Positions 1-64,000 of a stretch of DNA of 64,000 nt are shown in pieces. The translations under genes were made by a program, and so were the position numbers. This DNA is from Clostridia bacterium. Lineage in GTDB: Bacteria; CBDUZB01; JAGLHV01. Under the pieces are notes generated by a model. The model made no database searches, was not told where the DNA came from, and was given only the letters and a program-made list of their open reading frames with translations. Position 1 is the stretch's first letter; each line of letters begins with the position of its first letter. The stretch covers positions 1 through 64,000 of the forward strand of contig DAOVVV010000006.1 in the NCBI GenBank assembly GCA_030637025.1, written 5' to 3'.

Positions 1-274
1 AGGAAATGCTTATGAACCTCAGGTTGCGATAGATCAAGACGGTAATGCAGTTGCTGTGTGGGTACAGTCGGATGGTACAATGCACAACATTTGGGCAAAT
101 AGATATGTATCCGGAGTTGGTTGGCAGACGGCAGAACTGATTGAGACGGATAATGCAGGAAGTGCTTATTATTCTCAAATTGCGATAGGGCAAGATGGTA
201 ATGCAGTTGCTGTGTGGAGACAGTCGGATGGCATAAGAGATAATATTTGGGCAAATAGATATGACGATCAATAA
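1..274 (+). CDS. 3' end of a tandem-repeat (probably beta-propeller, secreted) protein; partial at window edge
   Basis: Frame is open from the window start (GNAYEPQVAIDQDGNAVAVW...). 156-bp (52-aa) repeat period, copies starting at 1 and 157, motif AVAVWxQSDG...NIWANRY. Confidence 0.75.
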   Translation, partial: GNAYEPQVAIDQDGNAVAVWVQSDGTMHNIWANRYVSGVGWQTAELIETDNAGSAYYSQIAIGQDGNAVAVWRQSDGIRDNIWANRYDDQ

Positions 275-392
275 AAAAACATTGCATCAATAAAGAAGAC
301 GATGAGGGAGATTTCTTAAAGTTTTAAACTATAGCAAGATAAAGAGAACAATCCTGTTATTTAATTAAAAAAAAAGAATAACAAATATATTT

Positions 393-424
393 TTGTTATC
401 AACATTGACCAGCCCGGGGAGTTT
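393..424 (+). repeat. Intergenic direct repeat core, copy 1 (TTGTTATCAACATTGACCAGCCCGGGGAGTTT)
   Basis: Same 32-bp core at 3231, 4692, 23769 and 27980, all in the same orientation; embedded in longer shared flanks (about 316-630). Confidence 0.9.
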
Positions 425-658
425 TTCTTTTTCATGAAGGGATTTTCTCCCCTCATGAAAAAGAAGACTTCTTGGTCTTAGGCGAGAGACAATGTGAGTT
501 TATCCCCTTTCTTTCTTTTTCCCACAATTAACAATTTTTAAAATACCATCAAATATATTCCTTTCTGAAAAAATCTATTACATATTTTTTGATATGATAA
601 AGTTTTTAAGAAATATTAACAATTTAATTTTTTTCTGTCTTTTTGGAGAAGAAAAATA

Positions 659-715
659 TTGACATAACCGTATAAATTGTATATACTTATTAACAAGTAG
701 TGAGAAAATATACGG
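659..715 (+). promoter_or_regulatory. Sigma70 promoter with inverted-repeat operator upstream of abiEi-like gene
   Basis: TTGACA(659)-17 bp-TATACT(682); inverted repeat CCGTATA(668)...TATACGG(709). Confidence 0.7.
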
Positions 716-722
716 AGGTCGA

Positions 723-1325
723 ATGAAAACAAGAACTCAAGAACTCATAAATTTTTTCCAAAGCCATGGTGGGGTGGCTCGGTTTTCTGCTATTCTAAAG
801 GCTGGATTTCATCCTGATTCACTTACCGCTCTTGAAAAGGAAGGGAAGGTTGAAAAAATTGCCCGGGGTCTGTACCGGCTAACGAATTATATTCTTGATT
901 TCCATCCCGACCTTGTTACCGTATCCCTTCAAGTTTCAAGGGGTGTTATTTGTCTCCTATCAGCCCTTTCATTTCATGAAGCAACAAACGAGATACCTGG
1001 TTGTGTGGATATAGCTATTCCACAGGGGACCCATGCCAATAGAATTAAATATCCCCCGGTGAGATTTTACCGTTTTGATCCTAAAGCGTGGGAAGCTGGA
1101 ATCGAAGAGAATGAAATAGAAGGGCACAAAATCAGAGTTTACAGCCTAGCGAAGACAATCGCTGATTGCTTTAAATTCCGCAATAAGATTGGTACAAATG
1201 TTGCCAGGGAAGCGCTCAAGATTACTATAACGGAAAAAGGTGTAATGCCAAAAGAGATTATGCAGTACGCCAAGATTTGTCGAGTTGATCGTATTATTAA
1301 ACCAATACTGGAAGCGATGCTATGA
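723..1325 (+). CDS. Type IV toxin-antitoxin AbiEi-family antitoxin / transcriptional regulator
   Basis: N-terminal wHTH (G.VEKIARGLYRL), GVICLLSALSFH, YSLAKTIADCFKFRNKIG typical of AbiEi family. Confidence 0.85.
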   Translation: MKTRTQELINFFQSHGGVARFSAILKAGFHPDSLTALEKEGKVEKIARGLYRLTNYILDFHPDLVTVSLQVSRGVICLLSALSFHEATNEIPGCVDIAIPQGTHANRIKYPPVRFYRFDPKAWEAGIEENEIEGHKIRVYSLAKTIADCFKFRNKIGTNVAREALKITITEKGVMPKEIMQYAKICRVDRIIKPILEAML

Positions 1326-1357
1326 AAAGGGATATAAAAATGGGAGGTAAAAAATGA
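1322..1357 (+). pseudogene. Probable stub of the cognate AbiEii toxin (MKRDIK... then stop)
   Basis: ATGA overlap with the antitoxin stop; MKRDIK resembles AbiEii N-termini; frame closes after 11 codons. Confidence 0.45.
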
Positions 1358-1722
1358 ATAAATATGAAAAAATAGAAAGACAAACGAATTTTTTTCTAAA
1401 TACTGTAATGGGATTTATTTCTTTTAATTTTGGTTTGGCTTGTTTAGGAACGGAACACCCATCACGATATGCATGGGTATCAATTGTTTTTACTACTGGA
1501 ATAGCAATTGTGTATAGTAAAAAAAATTCCTCCGCACAAGAAATGAAAAGATTAAGACAAAAAGAAAATAAAACCAGAAGGGAGAAAGAATTTATTCAAT
1601 ATATAGATATTCACATGGACAAACTAAACTACAGGTTTATAAAATATGTGGTTAAAAAAATGCCAATTTATTTATTAGGAACAGTATTTTTAACCTGTGT
1701 AGCATTAGGGATTTTAAAATAA
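1354..1722 (+). CDS. Hypothetical membrane protein (about 3 TM helices)
   Basis: RBS GGAGG; hydrophobic segments. Confidence 0.65.
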   Translation: MNKYEKIERQTNFFLNTVMGFISFNFGLACLGTEHPSRYAWVSIVFTTGIAIVYSKKNSSAQEMKRLRQKENKTRREKEFIQYIDIHMDKLNYRFIKYVVKKMPIYLLGTVFLTCVALGILK

Positions 1723-1852
1723 AGAATAACCAGACAATATGGTTTACTTGATGGATATAAAAATTAGGTTTAACTAATAATAAATAGATTAAAGAAGATA
1801 GGGATTAATTAGAGAAATAAGAAGCAGTATTGTGGGAGCAATTATATTTTGC

Positions 1853-1900
1853 TTGACATGTTACAGGATTTATTGTATAATTCCATACAAATAATTGTAT
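1853..1900 (+). promoter_or_regulatory. Sigma70 promoter with palindromic operator
   Basis: TTGACA(1853)-17 bp-TATAAT(1876); ATACAAATAATTGTAT palindrome just downstream. Confidence 0.7.
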
Positions 1901-1920
1901 AGATAGGTGCAAAGGATTGT

Positions 1921-2514
1921 ATGAACTATAGAATTGATAAAAGGGGTTTATTAGACAATTTTATTATATGGAATGGTTTTCTGAAAAAGAAGATACATCT
2001 TATTGCTTGTGGCGGCACAGCTATGACGCTGTTGGGGGTTAAAGAATCTACGAAAGATATAGATTTAGTTGTCCCGAATGAGATGGAATATAAATATTTA
2101 ATAACGATACTAAAACAATTAGGATATAAATCAATCACCGGTTCTGGGTGGGTAAGAGATAATACATTTATCTTTGACTTATTTAAAGGGGTGAGAGTCC
2201 ATACTACAGAATTATTGGAATCACCGCTTAAAAAAGGAAATAATATTTTTATTAAAGAATTTGATCGTATTTACTTAGGGGTTTTAAATTATTACGATCT
2301 TATAATAAGTAAGTTATTCAGAGGTACTACGATAGATATGGAGGATTGTTTAACCTTGATAACAAATAGAAAAGCAGAAATAGATATAAACAATTTAATA
2401 ATGCGTTATCGTGAAACATCTTCCTTTGATATTTGTGAAGATAAGGTAAATAAAAATTTGGAGGATTTCCTTAAATTGTTAAAAGGAAAGGACTTATATA
2501 ATGAAAAACGATAA
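1921..2514 (+). CDS. DUF6036/AbiEii-like nucleotidyltransferase
   Basis: GGTAM...TKDIDL nucleotidyltransferase motif; ISKLFRG...D.ED. Confidence 0.75.
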   Translation: MNYRIDKRGLLDNFIIWNGFLKKKIHLIACGGTAMTLLGVKESTKDIDLVVPNEMEYKYLITILKQLGYKSITGSGWVRDNTFIFDLFKGVRVHTTELLESPLKKGNNIFIKEFDRIYLGVLNYYDLIISKLFRGTTIDMEDCLTLITNRKAEIDINNLIMRYRETSSFDICEDKVNKNLEDFLKLLKGKDLYNEKR

Positions 2515-3175
2515 TTTTTTTAAAGAAAGATTGGCAGATCTTGGATTTCCATTATTGGAGAAGGATGAATGGCAAAATGTAAACCTTACTTTGGCTGATG
2601 TGGTTAAAAGCAAAAACCTTCGTTTATGGGAAGGGTTTCCAATCTTATTAGCTAACAGTGTTGAAAAAGGAGTATTTGATTACAATAAAGTAAACAGTTA
2701 TTTAAATAAAGCTTCTGATAAACATTATTTGACTTTACTGATTGCAATGTCTCTTGCTCTTTATAAAGTTTTGAGTTTAAAATTTGTATGGGCTAGTAAG
2801 CTCTACAAGGCTCTATCAGATGACTATAAAAAAGAAGTTAGTTTTTTATATGAAAGACTTCTGAAGGAAGAAAATATTAAGATTGACAATTATATTGTTT
2901 CCAGCCAGAGAATAAAACATACTTTTAATAACTATTTTAAGACTAAACAAGTAGAATTTAAGGACTTACTTTCATTAAAGGACGAATATAGTTTAGAATA
3001 TTCTCTATCACAACTTTTTTCTCCTAAACAGAAAGAACTATTTTTGAAAAAACTCAGAAAAGAAAAGTTATCAAAAACAGAAAGGGAGTATTTTTCTCGC
3101 GTTGTAAAGAAGAAATTATTGGCATTAGCTAATTCAGAACTCCATCGGTTAGCTCAGAAATTGTTATTAGAGTAA
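2501..3175 (+). CDS. Hypothetical protein, probable partner of the nucleotidyltransferase (C-terminal HTH-like LSKTEREYFSRVVKKKL)
   Basis: Overlaps upstream gene by 14 bp; basic C-terminal helical domain. Confidence 0.6.
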   Translation: MKNDNFFKERLADLGFPLLEKDEWQNVNLTLADVVKSKNLRLWEGFPILLANSVEKGVFDYNKVNSYLNKASDKHYLTLLIAMSLALYKVLSLKFVWASKLYKALSDDYKKEVSFLYERLLKEENIKIDNYIVSSQRIKHTFNNYFKTKQVEFKDLLSLKDEYSLEYSLSQLFSPKQKELFLKKLRKEKLSKTEREYFSRVVKKKLLALANSELHRLAQKLLLE

Positions 3176-3230
3176 GGAGGGGGACTTTGTTGACATAAAG
3201 AGAAGATAAAATGGGGGTGATTCTATTTTC

Positions 3231-3416
3231 TTGTTATCAACATTGACCAGCCCGGGGAGTTTTTCTTTTTCTTGTGGGGATAAAATCCCCTCAAGAAAAA
3301 GAAGACTTTTTGGTCTCAGGCGAGAGACAATGTGAGCTTGTCCTGAGAAGAGAAACGACGAAGGGAGTCCTACCCGGGGAGTTTTTCTTTTTCTTGAGGG
3401 AATAAATTTCCCTCAA
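3231..3416 (+). repeat. Intergenic direct repeat core copy 2 with two hairpin modules and a REP-like insert
   Basis: Core at 3231-3262, second partial core (TACCCGGGGAGTTT) at 3371; hairpin CTTGTGGGGA-TAAAA-TCCCCTCAAG; REP-like CTTGTCCTGAG...CGAAGG. Confidence 0.85.
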
Positions 3417-3463
3417 AATTTCTCACACCCTTCCAGAAATAAGAAAAGATGCGGTTATTTTTC

Positions 3464-3516
3464 TTGACACCACAAAGCTAATCTTATATAATCTTATATA
3501 GTTAAAATATAAGATT
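3464..3516 (+). promoter_or_regulatory. Sigma70 promoter with direct and inverted operator repeats upstream of fic
   Basis: TTGACA(3464)-17 bp-TATAAT(3487); AATCTTATAT twice (3480, 3490) and inverted ATATAAGATT (3507). Confidence 0.75.
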
Positions 3517-3544
3517 GTTTTTTGTGAGAAATATGAATAATTTT

Positions 3545-4585
3545 ATGAAAATACTACAAAATATCCCTGTAGAAATATGGACAAAGATTGCTCGAATTGA
3601 CGAGTTGAAGGGACAATGGATTGCCGGAGCTAAATTAAGCCCCCAGGTATTAGGTCGTCTTAAACGGTCTGTTCTGGTAACTTCAACAGGTTCTTCCACT
3701 CGCATAGAAGGGGCTCGAATGTCTGATGAAGATGTTGAGAAGCTTATGCGAGGTATTTCTATCCGGAAATTCAAGGATAGAGATAAACAGGAAGTAAAAG
3801 GATATTATGAATTACTGCAGAATGTTTTTGCCTCTTGGAAGACCATAAAATTATCTGAAAGTACCATTAAACATTTTCATAAAGAACTTTTAAAATATGT
3901 AGAAAAAGACAAATTGCACCGTGGCGATTATAAGAAACGGGAAAACAAAGTAATGATGGTTGATGAAGACGGAAAGTCAGTAGGGACTTTATTTGATACG
4001 GTTCCTGCTTACCTAACTCCTAAAGAAATGCAGGAATTAGTAGAATTTACACAGCGTGCATTGGAAGAAGCAAAATATCATCCTCTGCTTATTATAGGAA
4101 ATTTCCTTGTTGAATTTCTCAATATACATCCTTTCGACGATGGGAACGGTCGTCTGTCGCGAATACTCACCAATCTGCTTTTGCTTAAGGCCGGTTATTT
4201 ATATATGCCTTATGTATCGCATGAAAAATTGATAGAAGATAATAAACCGGATTATTATATGGCTTTGCGAAAGAGCCAGCAAACCCTAAAGACTAAAAAG
4301 TCCAGGATAGTTCCCTGGCTTGACTTCTTTTTTTCGGTTATATTTAAACAATCTAAGATGGCCGTGGAATTGCTTTCTAAAGAAAATGTCGAAAAACTAT
4401 TATCTGTTAAACAATTAGCGATATGGAACTATTTACAATCTGTAGAGGAGGCTTCACCGGGGGAGATAGGGAAAAAGACAAAAATCGCTCGTCCTACAGT
4501 AAATCAGGCATTAAATATGCTTTTACGCCTTAAAAGGATCGAACGAATTGGTTTGGGCAGAAGTACCCGATATAGAAAAATTTAA
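3545..4585 (+). CDS. Fic family protein with N-terminal inhibitory motif and C-terminal HTH
   Basis: HPFDDGNGRLSR Fic motif; STRIEG (S/T)xxxE(G/N) inhibitory helix; C-terminal wHTH. Confidence 0.92.
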   Translation: MKILQNIPVEIWTKIARIDELKGQWIAGAKLSPQVLGRLKRSVLVTSTGSSTRIEGARMSDEDVEKLMRGISIRKFKDRDKQEVKGYYELLQNVFASWKTIKLSESTIKHFHKELLKYVEKDKLHRGDYKKRENKVMMVDEDGKSVGTLFDTVPAYLTPKEMQELVEFTQRALEEAKYHPLLIIGNFLVEFLNIHPFDDGNGRLSRILTNLLLLKAGYLYMPYVSHEKLIEDNKPDYYMALRKSQQTLKTKKSRIVPWLDFFFSVIFKQSKMAVELLSKENVEKLLSVKQLAIWNYLQSVEEASPGEIGKKTKIARPTVNQALNMLLRLKRIERIGLGRSTRYRKI

Positions 4586-4691
4586 TTAAAAATAGGAAAC
4601 ATGGGGAGTGTAGCTTAAAGTTTTAAGGTTTAGCAAGATAAGGAGGGGAGTTCTATTTTTTAATTAAGACAAAAGAATAACAAAAAGATTT

Positions 4692-4910
4692 TTGTTATCA
4701 ACATTGACCTACCCGGGGAGTTTTTTTCAGTCCCATTCGAGAAACAAGCCTGCACTGGCCACTTCGTCTTTGCTCAGAGTAAACTCTGTCGAAGGGTGAG
4801 TTTATCTCCTTTCTTTTTTCCACAGTTAAAAATTTTTAAAATACCACCACATATATTCCTTTCCGAAAAAAGAGATTACATATTTTTTTATATTGTAAAG
4901 TTTTTACGAA
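4692..4910 (+). repeat. Intergenic direct repeat core copy 3 with REP-like insert and shared right flank
   Basis: Core at 4692-4723; right flank (AAAATACCA..ATATATTCCTTTC.GAAAAA...) also at about 535-620 and 9147-9250. Confidence 0.85.
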
Positions 4911-5197
4911 TTAAGAAGAATCCCGATAAATATGCTAAATAAAAATTTAAATAACTCGAAAGAAAAGTAGAAGATTTAAAAAGTCGGCGTTTTTCACCCC
5001 GTAGTGGTACAGATAGTTTTACGGCCCATAGCATGTCCCCGGAAGGACTTAAATACCGTAAAATTATTGGACCCTTACGTAGTTAGTTTAATTACAATAC
5101 CGGGAGGTATCGGGCTTTATCTGTTTTCTGCATCTTAAAAATTTTAGGGATGAGGTATAACAAAAATGGCGGTAGAAAAAACAGGAAAATGTTTCTA
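4911..5197 (+). pseudogene. Degenerate duplicate of the YHS-gene end / desulforedoxin-gene start at 13453-13600
   Basis: TTAAGAAGAATCCCGATAAATATGCTAAATAA (KKNPDKYAK*) vs KKNPEKYAE*; shared intergenic motif at about 4993; ATGGCGGTAGAAAAAACAGGA (MAVEKTG) then stop. Confidence 0.7.
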
Positions 5198-5289
5198 AAA
5201 TTACTATCAGTTGATTTCTTTTTAAAAATAGGTTATCTGACCGATTGCTATCTGATAGAGTATTATTCTAAAATGAACAAAAGAGGGAG

Positions 5290-6555
5290 ATGACTATGAG
5301 CAAAACAAACCCCAAAGAAAATCGAAGAATTTATTTAGATCATATCGCCGGTACGCCTGTACATCATGATGTAATAGAAGTGATTATCCCTTATTTGAAA
5401 GGGAATTTTGGCAATCCGCAAAGTTTGCACGAGTTTGGCCAGGAAGTTAAAAATGCAATCGACGAAGCACGCCAAAGAGTTGCAAACCTTATTAATGCCA
5501 AACCCGAAGAGATATACTTTACTTCAAGTGGGACAGAATCAAATAACTTTGCTTTAAAAGGTCTGGCCCTGGCTAATCAAAAGAAAGGAAACCATATAAT
5601 AATTTCTTCTATAGAACATCAGTCTATTTTATACTCAGCAAAAAGTTTAGAAAAATTGGGATTCAAAATAACTCAAGTACCGGTAGACAAATACGGAGTA
5701 GTTAATCCTGATGATGTATCAAAAGCAATTACAAAAGAAACTATATTAGTTTCTATTATGCATGCTAATAGCGAAGTCGGAACAATAGAGCCTATTAACG
5801 AAATATCAAGGGCCATTAAAGAAAAAGATGTGCTATTTCACATCGATGCCGTAACTGCTGCAGGGAGTATACCTGTTGATGTAGTAAAATCAGGAATTGA
5901 TTGCTTGAGTCTTGCAGGGAACCAATTTTATGGGCCCAAAGGTATTGGGGCATTGTTTTTAAGAAAAGGAGTACGAATAATTCCTTTCATTGACGGAGGG
6001 ATACAGGAAGAAGGTCGTCGAGCGGGAACAGAAAATGTTCCCGGTATTGTTGGTTTAGGTAAGGCTGCAGAATTAGCTAAAAAAGAGATGTCTGAAAGAA
6101 ATAAATATTTATCAGGTTTGAGAGATAAACTTATAAACGAATTACCTCAAAAGATTAAACACATATATCTTACCGGGCCACCTGACAACAGGTTACCACA
6201 TCACGCAAGTTTTTGTATAGAGTTTATTGAAGGTGAATCTATGCTGTTAAGTTTGAGTATGGAAGGGATAGCTGTTTCAAGTGGCTCGGCGTGTACTTCC
6301 CGTGCTTTGAAAGCGTCACATGTCCTCACAGCTATGGGAGTAGAGGCTGCTTTAGCTCAGGGGTCAATTGTATTTAGCTTAGGGATGTCTAATACAAAAG
6401 AAGATATAGAACAACTTTTGAAAGTTTTTCCGCCAATAGTAGAAAGGTTGCGCAAAATGTCACCGATATACAATCATTTCTTAAAAACAGGCAAAAGACA
6501 ACTTGCAGGACCAGGTACAGATTATGAACATATGCATGAAGAAGAGGAGGAATAA
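5290..6555 (+). CDS. iscS: IscS/NifS-family cysteine desulfurase homolog lacking the PLP lysine
   Basis: IYLD, FTSSGTESNN, IEH, GGIQE.GRRAGTEN, SSGSACTS (catalytic Cys); but AGNQFYGPKG where SGHKxxGPKG is expected. Confidence 0.9.
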   Translation: MTMSKTNPKENRRIYLDHIAGTPVHHDVIEVIIPYLKGNFGNPQSLHEFGQEVKNAIDEARQRVANLINAKPEEIYFTSSGTESNNFALKGLALANQKKGNHIIISSIEHQSILYSAKSLEKLGFKITQVPVDKYGVVNPDDVSKAITKETILVSIMHANSEVGTIEPINEISRAIKEKDVLFHIDAVTAAGSIPVDVVKSGIDCLSLAGNQFYGPKGIGALFLRKGVRIIPFIDGGIQEEGRRAGTENVPGIVGLGKAAELAKKEMSERNKYLSGLRDKLINELPQKIKHIYLTGPPDNRLPHHASFCIEFIEGESMLLSLSMEGIAVSSGSACTSRALKASHVLTAMGVEAALAQGSIVFSLGMSNTKEDIEQLLKVFPPIVERLRKMSPIYNHFLKTGKRQLAGPGTDYEHMHEEEEE

Positions 6556-6558
6556 GAG

Positions 6559-7062
6559 ATGGCACTATATTCTGAAAAAGTAATGGAACACTTCCGTAAT
6601 CCCCGCAATATAGGGGTAATTGAAAATGCTGATGGAATCGGAGAAGTCGGAAATCCTGTCTGTGGTGATTTGATGACTTTTTATATAAAAGTTAAAGAGA
6701 ACCGGTTGGAGGATGTAAAATTTCAGACTTTCGGTTGTGGTGCAGCGATAGCTGTTTCCAGCATAGTTAGTGAAATGGCTAAAGGTAAAACTTTAGAAGA
6801 AGCAATGAGAATTACCAATAAGGATGTTGCTGAAGAGCTCCACGGATTGCCAAAAAATAAATTACATTGTTCAAACTTAGGCGCAGATGCTTTACATAAA
6901 GCAATAGAAAACTATAAGGAAAAGAAAAAAGTCGAAAACAAACCTTCAAATATTAAAAATAGTACGGATGAAAAAGGGGTTTGCCGTTGTCCCTATTGTG
7001 ACATGCCGCTCAAAAGTGATTGTGAATTACACATAGAAAAATGTAAAGGGGTTCATCAATAA
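6559..7062 (+). CDS. iscU: IscU/NifU N-terminal-type Fe-S scaffold with C-terminal Cys-rich extension
   Basis: YSEKVMEHF.NPRN, NPVCGD, FGCG, LPKNKLHCS; tail CRCPYCD...C...C. Confidence 0.92.
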   Translation: MALYSEKVMEHFRNPRNIGVIENADGIGEVGNPVCGDLMTFYIKVKENRLEDVKFQTFGCGAAIAVSSIVSEMAKGKTLEEAMRITNKDVAEELHGLPKNKLHCSNLGADALHKAIENYKEKKKVENKPSNIKNSTDEKGVCRCPYCDMPLKSDCELHIEKCKGVHQ

Positions 7063-7538
7063 TGAAAGAAAAAACAACACTTATTGTTTACAGTAATGAT
7101 TTAGAGAAAATATTCGCTGCATTTAATATTGCTACAGATGCAGCTTCTATGGGCATGGAAGTGACAATGTTTTTTACTTTTTGGGGATTGAATGTTGTCA
7201 GAAAAGAGAAACCTGTAAAGAAACCTGTAAACTGGATGAAGAAAATGTTAGGTTTACTAAATCGCGGCGGAGCAGATAGATTGAAACTTTCTAAATTTCA
7301 CATGTTGGGTATGGGGACCGGTATGATGAAGAAACTTATGAAAAAATCCAATATTCCATCAATTAAAGAATTGATTACTTTGGCTAAAGAACTTGGGGTA
7401 AAATTTGTTGCTTGTAGTACAAGTATGGAAATAATGGGTGTCAGTAAACAGGATTTAATTCCTGAAGTTGATAGTATAGCCGGTGTTGCTACTTATTTAG
7501 CTACTGCAAAAGAAAGTAAGATAAATTTGTTTATATAG
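7062..7538 (+). CDS. DsrE/DsrF/DrsH-like (DsrE2) sulfur-carrier family protein
   Basis: MFFTFWGL, VKFVACSTSMEIMG, GVATYL...LFI. Confidence 0.88.
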   Translation: MKEKTTLIVYSNDLEKIFAAFNIATDAASMGMEVTMFFTFWGLNVVRKEKPVKKPVNWMKKMLGLLNRGGADRLKLSKFHMLGMGTGMMKKLMKKSNIPSIKELITLAKELGVKFVACSTSMEIMGVSKQDLIPEVDSIAGVATYLATAKESKINLFI

Positions 7539-7547
7539 AGGTAAACA

Positions 7548-7781
7548 ATGGAAAAAGATTTTACTTTAGATTGTTTCGGATTGCTTTGTCCGATGCCAAT
7601 TATCAAGGTAGCGCAAAAAGTCAAAGAATTAAAAATTGGGCAGGTTTTAGAAATGATATCTACTGATGAAGGGATAAAACAAGATATGCCTGCCTGGTGT
7701 AAGACCACCGGCAATGAATTTCTGGGCATAGAAGAAGATGATGGTCAGTACAGAGTATATGTAAAAAAATTAAAAGCGTAA
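7548..7781 (+). CDS. tusA: TusA/SirA family sulfur carrier
   Basis: LDC.GLLCPMP, D.PAWC..TG. Confidence 0.88.
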   Translation: MEKDFTLDCFGLLCPMPIIKVAQKVKELKIGQVLEMISTDEGIKQDMPAWCKTTGNEFLGIEEDDGQYRVYVKKLKA

Positions 7782-7874
7782 TGAAAGGGATTTAAATTCG
7801 ATATTTTCACCAAAATCTGTGGGTAAGCTTTAATCTTGCAAAAATTATTCCGAAGAAGAAGAAGGTGATAAAAA

Positions 7875-8027
7875 ATGGATAAAAAAACAGTAAAAAAGAA
7901 ACTTAGCAAGAAACAAAAATTAGTCTGCGAAAAATGCGGACTAACGGTGAGTGTAGATGAAACATGTAGCTGTGTAGGCTATTGTGATATTATTTGCTGT
8001 GGGGAACAAATGAAAACTAAGAAGTAA
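7875..8027 (+). CDS. Small Cys-rich desulforedoxin-like protein (50 aa, not in ORF track)
   Basis: RBS AGGTGA; MDKKTVKKKLSKKQKLVCEKCGLTVSVDETCSCVGYCDIICCGEQMKTKK. Confidence 0.75.
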   Translation: MDKKTVKKKLSKKQKLVCEKCGLTVSVDETCSCVGYCDIICCGEQMKTKK

Positions 8028-8093
8028 TATCAAAAAAAGGACAGTTATGATTGCAGGCAGTATAATATAATCTTGAATTAAAGGAGGGTCAAA

Positions 8094-8516
8094 ATGAAAA
8101 TTACAAGTGAAAAACTTATTGAGTTACTCAACATAGACCTTTCTCTGGAATATTCCGCAGCTATCCAATATATTCAACATGCTGCAGTGATAACCGGAGC
8201 ACAGTTTGGAGACATTATAAAGGAACTAAAGGTACATGTAAATGAGGAAATTCAGCATGCCATCACTTTGGCTGACCAGATTGATTATTTAGGTGGAACC
8301 CCGACAGAAAGTGTGGGAAAAATTAAAATCTCTCATGATAATATTACCATGCTTGAACAAGACCTTGCCGGTGAAGAAGATGCAATTTCCAGATATAAAA
8401 TTCGTATTGAACAAGCGGAGGAATTAAAAGAACTGGCACTTGCCCAGCAGTTGAGAAATATCCTTGCTGTGGAACAGGAACATGCTATGGATCTTAATCA
8501 AGCGCTCGGTAAATAA
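8094..8516 (+). CDS. Ferritin-like (bacterioferritin-related) diiron protein
   Basis: LEYSAAIQY, EEIQHA, EEDAI..Y, EQEHA ferroxidase motifs. Confidence 0.85.
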   Translation: MKITSEKLIELLNIDLSLEYSAAIQYIQHAAVITGAQFGDIIKELKVHVNEEIQHAITLADQIDYLGGTPTESVGKIKISHDNITMLEQDLAGEEDAISRYKIRIEQAEELKELALAQQLRNILAVEQEHAMDLNQALGK

Positions 8517-8632
8517 CGAATAAATAATTCGACTTTCGGTTGTATTATTTGTGTAGAGTACAATCATCTGAAAAAACAAATGTAAATTCAAATGATGGAA
8601 AAGAAATTTTTAAGGAAAAAAGGAGGTGTACT

Positions 8633-9076
8633 ATGAAAGGGTTTGTATGCAAAGTTTGTGGATTTATCTCAATTGACGGAGAGGCGCCGGAAAATTGTCC
8701 TGTGTGTTATGCCCCGAAAACCTCTTTTGAGGAAAAGGAGGAGGCTATAAAGACCCCTATGGATGTTGATAACTTAACTGAATTAGAAAAAAAACATGTA
8801 CCGGTGATTGTTGTTAAAAAAGAATGTAAACTAATACCGGGGGGTTGTGAAGATGTTCATGTAAAGATAGGAGAAATACAGCATCCAATGTTGCCGGAAC
8901 ACTATATTAGACACATTGATTTTTACATTGACAAAAAATTTGTATCCCGGATGATATTAACTCCTGAGAAACTTAATTCCGCTGCAGCATTACATCTTAA
9001 AGCAGGAAGTGGAAAGCTCACGGTTATAGACGATTGTAATCTGCATGGGAACTGGATAAAAGAAGAAGATTTGTAA
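8633..9076 (+). CDS. Superoxide reductase (desulfoferrodoxin family) with N-terminal rubredoxin-like domain
   Basis: CKVCG...CPVC; EKKHVP, HPM..EHYI, CNLHG; start after AGGAGG. Confidence 0.85.
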   Translation: MKGFVCKVCGFISIDGEAPENCPVCYAPKTSFEEKEEAIKTPMDVDNLTELEKKHVPVIVVKKECKLIPGGCEDVHVKIGEIQHPMLPEHYIRHIDFYIDKKFVSRMILTPEKLNSAAALHLKAGSGKLTVIDDCNLHGNWIKEEDL

Positions 9077-9639
9077 AACGGGTAGGCCGATTTTTGCAGT
9101 AATGCTTTTCTTTAATTGGTGGCTTGCATTGATTGCTCTTTTGCCCATAGTTAAAAATTTTAAAATACCAACACATATATTCCTTTCCGAAAAAAGAGAT
9201 TACATATTTTTTTATATTGTAAAGTTTTTATGAAAGATTAGCAATTTAATCCTCTTTATCATCATATAATCCCCGGAATTCTAATAGTTAAAAATTTACT
9301 GTTCATTTTGAAGCATTTTTAAAAATCTGCAAAGCGGAAGGCGATACTAATATAGATGATCTGCTTCGTTAGAAAAGAACGTAATACAGGAAATATCAGG
9401 AATAATGTCACGAAATAAAACATTGCGGAAAATGAAAGATATGTGATACAATAACTATGGTACGATTAGACATTAATTTGATTCCAAATTTGTAGAGGTC
9501 TTCTAAAAGTAGTTGAATAATAAAAAGTATTCGGGGGAAGTACCAACTTTATAATAAACATATCTGAGCAGTTAAAAAGAACGAAGCATGCATCTTTCAG
9601 GTTACTAATATAAAAACTACAGAAAGAAGAAAAAAATAA

Positions 9640-11520
9640 ATGGATAGGTCTCCACTCGATAGTGAAGAAAAATATCGTGCTGTTTTTGAAACATCACCCG
9701 ACCTCTTATACCTGCTCGGTCCCAATGGAAAGATTTTGGAATGTAATGATATGATGCTGAAAACACTCGGGTATTCCAGAGATGAACTTATTGGGATGAA
9801 ACTTCTTAATTTATATGCAGATGAATCTAAATCCTATGCCAGAGAATGCTTCAAGGAATCGTTGAAGACGGGTAAATTGAGAAACAAAGAATTGAAAATA
9901 GTGACTAAGGATGGAAAAAAAATAGATGTCGAGTTAAATCTTAACACAATATATGATTCTAAAGGTAAGGCAATTTACTCAATTTCATCTCAAAGGGATA
10001 TTACTCGACGCAAGCAGATGGAAAAGGCACTTATTTCTGAGCGGAATAAACTGATTAATATCTTGGATTCGACGGAAGATGGAATATATATTGCTAACCA
10101 AAATTATGATATTGAATACATAAATTTAGTGCTTAAGAAAGAATTTGGTCCAATCAAAGGACGGAAATGTTATAAATACTTTCATGGCCGCAAAAAGGTG
10201 TGTCCCTGGTGCAAAAACCAGGAAGTAATTAAGGGAAAAACTGTTCGATGGGAATGGTATTCTTTCAAGAATCATAGGACTTATGAGCTTGTTGATATAC
10301 CGTTAAAGAATTCTGACGGCAGTGTTTCAAAGTTAGAAATATTCCGTGATGTTACTGAGCGAAAAAAAATAGAAGAATCATTAAGACTTAGTGAAGAGCG
10401 ATATGCACTAGCCCAACGGCATGCAAAGATCGGCACTTGGGATTGGAATATTCAGACTGGTGACCTTACCTGGTCTGAACAGATCGAGCTTATTTTTGGG
10501 TTTGGCCGTGGAGAATTTGGTGCAACTTATAAAGCGTTCCTTGAATGTGTCCACCCTGAAGATCGTCAATATGTTATTGATTCAGTTAACGATTGTATAG
10601 AAGAAGGTAAGGATTATGATATTGAACATCGTATCCTTTGGTCAGATGGTAATATCCATTGGGTTTTGGAAACAGGTAATGTTATCCGTGATAAGACGGG
10701 TAAAGCAATCCGTATGCTTGGAATCGTTCGGGATATTACCAGGCGCAAAGAAATGGAAAAGGAACTGATACAAAAAAAGGAAGAGATTGAAAGAGGGAAC
10801 AAAGAGTTAGAAAATAGAGTAGAAGAAAGTATAAAAAAAATACAAGAAGCAGAAAAACTTGCCTTAGTAGGTAAACTTTCTGCAGGTATTGTTCATGAAA
10901 TAAATAATCCGTTATATGGTATATCTAACTACATAGAACTCTTACTGGATGAGGAAGAAAAGGAAGAGCGGAATAGACATTTAAAAATGATTTCTCAGGG
11001 TATAGATATTATTAAATCAGTAACAAGTAATCTATTGGATTTATCTCAACTTGGCAAACTCAATCTGGAACGAGTTAATATAAACAAATTGTTAGAAGAA
11101 GTATTGTCTTTTTCCATGCCAAATATACAAAAGGCAAAAGTAAAAACAGTGGTACAAACAGATAAGAATATTCCGGATATACTTTTGGATAAGAATAAAA
11201 TAAAAGAAGTATTTTTGAACTTAATAACTAATGCCAGGGAAGCAATGCCTGATGGAGGTAAACTTAAAGTTAGGAGTAAATTAGGTGATAAAAAAGTTAA
11301 TATTTATTTTAGTGATACCGGGGTTGGAATACCGGATGAAAAGGTGAAACATGTATTTGAACCGTTTCATTCTGATAAAAGGAAACAAGGTAAACGTGGT
11401 GTAGGATTAGGACTCTTTATGGTTTCCAATATTGTTTCTATACATAACGGTGAAATTAAAGTAAAAAGCGCTGAAAACAAGGGCACCACAGTTGAAATAA
11501 TTTTACCGGTGAATGTATAA
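9640..11520 (+). CDS. Multi-PAS sensor histidine kinase (HisKA/HATPase)
   Basis: Three PAS/PAC units; HEINNPL H-box; NLITNA, DTGVGI, GVGLGL boxes. Confidence 0.92.
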   Translation: MDRSPLDSEEKYRAVFETSPDLLYLLGPNGKILECNDMMLKTLGYSRDELIGMKLLNLYADESKSYARECFKESLKTGKLRNKELKIVTKDGKKIDVELNLNTIYDSKGKAIYSISSQRDITRRKQMEKALISERNKLINILDSTEDGIYIANQNYDIEYINLVLKKEFGPIKGRKCYKYFHGRKKVCPWCKNQEVIKGKTVRWEWYSFKNHRTYELVDIPLKNSDGSVSKLEIFRDVTERKKIEESLRLSEERYALAQRHAKIGTWDWNIQTGDLTWSEQIELIFGFGRGEFGATYKAFLECVHPEDRQYVIDSVNDCIEEGKDYDIEHRILWSDGNIHWVLETGNVIRDKTGKAIRMLGIVRDITRRKEMEKELIQKKEEIERGNKELENRVEESIKKIQEAEKLALVGKLSAGIVHEINNPLYGISNYIELLLDEEEKEERNRHLKMISQGIDIIKSVTSNLLDLSQLGKLNLERVNINKLLEEVLSFSMPNIQKAKVKTVVQTDKNIPDILLDKNKIKEVFLNLITNAREAMPDGGKLKVRSKLGDKKVNIYFSDTGVGIPDEKVKHVFEPFHSDKRKQGKRGVGLGLFMVSNIVSIHNGEIKVKSAENKGTTVEIILPVNV

Positions 11521-11540
11521 AAGAAAACAGGAATTTTAAC

Positions 11541-12188
11541 ATGACTACAAGTATTTTAATTGCTGATGACCATGAAATTGTTCGGGATGGATTAGCACAG
11601 ATATTAAACAAAAATTCCGATATAAAGGTAATAGGACAGGCAAGAGATGGAATGGAGGCAGTGAAACTCTGTGATAAACTTAAGCCGGATATAGTTATTA
11701 TGGATATAGGCATGCCAATATTAAATGGTATAGAAGCTGCTAAACGAATTATAGCAAAAGATAAATATATCAAAGTTATAATACTATCTATGTATTGTGA
11801 TGATACTAGTGTGATGCGTGCTGTAGAATCAGGAGTATCGGGGTTTGTGACAAAAAAAGGTGCAAGTAAAGAATTGATTGAAGCCATACATGCTGTAGCA
11901 GCCAAAAAATCGTATATGAGCCCTGAAGTTTCATCTCAAATATTTGAAAACATAAGATACCATAGAGATACCAAGAATAAATTAGATGTTCTTACGAAAG
12001 CAGAAAGACATATATTGCAGCTAATTGCAGAAGGATATACTACTAAAGAAATAGCAAATATGTTAGAAATAAGTTTTCACACTGCAAAAACACACCGCAA
12101 CCACATAATGGAAAAACTTGATTTACATACCGTTGCTGACCTTACCAGATACGCCCTGGAAAATAAAATTACCTTAGACAACAAATAG
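11541..12188 (+). CDS. NarL/LuxR family response regulator
   Basis: IADDH, MDIGMP receiver; LT..ER.ILQLIAEG..TKEIA..L.IS LuxR HTH. Confidence 0.93.
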   Translation: MTTSILIADDHEIVRDGLAQILNKNSDIKVIGQARDGMEAVKLCDKLKPDIVIMDIGMPILNGIEAAKRIIAKDKYIKVIILSMYCDDTSVMRAVESGVSGFVTKKGASKELIEAIHAVAAKKSYMSPEVSSQIFENIRYHRDTKNKLDVLTKAERHILQLIAEGYTTKEIANMLEISFHTAKTHRNHIMEKLDLHTVADLTRYALENKITLDNK

Positions 12189-12387
12189 TATTTTTTCTCA
12201 AATTTACTCCGTTAGAAATTTTGAAAATATTGAAGTCTGATAGCTGCAATTTTAATTCTCCAATCTACTTTGGCGAAATTTCTACCGGGTTTGGGAATAG
12301 GTTATTTTTTTTCAAAAAATAGGGCATTTGACCGATTGTTATATTTATGAAGTCATGTATAATAGACGGGAGGAGGGTAAAAGTTTT

Positions 12388-12786
12388 ATGATTTCGGCTA
12401 ACAAGTCACCTAGAGTTTTAATTGTCGATGACGATAAATATACGAGAGACAGTGTAAGGGCCCTTATGTCAAAATGGCATATTGAGATAGATGAAGCGGA
12501 AAGTGGTACTGTTGCAATCGAGAAGTTGAAAAAAAGAAAATATTCATTGATGTTACTTGATATGCGAATGGAAGATAAAAATGGCTTGGATGTTTTGGAA
12601 GAGATGAAAAGATGCAATATTTCTATTCCAACCATATTGATAACAGCGTATCCTTATGATGAATGTGTTGAAATAGCAATGAAAGACAATGTAGTTCTAT
12701 ATCTTGCTAAGCCACTTAATTTAGGTGAATTAAAGAAAGCAGTTGCAGGTTTCATTGATATCTCCGGCACTAAACAATACAATTAG
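12388..12786 (+). CDS. Single-domain response regulator
   Basis: VLIVDDD, LLDMRM, ITA, LAKP; start after GGAGG. Confidence 0.88.
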   Translation: MISANKSPRVLIVDDDKYTRDSVRALMSKWHIEIDEAESGTVAIEKLKKRKYSLMLLDMRMEDKNGLDVLEEMKRCNISIPTILITAYPYDECVEIAMKDNVVLYLAKPLNLGELKKAVAGFIDISGTKQYN

Positions 12787-12803
12787 TAGAATTGGAGTAA
12801 GCT

Positions 12804-12905
12804 ATGTTAGCAGAAATTACGGATAACGGCTTTGAGAAAAATGTAAAAAGGACAGGATATTCTTTTGTAATTGTATTCTCTTCATCAAGGAAAAACAATT
12901 TATAA
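12804..12905 (+). pseudogene. Thioredoxin-like N-terminal fragment
   Basis: RBS GGAG; MLAEITDNGFEKNVKRTGYSFVIVF resembles a thioredoxin N-terminus, diverges and stops before WCxxC. Confidence 0.45.
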
Positions 12906-12941
12906 GATAGGCATTCTAAATAGTCAGATAGGAGGTCTTGT

Positions 12942-13112
12942 ATGGAATTATGGAGATTTATTAAACCGTTTGGTATTGTAACTTATGTTTTAATTTTGTT
13001 GACTTTAATAAGTGGATTATTCAGATGGAAACTGAAATATCACAAAACATTAGCTATTTCTACTTTGATTTTGGCGAGTATACATGCTTTAATTGTAATT
13101 TTATATCATTAA
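12942..13112 (+). CDS. 56-aa two-TM membrane microprotein with H-x13-H helix (not in ORF track)
   Basis: RBS AGGAGG; MELWRFIKPFGIVTYVLILLTLISGLFRWKLKYHKTLAISTLILASIHALIVILYH. Confidence 0.7.
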   Translation: MELWRFIKPFGIVTYVLILLTLISGLFRWKLKYHKTLAISTLILASIHALIVILYH

Positions 13113-13127
13113 GGAGGTGATAATCTT

Positions 13128-13484
13128 ATGAAAAGAATCTTTTTCGTAGTTTTTTTGGGATTGATCTTTTTAGGTTGTGGTAAGAAGGAAGAGGTAAAAA
13201 AAGAAATGGTGATGGAAGAGCAGGAGATTATGCATCATGAAAAGACGGAGCACTATGTAGAAATGGAGAAAACGGAAAAAGGTATAGAACAACAGGGTGA
13301 AGTAGTAATCAGAAAACCACTTGAAGGTGAAATAGGGAAAGCAGTTACCTGTCCGGTAATGGGAACTAAATTCAAAGTAAAAAAGAACGGATTAGTTGCT
13401 GATTATAAGGGTAATAGTTATTACCTGTGTTGCTCAGGGTGTATAGAACCATTTAAGAAGAATCCTGAGAAATACGCTGAATAA
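13128..13484 (+). CDS. YHS/TRASH domain lipoprotein (metal, probably copper, binding)
   Basis: Lipobox IFLGC; Met/His/Glu-rich linker; CPVMG...YYLCCSGC...F.KNPEKY. Confidence 0.82.
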   Translation: MKRIFFVVFLGLIFLGCGKKEEVKKEMVMEEQEIMHHEKTEHYVEMEKTEKGIEQQGEVVIRKPLEGEIGKAVTCPVMGTKFKVKKNGLVADYKGNSYYLCCSGCIEPFKKNPEKYAE

Positions 13485-13572
13485 AAACTGAAGGAACTCG
13501 GAATTCTTCACACTGTCGTGGCACAGATGGTTTTATGTGCCAGAGTATGTATAGAGAGGAGGTGAAATAAAG

Positions 13573-13704
13573 ATGGCAGTGGAAAAAACAGGAGAAAAAT
13601 ATAGATGTAATGTTTGTGGCAATGAAGTTACTGTCACCAAGGCAGGGGGTGGTGAATTAGTGTGTTGTGATCAACCAATGGAAAAGATAGGAGAGGGGGA
13701 CTGA
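13573..13704 (+). CDS. Desulforedoxin-like FeS4 iron-binding protein (43 aa, not in ORF track)
   Basis: RBS AGGAGGTG; YRCNVCGNEVTVTKAGGGELVCCDQPM. Confidence 0.88.
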   Translation: MAVEKTGEKYRCNVCGNEVTVTKAGGGELVCCDQPMEKIGEGD

Positions 13705-13784
13705 AAAAGCCAAAAGATCCAGTATTCAGGATGGATGTTGATAAAAACAAAATAACCCAAAGGAATTATAAAAAAATTAAAAAC

Positions 13785-14471
13785 ATGAAACAATTTTCCA
13801 TAATAATACCAGTATTTAATGAAATGCATATTATAAATTCTATTATTGAACATCTTTATACTTTAAAAGGAGAAGAAGATTTTGAAATTATAGTTGTTGA
13901 TGGAAATTCTGAAAGAAAAACTATAAAGACTATTAATGATGAAAGAATAATTGCAATTACTTCTGAAAAAGGACGTGCTAAACAAATGAATACCGGGGCT
14001 GATATTGCTAAAGGGAAAATTCTTGTTTTTGTTCATGCTGATACTAAATTACCTGAAAATGCGTTAAAAAAAATTAGCAAAATATTAAAAAAAGATAATT
14101 ATATAGGCGGAGCATTTGATTTGGAAATAGATTCGAATAATCTGATTTTAAAATTCATATCTTATACCGCCTCTATCAAGGCAAAATTTACTAAGGTACC
14201 GTATGGTGATCAGGTAATTTTCATAAGGAAAGATTATTTTAATAAAATTGGCAGGTATAAAGAAATTTCACTTATGGAAGATGTAGAATTAATGCAAAGA
14301 ATTAAGAGAGAAGGAGGCAAAATTTTCATCATTAAAGACAAAGTAAAAACTTCACCAAGGAAATGGATAGAAAATGGGATAATTTATAATACTTTAAAGA
14401 ATAATATAATAAGATTACTATATTATTTTGGAGTATCGACGGAAAAGCTGGCAAAATTTTATTATAACTAA
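13785..14471 (+). CDS. GT2 glycosyltransferase, rSAM/selenodomain-associated transferase 2 (TIGR04283 type)
   Basis: SIIIPVFNE, GRAKQMN.GA, FVHADT, PYGDQ..F, MEDVE, TSPRKW. Confidence 0.88.
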   Translation: MKQFSIIIPVFNEMHIINSIIEHLYTLKGEEDFEIIVVDGNSERKTIKTINDERIIAITSEKGRAKQMNTGADIAKGKILVFVHADTKLPENALKKISKILKKDNYIGGAFDLEIDSNNLILKFISYTASIKAKFTKVPYGDQVIFIRKDYFNKIGRYKEISLMEDVELMQRIKREGGKIFIIKDKVKTSPRKWIENGIIYNTLKNNIIRLLYYFGVSTEKLAKFYYN

Positions 14472-14483
14472 GGATCTTCAATT

Positions 14484-16469
14484 ATGGGACAAAAAACATT
14501 CTGGAATGAGAAGACGGTGTATAAGGACCAAATATCTATAGCCCAGATCAATCTTGGCAATAGGTGTAACCAGAATTGTACTCATTGTCATATAGCTGCA
14601 TCGCCTAAGGGTAACAAAAATATGAATTCTGTAACAGCAGAAAAAATAATGAATAAACTTTCTGCTTCAGATATAAGAGATATAGAATTTACAGGCGGAG
14701 CACCGGAACTAAATAATAACTTAAAAATTTTTGTTGAAAACTTATCAAAACAGAATAAAAATTTAATTGTAAGAACGAATTTAACTGCTCTTGATTTATC
14801 TGAATGTTCATTTTATATTAACTTATTTAAGAGAAATAAAGTAAAACTTATTGCTTCACTGCCGAATGTTTTTAAAGAAATAGTTGATAAACAACGGGGC
14901 AACGGTGTTTTTAACAAAAGTATAAAAGTTTTAAGAAAATTAAATAAAATTGGGTATGGCACAAATGGATTATCTCTGGATCTTGTATATAATCCAATTG
15001 CAGATTTTTTACCACCTGACCAAACACAAATTGAAAATGATTATAAACAAGGGTTAAAAGATAAATATGATATTTATTTTAATAACCTTATAACAATAGT
15101 TAACTCACCAATAAAACGGTTTAAAAAATTTCTTAAAAGAGAAGGGCAATTGAATAATTATATAGAATTACTTAAAAAACATTATAATCCAGCTACACTT
15201 GATAACATAATGTGTCGTAAATTAATTTCTGTCGACTATGCCGGGGATGTATACGACTGCGATTTTAATCTTGCTTTGAATAGAAAAATAAAGAATTGGG
15301 AGAATATTAAATTCTGGGATATAAATTTCAATAATTTTAGACCAACAATTAGTTGTGATAATCACTGTTATGCTTGCACTGCAAATCGTGGTAGTAGTTG
15401 TCATGGAGTTTTAATAAAAGATTTTGATGTTAAAAAGAATGTAAAAGAATATTATGGCGAAAAATTACAAAAGACATCAGATTTGAAAACAAACGCCTGT
15501 TGTACCGTTGAGGCTATACCTGAACGGATAAAGAGTTCCCTATCTTTAATATACGATGAAATAAAGATGAAATATTATGGCTGCGGTTCACCGATTCCTA
15601 TTGAGGTAAAAGGATTGAAAGTGCTGGATGTAGGTTGTGGTACTGGTAGAGATTGTTACATCATGTCAAGACTTGTTGGAGAAAAAGGGATGGTTTATGG
15701 TATAGATATGACGAAGAATCAAATAGATGTTGCCCAAAAATATGTAAAAAACCAAACAGTAAAGTTTGGATATAAAAAACCAAATATAAAGTTTATTAGG
15801 GATTATATAGAAAATATCGGTAAACATTTTGAAGATGAATATTTGGATATTGTGATGTCAAACTGTGTAATAAACTTGACAGAAGATAAAGAAGCAGTTT
15901 TAAAACAGGTTTGTAAGATTTTAAAATTTGGTGGTGAATTTTATTTCTCTGATATCTACACTGATAGAAGATCTCCTGACCCGGTTAGAAAAAATCCAAT
16001 ATTATACGGGGAATGTTTAGGGGGAGCATTGTATTATAAAGATTTTGATAGGATAGCGAGAAAAGTTGGATTTACGAATCCCCGTGTTATATCCAAAAGA
16101 GAAGTTAAAATAAACAATCCTAATATAAAAAGCCTGGTTGGAAATATAAAATTTTATTCTATTACATATCGCTTATGGAAACTAAAAGGACTTGAAGATG
16201 CATGCGAAGATTATGGGCATATAGCAATATATAATGGCGGAATACCTGAATCACCTTTTAAGTTTGAGCTGGATGATGTACATGTTTTCTATAAAGGGAA
16301 ACCTGAAAGAGTCTGTGGAAATACCGCACTTATGTTGTCACAGACAAGGTTTAAAAAGTTTTTTGTCATATGTGGTGGTTTTAATGAACATTTTGGTGAA
16401 TTCAAAGATTGTTCAAATGTAAGTAAAGATGATACAAGTAATTCCACTGATGGGGGTTGTTGTGAATAA
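14484..16469 (+). CDS. arsS-arsM: Fusion: arsenosugar radical SAM ArsS (with DUF3641-type tail) + arsenite methyltransferase ArsM
   Basis: CNQNCTHC, TGGAPELN, YDCDFNLAL, HCYACTANRGSSC; then VKEYYG, TNACC, YYGCG, LDVGCGTGRD, SNCV, GECLGG, C-terminal GGCC. Confidence 0.88.
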   Translation: MGQKTFWNEKTVYKDQISIAQINLGNRCNQNCTHCHIAASPKGNKNMNSVTAEKIMNKLSASDIRDIEFTGGAPELNNNLKIFVENLSKQNKNLIVRTNLTALDLSECSFYINLFKRNKVKLIASLPNVFKEIVDKQRGNGVFNKSIKVLRKLNKIGYGTNGLSLDLVYNPIADFLPPDQTQIENDYKQGLKDKYDIYFNNLITIVNSPIKRFKKFLKREGQLNNYIELLKKHYNPATLDNIMCRKLISVDYAGDVYDCDFNLALNRKIKNWENIKFWDINFNNFRPTISCDNHCYACTANRGSSCHGVLIKDFDVKKNVKEYYGEKLQKTSDLKTNACCTVEAIPERIKSSLSLIYDEIKMKYYGCGSPIPIEVKGLKVLDVGCGTGRDCYIMSRLVGEKGMVYGIDMTKNQIDVAQKYVKNQTVKFGYKKPNIKFIRDYIENIGKHFEDEYLDIVMSNCVINLTEDKEAVLKQVCKILKFGGEFYFSDIYTDRRSPDPVRKNPILYGECLGGALYYKDFDRIARKVGFTNPRVISKREVKINNPNIKSLVGNIKFYSITYRLWKLKGLEDACEDYGHIAIYNGGIPESPFKFELDDVHVFYKGKPERVCGNTALMLSQTRFKKFFVICGGFNEHFGEFKDCSNVSKDDTSNSTDGGCCE

Positions 16470-17238
16470 GGATATATACTGTAACTTTAATAATTTATTT
16501 ATTAGCTTTATATTATTGCTCACTATAGGAATAGATTTTGTGTCTGCTGAGGCACCTTTTTTTAATATTAGCAGTTATGTGGTTTCTGGAGTGAAAGAAG
16601 ATATTAAATTAAATCTTATTGATTATGAAAGTCTTTCAAAAAATAGTGGGTTTTCCGGTGTATTTAAATTTTTACATAAATTTAACCCGGATAAATTAAA
16701 ATCAGATGATGAGAAAAAAGCGTTCTGGATAAATGTTTATAATTATGGAGCAATAAAAATAGTTGTTGATAATCTCCCGCTAAATTCAATAAAAGATGCA
16801 GGAACAATTTTTTATTCGGTATGGAAAAAAAAGTTGATAGTTGTTGGAGGTAAAAGGTATTCGTTAGATGATATTGAACATAAAATATTAAGAAAAGAAT
16901 TTAATGATCCGAGAATACATTTTGCAATTGTTTGTGCATCTTTAAGTTGCCCGGATTTAGCAGTAGGACCTTTTACTGCGAAAAATCTTGGTGAACAGTT
17001 AGATATAGCCACAAGGAAATTTCTTAAGAATAAGACTAAAGGGATTAAATTAGATAGAAAAAAAAATATATTATATATATCAAAAATATTCAATTGGTTT
17101 GAAGATGATTTTATAGTATATAAGAATGTTTTAAGTTTTATAAAGAAATATGCCCCGCAGGATGTCATTAAACATTTAAAAAAACACGATGTTAAAATAG
17201 AATATTTCCATTATGAGTGGTCATTAAATGAGCAATAA
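16462..17238 (+). CDS. DUF547 domain protein with signal peptide
   Basis: AFWINVYN, SLDDIEH.ILR, DPRIHFAIVCASLSCP, YEWSLNE; probable GTG start overlapping upstream stop. Confidence 0.88.
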   Translation: MNKDIYCNFNNLFISFILLLTIGIDFVSAEAPFFNISSYVVSGVKEDIKLNLIDYESLSKNSGFSGVFKFLHKFNPDKLKSDDEKKAFWINVYNYGAIKIVVDNLPLNSIKDAGTIFYSVWKKKLIVVGGKRYSLDDIEHKILRKEFNDPRIHFAIVCASLSCPDLAVGPFTAKNLGEQLDIATRKFLKNKTKGIKLDRKKNILYISKIFNWFEDDFIVYKNVLSFIKKYAPQDVIKHLKKHDVKIEYFHYEWSLNEQ

Positions 17239-17953
17239 CACAAATTGTATTCTTTTTTTTGTTAAATATCCTGAAAAAGGGAAAGTTAAAACACGTATTT
17301 CTGCACAAATTGGGGAGAGTCCCGCGGTAAGTTTGTACAGAAATTTTATATTAGATTTGTTAACCACTTTGAATAAAATAGAGGTGCCTTTATATATATG
17401 TTATTATCCTAGAAATTCAAAAAGAAAATTCTTTGATTGGTTAGGAACAGAATATAATTATATGTTACAAAAAGGGCGGAATTTAGGTGAAAAGATGAAA
17501 AATGCTTTTTTCCAGGTATTCAAAAATGATTATGATAAAGTTATTGTTATGGGGAGTGATAGCCCTGATTTGACTCGTGAAATAATTATACAAGCTTTAT
17601 CATCGCTCGAAACAAATGATGTTGTAATAGGTCCTTCTTTTGATGGGGGATATTATCTGTTAGGATTCAGGAAAAATACTTTTTATCCGTACGTATTTAA
17701 GGGAATTAAATGGAGTACAAATTCTGTTTTTGAGAATACAATTAATATTCTGAATAAGAAGGGATATAAAATTAAAATTTTAAATAAATGGCAGGATATA
17801 GATATAGTTGATGATTTAAAAATACTTATCGATAGAAACAGAAAAACTGAATTTAAAAATTCTAAAACAATCAAGTATCTTTCAGAACTTAATCTGAGCG
17901 CATTACAAACAGGAGAAAAAGAGTGTATAAAAAAATCTCTGATTATGGATTAA
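17228..17953 (+). CDS. rSAM/selenodomain-associated transferase 1 (TIGR04282/DUF2064 type, CofC-like fold)
   Basis: KYPEKGKVKTR, Q.G.NLGE.M, GSDSPDL, GPSFDGGYYLLG, WST, DID..DDL. Confidence 0.9.
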   Translation: MSNNTNCILFFVKYPEKGKVKTRISAQIGESPAVSLYRNFILDLLTTLNKIEVPLYICYYPRNSKRKFFDWLGTEYNYMLQKGRNLGEKMKNAFFQVFKNDYDKVIVMGSDSPDLTREIIIQALSSLETNDVVIGPSFDGGYYLLGFRKNTFYPYVFKGIKWSTNSVFENTINILNKKGYKIKILNKWQDIDIVDDLKILIDRNRKTEFKNSKTIKYLSELNLSALQTGEKECIKKSLIMD

Positions 17954-20580
17954 TAGGGAATATGCATACAGTAGCATTGGTTTCTAATGATGGTTCTATA
18001 GATTATTGTTCTATGCCGGATATTGATTCTCCCACAATATTTGCAGCTTTGCTGGATGATGAAAAAGGAGGATTTTTTAGAATTCAACCGATAAATAATT
18101 TTAAATCTAAGCAGAGATATATAAAAGACACGAACATCTTAAGTTGTGAGTTTCGTACAGAAAAGGGTTTAGCGCAACTTAGAGATTTTATGCCGGTAAA
18201 TACTGATAAATTGTTTGAAAAAGATGATTATACAATTCATAGATGCCTTAAAGTTGTTTCAGGGAATATGGATTTTGTTCTGGAAATAGCTCCACGGCCA
18301 GTGTATGCGATGGAGAAACCTATTATAAAGAGGCATGATAATATATTTATTATAGAAACCAAAAAGGAAACATTTCAATTTATAATAGAGTGTGATAAAT
18401 ATGATGTGTTGGAGAGAAATAACGATACTATTATAATTAATTTTTCCTTAAAAACAGATCAAGCAGCTCATTTTTCCTTTATATATGGTGAAAAGAATTT
18501 AAATGAAATTGATTTTTGTGGTTTTGAATCAACAAGAAAATTCTGGATTGATTGGCTTTGGTCAACTGTTGCCAAACAATATTCCGACCTTGGTGAATAT
18601 TCAGATATGATTAATAGATCTCTCTTAGTGCTAAAACTTCTTACGTTTAAACCTACCGGTGCTATTGCAGCTTCTGCTACAACCTCTCTTCCTGAATTTT
18701 TAGGAGCAGGACGTAACTGGGATTATCGTTATACGTGGATAAGAGACAGTTCTTTTACATTAAAGGCAATGTTTGCTCTCGGTCACATTAGTGAAGCAGA
18801 TAGATTTATTCAATGGTTACATAATACATATAAAAAACACGGAACTCAGAACTTAAAAATTATGTATTCGTTAAGAGGGGAAAGTAATCTTAATGAAAAA
18901 ATTCTTGAACATTTAAAAGGATATAAAAACTCAAAACCGGTTAGGATTGGGAACGAAGCTTCGGACCAGAAACAATGGGATATTTATGGAGAAGTAATGG
19001 ATACGGCATTAAATCTTTCAAATTATGCAGGTAAAATAGATGAAACATTATGGCCGTTTTTTAAAGATGTATGTAACCTTGCTATGAAAAACTGGGTATA
19101 TCCGGATGATGGAATCTGGGAAGTAAGAAATGGTCCTTTTCATTTTGTCTACTCAAAGGTGATGTGTTGGGTTGCGTTAGATAGAGGTATTAAGATTGCG
19201 AAAAGATATGGTTTTGATGCCCCTTTAGAATGGAATAAAAAAAGAGATGAAATTAAAAAAGACATATTACAAAAAGGATTTGATAAGGAATTGAATAGTT
19301 TTGTGCAGTATTATGGTTCCAAAGAGGTAGATTCAAGTCTTCTTTTGCTTGGATTAATGAATTTTCTACCTATGGAAGATAAACGTATTCAGGGGACAAT
19401 AAACGCATGTAAAAAATATTTAATGAAAAATAATTTTATTTTGCGATATGTATCGAATGACGGACTTCAAGGAAAAGAAGGAGCTTTTTTACTTTGTAAT
19501 TTTTGGTTTATAGAATGTTTAGCTCTTTCAGAAAAAATAGAAGAAGCACGGAATTTACTTAAAATTACTTTAAAAGCCGCTAATCATTTGGGATTATTTT
19601 CTGAAGAGTATGATTTTAAAAATAATGAAATGTTAGGAAACTTTCCTCAAGCATTCAGTCATATAGGTTTTATCAATGCTGTGTCAGCAATTTTAAATAT
19701 TCAGAATAAAATGTCTATTGAAAAACCACGTATTTCCCTTGCTAAACAAATGCAAAAATTTATTCCGGTAAAAGTTAACTTAAATAAATCCGATATTAAA
19801 GTTTCTGATACAAGTAAAGATATTGCAGTTAAACTAAAAGTTACATTGAATAATTTACAAGGAGCATTTTTTGATGTTTTTGCAGGAAAGGTCAATTATG
19901 AAGCATTAAGGAAATCGGAGAGTTATAAAACCTATTTGGAATTAGCCGCAAAACTTAATGCATTTAATCCATCTGTTCTTAAGACAGATGATGAAAAGAA
20001 AGCCTTTTGGATTAACGTATACAATATTTTGATTATAAACGGGGTAATATATTTTAATATTAAGAAATCAGTTAAAGAGGTATTTAATTTCTTTAATCGA
20101 ATCGGATATAGTATCGGGGATATGTACTTTAGTCCGGATAATATAGAACATGGTATATTACGAAGTAATAGACCACATCCCGGTTCAGGGAAAGTACTAT
20201 TCTCCTCATCGGATAAGAGAAATAGTTTAATTGTGAATAATTTTGATTGTAGAATTCATTTTGCACTTGTATGTGCAGCAAGTTCATGTCCGCCGATTGA
20301 ATTTTATGATGCTTCAAAGATAGATGAGCAACTTGATGTTGCAGGAAGAAGCTTTGTAAACCGTAGAGGTGTTGCGATTGATAAAGAAAATAACGAAGTA
20401 TACTTATCACAGATATTTAAATGGTATGCGGAAGATTTTGGTAAGAATACAAATGAAGTACTGAAATATGCAGTCAAATTTACAGATAAAAATACAAGAG
20501 AGTTTGTTTTAAATAACATAAGAAAAGTTACTGTTAAATATTCTTCATATGACTGGAATTTAAATGCTTTATTAGTATAA
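17923..20580 (+). CDS. Glycoside hydrolase family 15 (trehalase/glucoamylase-like) fused to C-terminal DUF547
   Basis: DYGLIGN, TTSLPE, RNWDYRYTWIRD, GIWEVR, GLFSEE, LGNFPQAFSH; then AFWINVYN, RIHFALVCAASSCPPI, YDWNLN. Confidence 0.9.
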   Translation: MYKKISDYGLIGNMHTVALVSNDGSIDYCSMPDIDSPTIFAALLDDEKGGFFRIQPINNFKSKQRYIKDTNILSCEFRTEKGLAQLRDFMPVNTDKLFEKDDYTIHRCLKVVSGNMDFVLEIAPRPVYAMEKPIIKRHDNIFIIETKKETFQFIIECDKYDVLERNNDTIIINFSLKTDQAAHFSFIYGEKNLNEIDFCGFESTRKFWIDWLWSTVAKQYSDLGEYSDMINRSLLVLKLLTFKPTGAIAASATTSLPEFLGAGRNWDYRYTWIRDSSFTLKAMFALGHISEADRFIQWLHNTYKKHGTQNLKIMYSLRGESNLNEKILEHLKGYKNSKPVRIGNEASDQKQWDIYGEVMDTALNLSNYAGKIDETLWPFFKDVCNLAMKNWVYPDDGIWEVRNGPFHFVYSKVMCWVALDRGIKIAKRYGFDAPLEWNKKRDEIKKDILQKGFDKELNSFVQYYGSKEVDSSLLLLGLMNFLPMEDKRIQGTINACKKYLMKNNFILRYVSNDGLQGKEGAFLLCNFWFIECLALSEKIEEARNLLKITLKAANHLGLFSEEYDFKNNEMLGNFPQAFSHIGFINAVSAILNIQNKMSIEKPRISLAKQMQKFIPVKVNLNKSDIKVSDTSKDIAVKLKVTLNNLQGAFFDVFAGKVNYEALRKSESYKTYLELAAKLNAFNPSVLKTDDEKKAFWINVYNILIINGVIYFNIKKSVKEVFNFFNRIGYSIGDMYFSPDNIEHGILRSNRPHPGSGKVLFSSSDKRNSLIVNNFDCRIHFALVCAASSCPPIEFYDASKIDEQLDVAGRSFVNRRGVAIDKENNEVYLSQIFKWYAEDFGKNTNEVLKYAVKFTDKNTREFVLNNIRKVTVKYSSYDWNLNALLV

Positions 20581-20606
20581 AAAATATTTAGCTAAACGGA
20601 GGAGAA

Positions 20607-21434
20607 ATGGACAGGATAAGTTGTCTACTGGATGGAAATAGACTTAAAAATCAGATAGCTCTTGTCACAGGAGCGAACTCCGGGATAGGTAAAGCAATAG
20701 CAAAGGCTCTTGCTTTGGAAGGGGCAAAGGTTGTTATTAATTATGTTACCAATGAACCGGAAGCAGAGAAACTCGTAGATGAAATAAAAAAAGATGGTTG
20801 TGAAGCTATGGCTATTCAAGCAGATGTCAGTAGAGAAGAACAGGTAAAAGAAATGTTTCAGAAGATGTATGAGAAATATAGAACAATCGATATTCTTGTA
20901 AACAGTGCAGGTATACAGAAAGATGCTCCTTTTGTAGATATGACAATTGAACAATGGAAAAAAGTCATTGATGTAAACCTTACCGGATCTTTTCTTTGTT
21001 CAAGAGAAGCTACCAGAGAATTTATCCGGAGAGGAGTAGTTAATGAAAAATCAATATGTGCCGGTAAAATTATTTTTGTAAGTTCTGTTCACCAGGTTAT
21101 TCCCTGGGCAAAGCACTGTAATTATGCAGCATCAAAAGGAGGTATAATGCTTTTAATGAAATCAATCGCCCAGGAAGTTGCTTCCTATAAAATACGTGTA
21201 AATAGTATTGCTCCCGGAGCCATTAAAACTCCTATTAATAAAGTAGCCTGGGAAACACCTGAAGCAGAAAAAGAATTGTTGAAATTAATCCCTTACAATA
21301 GGGTGGGGGACCCTCAAGATATTGCCGCTGTAGCAGTATGGCTTGCTTCAGACGAGTCTGATTATGTACAGGGTACTACAATTTTTGTTGATGGGGGGAT
21401 GACCCTTTATCCAGGATTTGCTACAGGGGGATAG
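20607..21434 (+). CDS. Glucose 1-dehydrogenase-type SDR
   Basis: TGANSGIG, SSVHQVIPW, YAASKGG, VDGGMTLYPGFATGG. Confidence 0.88.
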   Translation: MDRISCLLDGNRLKNQIALVTGANSGIGKAIAKALALEGAKVVINYVTNEPEAEKLVDEIKKDGCEAMAIQADVSREEQVKEMFQKMYEKYRTIDILVNSAGIQKDAPFVDMTIEQWKKVIDVNLTGSFLCSREATREFIRRGVVNEKSICAGKIIFVSSVHQVIPWAKHCNYAASKGGIMLLMKSIAQEVASYKIRVNSIAPGAIKTPINKVAWETPEAEKELLKLIPYNRVGDPQDIAAVAVWLASDESDYVQGTTIFVDGGMTLYPGFATGG

Positions 21435-22127
21435 ATGACTAAAACCCATAATAAACATTTACTAAAACCAGTAATTTTTATTCTGATTATTGTAGGATTA
21501 ATAATAATTTCTCGTACTTTAGGGTTAGGGCAGAAACTCGGTGAATTGAAAAACTGGATAATGACAATAGGAATCTGGGGCCCAATTGTTTTTATATTTT
21601 TATATGCAATTGCTACTGTAGCTACTATACCCGGTTCAGCACTTACTTTAGCAGCCGGGTCTATGTTTGGTTCAGTGCTTGGTGTTATAGTTGTAAGCAT
21701 AGCTTCTACTTTTGGAGCCAGTCTTGCATTCCTTGTGGGTAGATATATTGCTCGTGATTCAGTTTCAAAATGGCTTAGTAATAAGGAAAAATTTAAGAAA
21801 TTAGATGATTTAACTAAGAAACATGGGAATATTATTGTGGCAATAACAAGACTTGTTCCTCTTTTTCCTTTTAATCTGCTTAATTATGGATTTGGCCTTA
21901 CAAACGTATCTTTCAAGGTGTATGTATTTTGGTCATGGTTATGTATGTTACCCGGAACCGTAATTTATGTAGTAGGAGCAGATGTTGTCACAAAGGCTAT
22001 GACTCAAGGAAAGATTCCGTGGTTTTTAATAATAATACTCATTATAGTCATAATTGTTATTACGATTATTGCAAATTATATTAGAAAATACCTGAGGGAG
22101 AAAGGAAAAAATGAGCATGGAATATAA
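21435..22127 (+). CDS. TVP38/TMEM64 (DedA/VTT) membrane protein
   Basis: PGSALTLAAG..FG, RLVPLFPFNLLNY.FGLT, MLPGT. Confidence 0.9.
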   Translation: MTKTHNKHLLKPVIFILIIVGLIIISRTLGLGQKLGELKNWIMTIGIWGPIVFIFLYAIATVATIPGSALTLAAGSMFGSVLGVIVVSIASTFGASLAFLVGRYIARDSVSKWLSNKEKFKKLDDLTKKHGNIIVAITRLVPLFPFNLLNYGFGLTNVSFKVYVFWSWLCMLPGTVIYVVGADVVTKAMTQGKIPWFLIIILIIVIIVITIIANYIRKYLREKGKNEHGI

Positions 22128-23535
22128 TTATCAAGTTATTGTAATAGGTGCAGGAAGTGCCGGATTGGTTGTTGCTTCAGGATGTTCTGCTTTAGGGGCA
22201 AAAGTAGCATTGATTGAAAAAAACAAGACGGGGGGAGACTGTTTGAATACAGGTTGTGTACCAAGCAAGACTTTTCTTAAAAGTGCACATCTTGCAGGTA
22301 ATATTAGAAATTCACAGAATTATGGATTGAAAACAGTTTTAAATGATGTTGATATAAAGGAAGTTATGGCACGTGTAAAATCAGTAATTAAAGAAATCGA
22401 GCCAAATGATTCAAAAGAAAGATATGAAAAAATGGGAGTTAAAGTAATATTGGGAGAAGGAAAACTAATTAATAATCATACTGTTAAAATTGGTGAGGAT
22501 ATGATTACCGGGAAATATATAGTTATTGCCTCTGGTTCTGAGCCTATGGTGCCCCCAATTCCCGGACTTAAAGAAGTTCCTTATTTAACAAATAAGAACA
22601 TATTTAACCTTGAAAAATTGCCCAAACATTTGATTGTTTTAGGCGGTGGTCCTATCGGATTAGAATTGGGACAAGGTTTTAGATACTTGGGTTCTGAAGT
22701 ATCGGTAGTTGATATGCTTCCACTTCTTTTCCCTAAGGATGATCCGGAAGTATCACCTTTAATGGAAAAGAGACTTAAATCTGAAGGTATAAATTTATTC
22801 TTATCTTCAAAGATTGTTGAGGTTAGAAGTAATGCAAATGGTATTATTGTGATTATTGAAAAAGTGGGGAATAGAAAAGAAATTAAGGGAGATAATCTTC
22901 TTGTTTCTTTAGGAAGGTCGCCTATTAGTAAAGGTATAGGTCTGGAAAAATCAGGAGTAAAACTTGATAAGAAAGGATATATCCAGGTAAATGATACACT
23001 CCAGACGAGTGTTAGAAATATATATGCATGTGGCGATGTTGTAGGGCCATATCAGTTTACGCATATGGCAGGGTATCAGGGAAGCATTGTAGTAAGAAAT
23101 GTAATTTTTCCATTCAAGTCGAAAGTAGATTATTCCATCGTTCCATGGACAACTTATACTAATCCTGAAGTTGCACATGTCGGATACACTGAACCTTGGG
23201 CGAGATCTTTAGGTATATATAATGATTCCGTAATAATTAATCTTGAAGAAATAGATAGGGCCAGGACAGAAGGTGAGAAAACCGGATTTCTCAAATTGAT
23301 TCTTAATGACAAGAAAATTGTGATAGGAGCAACAATTGTAGGTGAAAAAGCCGGAGAAATGATTTCGATTGCTACTCTTGCTATTAAGAAGAAACTTAAG
23401 GCAACTGCTTTTAGTAATTTGATATTTTCTTATCCTACGGAATCAGAAATTTTTAAATTTGCTTCATACAAACTAATGAAAAAATCATTTAAACCCTGGA
23501 TGAAAAGAATAATAAAATCAATTTTCCTCAGGTAA
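22111..23535 (+). CDS. Flavin disulfide oxidoreductase (MerA/Lpd-like, no C-terminal Cys pair)
   Basis: GAGSAG, GGDCLNTGCVPSK, GGGPIGLE, CGDV..PYQFTH, YPTESE. Confidence 0.88.
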   Translation: MSMEYNYQVIVIGAGSAGLVVASGCSALGAKVALIEKNKTGGDCLNTGCVPSKTFLKSAHLAGNIRNSQNYGLKTVLNDVDIKEVMARVKSVIKEIEPNDSKERYEKMGVKVILGEGKLINNHTVKIGEDMITGKYIVIASGSEPMVPPIPGLKEVPYLTNKNIFNLEKLPKHLIVLGGGPIGLELGQGFRYLGSEVSVVDMLPLLFPKDDPEVSPLMEKRLKSEGINLFLSSKIVEVRSNANGIIVIIEKVGNRKEIKGDNLLVSLGRSPISKGIGLEKSGVKLDKKGYIQVNDTLQTSVRNIYACGDVVGPYQFTHMAGYQGSIVVRNVIFPFKSKVDYSIVPWTTYTNPEVAHVGYTEPWARSLGIYNDSVIINLEEIDRARTEGEKTGFLKLILNDKKIVIGATIVGEKAGEMISIATLAIKKKLKATAFSNLIFSYPTESEIFKFASYKLMKKSFKPWMKRIIKSIFLR

Positions 23536-23549
23536 AAAAGTTAGTTAAT

Positions 23550-23660
23550 TTAGTGGAAACATTGGGGACTAATGTCAAACCCGATTAATAAAGTATTATT
23601 ATTGTTTCTAATAATTTTTCGTAATTGATACAACTCGTTAATATTATTGATCTTGGTCAT
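23550..23660 (-). pseudogene. Truncated IS110-family transposase N-terminus
   Basis: Minus-strand RBS AAGGAGG then MTKINNINELYQLRKIIRNNNNTLLIGFDIS..., resembling the (L/I)xxG(I/F)D first RuvC-like motif; stop after 36 codons. Confidence 0.55.
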
Positions 23661-23768
23661 GAGGGTTCCTCCTTGTTTTAGTGTATGTCTTCACATAAAT
23701 TATAACCTAATAGAGGGGCTCTGTTGTTTAAAGTTTTAAAGTATGGGGGAAAGACGAAAAATATATTT

Positions 23769-23822
23769 TTGTTATCAATATTGATTTACCCGGGGAGTTT
23801 ATCCCCTTTCTTTCTTTTTCCC
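23769..23822 (+). repeat. Intergenic direct repeat core copy 4 (shortest form, no insert)
   Basis: TTGTTATCAATATTGATTTACCCGGGGAGTTT joined directly to ATCCCCTTTCTTTCTTTTTCC. Confidence 0.8.
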
Positions 23823-23979
23823 TTAACAAACCGGGTTTTTATTAATTCTATCAGTGACTTCGTCACTAGACGAGCCAGTTCCTCATACCAGCCTTTTCTT
23901 ATACATAATATTTTATTTATTTTTATATCGGGGGTGTCATATGTATTGTAGCATTCCCACTGCCCTTTAATTAAAAAGC

Positions 23980-24019
23980 TTGACAAAATAACAAACTGAT
24001 ACTATAATCATAGCAGTAT
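23980..24019 (+). promoter_or_regulatory. Consensus sigma70 promoter overlapped by imperfect inverted repeat (possible Rrf2 operator)
   Basis: TTGACA(23980)-17 bp-TATAAT(24003); ACTGATA...TAGCAGT flanks the -10. Confidence 0.7.
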
Positions 24020-24045
24020 AAGAATTTTTGTGGGGGGGGGGTAGA

Positions 24046-24462
24046 GTGAAGATTTTAACTAAAAATACAGATTATGCTATTCGTGCTTTAATAGTTTTGG
24101 CTTTGGATAAGAATCGTTTCATTTCGGCAAGGGAAATATCTCAAGAACAAAACATTCCTTATCAGTTTTTACGAGGGGTGTTGCGAAAATTAAAAAAAAA
24201 TAAGTTGATCGAATCCAAGGAAGGCATGGGCGGTGGGGTTCGTATTATTAAAAATTCAAAACAAATAAATATTTTTAATCTGATAAAAATATTTCAAGGT
24301 GATTTTGAAGTGTCCGAATGTATGTTTAAAAAAAATATTTGCCCTAACAGAAAGTCTTGTGTGTTGAGATCTGAGCTTAAACGTATTGAATATGATATTG
24401 GCGTAAAATTTAGGAATATTACATTGGCGAAATTATTAGCAAATATAGATAAAAAGTCTTAG
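24046..24462 (+). CDS. Rrf2 family transcriptional regulator with three C-terminal Cys
   Basis: TDYAIRAL, IES..G..GG, C-x6-C-x5-C; GTG start. Confidence 0.9.
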   Translation: MKILTKNTDYAIRALIVLALDKNRFISAREISQEQNIPYQFLRGVLRKLKKNKLIESKEGMGGGVRIIKNSKQINIFNLIKIFQGDFEVSECMFKKNICPNRKSCVLRSELKRIEYDIGVKFRNITLAKLLANIDKKS

Positions 24463-24507
24463 CGTGGATATGTGTAAGGAGATGTTTTAAATGGTTGTGA
24501 GTCTTTG

Positions 24508-24720
24508 ATGTTCAGGGAAATGGAAGATTATCTTGGGAGTGATTTCAAAATAATAAATTATGCTAAAGCAGTACTTGATTTTGCGAAGAAATTGATGAAT
24601 GCAGAAGGATGTGACGAGAAAGTCATTGTTCCATCAGCTAAATAAAAAAGAAAAAATCATTAATGAAAAATTTAAAACAAAAACAGGGATTGATTTAACC
24701 AGAAAATTATTTTTAAAAAA
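24508..24720 (+). pseudogene. Internally deleted HD-domain phosphohydrolase relic
   Basis: EMEDYLGSDFKIINYA..VL.FA..L...EG.D..VIV.SA stops just before the expected LHD motif; followed by a C-terminus-like KIINEKFKTKTG..L.RKLF. Confidence 0.5.
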
Positions 24721-24732
24721 GGAGGAATAAAT

Positions 24733-26403
24733 ATGTTTTGTTTTCAATGTCAGGAAACGGCAAAGAATCAGGGATGTACGATTAAAGGAGTATGTGGAAA
24801 ACCCGGGGAAACCGCTGATGTTCAGGATTTGCTTATTTATGTGTGCAAAGGAATTTCTTTTTACGGGAGACGCCTTAAGGAAATAGAGTCTGTTGATAAG
24901 AAGTTCGGACATTTTATCTGTCAGGCTCTTTTTATCACGATCACAAATGTTGCTTGGGACGATGAGGCCATTATAGGAAGGATCAAAGAAGCTCTGAAAA
25001 TCAGAGATAAAATTAAAGAAGTTTTCTTTGTCGCCTATAGTAAGAAATTTGGAAAGGGTTTCTCCGAGGTATTGCCCGATTGTGTCGCATGGTATTCGGA
25101 TGATAACGCGAAGATTCTCGCTAAAGCCAAGTCTGACGAATTGCGCATTACCGCTCAAGACAATGAAGATGTGAGGTCTTTGCGGGAACTGCTTATTATA
25201 GGATGCAAGGGGATTGCTGCTTATGCTGATCATGCCGCTGTGTTGGGACGTGAAAAAGAAGAAATATACGATTTTATTATGGAAGCTCTGGATTCGACCA
25301 TAAGAGATCTGACGGTTGATGATATGGTAGCAATGGTCCTGAGAGCCGGAGAAAAGGCTGTCTCGACCATGGCTCTTTTGGATGAAGCCAATACAGCTAG
25401 CTACGGTCATCCTGAAATTACCGAAGTTAATTTGGGTGTCAGGAAAAATCCGGGGATACTGATAAGCGGCCATGACCTTAAGGACATGGAAGAACTGCTC
25501 AAGCAAACCGAGGGAACGGGTATCGATGTGTATACCCACGGTGAAATGCTTCCGGCAAATTATTATCCCGCTTTTAAAAAGTATACTCACTTTGTAGGCA
25601 ACTACGGCGGGTCTTGGTGGCAACAGAATAAAGAATTTGAGTCTTTTAACGGGTCTATTATTTTGACCACCAACTGCTTGATTCCAATCAAGAAGGAAAA
25701 TACCTATTTGAAAAGGCTGTTTACTACCGGAGTAGTCAGTTATCCGGGTGCCAACCATATACCGGATAGAGCGAAAGGAGGGTCTAAAGACTTTTCAAAG
25801 GTAATCGAACTTGCCAAAACCTGCAAGTCTCCTGAAGAACTGGAAAGCGGCACTCTTGTTGGAGGGTTTGCCCATAATCAGGTCATCGCTTTAGTGGATA
25901 AGGTGGTAGAGGCGGTTAAATCGGGCGAGATCAAGCGTTTTGTGGTCATGGCCGGTTGTGACGGCAGACAGAACACTCGAAATTATTTTACAAAAGTAGC
26001 CGAGAATTTACCCAAAGATACGGTTATTCTTACGGCAGGGTGTGCCAAATACCGATACAATAAATTAAAATTGGGAGACATCGGCGGAATTCCCCGTGTT
26101 TTAGATGCTGGCCAGTGCAATGACTCGTATTCCCTGGTAGTTATTGCTTTAAAATTAAAAGAAGTATTCGGGCTGAAGGATATTAATGACCTGCCGGTAT
26201 CATATGATATTGCGTGGTATGAACAGAAAGCGGTTACGGTTCTTCTGGCTTTGCTTTCTTTGGGAGTTAAGGGAATGCGGCTGGGCCCGACGTTGCCCGC
26301 TTTCTTATCGCCGAATGTTATCAAGGTGCTGGTGGATAAATTTGACATCAAGCCGATCGGGACGGTTGAGGAAGATATTGAGGCAATGATGGAAGGGAAA
26401 TAA
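24733..26403 (+). CDS. hcp: Hydroxylamine reductase (hybrid cluster protein)
   Basis: [10 protein letters not shown]...GC...[35 protein letters not shown]. Confidence 0.97.
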
Positions 26404-26610
26404 AGAGAATATACACGTAAGGGAGGGTTGTTTTATGAATGGAAAACATTATGTATAACGATGATAAAAGATATTGGGGGACAGTTTAAAGGGTTAAAGT
26501 TCAGCAAGATAAAGAGGGGAGTTTTTCTTTTTCTTGAAGGGAATCCCCTTAGAATTAACCTGCTAATCTTCTCAAACCTTTCCAAAAAAAAGAACAGATA
26601 CCTTATTTTC

Positions 26611-26670
26611 TTGACAGTCATATGCGATGAATGATATAATTACGCAGATTGCATAACGCATAATGCGTAA
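26611..26670 (+). promoter_or_regulatory. Sigma70 promoter and palindromic operator of AAA ATPase gene
   Basis: TTGACA(26611)-18 bp-TATAAT(26635); TTACGCA(26640)...TGCGTAA(26664). Confidence 0.7.
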
Positions 26671-26680
26671 AGGAGGCAAG

Positions 26681-27805
26681 ATGAAAAATCCATTCGTATA
26701 TGGGAAAGAAGTATCCGGTGATAATTTCTGTAACAGGAAGAGAGAGAAAAATGAGTTATATCGTGATATTATTAATGGACAGAATGTTATTATCTTTTCG
26801 CAAAGAAGGTTAGGAAAGACTTCTCTAATTAATGAAGTTTTCAATAAATGTCGAAAAAAAGGAATTATTCCGATATATGTTGACCTTTATCCGATGTTAT
26901 CAGAAGAAGATTTTATACGTATCTATGCTAAGTCTATTGCAGAAGTTGTGTGGGGAAAGATAAGAAAAAAATTAAAAGAAATTACACAGTTTTTCCACAA
27001 GGTTCGTCCTACATTTACTGTCAATCAAACAGGAGAGATATCCTATAGCTTTGACGTCGATAGAAAAGCGATAATTCCGTCTATTGAGGATGTATTGGAT
27101 GGTGTAAAAAGGTATGCGGATAGAAAAAAGAAAAAAGTAACAGTTTGTTTTGACGAATTTCAGCAAATTGGACAGTTAAAAACTGATAAACTTGAGAAAA
27201 TAATGCGTTCGTCATTTCAAAAACATAATAATATAGCATATGTTTTCATGGGAAGTAAAAAACATCTCATTACAGATATGTTTAATAATCCTAATAGACC
27301 TTTTTATAGAAGTGCTAAGTCTTTTCCCCTTGAGAAAATAAATAAATGTGAACTTTCATTATTTATTCAAGATAGATTTCAAACGACAGGAAAGTCCATT
27401 TCAAAAGATTTAATAGGGGAGATACTTGATATATGTGAATTACATCCTTATTACGTTCAATATTTTTGTCATATTATATGGGAGCGAGCGATTGACAGAA
27501 AGATTGTGAAGCAAGAGGATTTACGCGAAGGGCTGAAACTTTTACTTAAAAGAGAATCTTCTACCTATGAAGCTACCTGGGATCTTCTTACCGTTAAGCA
27601 AAAACAAGTACTTGTGGCGATTTCTAAGGTCTCCCCAAATGATAAACTTTTTTCTTCTGAATTCCTCGAAAAACATAATCTTGGTTCAGCCTCAAGTGTT
27701 CAGCGAACAGTGCGTAGTTTGATTAATAAGGATTTGATTGATAAGGCAGGAGAAATGTATATGATAATAGATATATTTTTTAAAAAATGGATTTTGCAGT
27801 TATAA
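26681..27805 (+). CDS. AAA/archaeal-ATPase family ATP-binding protein with C-terminal wHTH
   Basis: MKNPF.YG..V, RRLGKTS Walker A, FDEFQ Walker B, GS. Confidence 0.85.
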   Translation: MKNPFVYGKEVSGDNFCNRKREKNELYRDIINGQNVIIFSQRRLGKTSLINEVFNKCRKKGIIPIYVDLYPMLSEEDFIRIYAKSIAEVVWGKIRKKLKEITQFFHKVRPTFTVNQTGEISYSFDVDRKAIIPSIEDVLDGVKRYADRKKKKVTVCFDEFQQIGQLKTDKLEKIMRSSFQKHNNIAYVFMGSKKHLITDMFNNPNRPFYRSAKSFPLEKINKCELSLFIQDRFQTTGKSISKDLIGEILDICELHPYYVQYFCHIIWERAIDRKIVKQEDLREGLKLLLKRESSTYEATWDLLTVKQKQVLVAISKVSPNDKLFSSEFLEKHNLGSASSVQRTVRSLINKDLIDKAGEMYMIIDIFFKKWILQL

Positions 27806-27979
27806 TATTTGTTATTTTAGTTAAAATAGGGACAGCTGAGAAATAAAGAAAACCGTTTTATCTTTATGCTAACATTTTATTGGTAATTAAGTAGTATAGA
27901 AGCAACATATTTAATTGATATGGTGGCTGTCGCCGGGTTTCTTTACTCTTGAAGAGAAGAAAAAAAGAAAAATATATTT

Positions 27980-28077
27980 TTGTTATCAACATTGACCAGC
28001 CCGGGGAGTTTATTTTTCAGTCGCAGGTGAAAGACAAGTGAGCTTGTCCTGAGGAGCAAAACGACGAAGGAAGTCCT
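27980..28077 (+). repeat. Intergenic direct repeat core copy 5 with REP-like insert
   Basis: Core 27980-28011; GAGCTTGTCCTGAGGAGCAAAACGACGAAGG matches 3334-3364. Confidence 0.85.
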
Positions 28078-28131
28078 ATTAAGGAAATTTTTAAAAACTA
28101 TTTTGTCACAGGAGTTGAATTCAAATTAGCC

Positions 28132-28380
28132 ATGTGGTATATATATATCCTTGAATGTTCCGATAAGACTTTATATACAGGAATTACAACAAATTTAAGT
28201 AAAAGACTTAATCAGCACAATAAAGGAATGGGTTCAAAATATACATTTGCACGAAAACCGGTGAAATATGTTTATTCAGAGAAATGTCCTGATAGATCAT
28301 TTGCCACAAAAAGAGAACAGGAGATTAAATGTTTGACAAGAAAGAAAAAACTTGAGTTAATAGAAGGCAAATCGCTGTAG
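28132..28380 (+). CDS. GIY-YIG nuclease family protein (UPF0213)
   Basis: [17 protein letters not shown]...RL.QHN.G.G.KYT, A.KRE..IK. Confidence 0.9.
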
Positions 28381-28511
28381 GTGAATTTACACTGAATCTA
28401 ATTAGGTGAGTTCTGCCCCGGAAATGTTTTTCTTTCCTCCATAAGTAACACACTTTAAACTTTTAAAATTAACAACTTAAAGATTTCTTTATTATGGTAT
28501 GAGTTTTTACC

Positions 28512-28540
28512 TTGACACTAAAATAGAATAAAAATATAAT
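28512..28540 (+). promoter_or_regulatory. Consensus sigma70 promoter
   Basis: TTGACA-17 bp-TATAAT. Confidence 0.7.
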
Positions 28541-28643
28541 TAAAAAATGAAGAGACCATCTGAGAAATCAGGGAAGTTATTAGGGGTTGGAGAACAGATA
28601 CTTCAATAAATTAAAACCTTAAGCAACATTCCTCAAAATTTCA

Positions 28644-28732
28644 CGTTAACAAATCATAGGAATTGAGTTCTTTAGGAGCTATCGAGTTTGCTCGATGCTC
28701 ATTTCGTCAGCAATTCAATTCAGGCATTATCT
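28644..28732 (+). other. Solitary, degenerate integron attC site
   Basis: TAAC-AAATC-ATAGGAAT...central hairpin ATCGAG-TTTG-CTCGAT...ATTCAAT-TCAGGC-ATTATCT; attC spacing, but R' starts ATT instead of GTT. Confidence 0.65.
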
Positions 28733-28758
28733 GAAATAAAAACAGAACAGGAGAGAAT

Positions 28759-28953
28759 ATGATAGATATTTTAATACCTTTAGTCGGAGGAATTTTACTG
28801 CTTACCAAACCGGATATGTTTATACGTAAAGAAATGGAAGAAGATCTAAAGAAAAAGAAAAAAAATTTATATCAGAAAATCGGATGGGTATTAATAGGCG
28901 TAAGTATTCTGTATTTTCTCAGTAAAATATTGATTAATGCGAGTTGTAGGTAA
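28759..28953 (+). CDS. Small two-TM hypothetical protein (probable former gene cassette)
   Basis: RBS AGGAG; starts 27 bp after the attC-like site. Confidence 0.6.
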   Translation: MIDILIPLVGGILLLTKPDMFIRKEMEEDLKKKKKNLYQKIGWVLIGVSILYFLSKILINASCR

Positions 28954-29004
28954 TCAGGGGATATAGATATTCAGCTGGGTAAATTTTAAAGGAGGAGCAT
29001 AAAG

Positions 29005-30477
29005 ATGAAGGTTAAGGTCGTTTTAGCTATTGATTTGGGGACCACCGGTAACCGGGTTATAGCTTTTTCCCAGGAAGGTGAGATACTATCCAAATCTTAT
29101 TATGATTTTCCCCAGATATTTCCTCAGTCCGGATGGGTAGAACATAATCCTTTTGATATTTTAAATACCACTCTTCGTGCCCTGCGGGATGTTGTCAAAA
29201 TAATTGGCGTAAATAATGTTACCTCTATCGGTATTACTAATCAAAGAGAGACCACTATATTATGGGATAAATTTACCGGTAAACCAGTTTATAATGCCAT
29301 TGTCTGGCAATGTAGAAGAACAGAGAATATTTGCCGGGATTTGAAACAGTACAACAAAGTGATTAAGGAAAAAACCGGTTTAGTTCTGGATCCGTATTTT
29401 TCCGCCACCAAAATAAAATGGATAATTAAAAACGTTCCTAATATAAAGAAGAAAATTATTGAAGGGAAAATTATTTTCGGTACTCCGGAAACCTGGATTT
29501 TATGGAATCTAACCGGAGGTAAAGTTCACTGCACAGAGCCGAGCAATGCCTCCCGGACGATGCTTTTTAACATCAGGACATTGGAGTTTGACCCGGAATT
29601 ATTGAAAATTTTTGCTATACCCGGGCAGATGTTGCCGGAGGTTAAAAATTCTGATTCAACATTTGGAGTCCTGGATAAAAAAATACTGGGAAAGGAAATT
29701 CCGATTATTGGTATTTTGGGTGATCAGCAAGCTTCCTTGTTTACGCAATGCGGCTGGAAAAAAAAGATGATAAAAGCTACTTACGGTACGGGTATCTTTG
29801 TAATGACCAATATTCTAAAAAAACCGGTTATTTCGAACAAACTGCTGACCACTATTGCCTGGAAAATTGGCGATGAAGTAAATTATGCGATGGAAGGAAG
29901 CCTGTTTATAGGCGGGGCCGCAATCCAATGGTTGAGAGATAATTTAAAGATTCTAAAATCAGCCGCAGATAGCGAAAATATGGCTGCTTTGCTAAAGGAT
30001 AATGAAGATGTCTATTTTGTGCCGGCGCTTCAGGGATTAGGTGCTCCTTACTGGGATCCAGACGCTCGCGGACTGCTAATCGGGTTGACCAGAAAAACAA
30101 CAACAAAAAATATTGTTCGAGCTGTTTTAGAATCGTTGGCTTACCAGACCAGAGATGTAATCGAGGAAATGGAGAAAAATCTCCAATTTGAATTTAAAGT
30201 CTTGTGCGTTGATGGAGGAGCAACCGTCAATAACTTTCTAATGCAATTCCAATCCGATATTTTATCTCTGCCCATCAAACGATTAGTGAATACCGACAGC
30301 ACCGCCCTTGGAGCGGCTGGGATTAGTGCGATTACGACAGGATTCTGGACCAAAGAACAGTTTGAAAAAATGAAAACAATTGATAAAGTCTTTGAACCAA
30401 AAATGAATAAAAAAAAATCTGACTTTTATTACGCTAAATGGAAGGAAGCCGTAAAAAGGTGTTTAAAGTGGAAATAA
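29005..30477 (+). CDS. glpK: Glycerol kinase
   Basis: AIDLGTT, GWVEH, GITNQRETT, WQCRRT, GDQQA, GLGAPYWD, DGG. Confidence 0.93.
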   Translation: MKVKVVLAIDLGTTGNRVIAFSQEGEILSKSYYDFPQIFPQSGWVEHNPFDILNTTLRALRDVVKIIGVNNVTSIGITNQRETTILWDKFTGKPVYNAIVWQCRRTENICRDLKQYNKVIKEKTGLVLDPYFSATKIKWIIKNVPNIKKKIIEGKIIFGTPETWILWNLTGGKVHCTEPSNASRTMLFNIRTLEFDPELLKIFAIPGQMLPEVKNSDSTFGVLDKKILGKEIPIIGILGDQQASLFTQCGWKKKMIKATYGTGIFVMTNILKKPVISNKLLTTIAWKIGDEVNYAMEGSLFIGGAAIQWLRDNLKILKSAADSENMAALLKDNEDVYFVPALQGLGAPYWDPDARGLLIGLTRKTTTKNIVRAVLESLAYQTRDVIEEMEKNLQFEFKVLCVDGGATVNNFLMQFQSDILSLPIKRLVNTDSTALGAAGISAITTGFWTKEQFEKMKTIDKVFEPKMNKKKSDFYYAKWKEAVKRCLKWK

Positions 30478-30636
30478 GCTACTCATTCCCCCGGTTTTGT
30501 TTCCTGAAGATTTATTAAAATAAATCTAACCGCTGGGATGTATTTGCAAAACTAAGCAGGGGGGTAGCTGAAAACGGTGAAGAATGATAATGACGGCTCT
30601 TATATTTTGTTACTTGAATAATTGAAGAAGGTAAAA

Positions 30637-31725
30637 ATGGGAACAGTAATTCATGAAGAAAGAAGTTTGAGTTTTTTTGAGAAATATCTGACGCTATGGG
30701 TTATTGTCTGTATTGGATTGGGTATCTTGTTGGGGAAGATGTTTCCACAGGGTGCAATACTGTTGGATAGGTTCTCTGTTTATCAAGTATCCATACCGAT
30801 TGCTATATGCCTATTTTTTATGATGTATCCGATTATGGTCAAGATTGATTTTGCAGAAGTGATTAAAGCAGGGAAAACACCCAAACCGGTTATCATTACA
30901 CTGTTTGTTAATTGGTGCGTGAAACCTTTTACGATGCTTGCAATTGCTACATTCTTTTTAGGAGTATTATTTAAAGGATGGTTACCGGGAACTGAAATTA
31001 TAAAAGGAGGAACCGAGGTCGAGTTGTTCAGATCTTATATCGCCGGATGCATTCTTTTAGGAATAGCTCCCTGCACGGCAATGGTACTTATCTGGGGACA
31101 TCTGTCAAAAGGGAACGATGGGCATACGCTCGTTATGGTTGCCATAAATTCTCTTACCATGCTTTTTCTCTATGCTCCGCTTGGAGGATGGCTGCTTGGG
31201 GTGAATAAAATGCCTATTCCGTGGCAGACAATCGTTTTGTCCGTTGTGATCTATGTTGGGCTGCCTCTCCTTTTGGGATATCATTCAAGAAAGTGGATTA
31301 TAGCAAAGAAGGGGTTCAAATGGTTTGAAGAGAGATTCCTTCATTATTTGACACCGGTATCTATCATGGCTCTTCTTCTGACTCTTATTCTGCTATTTTC
31401 ATTTAAGGGTGAGTTGATTATCAATCAGCCTCAGGTGATTCTGCTTATTGCAATACCGCTTTTTATCCAGACATGTTTGATTTTTGTTTTGGGGTATGGA
31501 TTAGCAAAATGGCTTAAATTATCATATAGAGATGCGGCCCCATCAGCTCTTATTGGAGCAAGCAATCATTTTGAAGTTGCAATTGCCACGGCAACCATGC
31601 TCTTTGGTCTATCATCAGGAGCGGCTTTGGCAGCAGTGGTGGGGGTGTTGATTGAAGTACCGGTGATGCTCATGCTCGTACGGGTTTGTTTGAATACCAA
31701 AAGCCTATTTCGACAAGAAGGGTAG
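30637..31725 (+). CDS. acr3: ACR3 family arsenite efflux transporter
   Basis: [42 protein letters not shown]. Confidence 0.95.
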
Positions 31726-31800
31726 ATATGTATAATGAGGGGGACGGAGTGGGATTATCTTTGGAATGATTGAAAAATAAAACATTAGAAGGAGCTTTAT

Positions 31801-32658
31801 ATGAAAAGAAATGCCAAAAAAATTAGAGAAATTGTGAAAAAGGGCTATGCGAAAATTGCTAAAGAACAAGGAACTTGTTGTTCTCACAAAACGTGTTGTA
31901 GTGAGTCTGACCAGGCAAAAACAATAAGTAAAAGCATGGGGTATTCTAATGAAGAGATGCGTTCAGTGCCGGATGGGGCTAATTTGGGACTTGGTTGCGG
32001 GAATCCGGTTGCAATAGCATCGCTTAAAAGAGGGGAAGTCGTCTTGGATTTAGGTAGTGGAGCAGGATTTGATGCCTTTCTTGCTGCTCGTACTATAGGT
32101 AAGACCGGATATGTTATCGGTGTTGATATGACACCTGAAATGATAAAAAAAGCTGAAGATAATGCTCAAAAAAGTGGATTTGAAAATGTTGAATTCAGAC
32201 TTGGAGAGATTGAAAAGCTTCCTGTTGAAGATAACAGTATTGATATTGTTATTTCGAATTGTGTCATCAATCTATCTCCGGACAAGGAAAGAGTTTTTAA
32301 AGAAATTTTCCGTGTATTGAAACCCGGAGGCAGAATCATGATTTCTGATTTGATACTGGTTAAAGAACTGCCTGAGAAAATCAGGAAGTCCGTTGAATTC
32401 TATGTCGGTTGTCTTGCCGGAGCAGTTATGGAAAAAAATTACATCAATTTTATACTTCAGGCAGGATTTAAAAAGCCTGCAGTTATAAGCAGAGTTTCAT
32501 TTCCGATTGAAGCGATCTCGAATGATTCAACGGCTCAGGCACTATGCTCAAGAGAAGACATTAATGATAAAGATTTGGAGGAGATTAAAGATGCAGTGAT
32601 AAGTATTAAGATATCTGCTTTTAAATCATCTATAACAGGCGGAGGAAAAGGAAGATAG
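31801..32658 (+). CDS. arsM: Arsenite methyltransferase
   Basis: Y.KIA...CC...CC, ANLGLGCGNP, DLGSGAGFD, ISNCV, YVGCLAGA. Confidence 0.93.
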   Translation: MKRNAKKIREIVKKGYAKIAKEQGTCCSHKTCCSESDQAKTISKSMGYSNEEMRSVPDGANLGLGCGNPVAIASLKRGEVVLDLGSGAGFDAFLAARTIGKTGYVIGVDMTPEMIKKAEDNAQKSGFENVEFRLGEIEKLPVEDNSIDIVISNCVINLSPDKERVFKEIFRVLKPGGRIMISDLILVKELPEKIRKSVEFYVGCLAGAVMEKNYINFILQAGFKKPAVISRVSFPIEAISNDSTAQALCSREDINDKDLEEIKDAVISIKISAFKSSITGGGKGR

Positions 32659-32751
32659 AAATTCGTGGTATGGGGTGCCCGAGAGGTAACGGGATGTAAT
32701 GAATACAAAATATCAGACAATAAAAACAATATAAAAAAAGGAACACTAACG

Positions 32752-33582
32752 ATGAAAAGACAAATCATTAAAATTGATGAAGAAAAATGTAATGGATGCG
32801 GCGGATGCGTACCAAATTGTCCCGAAGGTGCTCTGCAAATTATTGACGGAAAAGCCAGGCTGGTTGGGGAATTGTTATGCGATGGTCTTGGTGCCTGTAT
32901 CGGGAATTGCCCTCAGGGAGCAATTACAATAGAAGAACGTGAGGCAGAAGAATATGATGAAAGAAAAGTAATGGAGAATGTAGTGAAGGCCGGGGAAAAT
33001 GTTATTACAGCTCACATAAAGCATTTAAAGGATCATGGTCAGCATGAAGACCTTAAACAAGCTATGGATTACCTAAAAGAGCATAATATATCCACACCGA
33101 AATCAGAAGATAAAAATGAAGAACCTTTGCCCTGTGGTTGTTCGGGGACGATGATGAAGGATTTTCGCAATGATAAAGTCGAAGAGGCTCAAGAACAGCC
33201 GGCGGGAGCTACTAAATCCGAATTGCGTCAATGGCCTACACAGTTACACTTATTAAATTCAGCAGCACCGTATTTTAAAGAGTCCGATCTTTTAGTAGCG
33301 GCTGATTGCGTTGCGTTTACCTTTGCTGATTTTCACAGACGTTTTTTAAAAGGAAAAACTCTTGTGATGTTTTGTCCGAAACTAGATTCAAATATGGATA
33401 TGTATTTAGAGAAACTCACAGCTATTATTCGGGATAATAATATAAAATCAATTACAGTAGTTAAGATGGAAGTGCCGTGCTGTTCCGGTACTCTAAAGTT
33501 GGTAGAGCAAGCGGTTAAGAACTCAAAAAAGAATGTTGTTATTAAAGATTATACAATTTCTATTAGAGGAGACATCGTATAA
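32752..33582 (+). CDS. 4Fe-4S binding protein (ferredoxin-domain)
   Basis: CNGCGGCVPNCP, CDGLGACIGNCP, LRQWP.QL.L, CPKLD, MEVPCC. Confidence 0.88.
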   Translation: MKRQIIKIDEEKCNGCGGCVPNCPEGALQIIDGKARLVGELLCDGLGACIGNCPQGAITIEEREAEEYDERKVMENVVKAGENVITAHIKHLKDHGQHEDLKQAMDYLKEHNISTPKSEDKNEEPLPCGCSGTMMKDFRNDKVEEAQEQPAGATKSELRQWPTQLHLLNSAAPYFKESDLLVAADCVAFTFADFHRRFLKGKTLVMFCPKLDSNMDMYLEKLTAIIRDNNIKSITVVKMEVPCCSGTLKLVEQAVKNSKKNVVIKDYTISIRGDIV

Positions 33583-33764
33583 TCTAAAAGGAAACTACTG
33601 TTTTATGTCACCAAATTTTTGTTGACATAAAACCAAATAAATGTAACAATGACTTCAAAGAAAAAGACAGTAGTGATGTGTTTAAGAAATGGGTGACAAA
33701 TGGTTATACAAAAGAATACAAAGTTATTGGGCTTTGAGTTATTTTTTAGGAAAAGGAGAATGTA

Positions 33765-34112
33765 ATGAGTAAAAAATTGTACGTAGGAAATCTGCCATTC
33801 AAAATGACAGAAGATGAACTGCATTCCTTGTTTAGTGGTCACGGGCAAGTGACGAGTGCAAGAATAATAACCGATAAATATAGCGGTAGGTCAAAAGGGT
33901 TTGGATTTGTTGAAATGGAAAACGATACAGAAGCAGCAGCGGCTATAGAAGCTGTCAGCAAAAATCCTATTGACGGGAGAACATTGGTTGTAAATGAAGC
34001 ACGGCCGATGGAAGAACGGCGTCCTGGTGGAGGAGGAAAACGTTTTGGAGGAAGGAGTTCTTCCGGTGGAGGAGGAGGCCGGTTCGGGGATAAAAAAAGA
34101 AACAGATACTAA
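33765..34112 (+). CDS. RRM RNA-binding protein with Gly/Arg-rich tail
   Basis: LYVGNL (RNP2), KGFGFVEM (RNP1), VNEARP. Confidence 0.95.
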   Translation: MSKKLYVGNLPFKMTEDELHSLFSGHGQVTSARIITDKYSGRSKGFGFVEMENDTEAAAAIEAVSKNPIDGRTLVVNEARPMEERRPGGGGKRFGGRSSSGGGGGRFGDKKRNRY

Positions 34113-34256
34113 ATTTTACTCGATGATCCATGTAGTTGTTTCCGGTATATAGAAAATCCGGCATTTTTTGCCGGGAGGATTTTGTGCAGGATAGGGGACG
34201 CCCCTTTAATGACGGTGTTGAATTTTTAATGGAAGTGAGAGATAATAATTTTCATA

Positions 34257-34622
34257 ATGGAAAACAGGACGAAAGGACAAATAGAAAGTCAGATTAGTGA
34301 AGCGATAATAAAGTTTGAAAAAGAATATATGGGTAGAGGTCCTAAGGAGACCAAAACCTATATTATAAATGATATGATTTTTGTTCGGCTTAAAGGGGTC
34401 CTTACACCGGCGGAGGAGCGATTAACCAAGAGTGCAGAAGGGGCGGAGTTAATAAAAAAAACACGGGTTCGATTATTAGAAGAAGCGAGAGTTTTATTGG
34501 AAAATATTGTTTTTGACATTACTGCCTGCCATGTAAGAAGTTTGCATACGGATATAAGCACAAAAACAGGGGAAAGAATCATAGTCTTTACACTAGATAA
34601 GAATTTAGAAAACAGGTTCTAA
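34257..34622 (+). CDS. DUF2294 / MpsC family protein
   Basis: KGQIE..IS....KFEKEYMGRGP, LKGVLTPAE, HTDISTKTGERII.FTL. Confidence 0.88.
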   Translation: MENRTKGQIESQISEAIIKFEKEYMGRGPKETKTYIINDMIFVRLKGVLTPAEERLTKSAEGAELIKKTRVRLLEEARVLLENIVFDITACHVRSLHTDISTKTGERIIVFTLDKNLENRF

Positions 34623-34659
34623 ATAAGAAAAAGCCTTTTTTTGAAGCATGAAAAGAAAC

Positions 34660-34814
34660 TTGACTATTTTCTTTTTTTGTTATATAGTATGGCAACTTAA
34701 AGAATAGTTGGGAGACGAAACAAGGATCTTAAAAGAGGTTGTTGTTGAGTAAGCCAATATTAATATCTTCTGTTTTTTAAAAAGGAGCGGAAGATGAGGA
34801 TGTTGGCTTTTTTT
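34660..34814 (+). promoter_or_regulatory. Promoter followed by structured leader and intrinsic terminator (attenuator-like) upstream of pckG
   Basis: TTGACT(34660)-17 bp-TATAGT(34683); hairpin AACAA...TTGTT (34719-34743); long G.U-rich hairpin 34751-34809 followed by a U-tract. Confidence 0.65.
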
Positions 34815-34996
34815 ATTTAATGAAAGCATAGTTTACAAAAGGGTAATGAACCTAACTGATATGCCTGAATTAAATTCCGCACCTTTCTATAGGGAAGAGG
34901 TTTTTTGCAGCAAAAAGAGATGGAGTTAAATTCGACCGATAAACTTATGGGCACTTCATTTCATGAGTTTGGGTTATATTCGAAAAGGAGGATTTT

Positions 34997-36889
34997 ATGA
35001 TGGGGGAAAAATGTTTTGAATTACTTAAAGCAAAATGTGGTGAAGAAAAGTATGAGCGGCTGGTGAATTTAAATAATTCCAAATTGCTCGATTTTATTGC
35101 TAAATATTCGGAGCTTTGTAATCCTGATTCTGTATATGTTTGCAATGATTCTGAAGAAGATAAGCAATATATAAGGGATAGAGCCTTGATAACCGGAGAA
35201 GAAAAGAAACTTATTATGGAGGGCCAGTCGGTACATTTCGATGGATATAACGACCAGGCAAGGGACAAAGCAAATACAAAATATCTCCTTTCTAAAGGTG
35301 CAGGTTTGGGTTCAGGATTGAATTCGGTAGATAGAGAATCCGGTTTAAAAGAGGTACATTCTTATCTAAAAGATAGTATGGTTGGTAAGCAGATGTATGT
35401 TTTATTTTTCTGCCTCGGGCCTACCGATTCGGAATTTTCGATACCTTGCGTGCAGATAACCGATTCAAGTTATGTTGCACACTCAGAGTATATTCTTTAT
35501 CGAAGGGGATACGAACAGTTCAGGAAAATAGGAGGGTCAACCGAATTTTTCCGGTATGTTCACAGTGCAGGTGTGTTGGAAAATGGCGCGAGCAAAAATG
35601 TTGATAAAAGAAGAATTTATATGGACCTTGAGGATAACATTGTTTTTAGTACAAATACTCAATATGCCGGGAATACCGTTGGACTTAAGAAACTTTCTTT
35701 GAGACTGGCGATTCAAAAGGCTTCAGAGGAAGGCTGGCTTGCCGAACATATGTTGCTTATGGGCGTGCAGGGTAGTGACGGAAATAAAACATATTTTGCC
35801 GGGGCCTTTCCGAGTGCTTGCGGGAAGACTTCAACTGCTATGTTGCCGGGTGAAACAATTGTTGGGGATGATATAGCTTATTTAAGAAAAAGAAATGGAA
35901 ATATTTATGCTGCAAATGTTGAATGTGGCATATTTGGGATAATCCGGGACGTTAATCCAAAAGACGACCCTATAATTTGGGATGTTCTTTCTATGCCGGA
36001 AGAAGTGATTTTCTCTAATATTCTGGTAACTGATGAAAATGTTCCGTACTGGCTTGGAGACGGTAGAGAAGTACCCGGGAAGGGAACGAATTACTCCGGT
36101 GAATGGTATAAAGGGAAAAAGGATTCTCAGGGAAATGAAATCTCTTATTCTCATAAAAACGCACGCTATACAGTGAGCCTTTATTCGCTAAAAAACGGTG
36201 ATTCTAATTTAGATAATCCGGAAGGTGTTCAGGTAAAGGGAATTATTTACGGGGGGAGAGATTCCAGTATTTGGCCTCCTGTGCAGGAAGCTTTTGACTG
36301 GGCTCATGGAGTAATAACAATAGCTGCTTCTTTAGAATCGGAAACTACGGCGGCAACTTTAGGCAAAGAAGGGGTTCGTCAATTTAATCCTATGTCCAAT
36401 CTTGATTTTCTTTCTATAACTCTTGACAAGTATATTGAGAATTATCTCTCGTTTGTTAAAGGAGTAGATGTTCCCCCTGGAATTTTTGGTGTTAATTATT
36501 TTCAGAAAGGCAATGATGGGAAGTATCTTACAGCAATGGATGATAAGAGGGTGTGGGTCAAATGGATGGCGCTTCGTGTTAATGGAAATGTTGGTGCTAT
36601 TGAAACCCCGATAGGATATATTCCTAAATATGAAGATCTTAAAAAGTTGTTCCAAAAAGTACTTAAAAAAGATTATGCCGAAGAAGATTACCTAAAACAA
36701 TTTACACTAAGAATCCCGGAAAATATTGAAAAGATTGAAAGAATCACCGGCATTTACAAAACAAAAGCGATTAATGTCCCGGATATTTTCTTTAGCAGCC
36801 TTGAAGAACAAAAAAAGAGATTGGAAGTTGCAAGAAAAAGGGACGGGGATTATGTTCCCCCGGCAAAGTTTTTAGCACAGGGAGCATGA
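34997..36889 (+). CDS. pckG: Phosphoenolpyruvate carboxykinase (GTP)
   Basis: GWLAEHM, AFPSACGKT, VGDDIA, H.NARY, YGGR, NPM. Confidence 0.93.
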   Translation: MMGEKCFELLKAKCGEEKYERLVNLNNSKLLDFIAKYSELCNPDSVYVCNDSEEDKQYIRDRALITGEEKKLIMEGQSVHFDGYNDQARDKANTKYLLSKGAGLGSGLNSVDRESGLKEVHSYLKDSMVGKQMYVLFFCLGPTDSEFSIPCVQITDSSYVAHSEYILYRRGYEQFRKIGGSTEFFRYVHSAGVLENGASKNVDKRRIYMDLEDNIVFSTNTQYAGNTVGLKKLSLRLAIQKASEEGWLAEHMLLMGVQGSDGNKTYFAGAFPSACGKTSTAMLPGETIVGDDIAYLRKRNGNIYAANVECGIFGIIRDVNPKDDPIIWDVLSMPEEVIFSNILVTDENVPYWLGDGREVPGKGTNYSGEWYKGKKDSQGNEISYSHKNARYTVSLYSLKNGDSNLDNPEGVQVKGIIYGGRDSSIWPPVQEAFDWAHGVITIAASLESETTAATLGKEGVRQFNPMSNLDFLSITLDKYIENYLSFVKGVDVPPGIFGVNYFQKGNDGKYLTAMDDKRVWVKWMALRVNGNVGAIETPIGYIPKYEDLKKLFQKVLKKDYAEEDYLKQFTLRIPENIEKIERITGIYKTKAINVPDIFFSSLEEQKKRLEVARKRDGDYVPPAKFLAQGA

Positions 36890-36970
36890 CTGAGCAATAA
36901 ATAGATGATTTCCTTAACGGGAATCGGGCGAAGATAAAGAAAGTTTAGAAAGAGAGTAGTTATTTATTTC

Positions 36971-37270
36971 AAGAGTTCTGCAAAATAACACATTCTGTCA
37001 TTCCTCACTTGCAGACTGTGTCACAATTGCTTTTTTCTGTCATCTTCGGGCTTGACCCGGAGATCCAGTAAAATATTATCGTCGGAAAATGGATTCCCGA
37101 TAAAAGATTTCGGGAATGACAAAGCCAAAAACGGCAGTTATGACACAGTCTGTTGATGCGGAATCTATAATGTGCTTAAAATATCAATAGATTCCTGCTT
37201 TCGCAGGAATGACCCGTCTGAGGCGGAGCAGGCAGGTAACAAGGTAAAAAGGCTATTTTGCAGAAGTCTA
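36971..37270. mobile_element. Miniature inverted-repeat element (outer family, copy 1), interrupted by a second element
   Basis: Ends AGAGTTCTGCAAAATA / TATTTTGCAGAAGTCT; flanked by 9-bp direct repeat ATTTATTTC (36962, 37271); paralog at 56285-56449. Confidence 0.8.
37012..37152. mobile_element. Nested 141-bp miniature inverted-repeat element
   Basis: TIRs CAGACTGTGTCACAATTGC / CAGACTGTGTCATAACTGC (17/19); 3-bp TTG duplication; empty site seen in the 56285 copy. Confidence 0.85.
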
Positions 37271-37299
37271 ATTTATTTCAAGATGGGGGGCAATTAATT

Positions 37300-38184
37300 A
37301 TGATAAATCAAACAGTGAGAGTTACCAGTTTTGCAGATATTGATTTTTTTAAAAGAGGAAAAGTAAGAGATATTTATGACCTTGGAGATAGTCTTTTAAT
37401 TGTTTCTACAGATAGAATATCTTGTTTTGATGTGGTGTTGCCGACAAATATTCCCCGCAAGGGAGAAGTTTTAACCCGGCTTTCCGTCTTTTGGTTTGAA
37501 TTTACCGGGGATATTATTTCCAATCATATGATTACCGTTGATGTGAATAAATTTCCCAGAGAATTATGGAAGTATAAAGATGTCCTGGAAGGGAGGTCAA
37601 TGCTGGTAAAAAAAGCAAAACCTATGCCTGTTGAATGTGTGGTTAGAGGGTATCTTGCCGGTTCGGGATGGAAAGAATATCAGGAAACGCAATCTGTATG
37701 TGGAGTCAAATTACCGGAAGGGTTAAAGGAAGCAGACAAATTACCCGAACCCATTTTTACGCCTGCAACAAAAGAAGATACAGGGCATGATATTAATGTA
37801 TCCTATGAGCATATAGAAAAAAACCTTGGAAAGGATCTTTCCTCAAAACTGAAAGAAGTAAGCATTGCCCTTTACAGAAAAGCCAGCGTTTACGCAGAGA
37901 CCAAGGGTATAATTATTGCCGATACAAAATTTGAATTTGGCCTGATAGACGAAAAACCGGTATTAATAGATGAATTGTTTACGCCTGATTCGTCCCGTTT
38001 TTGGCCAAAGAAGGAGTACTTGCCCGGCAGGAGTCAGCCGAGTTTTGATAAGCAATTCGTGCGGAATTATCTCGAGACTCTGAATTGGGACAAAAAACCG
38101 CCTGCCCCGGAGTTGCCGGAAGAAATAGTGTTGAAGACAAGTGAAAAATATCAGCAGGCTCTCAAGCTAATTACAGAAAGATAA
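37300..38184 (+). CDS. purC: Phosphoribosylaminoimidazole-succinocarboxamide synthase
   Basis: GKVRDIY, TDRIS.FD, ECVVRGY..GSGW, ADTKFEFG, TPDSSRFW, FDKQ. Confidence 0.96.
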   Translation: MINQTVRVTSFADIDFFKRGKVRDIYDLGDSLLIVSTDRISCFDVVLPTNIPRKGEVLTRLSVFWFEFTGDIISNHMITVDVNKFPRELWKYKDVLEGRSMLVKKAKPMPVECVVRGYLAGSGWKEYQETQSVCGVKLPEGLKEADKLPEPIFTPATKEDTGHDINVSYEHIEKNLGKDLSSKLKEVSIALYRKASVYAETKGIIIADTKFEFGLIDEKPVLIDELFTPDSSRFWPKKEYLPGRSQPSFDKQFVRNYLETLNWDKKPPAPELPEEIVLKTSEKYQQALKLITER

Positions 38185-38260
38185 TTTTTAGGAAAAATTA
38201 GGTAATTTATTAAGGATTTAAAAAATATTGTTTTATTCGCGGAGATAAGAAAAAATTAAA

Positions 38261-38797
38261 ATGAATAGAGACAATCCCAAAGGAGAGCAAGTACAGATAG
38301 ATAATACCGCTTATGTTCATTCTACAGCAGTAATTATGGGCAAAGTTAATATAGGGAAGAATGTATTTGTGGGTCCTTTGGCGGTTATCAGAGCGGATGA
38401 ACCGGGAAGTTCAATAACGATTAAAGATAATAGTAATATTCAAGACAGAGTAATAATTCATGCTTTAGAAAACACTGCTGTTTTAATAGAAGAAAATACC
38501 TCTTTAGCTCATGGCTGTATAGTGCATGGACCTTGTAAAATCGGTAAAGAATGTTTTATTGGGTTTGGTTCTGTGGTCTTTAATGCGGAAATGGGTGAGG
38601 GGGTAATAATAAAGCATTTGGCAGTAGTAGAAGGGGTGAATATTCTTCCTGAAAGAGTAGTGGAATCCTCTCGGGCAGTTAACAATGAAGATGAAATAAG
38701 AAAATTGGTACGTGTGGATGAAAGCTTAAGGAATTTTGCGAGAAAAGTTGTTAAAATGAATTCATATTTAGTGAAGAACTATAAAAATAAAACATAA
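38261..38797 (+). CDS. Gamma-class carbonic anhydrase
   Basis: Hexapeptide repeats; IRADE, NIQD..IIH, LAH.CIVHGPC (three His ligands). Confidence 0.85.
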   Translation: MNRDNPKGEQVQIDNTAYVHSTAVIMGKVNIGKNVFVGPLAVIRADEPGSSITIKDNSNIQDRVIIHALENTAVLIEENTSLAHGCIVHGPCKIGKECFIGFGSVVFNAEMGEGVIIKHLAVVEGVNILPERVVESSRAVNNEDEIRKLVRVDESLRNFARKVVKMNSYLVKNYKNKT

Positions 38798-39257
38798 AAA
38801 ATACACAATTCTCTCCTCATCATTCTTATAATTTATAACTTCCGGATTTAATAATCCTATTTAATTTGAAGAAAGAAAAAAACAGGGAGATAGGGATTCT
38901 ATCTGGTTGTTTTAAATTTCATAATAAGATTAGTGCAAATGCTGCCGGAGAATCTCTCACGATTGCTATAACAAAAAATCCGACATTATATTAGCCTTGA
39001 CAAGGAAGCGAATATGCGACATAATCGCTTTATATAAAGAAGCGAAAAGATTGTATGGAATTTAAAAAAAGAGCATCCTCTTAAATGGCAAAGCGTTTCC
39101 TACGAACTGATTTTTCCCTATATTGACTGAACGGCGGATAGAACAATATTATTGGGTTTATTTACAGTATTGTCATCTTTCATTTTTGCAGAGATTAGTA
39201 TAGCATACAAGGGAGTTATATTTTATTTTCAGTTCTTCTTACAAAGGAAAGAGAAAA

Positions 39258-40079
39258 ATGCAATTCATTGACTTGAGTTCAACAATTAGTAATCAAACAA
39301 TAGAACCTGTTTCACCAAAGATTAAATATGTAAACCACAAAAAGGGGGGGACACTTTTAGGTTTAGCAAGTCTCTTATCAAAAAAGTCTTTTTTATATAC
39401 TTTAAGAAACTTCATCTTTTATTGTTTCGGGATAAATAGAGTAAGAGCAGGGGATTTTCCCGATGGTATGGGCCTGGCCTGGGAAGATATAAAATTGGGA
39501 ACGCATACAGGGACCCATCTTGATGCGCCCTGGCACTTCGGTCCGTCTTGCAATGGTAAATCTGCTAAAACGATAGATGAAGTACCGCTTGAGTGGTGTT
39601 ATGGGGATGGTGTTGTTTTGGATTTGAGGCATAAACGACCCGGGAGTTTGATAACAAAGGAAGATATTCAGTTAGCATTGCAAAATATAAATTATGATAT
39701 AAAAAAGGGAGATATCGTACTTATAATGACTGGTGCAAGAAGATATGCACAGGATGAAAAGTATCTGCTTGCTCATCCGGGAATGAGTAAAGAAGCGGTA
39801 TTGTGGCTTGTAGAAAAAGGAATAAAAATAATTGGAACTGATGGGTGGGGATTTGACCGTTCTTTCAGACGTATGGTAAGGGAATATTCTAAAACAAAAG
39901 AGAATAAAAATTTATGGCCGGCACATTTAGCAGGACGAGAAAAAGAGTATTGCCATATTGAAACAATGGCTAATCTTGATAAGATTCCTAAAGCTTATGG
40001 TTTTAAAATAATATGTTTCCCTATAAAACTCAAAGCTGCAAGTGCTGCGTGGATAAGGCCTGTGGCAGTTATTGAGTAA
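39258..40079 (+). CDS. Cyclase/kynurenine formamidase family metal hydrolase
   Basis: HTGTHLDAPWH, IGTD.WGFD, HIE.MANL, FPIK. Confidence 0.88.
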   Translation: MQFIDLSSTISNQTIEPVSPKIKYVNHKKGGTLLGLASLLSKKSFLYTLRNFIFYCFGINRVRAGDFPDGMGLAWEDIKLGTHTGTHLDAPWHFGPSCNGKSAKTIDEVPLEWCYGDGVVLDLRHKRPGSLITKEDIQLALQNINYDIKKGDIVLIMTGARRYAQDEKYLLAHPGMSKEAVLWLVEKGIKIIGTDGWGFDRSFRRMVREYSKTKENKNLWPAHLAGREKEYCHIETMANLDKIPKAYGFKIICFPIKLKAASAAWIRPVAVIE

Positions 40080-40115
40080 AGAAAAGGTGGGATTTTGTGT
40101 AAGGAATATGGTAAA

Positions 40116-40754
40116 ATGATTTCAAAGAAGATTGCAAAGACAATTTTAAATACTTTAAAATTAAAATATCCTAAAAGACGGCCGACTCTTAATTATAAAT
40201 CAGCTATTCAATTATTAGTTGCAACTATTCTTGCGGCACAGTGTACTGATAAAAGGGTTAATAAGATAACGAAGAAGTTATTTTTAAAATATAAAACAGT
40301 TAAAGATTATTCAAAGGCTGATGTAGATGAATTGGAGATAGAGATAAAAAGTTCAGGATTTTATAAAAATAAAGCAAAAAACATTATAAGTGCAGCAAAG
40401 GATATAAAGAATAAATTTAATTCTAAAGTTCCCGATACAATGGATGAGTTGCTTACATTATCAGGGGTTGGAAGAAAAACAGCTAATATTATTTTAACTC
40501 ATATTCATAAAAAGAATGAAGGAATTGCAGTTGATACACATGTAAAACGTTTGTCGTTTCGCATTGGATTAACTACTAATAAAACTCCGGAAAAAATAGA
40601 AAAAGATTTAATGAAAATTTATGAGATAAAAGAATGGAAGACAATAAATAGTGTTTTGGTGCGCCATGGAAGAACAACATGTAAAGCTATAAATCCAATT
40701 TGTAACAAGTGTATTATAAATCAAGATTGTAAATATAAATTAAAAGGAATTTAA
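40116..40754 (+). CDS. nth: Endonuclease III
   Basis: LLVATIL.AQCTD, GVGRKTAN HhH, VDTHV, C-x6-C-x2-C-x5-C. Confidence 0.95.
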   Translation: MISKKIAKTILNTLKLKYPKRRPTLNYKSAIQLLVATILAAQCTDKRVNKITKKLFLKYKTVKDYSKADVDELEIEIKSSGFYKNKAKNIISAAKDIKNKFNSKVPDTMDELLTLSGVGRKTANIILTHIHKKNEGIAVDTHVKRLSFRIGLTTNKTPEKIEKDLMKIYEIKEWKTINSVLVRHGRTTCKAINPICNKCIINQDCKYKLKGI

Positions 40755-40757
40755 GAT

Positions 40758-41579
40758 ATGAACATAGGGGCTCATTTATCCGTTGCCAAAGGTTTTGCTC
40801 TTATGGGAGAGACAGCGGTGAGCATAGGAGCAAATACTTTTCAGTTTTTTTCCAGAAATCCACGGGGAAGCAAATCTGTAGAAATTGAAAAAAAAGATGT
40901 GGATGAATTAATTAAAATAATGAATAAGAATAAATTTGCAGCAATTTTAGCGCATGCTCCATATACTATTAATGCTTGTTCGGATAAACAGAATGTTAGA
41001 GATTTTGCTAAAATCATGTTTAGAGAAGATCTTGAAAAATTAGAAAAATTACCTTGTAAATTATATGTTTTTCATCCTGGGAATCATATGAAACAGGGAG
41101 AAGAAGTTGCAATACAATATCTAATTGATGCTTTAAATGATGTTTTAAACCCGGAATACACAACTATGTTTTTATTAGAAACAATGTCGGGAAAAGGGAC
41201 TGAAATAGGAAAAACATTTAAAGAGTTAAAGAAAATAATAAATGGGGTAAAATTAAAAGAAAAAATAGGGGTTTGTTTAGACACCTGTCATGTTTACTCG
41301 GCAGGATATGATATAGTCAATAATTTAAATAAAGTTATTGATGAGTTTGATAGCATAATAGGGTTAAACAGATTAAAAGCTGTTCATTTAAATGATAGTT
41401 TAACGGAATTTGCCAGTCATAAAGACAGACATGCCTGTATAGGAAAAGGATATATTGGTTTAGATGCAATGAGGAAGGTAATTATGCATCCAAAATTAAA
41501 AAAACTCCCGTTTTTTCTGGAAACGCCTACTGATTTGAAGGGATATGCTAAAGAAATAGAATTGTTAACCAAATTTTGA
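40758..41579 (+). CDS. nfo: Endonuclease IV
   Basis: IGAH.S, HAPY, HPG, ETMSGKG, DTCH, HLNDS, DRH, ETP. Confidence 0.95.
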
Positions 41580-41644
41580 GCTAATCAGGGACTTTGCTTA
41601 AGCACTGATAAGAGACATATGGGGGTTTTTATGGAGGATCCAGA

Positions 41645-42967
41645 ATGAAAAAGCTTATTGTTTTTTATTTGGTATTTGTTTTTTTGGGATTGAGTTTCGG
41701 GATTTGCCAGGCTGCCTGGGTTGATAATGTAAATAAAACAAAACTTTCTAATGGATTGACCATTATTACCAGGGAAGACCATTCTTTACCTATAGTCGCT
41801 ATCCAGGTGTGGATTAGGGCCGGTTCAATTAACGAAGATAAATATAATAATGGAGTCTCTCATTTTATTGAACATATGCTGTTTAAGGGAACAAGCCGGC
41901 GAGAGGCAGGAGAAGTAGGGAAAGAGATTGCGATAAGAGGGGGAAATATTAATGCCGGTACGGCTAAAGATTTTACCTATTATCATATAGTGATACCCAG
42001 TGAGCATTTTAAAATATCCCTGGATATTCTTGGGGACATTTTAACCAATGCTACTTTTCCCCGGGAGGAACTGGAGAGAGAACGGTTAGTAGTTTTGGAG
42101 GAGATTAAACGGAGCTATGACAATCCATCTTCGCACCTGTGGAATTTGTTAAATGAAACACTTTATATTTCCAGTCCATATAGATTTAGAGTACTTGGCA
42201 ATGAAGAAGGCATCAAAAATATGAACAGGAAGACTCTCTTCGAATATTATCAAAAATTTTATGTGCCTTCGAATATGTGTATAACTGTTGTCGGTGATTT
42301 TAAAACTAAAAAAATTATTCGCGACATAAAAAAAACATTTAATGTTCGGCATTCTTCTTTTTCCAAAGAGAAAACAGCAAGGGAAAACTACATTCCAATA
42401 AATATCCAGAGCAAAAAACAAGAAATTGAAATTAAAAAAAAGATTAAGCAGACATACTTAAATATAGGCTTTCTTGGTCCCGACATAAAAAGCAAAGATC
42501 AATATGCTATGGACCTATTAGCATATATTTTGGGAAAAGGACGGAGTTCCCGATTGTATAGACAATTAAGGGAAAAGAAAAAACTGGTCTGGAACATTGA
42601 GTCCGGTTTTTTAACGCAGAAAGGACAGGGGCCGTTTGTTGTTTCTGCCTTTTGTGAATTTACAAAAATTCAGAAGGTACGGGATGAAGTTTTAGGCGAA
42701 ATAGCTAAAATAAAAGATGGAGCTCTTGGTGAAAAAGAATTAAACAAGGCTAAAATAATGCTTGAGAGTGATTATTTTTTTAATAATGAAACTTTTGCTA
42801 ACCAGGCGTTTAGTTTGGGGTATTATGAGACACTTGATACTTGTGAATTTCTACAATCATATCTTGAACAAATAACCAAAATAACTATTGCCGATATTGT
42901 GGAAGTTGCCAATAAGTATTTAGATTTGAATAAGTATACCCTGGTAGTTATTAGGCCGGATGAATGA
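41645..42967 (+). CDS. M16 family zinc peptidase, active subunit, with signal peptide
   Basis: HFIEH inverzincin motif; ERLVVLEEI. Confidence 0.92.
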   Translation: MKKLIVFYLVFVFLGLSFGICQAAWVDNVNKTKLSNGLTIITREDHSLPIVAIQVWIRAGSINEDKYNNGVSHFIEHMLFKGTSRREAGEVGKEIAIRGGNINAGTAKDFTYYHIVIPSEHFKISLDILGDILTNATFPREELERERLVVLEEIKRSYDNPSSHLWNLLNETLYISSPYRFRVLGNEEGIKNMNRKTLFEYYQKFYVPSNMCITVVGDFKTKKIIRDIKKTFNVRHSSFSKEKTARENYIPINIQSKKQEIEIKKKIKQTYLNIGFLGPDIKSKDQYAMDLLAYILGKGRSSRLYRQLREKKKLVWNIESGFLTQKGQGPFVVSAFCEFTKIQKVRDEVLGEIAKIKDGALGEKELNKAKIMLESDYFFNNETFANQAFSLGYYETLDTCEFLQSYLEQITKITIADIVEVANKYLDLNKYTLVVIRPDE

Positions 42968-43047
42968 GGCAAAAAAGCATATAAATTTTAAAATAGAAGT
43001 AAAACAATCTTTTTAGACGGGATAAACTTAAATAAAAAGGGGAAATT

Positions 43048-44364
43048 ATGTATAGAGGCGTGTTTTGTATTATATCTGTCCTGATTATTAACTTATTTAA
43101 TTTTACCCATTGTGTCTATGCCGCGGGGAAGGTCAGGAAAATAGTTTTCAACAATGGTTTAACATTATTACATAAAGAAAGTAAAACAAATGATATTGTT
43201 GCTATGAATTTATTTATCAAAGCAGGCAGTTGGTATGAAAAGGATTCTAATTCCGGTATTACTAATTTAGTTCAACAAATGTTATTGAAGGGCACCATTA
43301 CCCGTACGGCTGAAGATATTGCTTACCAGATGGATTCTATGGGCGGTATAATCGATACCCGGACCAGTGAGGATTATGCAGAAATTTACACAATTGTTAC
43401 CAAGAGACATTTTGAAAAAGGTTTTGAGATTTTATTTGATGTGGTTGAAAATGCCATTTTTCCTAATAAGGAAATAGAAAAGGAAAAAAATATTATCCTT
43501 TCTCAAATCAAGGCCAAGGAAGATAACATTTTCGATTGTAGCCATGATTTATTAAACAAGACACTTTATGGGTCACATCCTTATGGGAAACCTGTTTTAG
43601 GAACAAAAGAAACAGTTAAATTGTTCAACCGGGAGGTAGTGGTTGATTTTCATAAAAAGTTTTATACACCGGATAATATGGTTCTGGTAATAGTGGGAAA
43701 TGTAGCCAAAAAAAAAGCGGTGAAAAAAGTCAAAAAAATCTTTTCCGGACTATATACCAAATCTACCGGTAAAAAGGAAGTAATTGCAAAATTGCCCGGG
43801 AGAGATTTGCCTTGCGAAAAATCCCTGATTAGACAATTCAGACAGGCGTATATAATGTTAGGATATATTAGTCCGGGTGTTCGGGATAAAAATTATGTAG
43901 TGCTGAAGGTAATCAATACCCTTTTGGGCAGGGGAATGAATTCAAGGCTTTTTACCAATCTCAGAGATAAAGAAGGTTTGGCTTATGAGATTGGATCTTT
44001 TTATCCCACAAGGAAAAATGCAAGCAGGTTCGTTATATATGCTGGTTTGGATGAAAAAAATCTGGTTAGTATTAAAGAAAAGATTTTAGAAGAGATAGAA
44101 CAATTAAAGAAAGGATTAATTTCGGTGGAAGAATTAGAAGGAGCTAAGAATTATCTTAAAGGTTCTTTTATTATTGACCACCAGACAAATAAGAAACAAG
44201 CCTGGTTTTTAGGCTGGTTTGAATTACTGGGAATAAGTTATAATTATGACAGGCGTTATTTACGACAGATAGAAAAAGTGACCAGTAGGGATATAAAAGA
44301 GGTTGCGAATAGTTATTTTAAGGATAATAACTGGGTAATGATACAACTTAAACCTGAGAAATAG
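43048..44364 (+). CDS. M16 family peptidase, non-catalytic partner subunit, with signal peptide
   Basis: HxxEH replaced by NLVQQ; SRLF..LRDKEGLAY retained. Confidence 0.88.
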   Translation: MYRGVFCIISVLIINLFNFTHCVYAAGKVRKIVFNNGLTLLHKESKTNDIVAMNLFIKAGSWYEKDSNSGITNLVQQMLLKGTITRTAEDIAYQMDSMGGIIDTRTSEDYAEIYTIVTKRHFEKGFEILFDVVENAIFPNKEIEKEKNIILSQIKAKEDNIFDCSHDLLNKTLYGSHPYGKPVLGTKETVKLFNREVVVDFHKKFYTPDNMVLVIVGNVAKKKAVKKVKKIFSGLYTKSTGKKEVIAKLPGRDLPCEKSLIRQFRQAYIMLGYISPGVRDKNYVVLKVINTLLGRGMNSRLFTNLRDKEGLAYEIGSFYPTRKNASRFVIYAGLDEKNLVSIKEKILEEIEQLKKGLISVEELEGAKNYLKGSFIIDHQTNKKQAWFLGWFELLGISYNYDRRYLRQIEKVTSRDIKEVANSYFKDNNWVMIQLKPEK

Positions 44365-44641
44365 ATATACTTTTTATAGGCTGAAAACAGAAAAGATAAT
44401 AAACCAGCTGGTATTACTGATTCTAAATAAGTTAGTGTCAAAAATTAGATTAAAGAAATGGTAAATAATTTCCCCCTTTTAGGGGTATTTTGTGTTGCAC
44501 ACATAGCGCATTCTTTAAAAAAAGGGGGAGGATGACGAGAACACAAAACTAAACAAATATTTTCGTTACTAAATTATACAAATTATAAACTAAATGTCAG
44601 ATGTTTTTGACAGTACCCTAAATAATAAAAGGAGAATTAAA

Positions 44642-45184
44642 ATGAAAACAATAAAAAAGGCAGTAATTGTTGTAGGGTGTGCAGTTGTATTAATTATTGT
44701 TGTCGCGATTGGCTATAAGATAATGTTTTCTCAGGGAACAGCCGAAACAGTAGAAGTTAATTCGTCCGAATTAGATACAAAAGTGCTGATTGCTACGCAA
44801 GAAAGTGAGTTTAAGAATGCTTTAGTATCAGGCATTATCGAAAATCTCAAAAAACAACCCATTTACATTAAAGTAATCGATGTTTCCGGACTTGCTGAAG
44901 TTAAAGAGGATAGATGGCAGGCTATAGTGATTATTAATACCTGTGAAATGTACAAAATGCAGTCGGATGTAAGACACTATCTTTCCCAAGCGGAGGAACC
45001 GGATAAAGTGGTTCTCCTTACTACCTCCGGACCCGGGGATTGGAAGCCAAAAGATTCTTCTGTCGATTCTATTTCTTCTGCATCGAAAATGACTCAGGTG
45101 GATTCTTTGGTTGTGCATGTTTTGGACAGGCTGAATAGAATATTAGGAGACCTTTCCCAGGAAAATTTATTAGGACAGGAATAG
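44642..45184 (+). CDS. Membrane-anchored hypothetical protein (possible flavodoxin-like fold)
   Basis: RBS AGGAG; N-terminal TM; KVLIATQ.SEFK, VVLLTTSG.G.W. Confidence 0.65.
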   Translation: MKTIKKAVIVVGCAVVLIIVVAIGYKIMFSQGTAETVEVNSSELDTKVLIATQESEFKNALVSGIIENLKKQPIYIKVIDVSGLAEVKEDRWQAIVIINTCEMYKMQSDVRHYLSQAEEPDKVVLLTTSGPGDWKPKDSSVDSISSASKMTQVDSLVVHVLDRLNRILGDLSQENLLGQE

Positions 45185-45250
45185 GGGTGGCGGTTACTGT
45201 TATTGGGTTTTGGATTTCCAAAGATGGGGTGGTAGAAGGTTTTTAAAGTT

Positions 45251-45664
45251 ATGCAAATAATAAATAAAAAAAAATTAATTTTCATTTTGTTGTTTTTAAT
45301 ATGTATCCCTGCTTGTTCCAGAGTAAATACCCGTTTATTTGAAGTTAATATCATTAATCCCATTCCCGAATCAGTAAAAAACATCCATATAGTAAAAGAT
45401 AGATCATCTATGCACGGTGTATTATATATTAATTTTGAAGTAAACAGAAAAGATCTAAATCTAATTATTACAAAAAATAACCTAAAAAAAGTAAATCAAA
45501 TTCCCACGATTATACAGCAGGTTTTCAAAAATAATCCATGGGGTAAAACTTTAGGAACTGCTATGAAAGATGAAATATTCGGCAAGATAATAAGGGGCAA
45601 ATACGAATGGCATGCTTTTTACCTCTTTGTTGATAATAATGAGGTATATTGCATTAAAAATTAA
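45251..45664 (+). CDS. Hypothetical lipoprotein
   Basis: Lipobox-like CIPAC-S after a hydrophobic stretch. Confidence 0.6.
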   Translation: MQIINKKKLIFILLFLICIPACSRVNTRLFEVNIINPIPESVKNIHIVKDRSSMHGVLYINFEVNRKDLNLIITKNNLKKVNQIPTIIQQVFKNNPWGKTLGTAMKDEIFGKIIRGKYEWHAFYLFVDNNEVYCIKN

Positions 45665-45852
45665 AATATAACCAAGCGTACAGTTATTAAATAGTTTGAT
45701 GGTTAAGCAGAGAAAAAAATAAAAGACTGTATACTCAGGAGATTGCTAGAAGAAGCGTTTTTATGCTTGCATTTAGAAAGAAAATTCGGTAAGATTAAAA
45801 GTGTAATTTGGTGAAATTTTAAAGTAAAATTTATTTAAGAAAGGAGAAAAAA

Positions 45853-46143
45853 ATGGGATCATTTAAAGATTTGTTTAACCTGGGGTTAGGGACGGTGATT
45901 ATGACAAAGGAGAAAGCAGAAGAAGTAGTAAAGGAATTAGTTAAAAAGGGCGAGGTTGGTAAGGAAGAAGGAAAAGGAATGGTAGCGGAATTGATTAAAA
46001 AAGGGAAAAAAAGCAAGAAGGAATTAGAGAATCAAATAGAACAAACGGTTAAAGGAGTTGTAGGAAAATTAAATATAGCTACCCGTAAAGAAGTTGAAGA
46101 GCTTAAAAAAGAAATTAAACAATTAAAGAAAAAGATTAAGTAA
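45853..46143 (+). CDS. Phasin-like polyhydroxyalkanoate granule-associated family protein
   Basis: GLG....TKEKAEE.V.ELVKKGE, ATR.EVE.L; typical partner of the ubiB-like gene. Confidence 0.75.
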   Translation: MGSFKDLFNLGLGTVIMTKEKAEEVVKELVKKGEVGKEEGKGMVAELIKKGKKSKKELENQIEQTVKGVVGKLNIATRKEVEELKKEIKQLKKKIK

Positions 46144-46182
46144 AAAAATAAGCTTAAAAATGATATAACAAAAGGATTTTAA

Positions 46183-47871
46183 TTGATCACTAAAAATATT
46201 ATCCGGAAGATACGAAATATAAAAAGGCTACAGCAAATTTTACAGATTTTAGGCAAGTACGGGTTTGGGTATATTATTGATCGGTTAAATATAGAACGCA
46301 ATCTTATTGGTAGAAAGTTGATTAATTTGGCTGCTACTAAAAAAATAGATTTGTTTGATATACCTGTACCGGTAAGAATGCGAAAAATGCTGGAAGAACT
46401 AGGTCCCACCTTTATTAAATTCGGCCAGATGTTAAGTACCCGTCCGGATTTAATTCCTCTGGAATTTTGTAAAGAATTGGAAAAATTGCAGGATAAAGTT
46501 CCTCCTTTTCCCTATGAAAAAGTAGAAAAGCAAATCATGGAAGAACTTAAAAGTCCTATTGACCGAATATTCAGTAGTTTTTCTTTATCCCCTATTGCCG
46601 CCGCTTCATTATCTCAGGTACATTTAGCTCAATTAGAAACAGGAGAAAAACTGGTAGTAAAGGTACAAAGGCCGGAGATAAAAAAAACAATTACCGCCGA
46701 TTTAAATATTTTAAATGTCCTGGCTCAATTAATTGAAAAACATATTGAAGAAAGCAGGCTTTATAATCCTATAGAAATGGTTGATGAGTTTAAAAAAGCG
46801 ATTTTAAGAGAAATAGATTTTAAAATAGAAGCCAGAAATATTGAGAAATTCCGGAGGAATTTTAAAGATGATGAGCGAGTATATATTCCCGAAGTAATGA
46901 ATGATTTATCCTCTAAGAAAATTTTAACGATGGAGCAGATAGAAGGAATAAAAGTAAATAATATAGAAGAAATTCTTGAAGCCGGGCTGGACAGGAAACA
47001 GATAGCTATCAATGGAACCGATATTATCTTAAAGCAAATTTTTACCCATGGTTTTTTTCACGCAGACCCGCATCCCGGGAATATTTTTATTTTAAAAGAT
47101 AAACGGATTGTTTTTTTAGATTTTGGTATGGTCGGCCGTATTGACGAGGAAACAAAAAGTCAGATTTCTAATATTTTAAGTGCAGTAATTCAACAGGATG
47201 TATCAGCAATAATAGAAAATTTTGTTTCTATGGGAACGATAGAAGAAGAAACTGATTTTAAAAAATTAAAGTTAGATTTAACTGACTTACTGGAAAGTTA
47301 TTACGAAGTTCCCTTAAAAGAATTGCAAATGAATCAGTTCCTTCCCGACATAATGAATGTTATTTCTCAAAACAGAATTAAGATTCCCCCTGATTTATTT
47401 CTGCTCAGCAAGGCGCTAATGACCATAGAAGGCGTAGGAAAAACATTATATCCGGATTTTAATGCGACAACCCAGGCTAAACCCTTTGTGAAAGAATTAG
47501 CAGGACAAAAGTATCAGCCCAAAACAATAGCCCGGGAAATAAAAAACTCGGCTAAAGAATTATATAAGTTTACCAAAATTTTACCCAAAGATTTAACTTT
47601 AATTTTTAGTAAGATAAAAAAAGGAAGATTAAAAATAGAATTTGAACACAAAGGCCTGGAAAGTTTAATTTCCGAGATGGATAGAGTTAGCAATCGCATT
47701 ACTTTTAGTGTGGTTATTGCCGCTTTAATTGTGGGTTCTTCTATAGTTATTCAGGCGGACAAAGGCCCATTGCTGTTTGATTTTCCCGTTTTAGGGGTGA
47801 TTGGGTTTGTTATTGCCGGGGTAATGGCTTTGTGGCTGGCTATTGCTATTTTGCGTTCAGGAAAACTATAA
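46183..47871 (+). CDS. UbiB/ABC1 family atypical kinase
   Basis: LGPTFIKFGQ, AAASLSQVH, VKVQRP, FHADPHPGN, LDFGMVG. Confidence 0.93.
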   Translation: MITKNIIRKIRNIKRLQQILQILGKYGFGYIIDRLNIERNLIGRKLINLAATKKIDLFDIPVPVRMRKMLEELGPTFIKFGQMLSTRPDLIPLEFCKELEKLQDKVPPFPYEKVEKQIMEELKSPIDRIFSSFSLSPIAAASLSQVHLAQLETGEKLVVKVQRPEIKKTITADLNILNVLAQLIEKHIEESRLYNPIEMVDEFKKAILREIDFKIEARNIEKFRRNFKDDERVYIPEVMNDLSSKKILTMEQIEGIKVNNIEEILEAGLDRKQIAINGTDIILKQIFTHGFFHADPHPGNIFILKDKRIVFLDFGMVGRIDEETKSQISNILSAVIQQDVSAIIENFVSMGTIEEETDFKKLKLDLTDLLESYYEVPLKELQMNQFLPDIMNVISQNRIKIPPDLFLLSKALMTIEGVGKTLYPDFNATTQAKPFVKELAGQKYQPKTIAREIKNSAKELYKFTKILPKDLTLIFSKIKKGRLKIEFEHKGLESLISEMDRVSNRITFSVVIAALIVGSSIVIQADKGPLLFDFPVLGVIGFVIAGVMALWLAIAILRSGKL

Positions 47872-48053
47872 GAGCAATAACTTCAAAAGAATATAAATTC
47901 GAAACTACAGAAGTCCTGGTCAAACAATTAAAATACGACTCCGCATAGCTAAGAAGACCCTACAGAATCGTTAAGAATATAGGAACTGAAATAATTTATT
48001 TTTTGTTCAAGAAAATATAGTCTTTAACTTTTTATTTTAGGAGGTTAATTTTT

Positions 48054-49898
48054 ATGAAATTAAAATTTTTTTCTCTTACCCGGATAATTGAAGACACAAA
48101 AACTACTGCAACACGCTTTCCCCTGGCCATGCTAACGGCTTTTTTGGGAACTATTATCTCCCTTGTTTTATTGCACATCGAGGGGCTTTCTTGCGATAGT
48201 TCAGATATTCTCACCAAGGTGTTGATGATACTAATTATCGCCTTTCCGTTAGCTATTGTCATAGTCTTATTTGGTGAACAACAGCAATGGAAAGAAAAAG
48301 AACAGATGATGGCTAATATCGCTGTAATACTGTTTTTAATAGCCTATTATTTATTAATCCCGGTAAATTTTTTTGAAATAGAAAAAATTTTTCTAATGCG
48401 TTATTTTATGTGGATAATTGCTTTTGTTATAGTCATTAGCTTTATTCCCTTTTTACAAAAAGAAAAAGCAAAAATTAATATCTTCTGGCAATACAATTGC
48501 GATATAATTTCATCACTTGCGTTGACCATATTGTACGCATTATCTATTCAAATTGGTTTAGCTATCGCCCTTTCTTCTATTGATTTTCTTTTTAATATAA
48601 AAATAGATTATAAAAGATATATGGAATTATGGATTATAGTTGTGGGAATATTTAGTACTACATTTTTTCTTTCCCGGATTCCCAAAAATATTTCCCAGAG
48701 AGAAGAAACGGATTTTTATCCCCGGGAATTACGCTTATTTTCTCAGTATGTGCTTGTTCCGTTAGTGACCATGTATTTTATTATTTTATATGCCTATGTT
48801 GCTAAAATTTTAATTACCTGGGATTGGCCTGAAAGCGTATTAGCCTATATGATTTTAGGATTTTCTTTTTTAGGCATTCTGACCTATATTATTTTATATC
48901 CACAAAGAGAAAAGGTAGAATGGATTAAAAAAGCCGGTAGGATTTTTTATCTTATACTTATACCTCAAGTGGGAATGTTGTTCTGGGCCCTCTGGTTTAG
49001 AATTGCACAATACGGCATAACGGAAAAGAGATATTTTGTTTTTATTTTTGGCCTATGGTTGTTAGGAATAGGAATATATTTCTTGCGGGGAAAGAAGAAA
49101 GATATTCGGTTAATTCCTATTACCATTTCTGTGATTATACTAATTTGTTCTTTTGGTCCCTGGGGAGCATTCGCTGTTTCTAAAAAAAATCAGATTGGGC
49201 GTTTGGAAAAAATATTAATAAAGAATCACATTTTAATTAATAATAAAATTCAAAAATCAGAAAAGGAAGTAACTTTTGATGATAGAAAAGAGATTAGCGC
49301 TATTATTCGCTATCTAATAGATGTTCATGGAGTAGATAGTATTCAATCCTGGTTTAATCAGGATTTGAGTTTGTTTAAGGAGGAGAAAGAAGTAAAATGC
49401 GGTAGAAGAGGGATTTCTTCTTATGCTTTACCGCCAAAAATAGTTAAAGAATTTCTCGGTCTTAACTATGTTAATCAATGGGATATTAAAAGGCATACAA
49501 GGAAAGACTTTTATTTATATACTGTTCAATCCTCGGAAGAGATATTGGATATTTCAGAATATGATTATATGGTGATGATAAAGAAATCTTCAGGAGAAAT
49601 CGGAGAGCTTAACGGAGATAACTATAGATTTGAGCTGGAGAGCAACAAGAAGGAATTTATTATATTTAAAAATGATGTTATTTTAACCAGAATTTCAATG
49701 CAGGAATTTTGGAAAAATATTGTCAAACAATATTTTCAAGAGGGGAAAAGTAGTTTTTCCCGGGATGAAATGAAGGCAGTATATAAGGATAAAAAAATAA
49801 AGCTTGCTTTGTATCTAACCTATATTTCCAGTAAAAGGCAGAAAGACGGCAGCTATAATATTAAAAATATGAGTGGGCAACTATTATTTTCTTTGTGA
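48054..49898 (+). CDS. DUF4153 domain membrane protein
   Basis: RFP.A, YVLVPLV..Y..ILY.Y, RI.QYGITE.RY, FGPWGAF.VS..NQ..RL. Confidence 0.85.
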   Translation: MKLKFFSLTRIIEDTKTTATRFPLAMLTAFLGTIISLVLLHIEGLSCDSSDILTKVLMILIIAFPLAIVIVLFGEQQQWKEKEQMMANIAVILFLIAYYLLIPVNFFEIEKIFLMRYFMWIIAFVIVISFIPFLQKEKAKINIFWQYNCDIISSLALTILYALSIQIGLAIALSSIDFLFNIKIDYKRYMELWIIVVGIFSTTFFLSRIPKNISQREETDFYPRELRLFSQYVLVPLVTMYFIILYAYVAKILITWDWPESVLAYMILGFSFLGILTYIILYPQREKVEWIKKAGRIFYLILIPQVGMLFWALWFRIAQYGITEKRYFVFIFGLWLLGIGIYFLRGKKKDIRLIPITISVIILICSFGPWGAFAVSKKNQIGRLEKILIKNHILINNKIQKSEKEVTFDDRKEISAIIRYLIDVHGVDSIQSWFNQDLSLFKEEKEVKCGRRGISSYALPPKIVKEFLGLNYVNQWDIKRHTRKDFYLYTVQSSEEILDISEYDYMVMIKKSSGEIGELNGDNYRFELESNKKEFIIFKNDVILTRISMQEFWKNIVKQYFQEGKSSFSRDEMKAVYKDKKIKLALYLTYISSKRQKDGSYNIKNMSGQLLFSL

Positions 49899-50056
49899 AA
49901 GCCAATAGGGGCAGTGAAATATATTGTGTTCCTGTAAGACTTGTTCTGCTGTTCGGGATTATAAGTAGTTGTATGGACTTCTGACTAATTAATATATAAA
50001 ATGCATTAAATATGAGCATCAGAACTATTGTGGAAGATAAAAACAGGAAAAAATAA

Positions 50057-51025
50057 ATGTTTCTGAAAAAGCATAAAGTGCTGGTAAATTTATTATTGAT
50101 AGCAATTTTTTATATTCCTCCCCTTTATTCTAAAACTTGTCACATTTGCATTATAACAAACAGAAAGATAGAACCTTATGAGATTGCTTTAAGAGGATGT
50201 TTAAATGTAATGAAAAAAAGAGGTTACAGAGAAAAAGATAATATTGTTTTTACCTATTATGATTTGGAAAAAAATGAAAAAAATAGTTTATTATTATTAA
50301 AAAGAATTAAAAGAAAAAAACCTGATTTAATTATATCTTTTGGAACAAAAGCAAGCAAAATACTTAAAAAAAAGATAAAAAATATTCCGGTAGTTTTTTC
50401 CATGGTTCTAAATCCTGTAGAGAGCGGGCTGGTAAATAAAATCATAAGTCCAGAGGGCAATTTTATCGGAGCCTCTATGAACGTTCTTCCTGAAAGCCAG
50501 TTTAAACTATTAAAAGAAGTTCTACCGTGGGTTCAAAAGGTGGGGGTCATTTATGATTCCAAGAAGACGGGAGATACGATTACAACAGCTCTTCCGTCAG
50601 CTAAGAAATATGACCTGGAATTAATTAGAAAGGATGTTTTTTCTCCAAAGGAAGTGCCGTTAGCAATTAATCGAATGATAAAAAAAATAGATGTATTATG
50701 GTTAATTGCTGATACTACCGTTATTAGCTATCAATCTCTGCAGTACATTTTAAAAATTGCTTTAAAGGCGAAAGTCCCGGTTATTGCTCAAGCCAATTAT
50801 GTGGTAGAGATGGGAGCTTTAATTGGTTTAGAGTGTAATTATAAGGATATCGGTATGCAGTCAGGGGAATTAGTTTGTAAAATATTAGAAGGAGAAAAAC
50901 CTGTTAATTTGCAAACGACTGTTCCCAGGAAAACACTTTTACTAATAAATCTTAAAGTTGCCAGGGCGTTAGGATTAAAGATTCCTTTTTCTGTTTCAAA
51001 AAGAGCTCATAAACTTTTTAAATAA
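50057..51025 (+). CDS. ABC-transporter substrate-binding-like protein (ABC_sub_bind)
   Basis: PVVFSMV.NP, IG.QSG.L...IL.G..P, L.INLK.A..LG..IP; signal peptide. Confidence 0.85.
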   Translation: MFLKKHKVLVNLLLIAIFYIPPLYSKTCHICIITNRKIEPYEIALRGCLNVMKKRGYREKDNIVFTYYDLEKNEKNSLLLLKRIKRKKPDLIISFGTKASKILKKKIKNIPVVFSMVLNPVESGLVNKIISPEGNFIGASMNVLPESQFKLLKEVLPWVQKVGVIYDSKKTGDTITTALPSAKKYDLELIRKDVFSPKEVPLAINRMIKKIDVLWLIADTTVISYQSLQYILKIALKAKVPVIAQANYVVEMGALIGLECNYKDIGMQSGELVCKILEGEKPVNLQTTVPRKTLLLINLKVARALGLKIPFSVSKRAHKLFK

Positions 51026-51097
51026 CCCAAAAGAAAGGAGGGGAAAAAAGATATTTTTAAGGGGAGTAAAAAAATAATATAAAAAGGAGAAAAACCA

Positions 51098-52999
51098 ATG
51101 ATAAAAACTATTTTTAGAATGATTTGGCTATGGTGTTTAATGTGTCTTTTTACATCATCGGCATTTGCTCAAACGGATGAAATATCTCCGGAATTTTTAT
51201 TGTTTGGGAAGGAAATTTTGGTAGTAACAGCAGCCCGCTATGAGCAGGAGATAGGGGAAGCGCCGGCTACCATTAATGTTATTACAGCAGAGGATATTAA
51301 AAATTCGGGGTGTTTAACAGTTGGTGACCTTTTAAGAACTCTGGCGGGAATAGATATTAGACAGACCGGAACAAAATTTTATTTAACGCCCCGGGGATTA
51401 AGTAGTGCAAATTCATGTGCTACAGGGAGGGTTCTTTGTTTCGTTGATGGCCGTCCAATTAATACCCCTAATTATGGAAGTTTTGCTCCTGGTTTAACCT
51501 TGCCGCTGGTTAATATAAAGAGGATTGAGGTAATTAAAGGTCCTGGTTCAGCAATTTATGGGGCTAATGCTTTTTCCGGGGTAATTAATATAATTACTAA
51601 GTCTCCGGAAGATCTTGATGGGTTTGAAATTTCGGCAGCAGGGGGAGAGTTTTCCTCTCAACTTCATAAATTAAGTTTTGGTAAAAAAAGCGAAAAAATC
51701 GATGGGTTGTTTACTGCTCGGTGGTATAAAACGGATGGATCACAATTAGTTGCGGATAACACTGATTTTGAAAACTACAACGTCTATGGAAAAGTAGAAA
51801 TTTCTAAAATAACTTTATCCTTTGGACATAGTGAAACAGACCGTGGATTATCAGGTAGCACAGCAAGGCCGACTTCTACTCATACTGAAGAGATAAAAGA
51901 AAGTTTTGTAGATGTCGTAGGTAATATAGAATTAAATTCCTGTATGGATTTAATGGTCAAAGGATTTATCAATGATCGCGAAGATATACTGGAGATGACT
52001 GATTTGACCACTGTTGATGAATCTGTTTTGGGTGGGGAAGTCCAGCATAACTGGCGGATAAATTCTAATAACCTGCTTATTTGTGGGGTGGATGTGCGTC
52101 AGGATATAGCTAAGTCGGAAATAGCATTAGCAGGAGACAATGAAACAACAAATGTTGCTTTTTATATACAAGACGAATGTAAACTTAAGGAGAAATTAAC
52201 AGTTACCTTAGGAGTAAGACATGATAAACATTCTGTTTATGAAGAAGTAACTAGTCCGAGAGTAGGTGTAGTTTATAATCTTGGTAGAACTGTTCTTAAA
52301 TCTTTTTATGGGGAAGCATTCAGAGCTCCTACTTTTGCTGAGACATATCCTGATATATGGCTTAGCCCAGGGATGCATTTGATGGGGAATGAAGAACTTG
52401 AACCTGAAAAGATGCAGTCATACGAAATAGGAATAGGGCATAAATTTACCAGGGAGATAGAAGGGGAACTAAATGCTTTCTATAACAAAACAAGAGATTT
52501 AATTGTTTTGAGATCCCGAACGCTTCCACCCACTGGTTTTCCTCCTATACCTGTTATGGTTCATGATAATGTAAATAAAAATAAAGCGGAGGTAAAAGGA
52601 GTAGAAGTAAGTATGAAAAGTAAACTTTTTTTTGACAATCTGAAAGGCGTTATGAATTATTCATATCAAGAAGCTAAAGACGAAGAAACCAAGGAAGATT
52701 TGGAATATGCGCCTAATCATAAATTTAATATAGGATTAAATCTTAAATTGGGACAGTTTATGGCGAATACCGCCCTTCGTTATATAGGTGAAAGAATTTA
52801 TCCGGTTGGCCGCTCTGGGGCTGATATGGGAGAATTGGATGCCTATACAGTCGTAGATGCTAAAATCATTGCCAGGATATTAAAAGATTTGGAAGTATCG
52901 TTATCTGCATATAATATATTTGATGAGGAATATGAAGAAACGTATAGCTATCCAATGCCTGGTACAAGCTGGTTAGCCGAGGTGGGGTATAAGTTTTAA
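51098..52999 (+). CDS. TonB-dependent receptor
   Basis: VVTAAR.EQ, IEVIKGPGSAIYGANAF.GVINIITK plug; AFRAPT; C-terminal YKF. Confidence 0.93.
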   Translation: MIKTIFRMIWLWCLMCLFTSSAFAQTDEISPEFLLFGKEILVVTAARYEQEIGEAPATINVITAEDIKNSGCLTVGDLLRTLAGIDIRQTGTKFYLTPRGLSSANSCATGRVLCFVDGRPINTPNYGSFAPGLTLPLVNIKRIEVIKGPGSAIYGANAFSGVINIITKSPEDLDGFEISAAGGEFSSQLHKLSFGKKSEKIDGLFTARWYKTDGSQLVADNTDFENYNVYGKVEISKITLSFGHSETDRGLSGSTARPTSTHTEEIKESFVDVVGNIELNSCMDLMVKGFINDREDILEMTDLTTVDESVLGGEVQHNWRINSNNLLICGVDVRQDIAKSEIALAGDNETTNVAFYIQDECKLKEKLTVTLGVRHDKHSVYEEVTSPRVGVVYNLGRTVLKSFYGEAFRAPTFAETYPDIWLSPGMHLMGNEELEPEKMQSYEIGIGHKFTREIEGELNAFYNKTRDLIVLRSRTLPPTGFPPIPVMVHDNVNKNKAEVKGVEVSMKSKLFFDNLKGVMNYSYQEAKDEETKEDLEYAPNHKFNIGLNLKLGQFMANTALRYIGERIYPVGRSGADMGELDAYTVVDAKIIARILKDLEVSLSAYNIFDEEYEETYSYPMPGTSWLAEVGYKF

Positions 53000-53133
53000 A
53001 AACGATGAAAAAGAAAAATATGTATTTTGTAACAAAAAGAGAAATTATAATAAATTCTTGACAAATAGATATTTTTTATGATATATTCTTTGTGTAAGTA
53101 AAGTTGGAAAAATAAAAATTTACGGTGAAAACT

Positions 53134-53220
53134 ATGCAATTAGTTAAAATTATTTTTTTAGTAGTAGAGGTAAATGTAGTAGTCGTGGTGCATGGTATTT
53201 TCACCGTGGGCATGAAGTGA
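53134..53220 (+). CDS. ilv leader peptide 1 (28 aa)
   Basis: MQLVKIIFLVVEVNVVVVVHGIFTVGMK: 10 Val, 3 Ile, 2 Leu; follows promoter TTGACA(53058). Confidence 0.85.
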   Translation: MQLVKIIFLVVEVNVVVVVHGIFTVGMK

Positions 53221-53238
53221 GAGCTTAAGGCTAAACTT

Positions 53239-53278
53239 AAAAGCCCCTGTCGGTGAAAAGCCGACAGGGGCTTTTTTT
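53239..53278 (+). terminator. Attenuator terminator 1
   Basis: AAAAGCCCCTGTCGG-TGAAAAG-CCGACAGGGGC-T7; antiterminator TTTTCACCG in leader 1 pairs with CGGTGAAAA. Confidence 0.9.
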
Positions 53279-53312
53279 ATTTAACCGAATATAATTTTAA
53301 AGGAGTAAGTTG

Positions 53313-53393
53313 GTGAAAGAATTAGAAAGAATGAAAATTTATATTGTTGATATCGTGGTAGTAGTATATGTTGTAGGCAGGCCTCCGCCTTGA
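53313..53393 (+). CDS. ilv leader peptide 2 (26 aa from GTG, or 20 aa from ATG 53331)
   Basis: RBS AGGAG; (MKELER)MKIYIVDIVVVVYVVGRPPP: 7 Val, 3 Ile. Confidence 0.8.
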   Translation: MKELERMKIYIVDIVVVVYVVGRPPP

Positions 53394-53421
53394 GGGTGAA
53401 GTGGTGAATTATACACACAAT

Positions 53422-53456
53422 CCCCTGTTGGCGAGAGGCCGACAGGGGTTTTTTTT
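53422..53456 (+). terminator. Attenuator terminator 2
   Basis: CCCCTGTTGGC-GAGAG-GCCGACAGGGG-T8; antiterminator GGCCTCCGCC pairs with GGCGAGAGGCC. Confidence 0.9.
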
Positions 53457-53499
53457 ATTAAAATTTAGTAAATCAAAATATTTTAAAAGGAGAAAAATA

Positions 53500-55173
53500 A
53501 TGAAATATACAGGAGCTGAAATTATTATTAAATTGTTGGAAAGGAAGGGAATTACTATTGTTTCCGGAATTCCGGGAGGTGCAAATCTTCCTTTGTATAA
53601 TGCGCTTTATAAAAGTAAGATAAGGCATATTTTAGCACGACATGAGCAGGGAGCCGGGTTTATTGCTCATGGAATAGCCAGAGCTACAGGAAAAACAGCT
53701 GTTTGCTTTGCTACTTCCGGACCGGGAGCAACAAACTTGTTAACTGCAATTGCCGATGCAAAGTTGGATTCGATACCCATTATTGCCATTACCGGACAGG
53801 TTCCTACTTCGTTTATAGGAAGCGATGCCTTTCAGGAAGTGGATACCTATGGGATGAGTTTACCCATTACTAAACATAATTTTCTTGTTCGGGACGCAAG
53901 AGAATTGCTGCATATTATTCCGGAGGCTTTTAACATTGCTGAATCCGGAAGGCCCGGACCGGTGCTAATTGATGTTCCCAAAGATGTTCAACGCCAGACT
54001 ATTGAATTTGATCAATGGCCGGCTCAGGAGAAAGAAAAAGTCCCTGAGAAAATTGATTTATCCGCTATTAAACACATTGCCGGAATGATTAATGAAGCCA
54101 AACGGCCTTTGCTTTATATCGGGGGGGGGATAGTTCAGTCAAAGGCACATAATTTGTTATATAAACTAGCTAAGAAAAATTCTATACCTGTTGTTTCCAC
54201 ATTAATGGGTCTTGGTTGTTTTCCTGCGGAAGACTCTTTATATCTGGGTATGCTGGGAATGCATGGTGCACGCTATACTAATTTCATTCTTAATGAAACG
54301 GATTTACTTTTGGCTTTTGGTGTTCGTTTTGATGACCGGGCTACCGGGAATGTTAGAAAGTTTTGTCCGCAGGCAAAAATTATTCATATCGACATAGACC
54401 ACTCTGAAATTGACAAAATTAAAAAAGCTAAGTTTTCGGTTACAGGAGATATAGGTATGGCCTTGAAGCAAATAATGTCCTTTATAAATTCTGATAGCCG
54501 GAGAAAGTGGATTACGCAGGTGGAAAGAATAAAAAAAGAAAATCCTTTTTTGATACCAAAAAATACTAATTCTTTGCATCCAATAAAGTTAATTAAGAAA
54601 ATAAGTGATTTAGTTAAGTCCGATACAATAATTACCACAGATGTGGGACAACACCAAATGTGGGTTGCTCAAGTGTATCCATTTCAGTATCCTCGGACGT
54701 TGTTGACTTCCGGTGGTTTAGGAACTATGGGGTTTGGATTTCCCGCAGCTATTGGGGCAGCTCTGGCGAAACCAAAGAAGCGTATTGTTTGTATTAGTGG
54801 GGATGGTTCTTTCCTGATGAATATTCAGGAGTTAGCAACTTTAGCGGATTTGAATTTAAATATAACCGTTATCATTATGAATAACGGCCATTTAGGGCTT
54901 GTTCGACAACAGCAGGAATTGTTTTATGAAAAGAAATATATATCTACAAAATTTGCTACCAATCCGGATTTTGCTGCTATTGCTAATAATTTTGGTATTC
55001 GGAGTTATGATTTAAAAGGAAGGAAAAACCCGATGGCTACTCTGACTAAATCCTTATCAGAACCGGGTCCGTGTCTGGTGAATGTGCCGGTAGACTCTGC
55101 AGAAAATGTTAATCCTATAGTTCCACCCGGTGCGGCAAATTATGAAATGATAGGAGGTGATATTAATGACTAA
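53500..55173 (+). CDS. ilvB: Acetolactate synthase large subunit
   Basis: GIPGGA.LP.Y, RHEQGA, SGPGATN, DVGQHQMW, GDGSF.MN.QEL. Confidence 0.96.
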   Translation: MKYTGAEIIIKLLERKGITIVSGIPGGANLPLYNALYKSKIRHILARHEQGAGFIAHGIARATGKTAVCFATSGPGATNLLTAIADAKLDSIPIIAITGQVPTSFIGSDAFQEVDTYGMSLPITKHNFLVRDARELLHIIPEAFNIAESGRPGPVLIDVPKDVQRQTIEFDQWPAQEKEKVPEKIDLSAIKHIAGMINEAKRPLLYIGGGIVQSKAHNLLYKLAKKNSIPVVSTLMGLGCFPAEDSLYLGMLGMHGARYTNFILNETDLLLAFGVRFDDRATGNVRKFCPQAKIIHIDIDHSEIDKIKKAKFSVTGDIGMALKQIMSFINSDSRRKWITQVERIKKENPFLIPKNTNSLHPIKLIKKISDLVKSDTIITTDVGQHQMWVAQVYPFQYPRTLLTSGGLGTMGFGFPAAIGAALAKPKKRIVCISGDGSFLMNIQELATLADLNLNITVIIMNNGHLGLVRQQQELFYEKKYISTKFATNPDFAAIANNFGIRSYDLKGRKNPMATLTKSLSEPGPCLVNVPVDSAENVNPIVPPGAANYEMIGGDIND

Positions 55174-55453
55174 AAAGGCAAGTACTATTATTGAATTGAC
55201 GGTTCAAAATCATCCGGGTGTGATGTCTCATATTACCGGACTTTTTTCCAGACGGGCATTCAATTTAGAAGGAATTTTATGTGGGAGTATCGATGACAGC
55301 AGGAAAAGCCGGATGTATCTATTAGTCGAAAACAATAGTCGTATTGAGCAGATAATCAAACAATTGCAAAAACTTTATGATGTTATAGAAGTTACTTTGC
55401 GAGAGGATTACGACCATACTTTGTTTAATAGATTACATGAACTTATTAAATAA
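55166..55453 (+). CDS. ilvN: Acetolactate synthase small subunit
   Basis: NHPGVMSHI.GLFSRRAFNLEGI ACT domain. Confidence 0.93.
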   Translation: MTKKASTIIELTVQNHPGVMSHITGLFSRRAFNLEGILCGSIDDSRKSRMYLLVENNSRIEQIIKQLQKLYDVIEVTLREDYDHTLFNRLHELIK

Positions 55454-55668
55454 CTCCTTGTTGTTATTCATAAACGATAACAAAATAAAAAGTGCAAGTT
55501 TTTCTTCTTGCATTTAAGCATTAAATGGGATAAAATCATAAGCACGGTTTGTAATTTACACGACATTTAAAAATTATTCTCTTTAATAGTGTAATCAGAT
55601 AATTTAGAAAGTATTGACTTTGTATTTGAAAATAAAACCTTATAGTTAACAGGAGAGGACTATTGCAT

Positions 55669-56247
55669 ATGGATAATAGCATTTCAGCATTTGTATTTAA
55701 AAATCGCCGGTTTTTTAGTATCATTTCTCTTATAGCGGTAATGGGTTTGAAAGTTTATTTAAAGGGCACTACCTCTTTGTTTTTGTTAGGGACAGGCTTA
55801 ATAATTGTAGCGATAGGAATAGTCTTTAGAATGTATTGTGCCAGTTATCTTTTGGGTAGGCATATTGTTACTAAAGTAGAAGCAGAGTTTCTTTGCGTTT
55901 CCGGGCCTTTTGCTCATCTTAGAAACCCTCTTTATCTGGGTAACTTTATTATCTGTTTAGGTAGTTGTATCGCTTTTAATGAATGGTATGCTTATTTAAT
56001 CGGGTTTGGAAATTTTATTTTTTTATATTCATTTATAATCCCTCATGAAGAAGAATTTTTGCAGGAAAAATTCGGAGATAATTATTTGGAATATAAAGCG
56101 AATATTAAGAGATTTATACCCAGGATAACAGGGTATAAAAGTCATACGGAAATATTTCCTAATTATAAACTCGGCATTTTGAGAGAAATTAGTCATTTAA
56201 TTGTCCTTGTAGTTTTGTTTGTAGTTCTTTTTGTGTGTTTTGTTTGA
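55669..56247 (+). CDS. Isoprenylcysteine carboxyl methyltransferase / PEMT family membrane protein
   Basis: SGPFAHLRNPLYLG, EE.FL..KFG..Y.EY...RFIP. Confidence 0.85.
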   Translation: MDNSISAFVFKNRRFFSIISLIAVMGLKVYLKGTTSLFLLGTGLIIVAIGIVFRMYCASYLLGRHIVTKVEAEFLCVSGPFAHLRNPLYLGNFIICLGSCIAFNEWYAYLIGFGNFIFLYSFIIPHEEEFLQEKFGDNYLEYKANIKRFIPRITGYKSHTEIFPNYKLGILREISHLIVLVVLFVVLFVCFV

Positions 56248-56284
56248 TAAAAGGGATTTTTTTTGCAGAAGTATATAAACAATA

Positions 56285-56449
56285 AAGAGTTCTGCAAAAT
56301 GACACATTTTGTCATTCCGCACTTGATGCGTAATCTATAATGTACTTAAAATATCAATAGATTCCTGCTTTCGCAGGAATGACCTGACTAATCCGCCTGA
56401 GGCGGAGCGGGCAGGCAACAAGGTAAAAAGGCTATTTTGAAGAAGTCTA
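56285..56449. mobile_element. Miniature inverted-repeat element (outer family, copy 2, without inner element)
   Basis: Same ends and body as 36971-37270; flanks TAAACAATA / TAAATAATA (8/9). Confidence 0.8.
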
Positions 56450-56477
56450 TAAATAATAAAAAAAGGAGGTATTGAAA

Positions 56478-57233
56478 ATGCAGAAAGGAAAGATAGTTAT
56501 TTTTTTTCGTTTGAGCATTGCTTTGTTACTACTCAATTCAATGCAATTAGTTTCTGCGCAGGCAAAGTCTAAGGCTAAAGATAATCAGGGAAAACATAAA
56601 GGATGGACTGAGGGGAAAAGAGAGGGACAAAAAAGTGAAACACCCCCTGGGTGGGGAAAGGGATTGAAGAAAGGCTGGGAAAAAGAAACTCCCCCGGGAT
56701 GGAATAAATGGGATAAAAAAGCAAGAAAAAGATGGCAAAAGAGGTTGGTTAAAGCTAAGAAACAAATTGAGGTGAAGGCAAAAAAGAAAGAGTGGAACTT
56801 AGAAAACCGAGAGAGAGCGGCTATAGCCCTGGAATTTGCAGTAAGAAGAGGTGTGCCGGTAAGCCATGTTGGAAATGTTGTAGAAGAATGTATTGGGAAT
56901 GGTTTATCCGGAGAAGATACTTTACTGGTAGGAATAGTTTTATCCGAAGGGGTTGATAAAGGAACTAATTTTAAAACTATGGGTAGCCAGGTTGTAAAAA
57001 AAATCAGAGCAGGCTATAAGGGGAAAAAATTAGCCAATGAAATTCGTGTTATGATTCAAACTAGACACAGAGCCAGAATGGAAGCAAAAGAAAAGAAAAT
57101 GGAAAAGCTTTTATATAAAGAAAAAATTAAGCAAGAGGAAAAAGAAGAGAAATTCGAGAGGCCGGAAAGCCAGGGATCCAGTGATGCTCCCGGAGGCAGG
57201 TCAGGTGGAGGGAGAGGTAAAGGCAAAAAATAA
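56478..57233 (+). CDS. Secreted hypothetical protein with PPGW/KGW low-complexity repeats
   Basis: Signal peptide (VSA-QA); repeated GW..G...PPGW; RBS AGGAGG. Confidence 0.7.
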   Translation: MQKGKIVIFFRLSIALLLLNSMQLVSAQAKSKAKDNQGKHKGWTEGKREGQKSETPPGWGKGLKKGWEKETPPGWNKWDKKARKRWQKRLVKAKKQIEVKAKKKEWNLENRERAAIALEFAVRRGVPVSHVGNVVEECIGNGLSGEDTLLVGIVLSEGVDKGTNFKTMGSQVVKKIRAGYKGKKLANEIRVMIQTRHRARMEAKEKKMEKLLYKEKIKQEEKEEKFERPESQGSSDAPGGRSGGGRGKGKK

Positions 57234-57286
57234 TATTCAACCTAAGCCAAAAAGATAAAAAGTCAGAGTTATATATTCTATAGTAT

Positions 57287-57333
57287 AATTGCAGTAGTCC
57301 GTTATTAAGTAATGGCGGATTACTGCAATTTTT
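57287..57333 (+). terminator. Rho-independent terminator
   Basis: AATTGCAGTAGTCCGTTATT / TAATGGCGGATTACTGCAATT followed by a T-tract. Confidence 0.75.
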
Positions 57334-57410
57334 ATTTCCTTTTCAGTATGAGTCATCATATAAAACTGGTACCCCTTATATGAAACAGACGAATGAATGG
57401 GATTTTTTTC

Positions 57411-57458
57411 TTGACAAACATATGAATAAATGTTAATATGTTAATATGTTAATATGTA
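57411..57458 (+). promoter_or_regulatory. Promoter and ArsR-type operator
   Basis: TTGACA(57411); imperfect palindrome ATATGAATAAATGTTAATAT; ATGTTAAT repeated three times. Confidence 0.6.
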
Positions 57459-57483
57459 TATAAATTAAAGAAAGAGGGTAAAT

Positions 57484-57822
57484 ATGGAAAAATTTATTAA
57501 GTTATTTAGTGCTTTATCGGATGAAACCAGATTGCGTATTTATTTGCTGCTATTAAAGGGAAAACTATGTGTTTGTGAATTGATAAATATTTTAGATATG
57601 GAACAATCAAGGATTTCACATAGTTTAAGAATTTTAAAAGAAGCAGGGTTAATTAATAATCAACGGGAAGGAAAATGGATTATTTATTCGGTAAATCCAA
57701 AAATGATTAAGAACCAGATAATTCAAGGACTGAAAAAAGATGTAAGCTTGACCGGTAAGGACTTGCAGAAGTTAGCTAAATGTAAAAAAGAGAACATAAG
57801 AGAAAAGTGTGGAACAAAATAA
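57484..57822 (+). CDS. arsR: ArsR/SmtB family repressor
   Basis: ALSDETRLRI, LCVCEL, S.ISH.L..LK.AGL, EGKW..Y. Confidence 0.92.
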   Translation: MEKFIKLFSALSDETRLRIYLLLLKGKLCVCELINILDMEQSRISHSLRILKEAGLINNQREGKWIIYSVNPKMIKNQIIQGLKKDVSLTGKDLQKLAKCKKENIREKCGTK

Positions 57823-57853
57823 TAAATTTAAAATTGAGAAAGGACTATGAACG

Positions 57854-59026
57854 ATGAAAGAGAGATATAAATTTTTATTGATTCTATCCATTTTTTTAGC
57901 AGCGTATTTTATTCCTTTTGCCAATGTTAAAATTCAGACTGCCTTGATGGAATCTTTTTTAATGATACAGGAATATGCCAGAGAACACGTTCTGCTCTGT
58001 CTTGTTCCTGCTTTTTTTATTGCCGGAGCTATTGCCAATTTTATCAGTCAGGGTGCGGTTATAAAATATTTTGGCAATAAAGCCAATAAAGTATTAGCGT
58101 ATTCTATAGCTTCGGTTTCAGGTACAATCTTGGCAGTTTGTTCCTGCACGGTATTGCCTCTTTTTTCCGGTATTTATAAGAGAGGTGCAGGGATAGGGCC
58201 GGCAACGGCATTTCTTTATTCAGGTCCGGCGATTAATGTGCTGGCAATTATTTTAACTGCGCGTATTTTAGGATGGGAACTGGGTTTTGCCCGGGCTCTT
58301 GGCGCTGTTATTTTTTCTATAATTATCGGATTGAGTATGCATTTTATTTTCTATAAAGAAGAAAAAAACAGAAATGCCAACCAGAACCTGGCTATTCCGG
58401 AGGAGGAGAAAGAATTAAGGCCTTTATGGAAAACGACTTTTTATTTTGCAATAATGGTTGCAATCCTTATTTTTGCCAATTGGACCAGGGATGAATCAAT
58501 AAAAATCTGGCAGGCAATTTATAATATAAAGTGGGTTATCACGGGAAGTTTACTGGTTATTTTAACCGGGATGCTTTATAAATGGTTCAAAAAAAAGGAA
58601 CTAAAAGAATGGACATATTCGACATGGGGATTTGCCAAACAAATATTGCCATTTCTTTTTGCAGGAGTTTTTGTTGCCGGGTTTTTATTAGGAAGGCCCG
58701 GTCATCAGGCATTAATACCTGCTCAATGGATAGAGAAATTAGTCGGTGGGAATAGTTTGGGGGCTAATTTTATTGCCTCTATAGCAGGAGCTTTAATGTA
58801 TTTTGCCACTTTGACGGAAATACCCATACTTCAGGGATTGCTGGGGGCAGGGATGGGTAAAGGCCCGGCCTTAGCGCTTTTGCTGGCAGGTCCGGCCTTA
58901 AGTTTACCCAATATGCTGGTAATAAGGAATGTTATGGGAACGAAAAAAACACTGGTATATATTTTTCTGGTAGTGGTTATGGCTACATTTAGCGGGATGA
59001 TTTTTGGTTTTTTATTTGAAAGTTAG
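57854..59026 (+). CDS. ArsP/DUF318 family permease
   Basis: AVCSCTVLP, FLYSGPAIN, MYFATLTE.PI, GPALSLPNM. Confidence 0.88.
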   Translation: MKERYKFLLILSIFLAAYFIPFANVKIQTALMESFLMIQEYAREHVLLCLVPAFFIAGAIANFISQGAVIKYFGNKANKVLAYSIASVSGTILAVCSCTVLPLFSGIYKRGAGIGPATAFLYSGPAINVLAIILTARILGWELGFARALGAVIFSIIIGLSMHFIFYKEEKNRNANQNLAIPEEEKELRPLWKTTFYFAIMVAILIFANWTRDESIKIWQAIYNIKWVITGSLLVILTGMLYKWFKKKELKEWTYSTWGFAKQILPFLFAGVFVAGFLLGRPGHQALIPAQWIEKLVGGNSLGANFIASIAGALMYFATLTEIPILQGLLGAGMGKGPALALLLAGPALSLPNMLVIRNVMGTKKTLVYIFLVVVMATFSGMIFGFLFES

Positions 59027-59059
59027 AATAAAAAAATTGAAATATAAGGAGAAAAAGTA

Positions 59060-59293
59060 ATGAAAATTGAAATTTTAGGGACCGGTTGTCCCAAGTGTAA
59101 AAAAGTAGCCGAGCATACAGAGCAGGCAGTAAAAGAATCAGGGATTGAGGCAGAGATAGTTAAAGTAACGGAGATTGCAGATATTATGAAAAGGGGAGTA
59201 ATGCTTACTCCTTCTTTGGCTATCGAAGGGGAAATTAAAAGTAGCGGTAAAATACCCAGCGTGGAAGAAATTAAAAAGTGGTTGAAGAGGTAG
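59060..59293 (+). CDS. Small redox-active disulfide protein (thioredoxin_3/MTH895-like)
   Basis: MKIEILGTGCPKC, GVM.TP. Confidence 0.9.
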   Translation: MKIEILGTGCPKCKKVAEHTEQAVKESGIEAEIVKVTEIADIMKRGVMLTPSLAIEGEIKSSGKIPSVEEIKKWLKR

Positions 59294-59338
59294 TTTAAGG
59301 GAGATTATTTTGGTAGAAAAAATAAAAAGGAGAAAAAA

Positions 59339-59932
59339 ATGGATTATAAAATATCAAAAAAAATTTCCTCCCTGCTAATAACTGGCACATTGTTTTTTTT
59401 AATGGGATGTAGTAAGAGGGAAGAAGGAACCGGTCAAGAAAAAGCAGATTCAAATGTAAAAATATTACAAGGAGAGATTATAGAGGAAAAAGAAGAAGTT
59501 GTTACCAGCGGTATATCTGAGGAATTTCTCCGGGAAAAGACAGACAATAAAACAGAGGCAACAGAAAGAAAAGTGGATAGGGTAAAGCAGGAAAATCCGG
59601 GAAAAGAAACTAAAAATGAAATAAAACAGCCTAAACAGGAGAAAGAAGACATAAAAGTTACTTTTATAGAATTGGGATCAATAAAATGTATTCCCTGCCG
59701 GATGATGGAGCCGATTATAGAGGAAATTAAAGAGGAATATGCCGGACAGGTGAAAGTAATTTTCTATGATGTTTGGACTGCGGAGGGAAGACCTTATGCC
59801 CGGAAGTATAATATCAGAACGATTCCTACACAGGTATTTCTGGATAAAGACGGAAACGAATATTTTAGACATCAAGGGTTTTTTGCTAAGGATGAGTTGA
59901 TTGAAGTTTTAAAGAAGGAGGGAGTCAAATAG
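59339..59932 (+). CDS. Thioredoxin-domain lipoprotein
   Basis: Lipobox LMGC; ELGS..CIPC..M, IPTQVF. Confidence 0.88.
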   Translation: MDYKISKKISSLLITGTLFFLMGCSKREEGTGQEKADSNVKILQGEIIEEKEEVVTSGISEEFLREKTDNKTEATERKVDRVKQENPGKETKNEIKQPKQEKEDIKVTFIELGSIKCIPCRMMEPIIEEIKEEYAGQVKVIFYDVWTAEGRPYARKYNIRTIPTQVFLDKDGNEYFRHQGFFAKDELIEVLKKEGVK

Positions 59933-60633
59933 TGCTCAGAACCATGTTTGAGTGGTTATCCAATGCTCTTCAATCAGGGCCGATTATTGCGATAAGCGCG
60001 TCTTTTATCTGGGGTGTATTAAGTATATTGTTAAGTCCCTGTCATCTGGCCAGCATTCCTTTAATTGTAGGCTTTATTGACGAACAGGGTAGAATATCTA
60101 CCAAAAGAACATTTCTTATAGCCACGCTTTTTTCTTCAGGTATCTTAATAACTATTGCTGCAATAGGTTTAATCACCGGCCTTTTGGGAAGGATGCTGGG
60201 GGATATAGGCCCTTATGGTAATTATTTTGTTGCGATAATTTTTGTTATCGTAGGCTTTCATCTTTTAGAGATTATTCCTCTTCCTTTTTTTGGAAAATCA
60301 GGTCAACCTGCATTCAAGAGAAAAGGCTTATTGGCTGGGTTTATACTGGGTCTCGTTTTTGGTATTGCCCTGGGTCCTTGTACTTTTGCCTATATGGCAC
60401 CGATGCTGGGTGTTGCCTTTAAAGTAGCATCGACACAATTTTTTTACGGAGTGACATTGTTATTTGTTTACGGTATTGGTCATTGTTCGGTAATCATTTT
60501 TGCCGGAACCTTTACCGGGGTGGTACAACATTATTTAAACTGGAATGAGCAATCCCGGGGAGCAATAATTCTTAAGAAAATATGCGGGATATTAGTCATT
60601 TTAGGGGGAATATATTTAATCTGGAGTGCTTAA
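59932..60633 (+). CDS. ccdA: CcdA/DsbD transmembrane electron transfer protein
   Basis: LSPCHLASIP and LGPCTF PC motifs; about 6 TM helices. Confidence 0.87.
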   Translation: MLRTMFEWLSNALQSGPIIAISASFIWGVLSILLSPCHLASIPLIVGFIDEQGRISTKRTFLIATLFSSGILITIAAIGLITGLLGRMLGDIGPYGNYFVAIIFVIVGFHLLEIIPLPFFGKSGQPAFKRKGLLAGFILGLVFGIALGPCTFAYMAPMLGVAFKVASTQFFYGVTLLFVYGIGHCSVIIFAGTFTGVVQHYLNWNEQSRGAIILKKICGILVILGGIYLIWSA

Positions 60634-60687
60634 AGAAGGTTGGTTATTATTAAAAAAAACTAAATATTCAGTAAGAGGGGGAAAGAT

Positions 60688-60960
60688 ATGGATTGGAAAA
60701 TATTTACGGCAACCTTTGGAGCAATATTTTTGGCGGAACTGGCAGATAAGACCCAGTTAGTGGGGATAGGAATGTCTGCAAAATCAGGAAAACCATTAAC
60801 AGTATGGTTGGGGTCTATATCAGCATACATAATTGTAACCGCCATTTCCGTATTAATCGGTGCGACATTTGGAAAATATATAAAACCGGAATTGATACGA
60901 TATGTAGGAGCTTCAATATTCATTGTAATCGGGATGTTAATGTTTTTGGATAAGATTTAA
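60688..60960 (+). CDS. TMEM165/GDT1 (UPF0016) single-repeat protein
   Basis: FLAELADKTQL motif; 3 TM helices. Confidence 0.88.
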   Translation: MDWKIFTATFGAIFLAELADKTQLVGIGMSAKSGKPLTVWLGSISAYIIVTAISVLIGATFGKYIKPELIRYVGASIFIVIGMLMFLDKI

Positions 60961-61010
60961 TCGTTTAAAAAAATATTAGATTTATTTAACTTTATCTTTC
61001 CTTGAAAATC

Positions 61011-61140
61011 AACTACTCCGCAGCAAGCTGCGAGCCCCTTCGACTCCCTTCAAGGGAATTTATGCTGAGTAAAACGAAGTGCTCAGTATCAATTCGACTA
61101 CAGAGTTTTTGTCAGCGTAGCTGAAAAACTCTAAGTCTCA
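61011..61140. repeat. Composite palindromic (REP/IS-end-like) intergenic element
   Basis: ACTACTCCGCAGCAAGCTGCGAG...GTATC interrupted by CTTCGACTCC...GCTCA; hairpin AGAGTTTTTGTCAGCGTAGCTGAAAAACTCT. Confidence 0.55.
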
Positions 61141-61218
61141 TTAAATTAAATTCTTTAAATTAGAGTAATTATAATTTAGCAATTGACATTGAAGAGGAAG
61201 ATTAAGTAATATATTAAT

Positions 61219-62316
61219 ATGGAACAAATATATAAAATTGAAGAATATAAAGACACCCAATCCTTTAATAAATTATACAAGGATTTAATGGATCCGGTCT
61301 GGAAAAGTGGGTATGAAAAGCAAAGTATGACAGATATAGATGTTGATTTTTTAGAATGGATTTTAAATTCCTCCGGAAGCAATATTAAGTTTAATATAAA
61401 AACACAAAATAAAATAGTTAGTTTTATTGGCGGGTTTAGAAGAAAAGTCAGGTTTTTTAATCAGGAATTAGAAACCTACATAGGGGGATTGTTTTCGGTT
61501 CACCCGGAATATCAAAGGAAAGGGTTGGGGTATAGTCAATTTTTAGAAATGGCTAGGGAAATGATAGATAAAAGAAAGTGTCCTTGTTTTTTTATTTATC
61601 TGGATAAAGGTCATTCCTCGACTTTGCTTTTAAAAAAATTTGTCCGAAAAGAAAATTATGGGGTAAAAAAACTGGCCACTTTTAATTTTTATGTAAAAAT
61701 TTTAGATTTGGAAGAACTAAATCAATGTGAACCTTTAAAAGGTTATGAAAAAATATTTTTTTTAAAATCCTTTAAAAACTGGATAGAAAAAGTAAAAATC
61801 GATGAATCCTATTTCCCCAATATCAGTTTATTAAAAGAGAGCGATTTAGATCAATGTCAAAAATTATTAAATTCATACGCAAGAGATAAAAAAATAAAGC
61901 TGGCCAGAATCTGGGATAAAAAAGAAGAGCTTTTTAGGCAACTGACATTCAAAAATAAAGCAGAAACATTAATATTTAAAAAAAACAATCAAGTTCAGGG
62001 AATTATAAATTATTATTATATGACTTTAAGAGGAAAAACAAATATTAAGATTGCTGTTTTGGAAAATATTCATTTAAAATCATTAAGCCAAAACGAACAA
62101 AGATCTTTCCTTTCTTTTTATCTTAAACATATAAAACAGAACGGCTGTTCTGTCTCGATTGGTTGTAACTTCACCTATTTTGACCGAAAAGTCTTCCGGC
62201 ATTTCCATTTTGTGCCATATCCCCGGTATATGCATTTTGTCGCTATCGGTAAAAAAGATTATTTATCAAAATTTAAAAAATTAAAAAAAGATGATATTTA
62301 TTTTGACCTTAAATAA
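61219..62316 (+). CDS. GNAT family N-acyltransferase (two-domain)
   Basis: FSVHPEYQRKGLG acyl-CoA binding motif. Confidence 0.75.
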   Translation: MEQIYKIEEYKDTQSFNKLYKDLMDPVWKSGYEKQSMTDIDVDFLEWILNSSGSNIKFNIKTQNKIVSFIGGFRRKVRFFNQELETYIGGLFSVHPEYQRKGLGYSQFLEMAREMIDKRKCPCFFIYLDKGHSSTLLLKKFVRKENYGVKKLATFNFYVKILDLEELNQCEPLKGYEKIFFLKSFKNWIEKVKIDESYFPNISLLKESDLDQCQKLLNSYARDKKIKLARIWDKKEELFRQLTFKNKAETLIFKKNNQVQGIINYYYMTLRGKTNIKIAVLENIHLKSLSQNEQRSFLSFYLKHIKQNGCSVSIGCNFTYFDRKVFRHFHFVPYPRYMHFVAIGKKDYLSKFKKLKKDDIYFDLK

Positions 62317-62421
62317 GGATAAGAAAATGAATAAATAACCAAAAGAATCATCAAGAAAGAAGGGAATTAAATCAAAGATAGCGTTTTATTGATTAAGAAA
62401 AAGCCTAAAAAGGAGAGCTAA

Positions 62422-63012
62422 ATGAATATCAAAATTATTTTATTTCTTGTTTTTTTGGGTGTTTTGATTTTAAGTGTGCCTGTTATAATTGTCTTACTTT
62501 TTTATGATTCTTTAATTAAATCCGAAGAGCAGGTAAAAGAAGCTTGGGTAGGGGTGAAAGGAGTATATCAAAGGAGATTAGATTTAATCCCGGATTTGTT
62601 AGAAGTAGTAAAAAATTATGCCGGGAGTGAAGAAAAAACGTTACAAAATGTTACCTATACTCGAGAAAAAGCCCGGAAAATGACGGAAAGTATTGACAGA
62701 CCGGTTTTATCCAAAGAGGCAAAACTTAATGAATTTGTAGAACTTCATGACAAGCTGGTTTCTGCTATAAAGGTATTATGGGTTTTACCAACGAAATACC
62801 CGGATTTAAAAAACGATGTACCTTTTTTTACTATTCGGCAGGAATTAGATGAAATAGAAAATATAATTCCGCTGAAAATCAGGGAGTATAACAAAGAGGT
62901 AAAGAATAATAGTTTAAAAATTAGAAGTTTTCCCTCAAATTTAATTGCCTGGGTATTTAAATTTAAAGAGAAAAGTCATATTAAAGTAAAAGAAAAGGAA
63001 TCGGAGGCATAA
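62422..63012 (+). CDS. lemA: LemA family protein
   Basis: N-terminal TM; YQRRLDLIP.L..VVK.YA..E, YPDLK, EN.I, FPSNLIA. Confidence 0.9.
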   Translation: MNIKIILFLVFLGVLILSVPVIIVLLFYDSLIKSEEQVKEAWVGVKGVYQRRLDLIPDLLEVVKNYAGSEEKTLQNVTYTREKARKMTESIDRPVLSKEAKLNEFVELHDKLVSAIKVLWVLPTKYPDLKNDVPFFTIRQELDEIENIIPLKIREYNKEVKNNSLKIRSFPSNLIAWVFKFKEKSHIKVKEKESEA

Positions 63013-63096
63013 CCGGGGAATTCGTTTGATTTTTATTTACGCCTTACCGGGTTCGTTTACCAGTATACCGGTAGCTAATTTTATTAGGAGGAAAAA

Positions 63097-63207
63097 GTGA
63101 AAAAAATAATATCTCTTGCAATAATTTTGATTCTTTTTTCATGTAATATTTTTTTTGCATCTTCTAGTGGAGGTGTGCCTAAACCCTTCTGTAAAATTTC
63201 AAAGTAG
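63097..63207 (+). pseudogene. Signal-peptide-only stub, possibly the TPM-domain gene that usually follows lemA
   Basis: RBS AGGAGG, GTG, KKIISLAIILILFSCNIFFASSSGGVPKP then stop after 36 codons. Confidence 0.4.
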
Positions 63208-63411
63208 TAAACTTTCAACTTATTCTTATACATTGGTTTTAAAAGAAGATGGAACAATTGAAATTATAAATGTAACAAAATAAAAATCTTAACAAAGCAC
63301 AAGGAACATTTCTAGTTAATCTTTTTTTCCCTTTCCTGAAGAAAAAAATTCAGCCTTAGTTTTAAAATTTGAATTTAATAAAAGGGTATTTGCTGAGTTT
63401 AATAATAATTC

Positions 63412-63457
63412 TTGACAAATAATTATTATTAAACTATAATGATTATTGTTTAATAAT
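63412..63457 (+). promoter_or_regulatory. Promoter with Fur/PerR-box-like inverted repeat
   Basis: TTGACA(63412); TATTAAAC-TATAATGATTATT-GTTTAATA. Confidence 0.6.
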
Positions 63458-63470
63458 AGGGAGAAAATTT

Positions 63471-63893
63471 ATGAAAAACATGCAGGAGAGATTAAAAGAG
63501 AAAAAGGTTGTTTTAACTCCTCAGAGATTAGCTATTGTAGACTTTCTCCAGAGGAGTAAAATCCATCCTACAGTAGAAGATATTTATAATAATCTTAAAA
63601 AGAAATATCCTACTATGTCCTTAGCTACTGTTTACACTAGTTTAGAAATTCTTAAACAGGCAGGAGAAATTCAGGAACTTACTATTAGAAAGGAAAAGAT
63701 TTGTTTTGATCCCAACCCTAAAACACACCATCATTTTTTTTGCCGGGAATGTCTAGAGGTTTTAGATGTTGACATTAGTTGTCCCCTTGCTCGCCAGGGA
63801 TCAGTGGAAGGACATAAAATTGAAGAAGTGCAAGCATATTTTTACGGTATCTGTTCTATTTGTCTTAAAAACAAAAGAAGGATGAAAGAGTAA
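63471..63893 (+). CDS. Fur family regulator (PerR-like)
   Basis: TPQR.AI, HPT.EDIY, SLATVY, HHHF.C..C, GIC..C. Confidence 0.92.
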   Translation: MKNMQERLKEKKVVLTPQRLAIVDFLQRSKIHPTVEDIYNNLKKKYPTMSLATVYTSLEILKQAGEIQELTIRKEKICFDPNPKTHHHFFCRECLEVLDVDISCPLARQGSVEGHKIEEVQAYFYGICSICLKNKRRMKE

Positions 63894-64000
63894 AGGAATA
63901 AAATAAATGTCAAACATTTTGGACATTATTTTTAATAAAAGGAGGAAAAAATGAAAGTAGAGGAATTTATTAATTCTTGTGTGGATCATGGTTATCATTG

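Follow-up and report, generated by a model that had tools for sequence, protein, structure and literature searches.

A single-chain ArsS-ArsM fusion in a predicted eight-gene arsenosugar-type operon of a cold-seep bacterium

Enzymes of the ArsM and ArsS families occur as separate polypeptides in the oxygenic phototroph Synechocystis sp. PCC 6803 (Cheng et al. 2021, as cited in PMC12159101; PMC13598754). According to PMC13598754, ArsS adenosylates dimethylarsenite, DMAs(III), to 5'-deoxy-5'-dimethylarsinoyl-adenosine (DDMAA) in a redox-neutral reaction, and a cyanobacterial enzyme is the only ArsS given as biochemically tested (PMC13598754; reference 61 of PMC12159101). Other members of the ArsS family carry selenocysteine: a selenoprotein review enters TIGR04167 as GxxU (PMC13188914), the Sec standing at the equivalent place in the motif, close to the C-terminal end, and such proteins end 5-6 residues past the Sec or Cys. 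Among ArsM enzymes, CmArsM and CrArsM (PDB 4fr0 and 5evj) are stand-alone proteins of eukaryotic algae. The two families joined in one chain have also been named, as an "ArsSM fusion protein" from a sulfate reducer of paddy soil, in the title of Yang et al. 2024 (Environ Sci Technol 58:19266).

The protein described here resembles that last example, so far as a title permits the comparison, in being a single ArsS-plus-ArsM polypeptide of an anaerobe, while its host belongs to a cold-seep candidate phylum rather than to the sulfate reducers of paddy soil. Compared with Synechocystis, the enzyme families are the same and the route from As(III) through DMAs(III) to DDMAA is presumably shared, whereas the two activities would reside in one chain and in an anaerobe. 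The gene lies at 14484..16469 on the forward strand of the window (the whole 64,000-nucleotide stretch of DNA that was analysed) and encodes 661 aa, as defined by the ORF listing together with profile and structure matches. It begins with ATG, preceded by AAGGA 9 nt upstream, and its translation contains no internal stop. The uninterrupted 661-aa frame proposed in the sequence-only reading is thus borne out, and all of the motifs which that reading had listed (CNQNCTHC, HCYACTANRGSSC306HG, TNACC, YYGCG, SNCV, GECL and a terminal GGCC) are present in the translation.

The N-terminal half (aa 1-310; 14484..15413, forward strand) comprises a radical SAM core and a DUF3641 domain, which is a Cys-rich extension. 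It scored 365.5 bits against TIGR04167 (cut-off 300; E 2e-109), the match extending over aa 13-310 and model positions 3-303 of 303, and in the whole-genome profile search the fusion scored 367.5 bits against the same model. In Pfam, Radical_SAM was matched at 22-159 and DUF3641 at 176-308 (160.7 bits), so that the earlier assignment of this half to ArsS held against both families. When predicted alone, the domain gave a pLDDT of 90.5 and a pTM of 0.89. The codons of C28, C32 and C35, which form the CxxxCxxC radical SAM cluster motif, are located at 14565..14588 (forward strand), and cysteine occupies these positions in 118, 119 and 119, respectively, of the best 120 fused homologs. Further cysteines of this half (C244, C259, C295, C298 and C306) are invariant across 47 ArsS sequences.

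The last of these residues, Cys306, occupies the Cys/Sec position of the family within the GSSC motif and is encoded by TGT at 15399..15401 (forward strand). Elsewhere in the ArsS family this position lies on a short free C-terminal tail, the unfused proteins stopping 5-6 residues past the equivalent Cys; in the fusion, where ArsM follows, the residue is internal and the tail forms an inter-domain hinge. In the predicted full-length model, the pLDDT falls below 50 at aa 303-314, the region that holds Cys306. The residue had been described from the sequence as cysteine here and selenocysteine in many homologs; both parts are upheld by the TGT codon, by a TGA at the equivalent of position 306 in 11 of 14 TGA-flagged unfused arsS genes that were fetched, and by the GxxU entry of PMC13188914. 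TGA-type genes are frequent among the unfused arsS genes of the same phylum. In contrast, cysteine is found in all of the best 120 fused homologs, and none of the 23 full-length fused genes recovered by six-frame search of the sampled genomes has a TGA at the hinge. That search would read through a TGA. What is new here is a property of the sequences compared: the fused ArsS forms have Cys, never Sec, at the predicted hinge, whereas unfused ArsS often has Sec. SelA and SelB had no match in the host genome, which fits a Cys at position 306.

The C-terminal half (aa 315-661; 15426..16469, forward strand) is an ArsM domain of the long AS3MT/CmArsM type, with a C-terminal domain and a terminal Cys pair. 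It aligned with 5evj (E 7e-100, aa 312-644 against 18-353) and 4fr0 (E 7e-88, aa 312-644) over all three ArsM domains at ~45-50% identity; in contrast to the stand-alone algal enzymes, its N-terminus is tethered to ArsS. C339, C367, C461 and C511 align with 4fr0 chain residues 44, 72, 174 and 224, that is, with CmArsM C44, C72, C174 and C224, which we take to be the conserved As(III)-binding cysteines. The predicted arsenic-binding codons of the fusion are accordingly C339/C340 (15498-15503), C367 (15582-15584), C461 (15864-15866) and C511 (16014-16016), all on the forward strand, and in the best 120 fused homologs the cysteines of this half are invariant except for C340 (119/120). With this full-length alignment and all four conserved cysteines kept, the claim of a complete arsenite methyltransferase stands. 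The half also contains the LDVGCGTGRD motif of the SAM-binding Rossmann fold and matched Pfam Methyltransf_31 (376-518, 110.6 bits). The profile check proposed for it nevertheless came out divided: the Pfam family was matched, while the cut-offs of all three curated NCBIfam ArsM models were missed (NF008823, 162 of 263 bits; NF038099, AsSugarArsM, 87 of 400; NF040538, 113 of 500). Homology to the solved enzymes combined with scores below these cut-offs identifies the domain as ArsM, yet outside the three sub-models, and in falling below NF038099 it differs from the Synechocystis arsenosugar pathway. As for the linker of about 10 residues suggested in the sequence-only reading, the short tether was confirmed and the length proved generous, since aa 310 is the last residue matched by the ArsS model and aa 312 the first in the ArsM alignment.

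The fusion gene belongs to a tightly packed, predicted operon of eight forward-strand genes, separated by successive gaps of 12, -41, -11, -31, 26, 0 and -17 nt. The first gene (13731..14471) encodes a GT2-family glycosyltransferase that matched Glycos_transf_2 and TIGR04283, an "arsenosugar biosynthesis glycosyltransferase" model (247 bits, cut-off 182). Downstream of the fusion are a DUF547 protein (16429..17238; PF04784, 104 bits), whose gene overlaps arsSM by 41 nt, and a DUF2064 protein with a CofC-like nucleotidyltransferase fold (17228..17953), which scored 199.8 bits against TIGR04282 (cut-off 134), likewise named "arsenosugar biosynthesis glycosyltransferase". These are followed by an 885-aa protein (17923..20580) in which a GH15 (glucoamylase/trehalase-like) domain is fused to a second DUF547 (Glyco_hydro_15, 238.7 bits; DUF547, 120.7 bits; TREH_N), and whose scores did not reach the cut-off of any named trehalase model. 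A short-chain dehydrogenase/reductase (20607..21434; adh_short_C2, 229 bits), a VTT/DedA-type membrane protein (21435..22127; VTT_dom, 105.8 bits) and a MerA-like FAD pyridine-nucleotide-disulfide oxidoreductase (22111..23535; Pyr_redox_2, 223 bits; NF004991, 488 bits, below the cut-off of 620) complete the set. Two helper genes thus exceed the cut-offs of NCBIfam models named for arsenosugar biosynthesis, and TIGR04283, TIGR04282, VTT, MerA-like, DUF547 and ArsM genes are repeatedly found near arsS across many phyla; the roles of the helpers are putative, being names derived from comparative genomics. A scan of 12700-24200 found 57 promoter-like sites (59.8 expected) and 6 terminator-like sites (4.4 expected), figures that are uninformative in DNA this rich in AT.

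In this cold-seep anaerobe the operon is accessory: the closest congener lacks the ~23-kb stretch that carries it. The GC content is 0.29-0.31 in the cluster versus 0.33-0.40 in the flanks, a difference too weak to argue for horizontal transfer or a donor from base composition. The host genome is 97.8% complete and represents a cold-seep candidate phylum of four genomes. It yielded no match to COX1 or Photo_RC, the window encodes a hybrid-cluster protein as well as a protein with a desulfoferrodoxin domain, and the runs with matching sequence are from cold seeps or marine sediment. On these grounds the host looks anaerobic and non-phototrophic, as had been supposed from the sequence. Three ArsM-type genes were detected in the genome, in separate contexts: an arsM with acr3, the ArsSM gene with its helpers, and a lone radical SAM-ArsM-DUF5714 gene on another contig (C77), with no helper genes alongside. 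Proteins of the last type also combine a radical SAM domain with an ArsM-like methyltransferase in anaerobes; they differ in having a radical SAM half that is not ArsS (42 bits on TIGR04167), a DUF5714 domain and a length of ~1000 aa.

The ArsS-ArsM fusion is found widely among anaerobic bacteria; NCBI already annotates it, and it is common in MAGs of the Nitrospirota type. All of the best 120 database homologs (56-67% identity, the nearest relatives at 64-67%) have the same architecture, and the six-frame search detected it in 21/401 and 2/401 sampled genomes of two other phyla. The count of this architecture proposed in the sequence-only reading thus gave a positive answer, and the novelty implied there does not survive it, given also the title of Yang et al. 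2024. Within the literature collection searched, no further description of the fusion was found. Near-invariant catalytic residues in the 120 fused homologs indicate that both halves are under selection, and in the trees the fused ArsS halves form one group, as do the fused ArsM halves. Two candidate fusions were rejected: locus L037, with a stop after GSSCGGATA followed by arsM in the same frame, and locus L038, a supposed reverse-order fusion that stops after the ArsS tail and in which ArsM is a separate gene. One protein (P0138) gave a single phmmer stretch covering 15-659, yet no blastp match with the N-half, and was left out of the fusion counts.

The reading that we favour, with a probability of roughly three in four, is that of a two-domain ArsSM-type enzyme which, judged by its domains and motifs, would open a pathway of arsenosugar type by catalysing its first committed steps. 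From the chemistry in the literature, the ArsM domain would bind As(III) through its conserved cysteines, converting it with two SAM to dimethylarsenite; the ArsS domain would reductively cleave a third SAM on the [4Fe-4S] cluster of CxxxCxxC, and the resulting 5'-deoxyadenosyl radical would react with the arsenic to give DDMAA. The seven helper genes, taken as co-transcribed, would then process the arsenical and probably export it or anchor it in the membrane. The fusion may hold back toxic, oxygen-labile DMAs(III) from escape, and Cys306 on the flexible hinge may share in the hand-over. Counting against this reading are the scores of the ArsM half, which lie under all three NCBIfam cut-offs, that of the arsenosugar-specific NF038099 included, and the putative nature of the helper roles.

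Other explanations for the locus were weighed against this reading. It is scarcely credible that the 661-aa frame is an assembly or frameshift artefact merging two neighbouring genes, even though adjacent arsS-arsM and arsM-arsS pairs do occur elsewhere, as at L037. The identical protein is recorded from 8 contigs, and the same single frame recurs in all of the best 120 homologs and in the 23 genomes of the six-frame search. Moreover, Logan contigs from two runs, which may be the source sample, cover the stretch from end to end with 3 substitutions and no gap, and two other studies supply related-strain contigs that run gap-free across 15390-15460 (X5 record 6, 15195-15797; X6 record 17, 15034-15841). 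The junction check, made on assembled contigs, therefore shows a crossing without indels in three studies; the fusion is a real gene, and its junction is no assembly artefact.

It is also rather unlikely that the fusion serves mainly to methylate arsenic so as to detoxify or volatilise it, with the radical SAM half in an accessory, for example regulatory or redox-sensing, non-adenosylating role. The ArsM half is complete by itself, and the title of Yang et al. 2024 stresses arsenic methylation and not arsenosugar synthesis, which counts against our main explanation. Against such a role, however, the genome already has a detoxification pair at 30622..32658 (forward strand), made up of acr3 (30622-31725; TIGR00832, 409.5 bits, cut-off 282.8) and a canonical short arsM (31801-32658; NF008823, 359.5 bits, cut-off 263); located 15 kb from the fusion, this pair would make detoxification independent of it. 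The radical SAM cysteines and ArsS-specific motifs are, in addition, invariant or nearly so in the best 120 homologs, and the gene lies within an operon of ArsS-typical helpers. Still more improbable is that the enzyme pair targets another metalloid (Se, Sb or Te), with "arsenosugar" an over-annotation. ArsM-type enzymes do accept other metalloids, and under the old TIGRFAM names the ArsS family and its helpers were at first described only as radical SAM/selenoprotein-associated. Biochemical testing is moreover limited to a cyanobacterial ArsS (PMC13598754; reference 61 of PMC12159101). This explanation is opposed by the retention of all four CmArsM As(III)-binding cysteines, by a score of the N-half above an equivalog-level ArsS cut-off, and by the lack of a match to SelA and SelB in the host genome.

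Under the favoured ArsSM reading, channelling of trivalent methylarsenicals between the two domains, as put forward in the sequence-only reading, is plausible. The structural evidence that bears on it is limited to a tether of very few residues and a hinge predicted with low confidence; in the full-length model (pTM 0.55) the domains are packed without confidence, and a defined channel is therefore unsupported. A more elaborate version joins several of these features and is, in our estimation, doubtful: Cys306 would act as an arsenic-carrying swinging arm that brings DMAs(III) from the ArsM cysteines to the radical SAM site; fusion would replace the need for a selenol, the stronger nucleophile, or else the ArsM coding sequence would leave no room for a SECIS element; and the eight-gene block would be a horizontally acquired, self-contained anaerobic arsenosugar/arsenolipid pathway.

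For the field, the finding changes little, the fusion being annotated by NCBI, common and published as ArsSM. It adds a clean example of the fusion in a very small cold-seep candidate phylum, where the whole helper operon is accessory, and the protein is a reasonable candidate for testing both the retention of DMAs(III) by the fusion and the role of the conserved Cys/Sec residue.

The ArsSM gene is an uninterrupted ORF on the forward strand (14484-16469, 661 aa), which in the ORF listing and translation has an ATG start and the motif AAGGA 9 nt upstream. All of the motifs quoted for it in the sequence-only reading are present in the translation, and the TGT codon for Cys306 lies at 15399-15401, as had been described. 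Pfam domains were assigned to Radical_SAM (aa 22-159), DUF3641 (aa 176-308) and Methyltransf_31 (aa 376-518). The assignment of the N-terminal half to ArsS held, since aa 13-310 cover the full length of the NCBIfam model TIGR04167, "arsenosugar biosynthesis radical SAM (seleno)protein ArsS", at 365.5 bits (cut-off 300). The C-terminal half was recognized as a methyltransferase by Pfam but fell under each of the curated NCBIfam cut-offs for ArsM (NF008823, 162 versus 263 bits; NF038099, 87 versus 400 bits). Despite these scores, it is a complete long-type (AS3MT-like) ArsM to which the short-type NCBIfam models give poor scores, because aa 312-644 align end to end with the ArsM structures 5evj (Chlamydomonas, E 7e-100) and 4fr0 (Cyanidioschyzon, E 7e-88), and C339, C367, C461 and C511 match 4fr0 chain residues 44, 72, 174 and 224, the As(III)-binding cysteines.

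The two halves are joined almost directly, head to tail, because the match to the ArsS model runs to aa 310 and ArsM homology begins at aa 312, and because unfused ArsS proteins stop shortly past the same Cys. Of the 58 motif-bearing ArsS genes in the fetched loci, five were fusions that continue into ArsM, while the 53 unfused genes stop mostly 5-6 residues on (range 4-34), typically as GSSCGGALA-stop. The continuity of the frame, on which the claim of a single polypeptide depended, was borne out by further contigs. The identical 661-aa protein is recorded on eight contigs; Logan contigs from two cold-seep runs, possibly the source sample itself, carry the whole 2.3-kb stretch with three substitutions and no gaps; and in two other studies, strains of 95-99% similarity have contigs that span the junction gap-free, with no indel listed.

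The proposed search for the same architecture elsewhere showed that it is populous; the kind already has a name and has been published. A word-indexed protein search with ArsSM returned 1700 proteins at E <= 0.001, the best 120 of which (619-706 aa, query coverage 93-100%, identity 56-67%, one identical) all carry Radical_SAM, DUF3641 and Methyltransf_31. Several of these 120, from Nitrospirota or Thermodesulfovibrionales MAGs, bear the NCBI name ArsS. In the same set, little or no variation is seen at the radical SAM cysteines, GSSC306 or the ArsM cysteines, and the stretch from G308 to the N-terminal helix of ArsM measures 16 residues in 73 of the 120. Yang et al. reportedly published an "ArsSM fusion protein" in 2024, a paper cited by three others.

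Fusions have arisen in both domain orders, since both occur in a representative library (50% identity; 10,532 matches at E <= 0.001, 672 at <= 1e-30), in which 11 of the best 150 matches contain both domains, six as ArsS-ArsM (two of them fragments) and five as ArsM-ArsS. A search of species-representative genomes matched 601 stretches, of which 574 were confirmed and the best 80 kept; five of these 80 loci (L034, L035, L036, L060 and L063) encode ArsS-ArsM fusions, in Nitrospirota, Dissulfurispiraceae, Nitrospiraceae and Thermodesulfovibrionales MAGs and an Arcobacter MAG. Adjacent arsM-arsS gene pairs were seen at several further loci, and one candidate, L037, was discarded as arsS-stop-arsM. 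In a six-frame search of 401 genomes from the phylum of L060, 264 matched at E <= 1e-40 and 21 carried a full-length, single-frame fusion (18 complete, one truncated where its contig ends, and two verified on fetched sequence). The corresponding search in the phylum of L064, a "delta proteobacterium" MAG, gave two fusions in 401 genomes, one of which shares 66% identity with the ArsSM of the window. None was found in 40 other genomes sampled around the host (three congeners and 37 of the same domain).

Quick maximum-likelihood trees were built from sets in which the fused members were the best matches to the query, and hence near relatives by construction. Read in that light, the ArsS-half tree (41 fused, 52 unfused) explains the fused state by one change, the fused halves forming a clade (SH-aLRT 98-100) that also contains two unfused genes, L056 and L064; likewise, the ArsM tree (41 fused and 26 unfused) groups the fused halves in a clade, supported at 99, that includes one unfused gene, L038. 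This last locus (L038:334-7160, from a Pirellulales MAG) has the full helper set and separate genes, arsM then arsS. Its ArsM is nested among the fused forms, with 65% identity to the window's C-terminal half, while its ArsS, encoded downstream of arsM, falls in another clade (44% identity); it looks as though an ArsSM gene had been split or had recombined. The trees fit one old ArsS-ArsM fusion lineage that spread over phyla, with occasional fission.

That the position of Cys306 is Sec in many ArsS homologs also proved correct. TIGR04167 is listed as a GxxU selenoprotein in a review table (PMC13188914). In the search of the L060 phylum, 34 of the 150 rows listed, all unfused ArsS, were flagged with one TGA (hand count). 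When 14 of these genes were fetched, 11 had TGA at the position of Cys306, with the true stop five codons on in ten and 11 codons on in one; the other three had Cys, and their TGA was an ordinary stop. In one sampled genome (L024) the codon that aligns with Cys306 is likewise TGA. The 11 fetched Sec-type genes (L122-L126, L128-L131, L133 and L134, from the phylum of genome G041) share the tail GS[ST]-TGA-xGxxx, followed in ten by a TAG stop, and in most of them translation of the downstream region gives QAVAC or QAG, which suggests an RNA element conserved just 3' of these genes, probably the SECIS. None of the 23 full-length fusions in the two phylum samples contained an in-frame stop in the six-frame search, which reads through stops. 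Thus, across these two samples, the hinge residue was Cys in every fused form examined, a pattern that we did not find stated elsewhere and that is the single modest new point here. The host genome (97.8% complete) has no match to SelA and none to SelB over the cut-off, so that Cys at 306 is to be expected.

ArsSM is the second of eight same-strand (+) genes, separated by 12, -41, -11, -31, 26, 0 and -17 nt. It is preceded by a TIGR04283 glycosyltransferase (13731-14471; 247 bits, cut-off 182) and followed by a DUF547 protein (16429-17238), a TIGR04282/DUF2064 protein (17228-17953; 199.8 bits, cut-off 134), an 885-aa GH15-DUF547 protein (17923-20580), an SDR (20607-21434), a VTT/DedA membrane protein (21435-22127) and a MerA-like FAD disulfide reductase (22111-23535), those without scores being assigned by Pfam. 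In a tblastn search with the operon's proteins against the 80 loci from species-representative genomes, the TIGR04283, TIGR04282, VTT, MerA-like, DUF547 and ArsM helpers recur near arsS across many phyla in variable order, and the operon is of the neighbourhood type that NCBI now labels arsenosugar biosynthesis. The 885-aa product joins a glucoamylase/trehalase-like GH15 catalytic domain to DUF547, the separate DUF547 gene lying two genes upstream; a GH15 match near arsS was seen at only one other fetched locus, L087.

The host phylum comprises four genomes of one genus, and the fusion occurs only in the host, the other three being 97%, 89% and 86% complete. Window positions 11541-23790 have no DNA-level counterpart in these congeners. 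A block of ~23 kb that includes the operon is absent at this site in the nearest relative, G001, because its contig C59 matches 316-505 and then directly 23792-28017 (91-97% identity). Both edges of the block are marked by copies (358-424 and 23734-23800) of a 67-nt repeat, also present at 4657-4723 and 27945-28011, which has 73-100% identity to a reference copy, has CCCGGGGAGTTT as its end, forms a terminator-like hairpin at 23792-23806 and recurs on many congener contigs. The left part of the block carries, at 723-4585, AbiEi-antitoxin-like, DUF6036 nucleotidyltransferase and Fic/DOC genes. The Fic region (3373-4592) has two copies in G001 (89-93% identity); positions 1-263 hold two tandem units of ~156 nt, long arrays of which occur in G001 contigs C175, C183, C3, C25 and C70 (70-83% identity). 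The block may have been lost in the other congeners, but its gain in the host lineage is the simpler reading.

The window also encodes acr3 followed by a canonical short arsM (30622-32658, +; 409.5 and 359.5 bits, the latter passing the NF008823 cut-off of 263). Next on the same strand is a gene for a 305-aa protein whose 4Fe-4S ferredoxin domain is HgcB-like, the set (30622-33582) lying 15 kb downstream of the fusion. Coexisting with the true ArsSM in the host genome is a 1044-aa protein on contig C77 (L114:9513-12647, - strand), with Radical_SAM (122-267), Methyltransf_31 (551-689) and DUF5714 (869-1041). Its methyltransferase domain scores 229 bits on NF008823, under the cut-off, and its radical SAM half reaches only 42 bits against TIGR04167; the gene is flanked by ones for a deaminase, a Fic protein and an AbiEi protein, and no helper genes adjoin it. 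The view of the host as anaerobic and non-phototrophic was upheld: COX1 and Photo_RC have no match in the 97.8% complete genome, genes for a hybrid-cluster protein and a protein with a desulfoferrodoxin domain lie in the window, and the DNA occurs in metagenomes that four studies obtained from cold seeps and marine sediments.

The full-length AlphaFold model of ArsSM (mean pLDDT 85.7, pTM 0.55; aa 303-314 below pLDDT 50) predicts two confident domains without confident packing, joined by a flexible hinge that holds Cys306, as its high mean pLDDT, low pTM and poorly modelled hinge indicate. Modelled alone, the ArsS domain reached pLDDT 90.5 and pTM 0.89. No ArsS structure was found in the PDB copy searched; among solved folds, the domain comes closest to radical SAM enzymes of the SPASM/twitch type (SkfB 6efn, E 3e-10, TMq 0.55; EpeE, BlsE, SuiB, anSME, MoaA and BtrN). 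Across 47 ArsS sequences, none of the five extension cysteines (C244, C259, C295, C298 and C306) varies, which would suit an auxiliary cluster together with a free thiol. The primary paper on ArsS adenosylation is that of Cheng et al. from 2021. As described in PMC13598754, ArsS adenosylates dimethylarsenite, DMAs(III), to 5'-deoxy-5'-dimethylarsinoyl-adenosine (DDMAA) in a redox-neutral radical reaction. In the fusion, the ArsM half would make DMAs(III) and the tethered ArsS half would adenosylate it, a functional reading well supported by homology and context; from the near-zero linker, channelling between the domains would be a reasonable inference.
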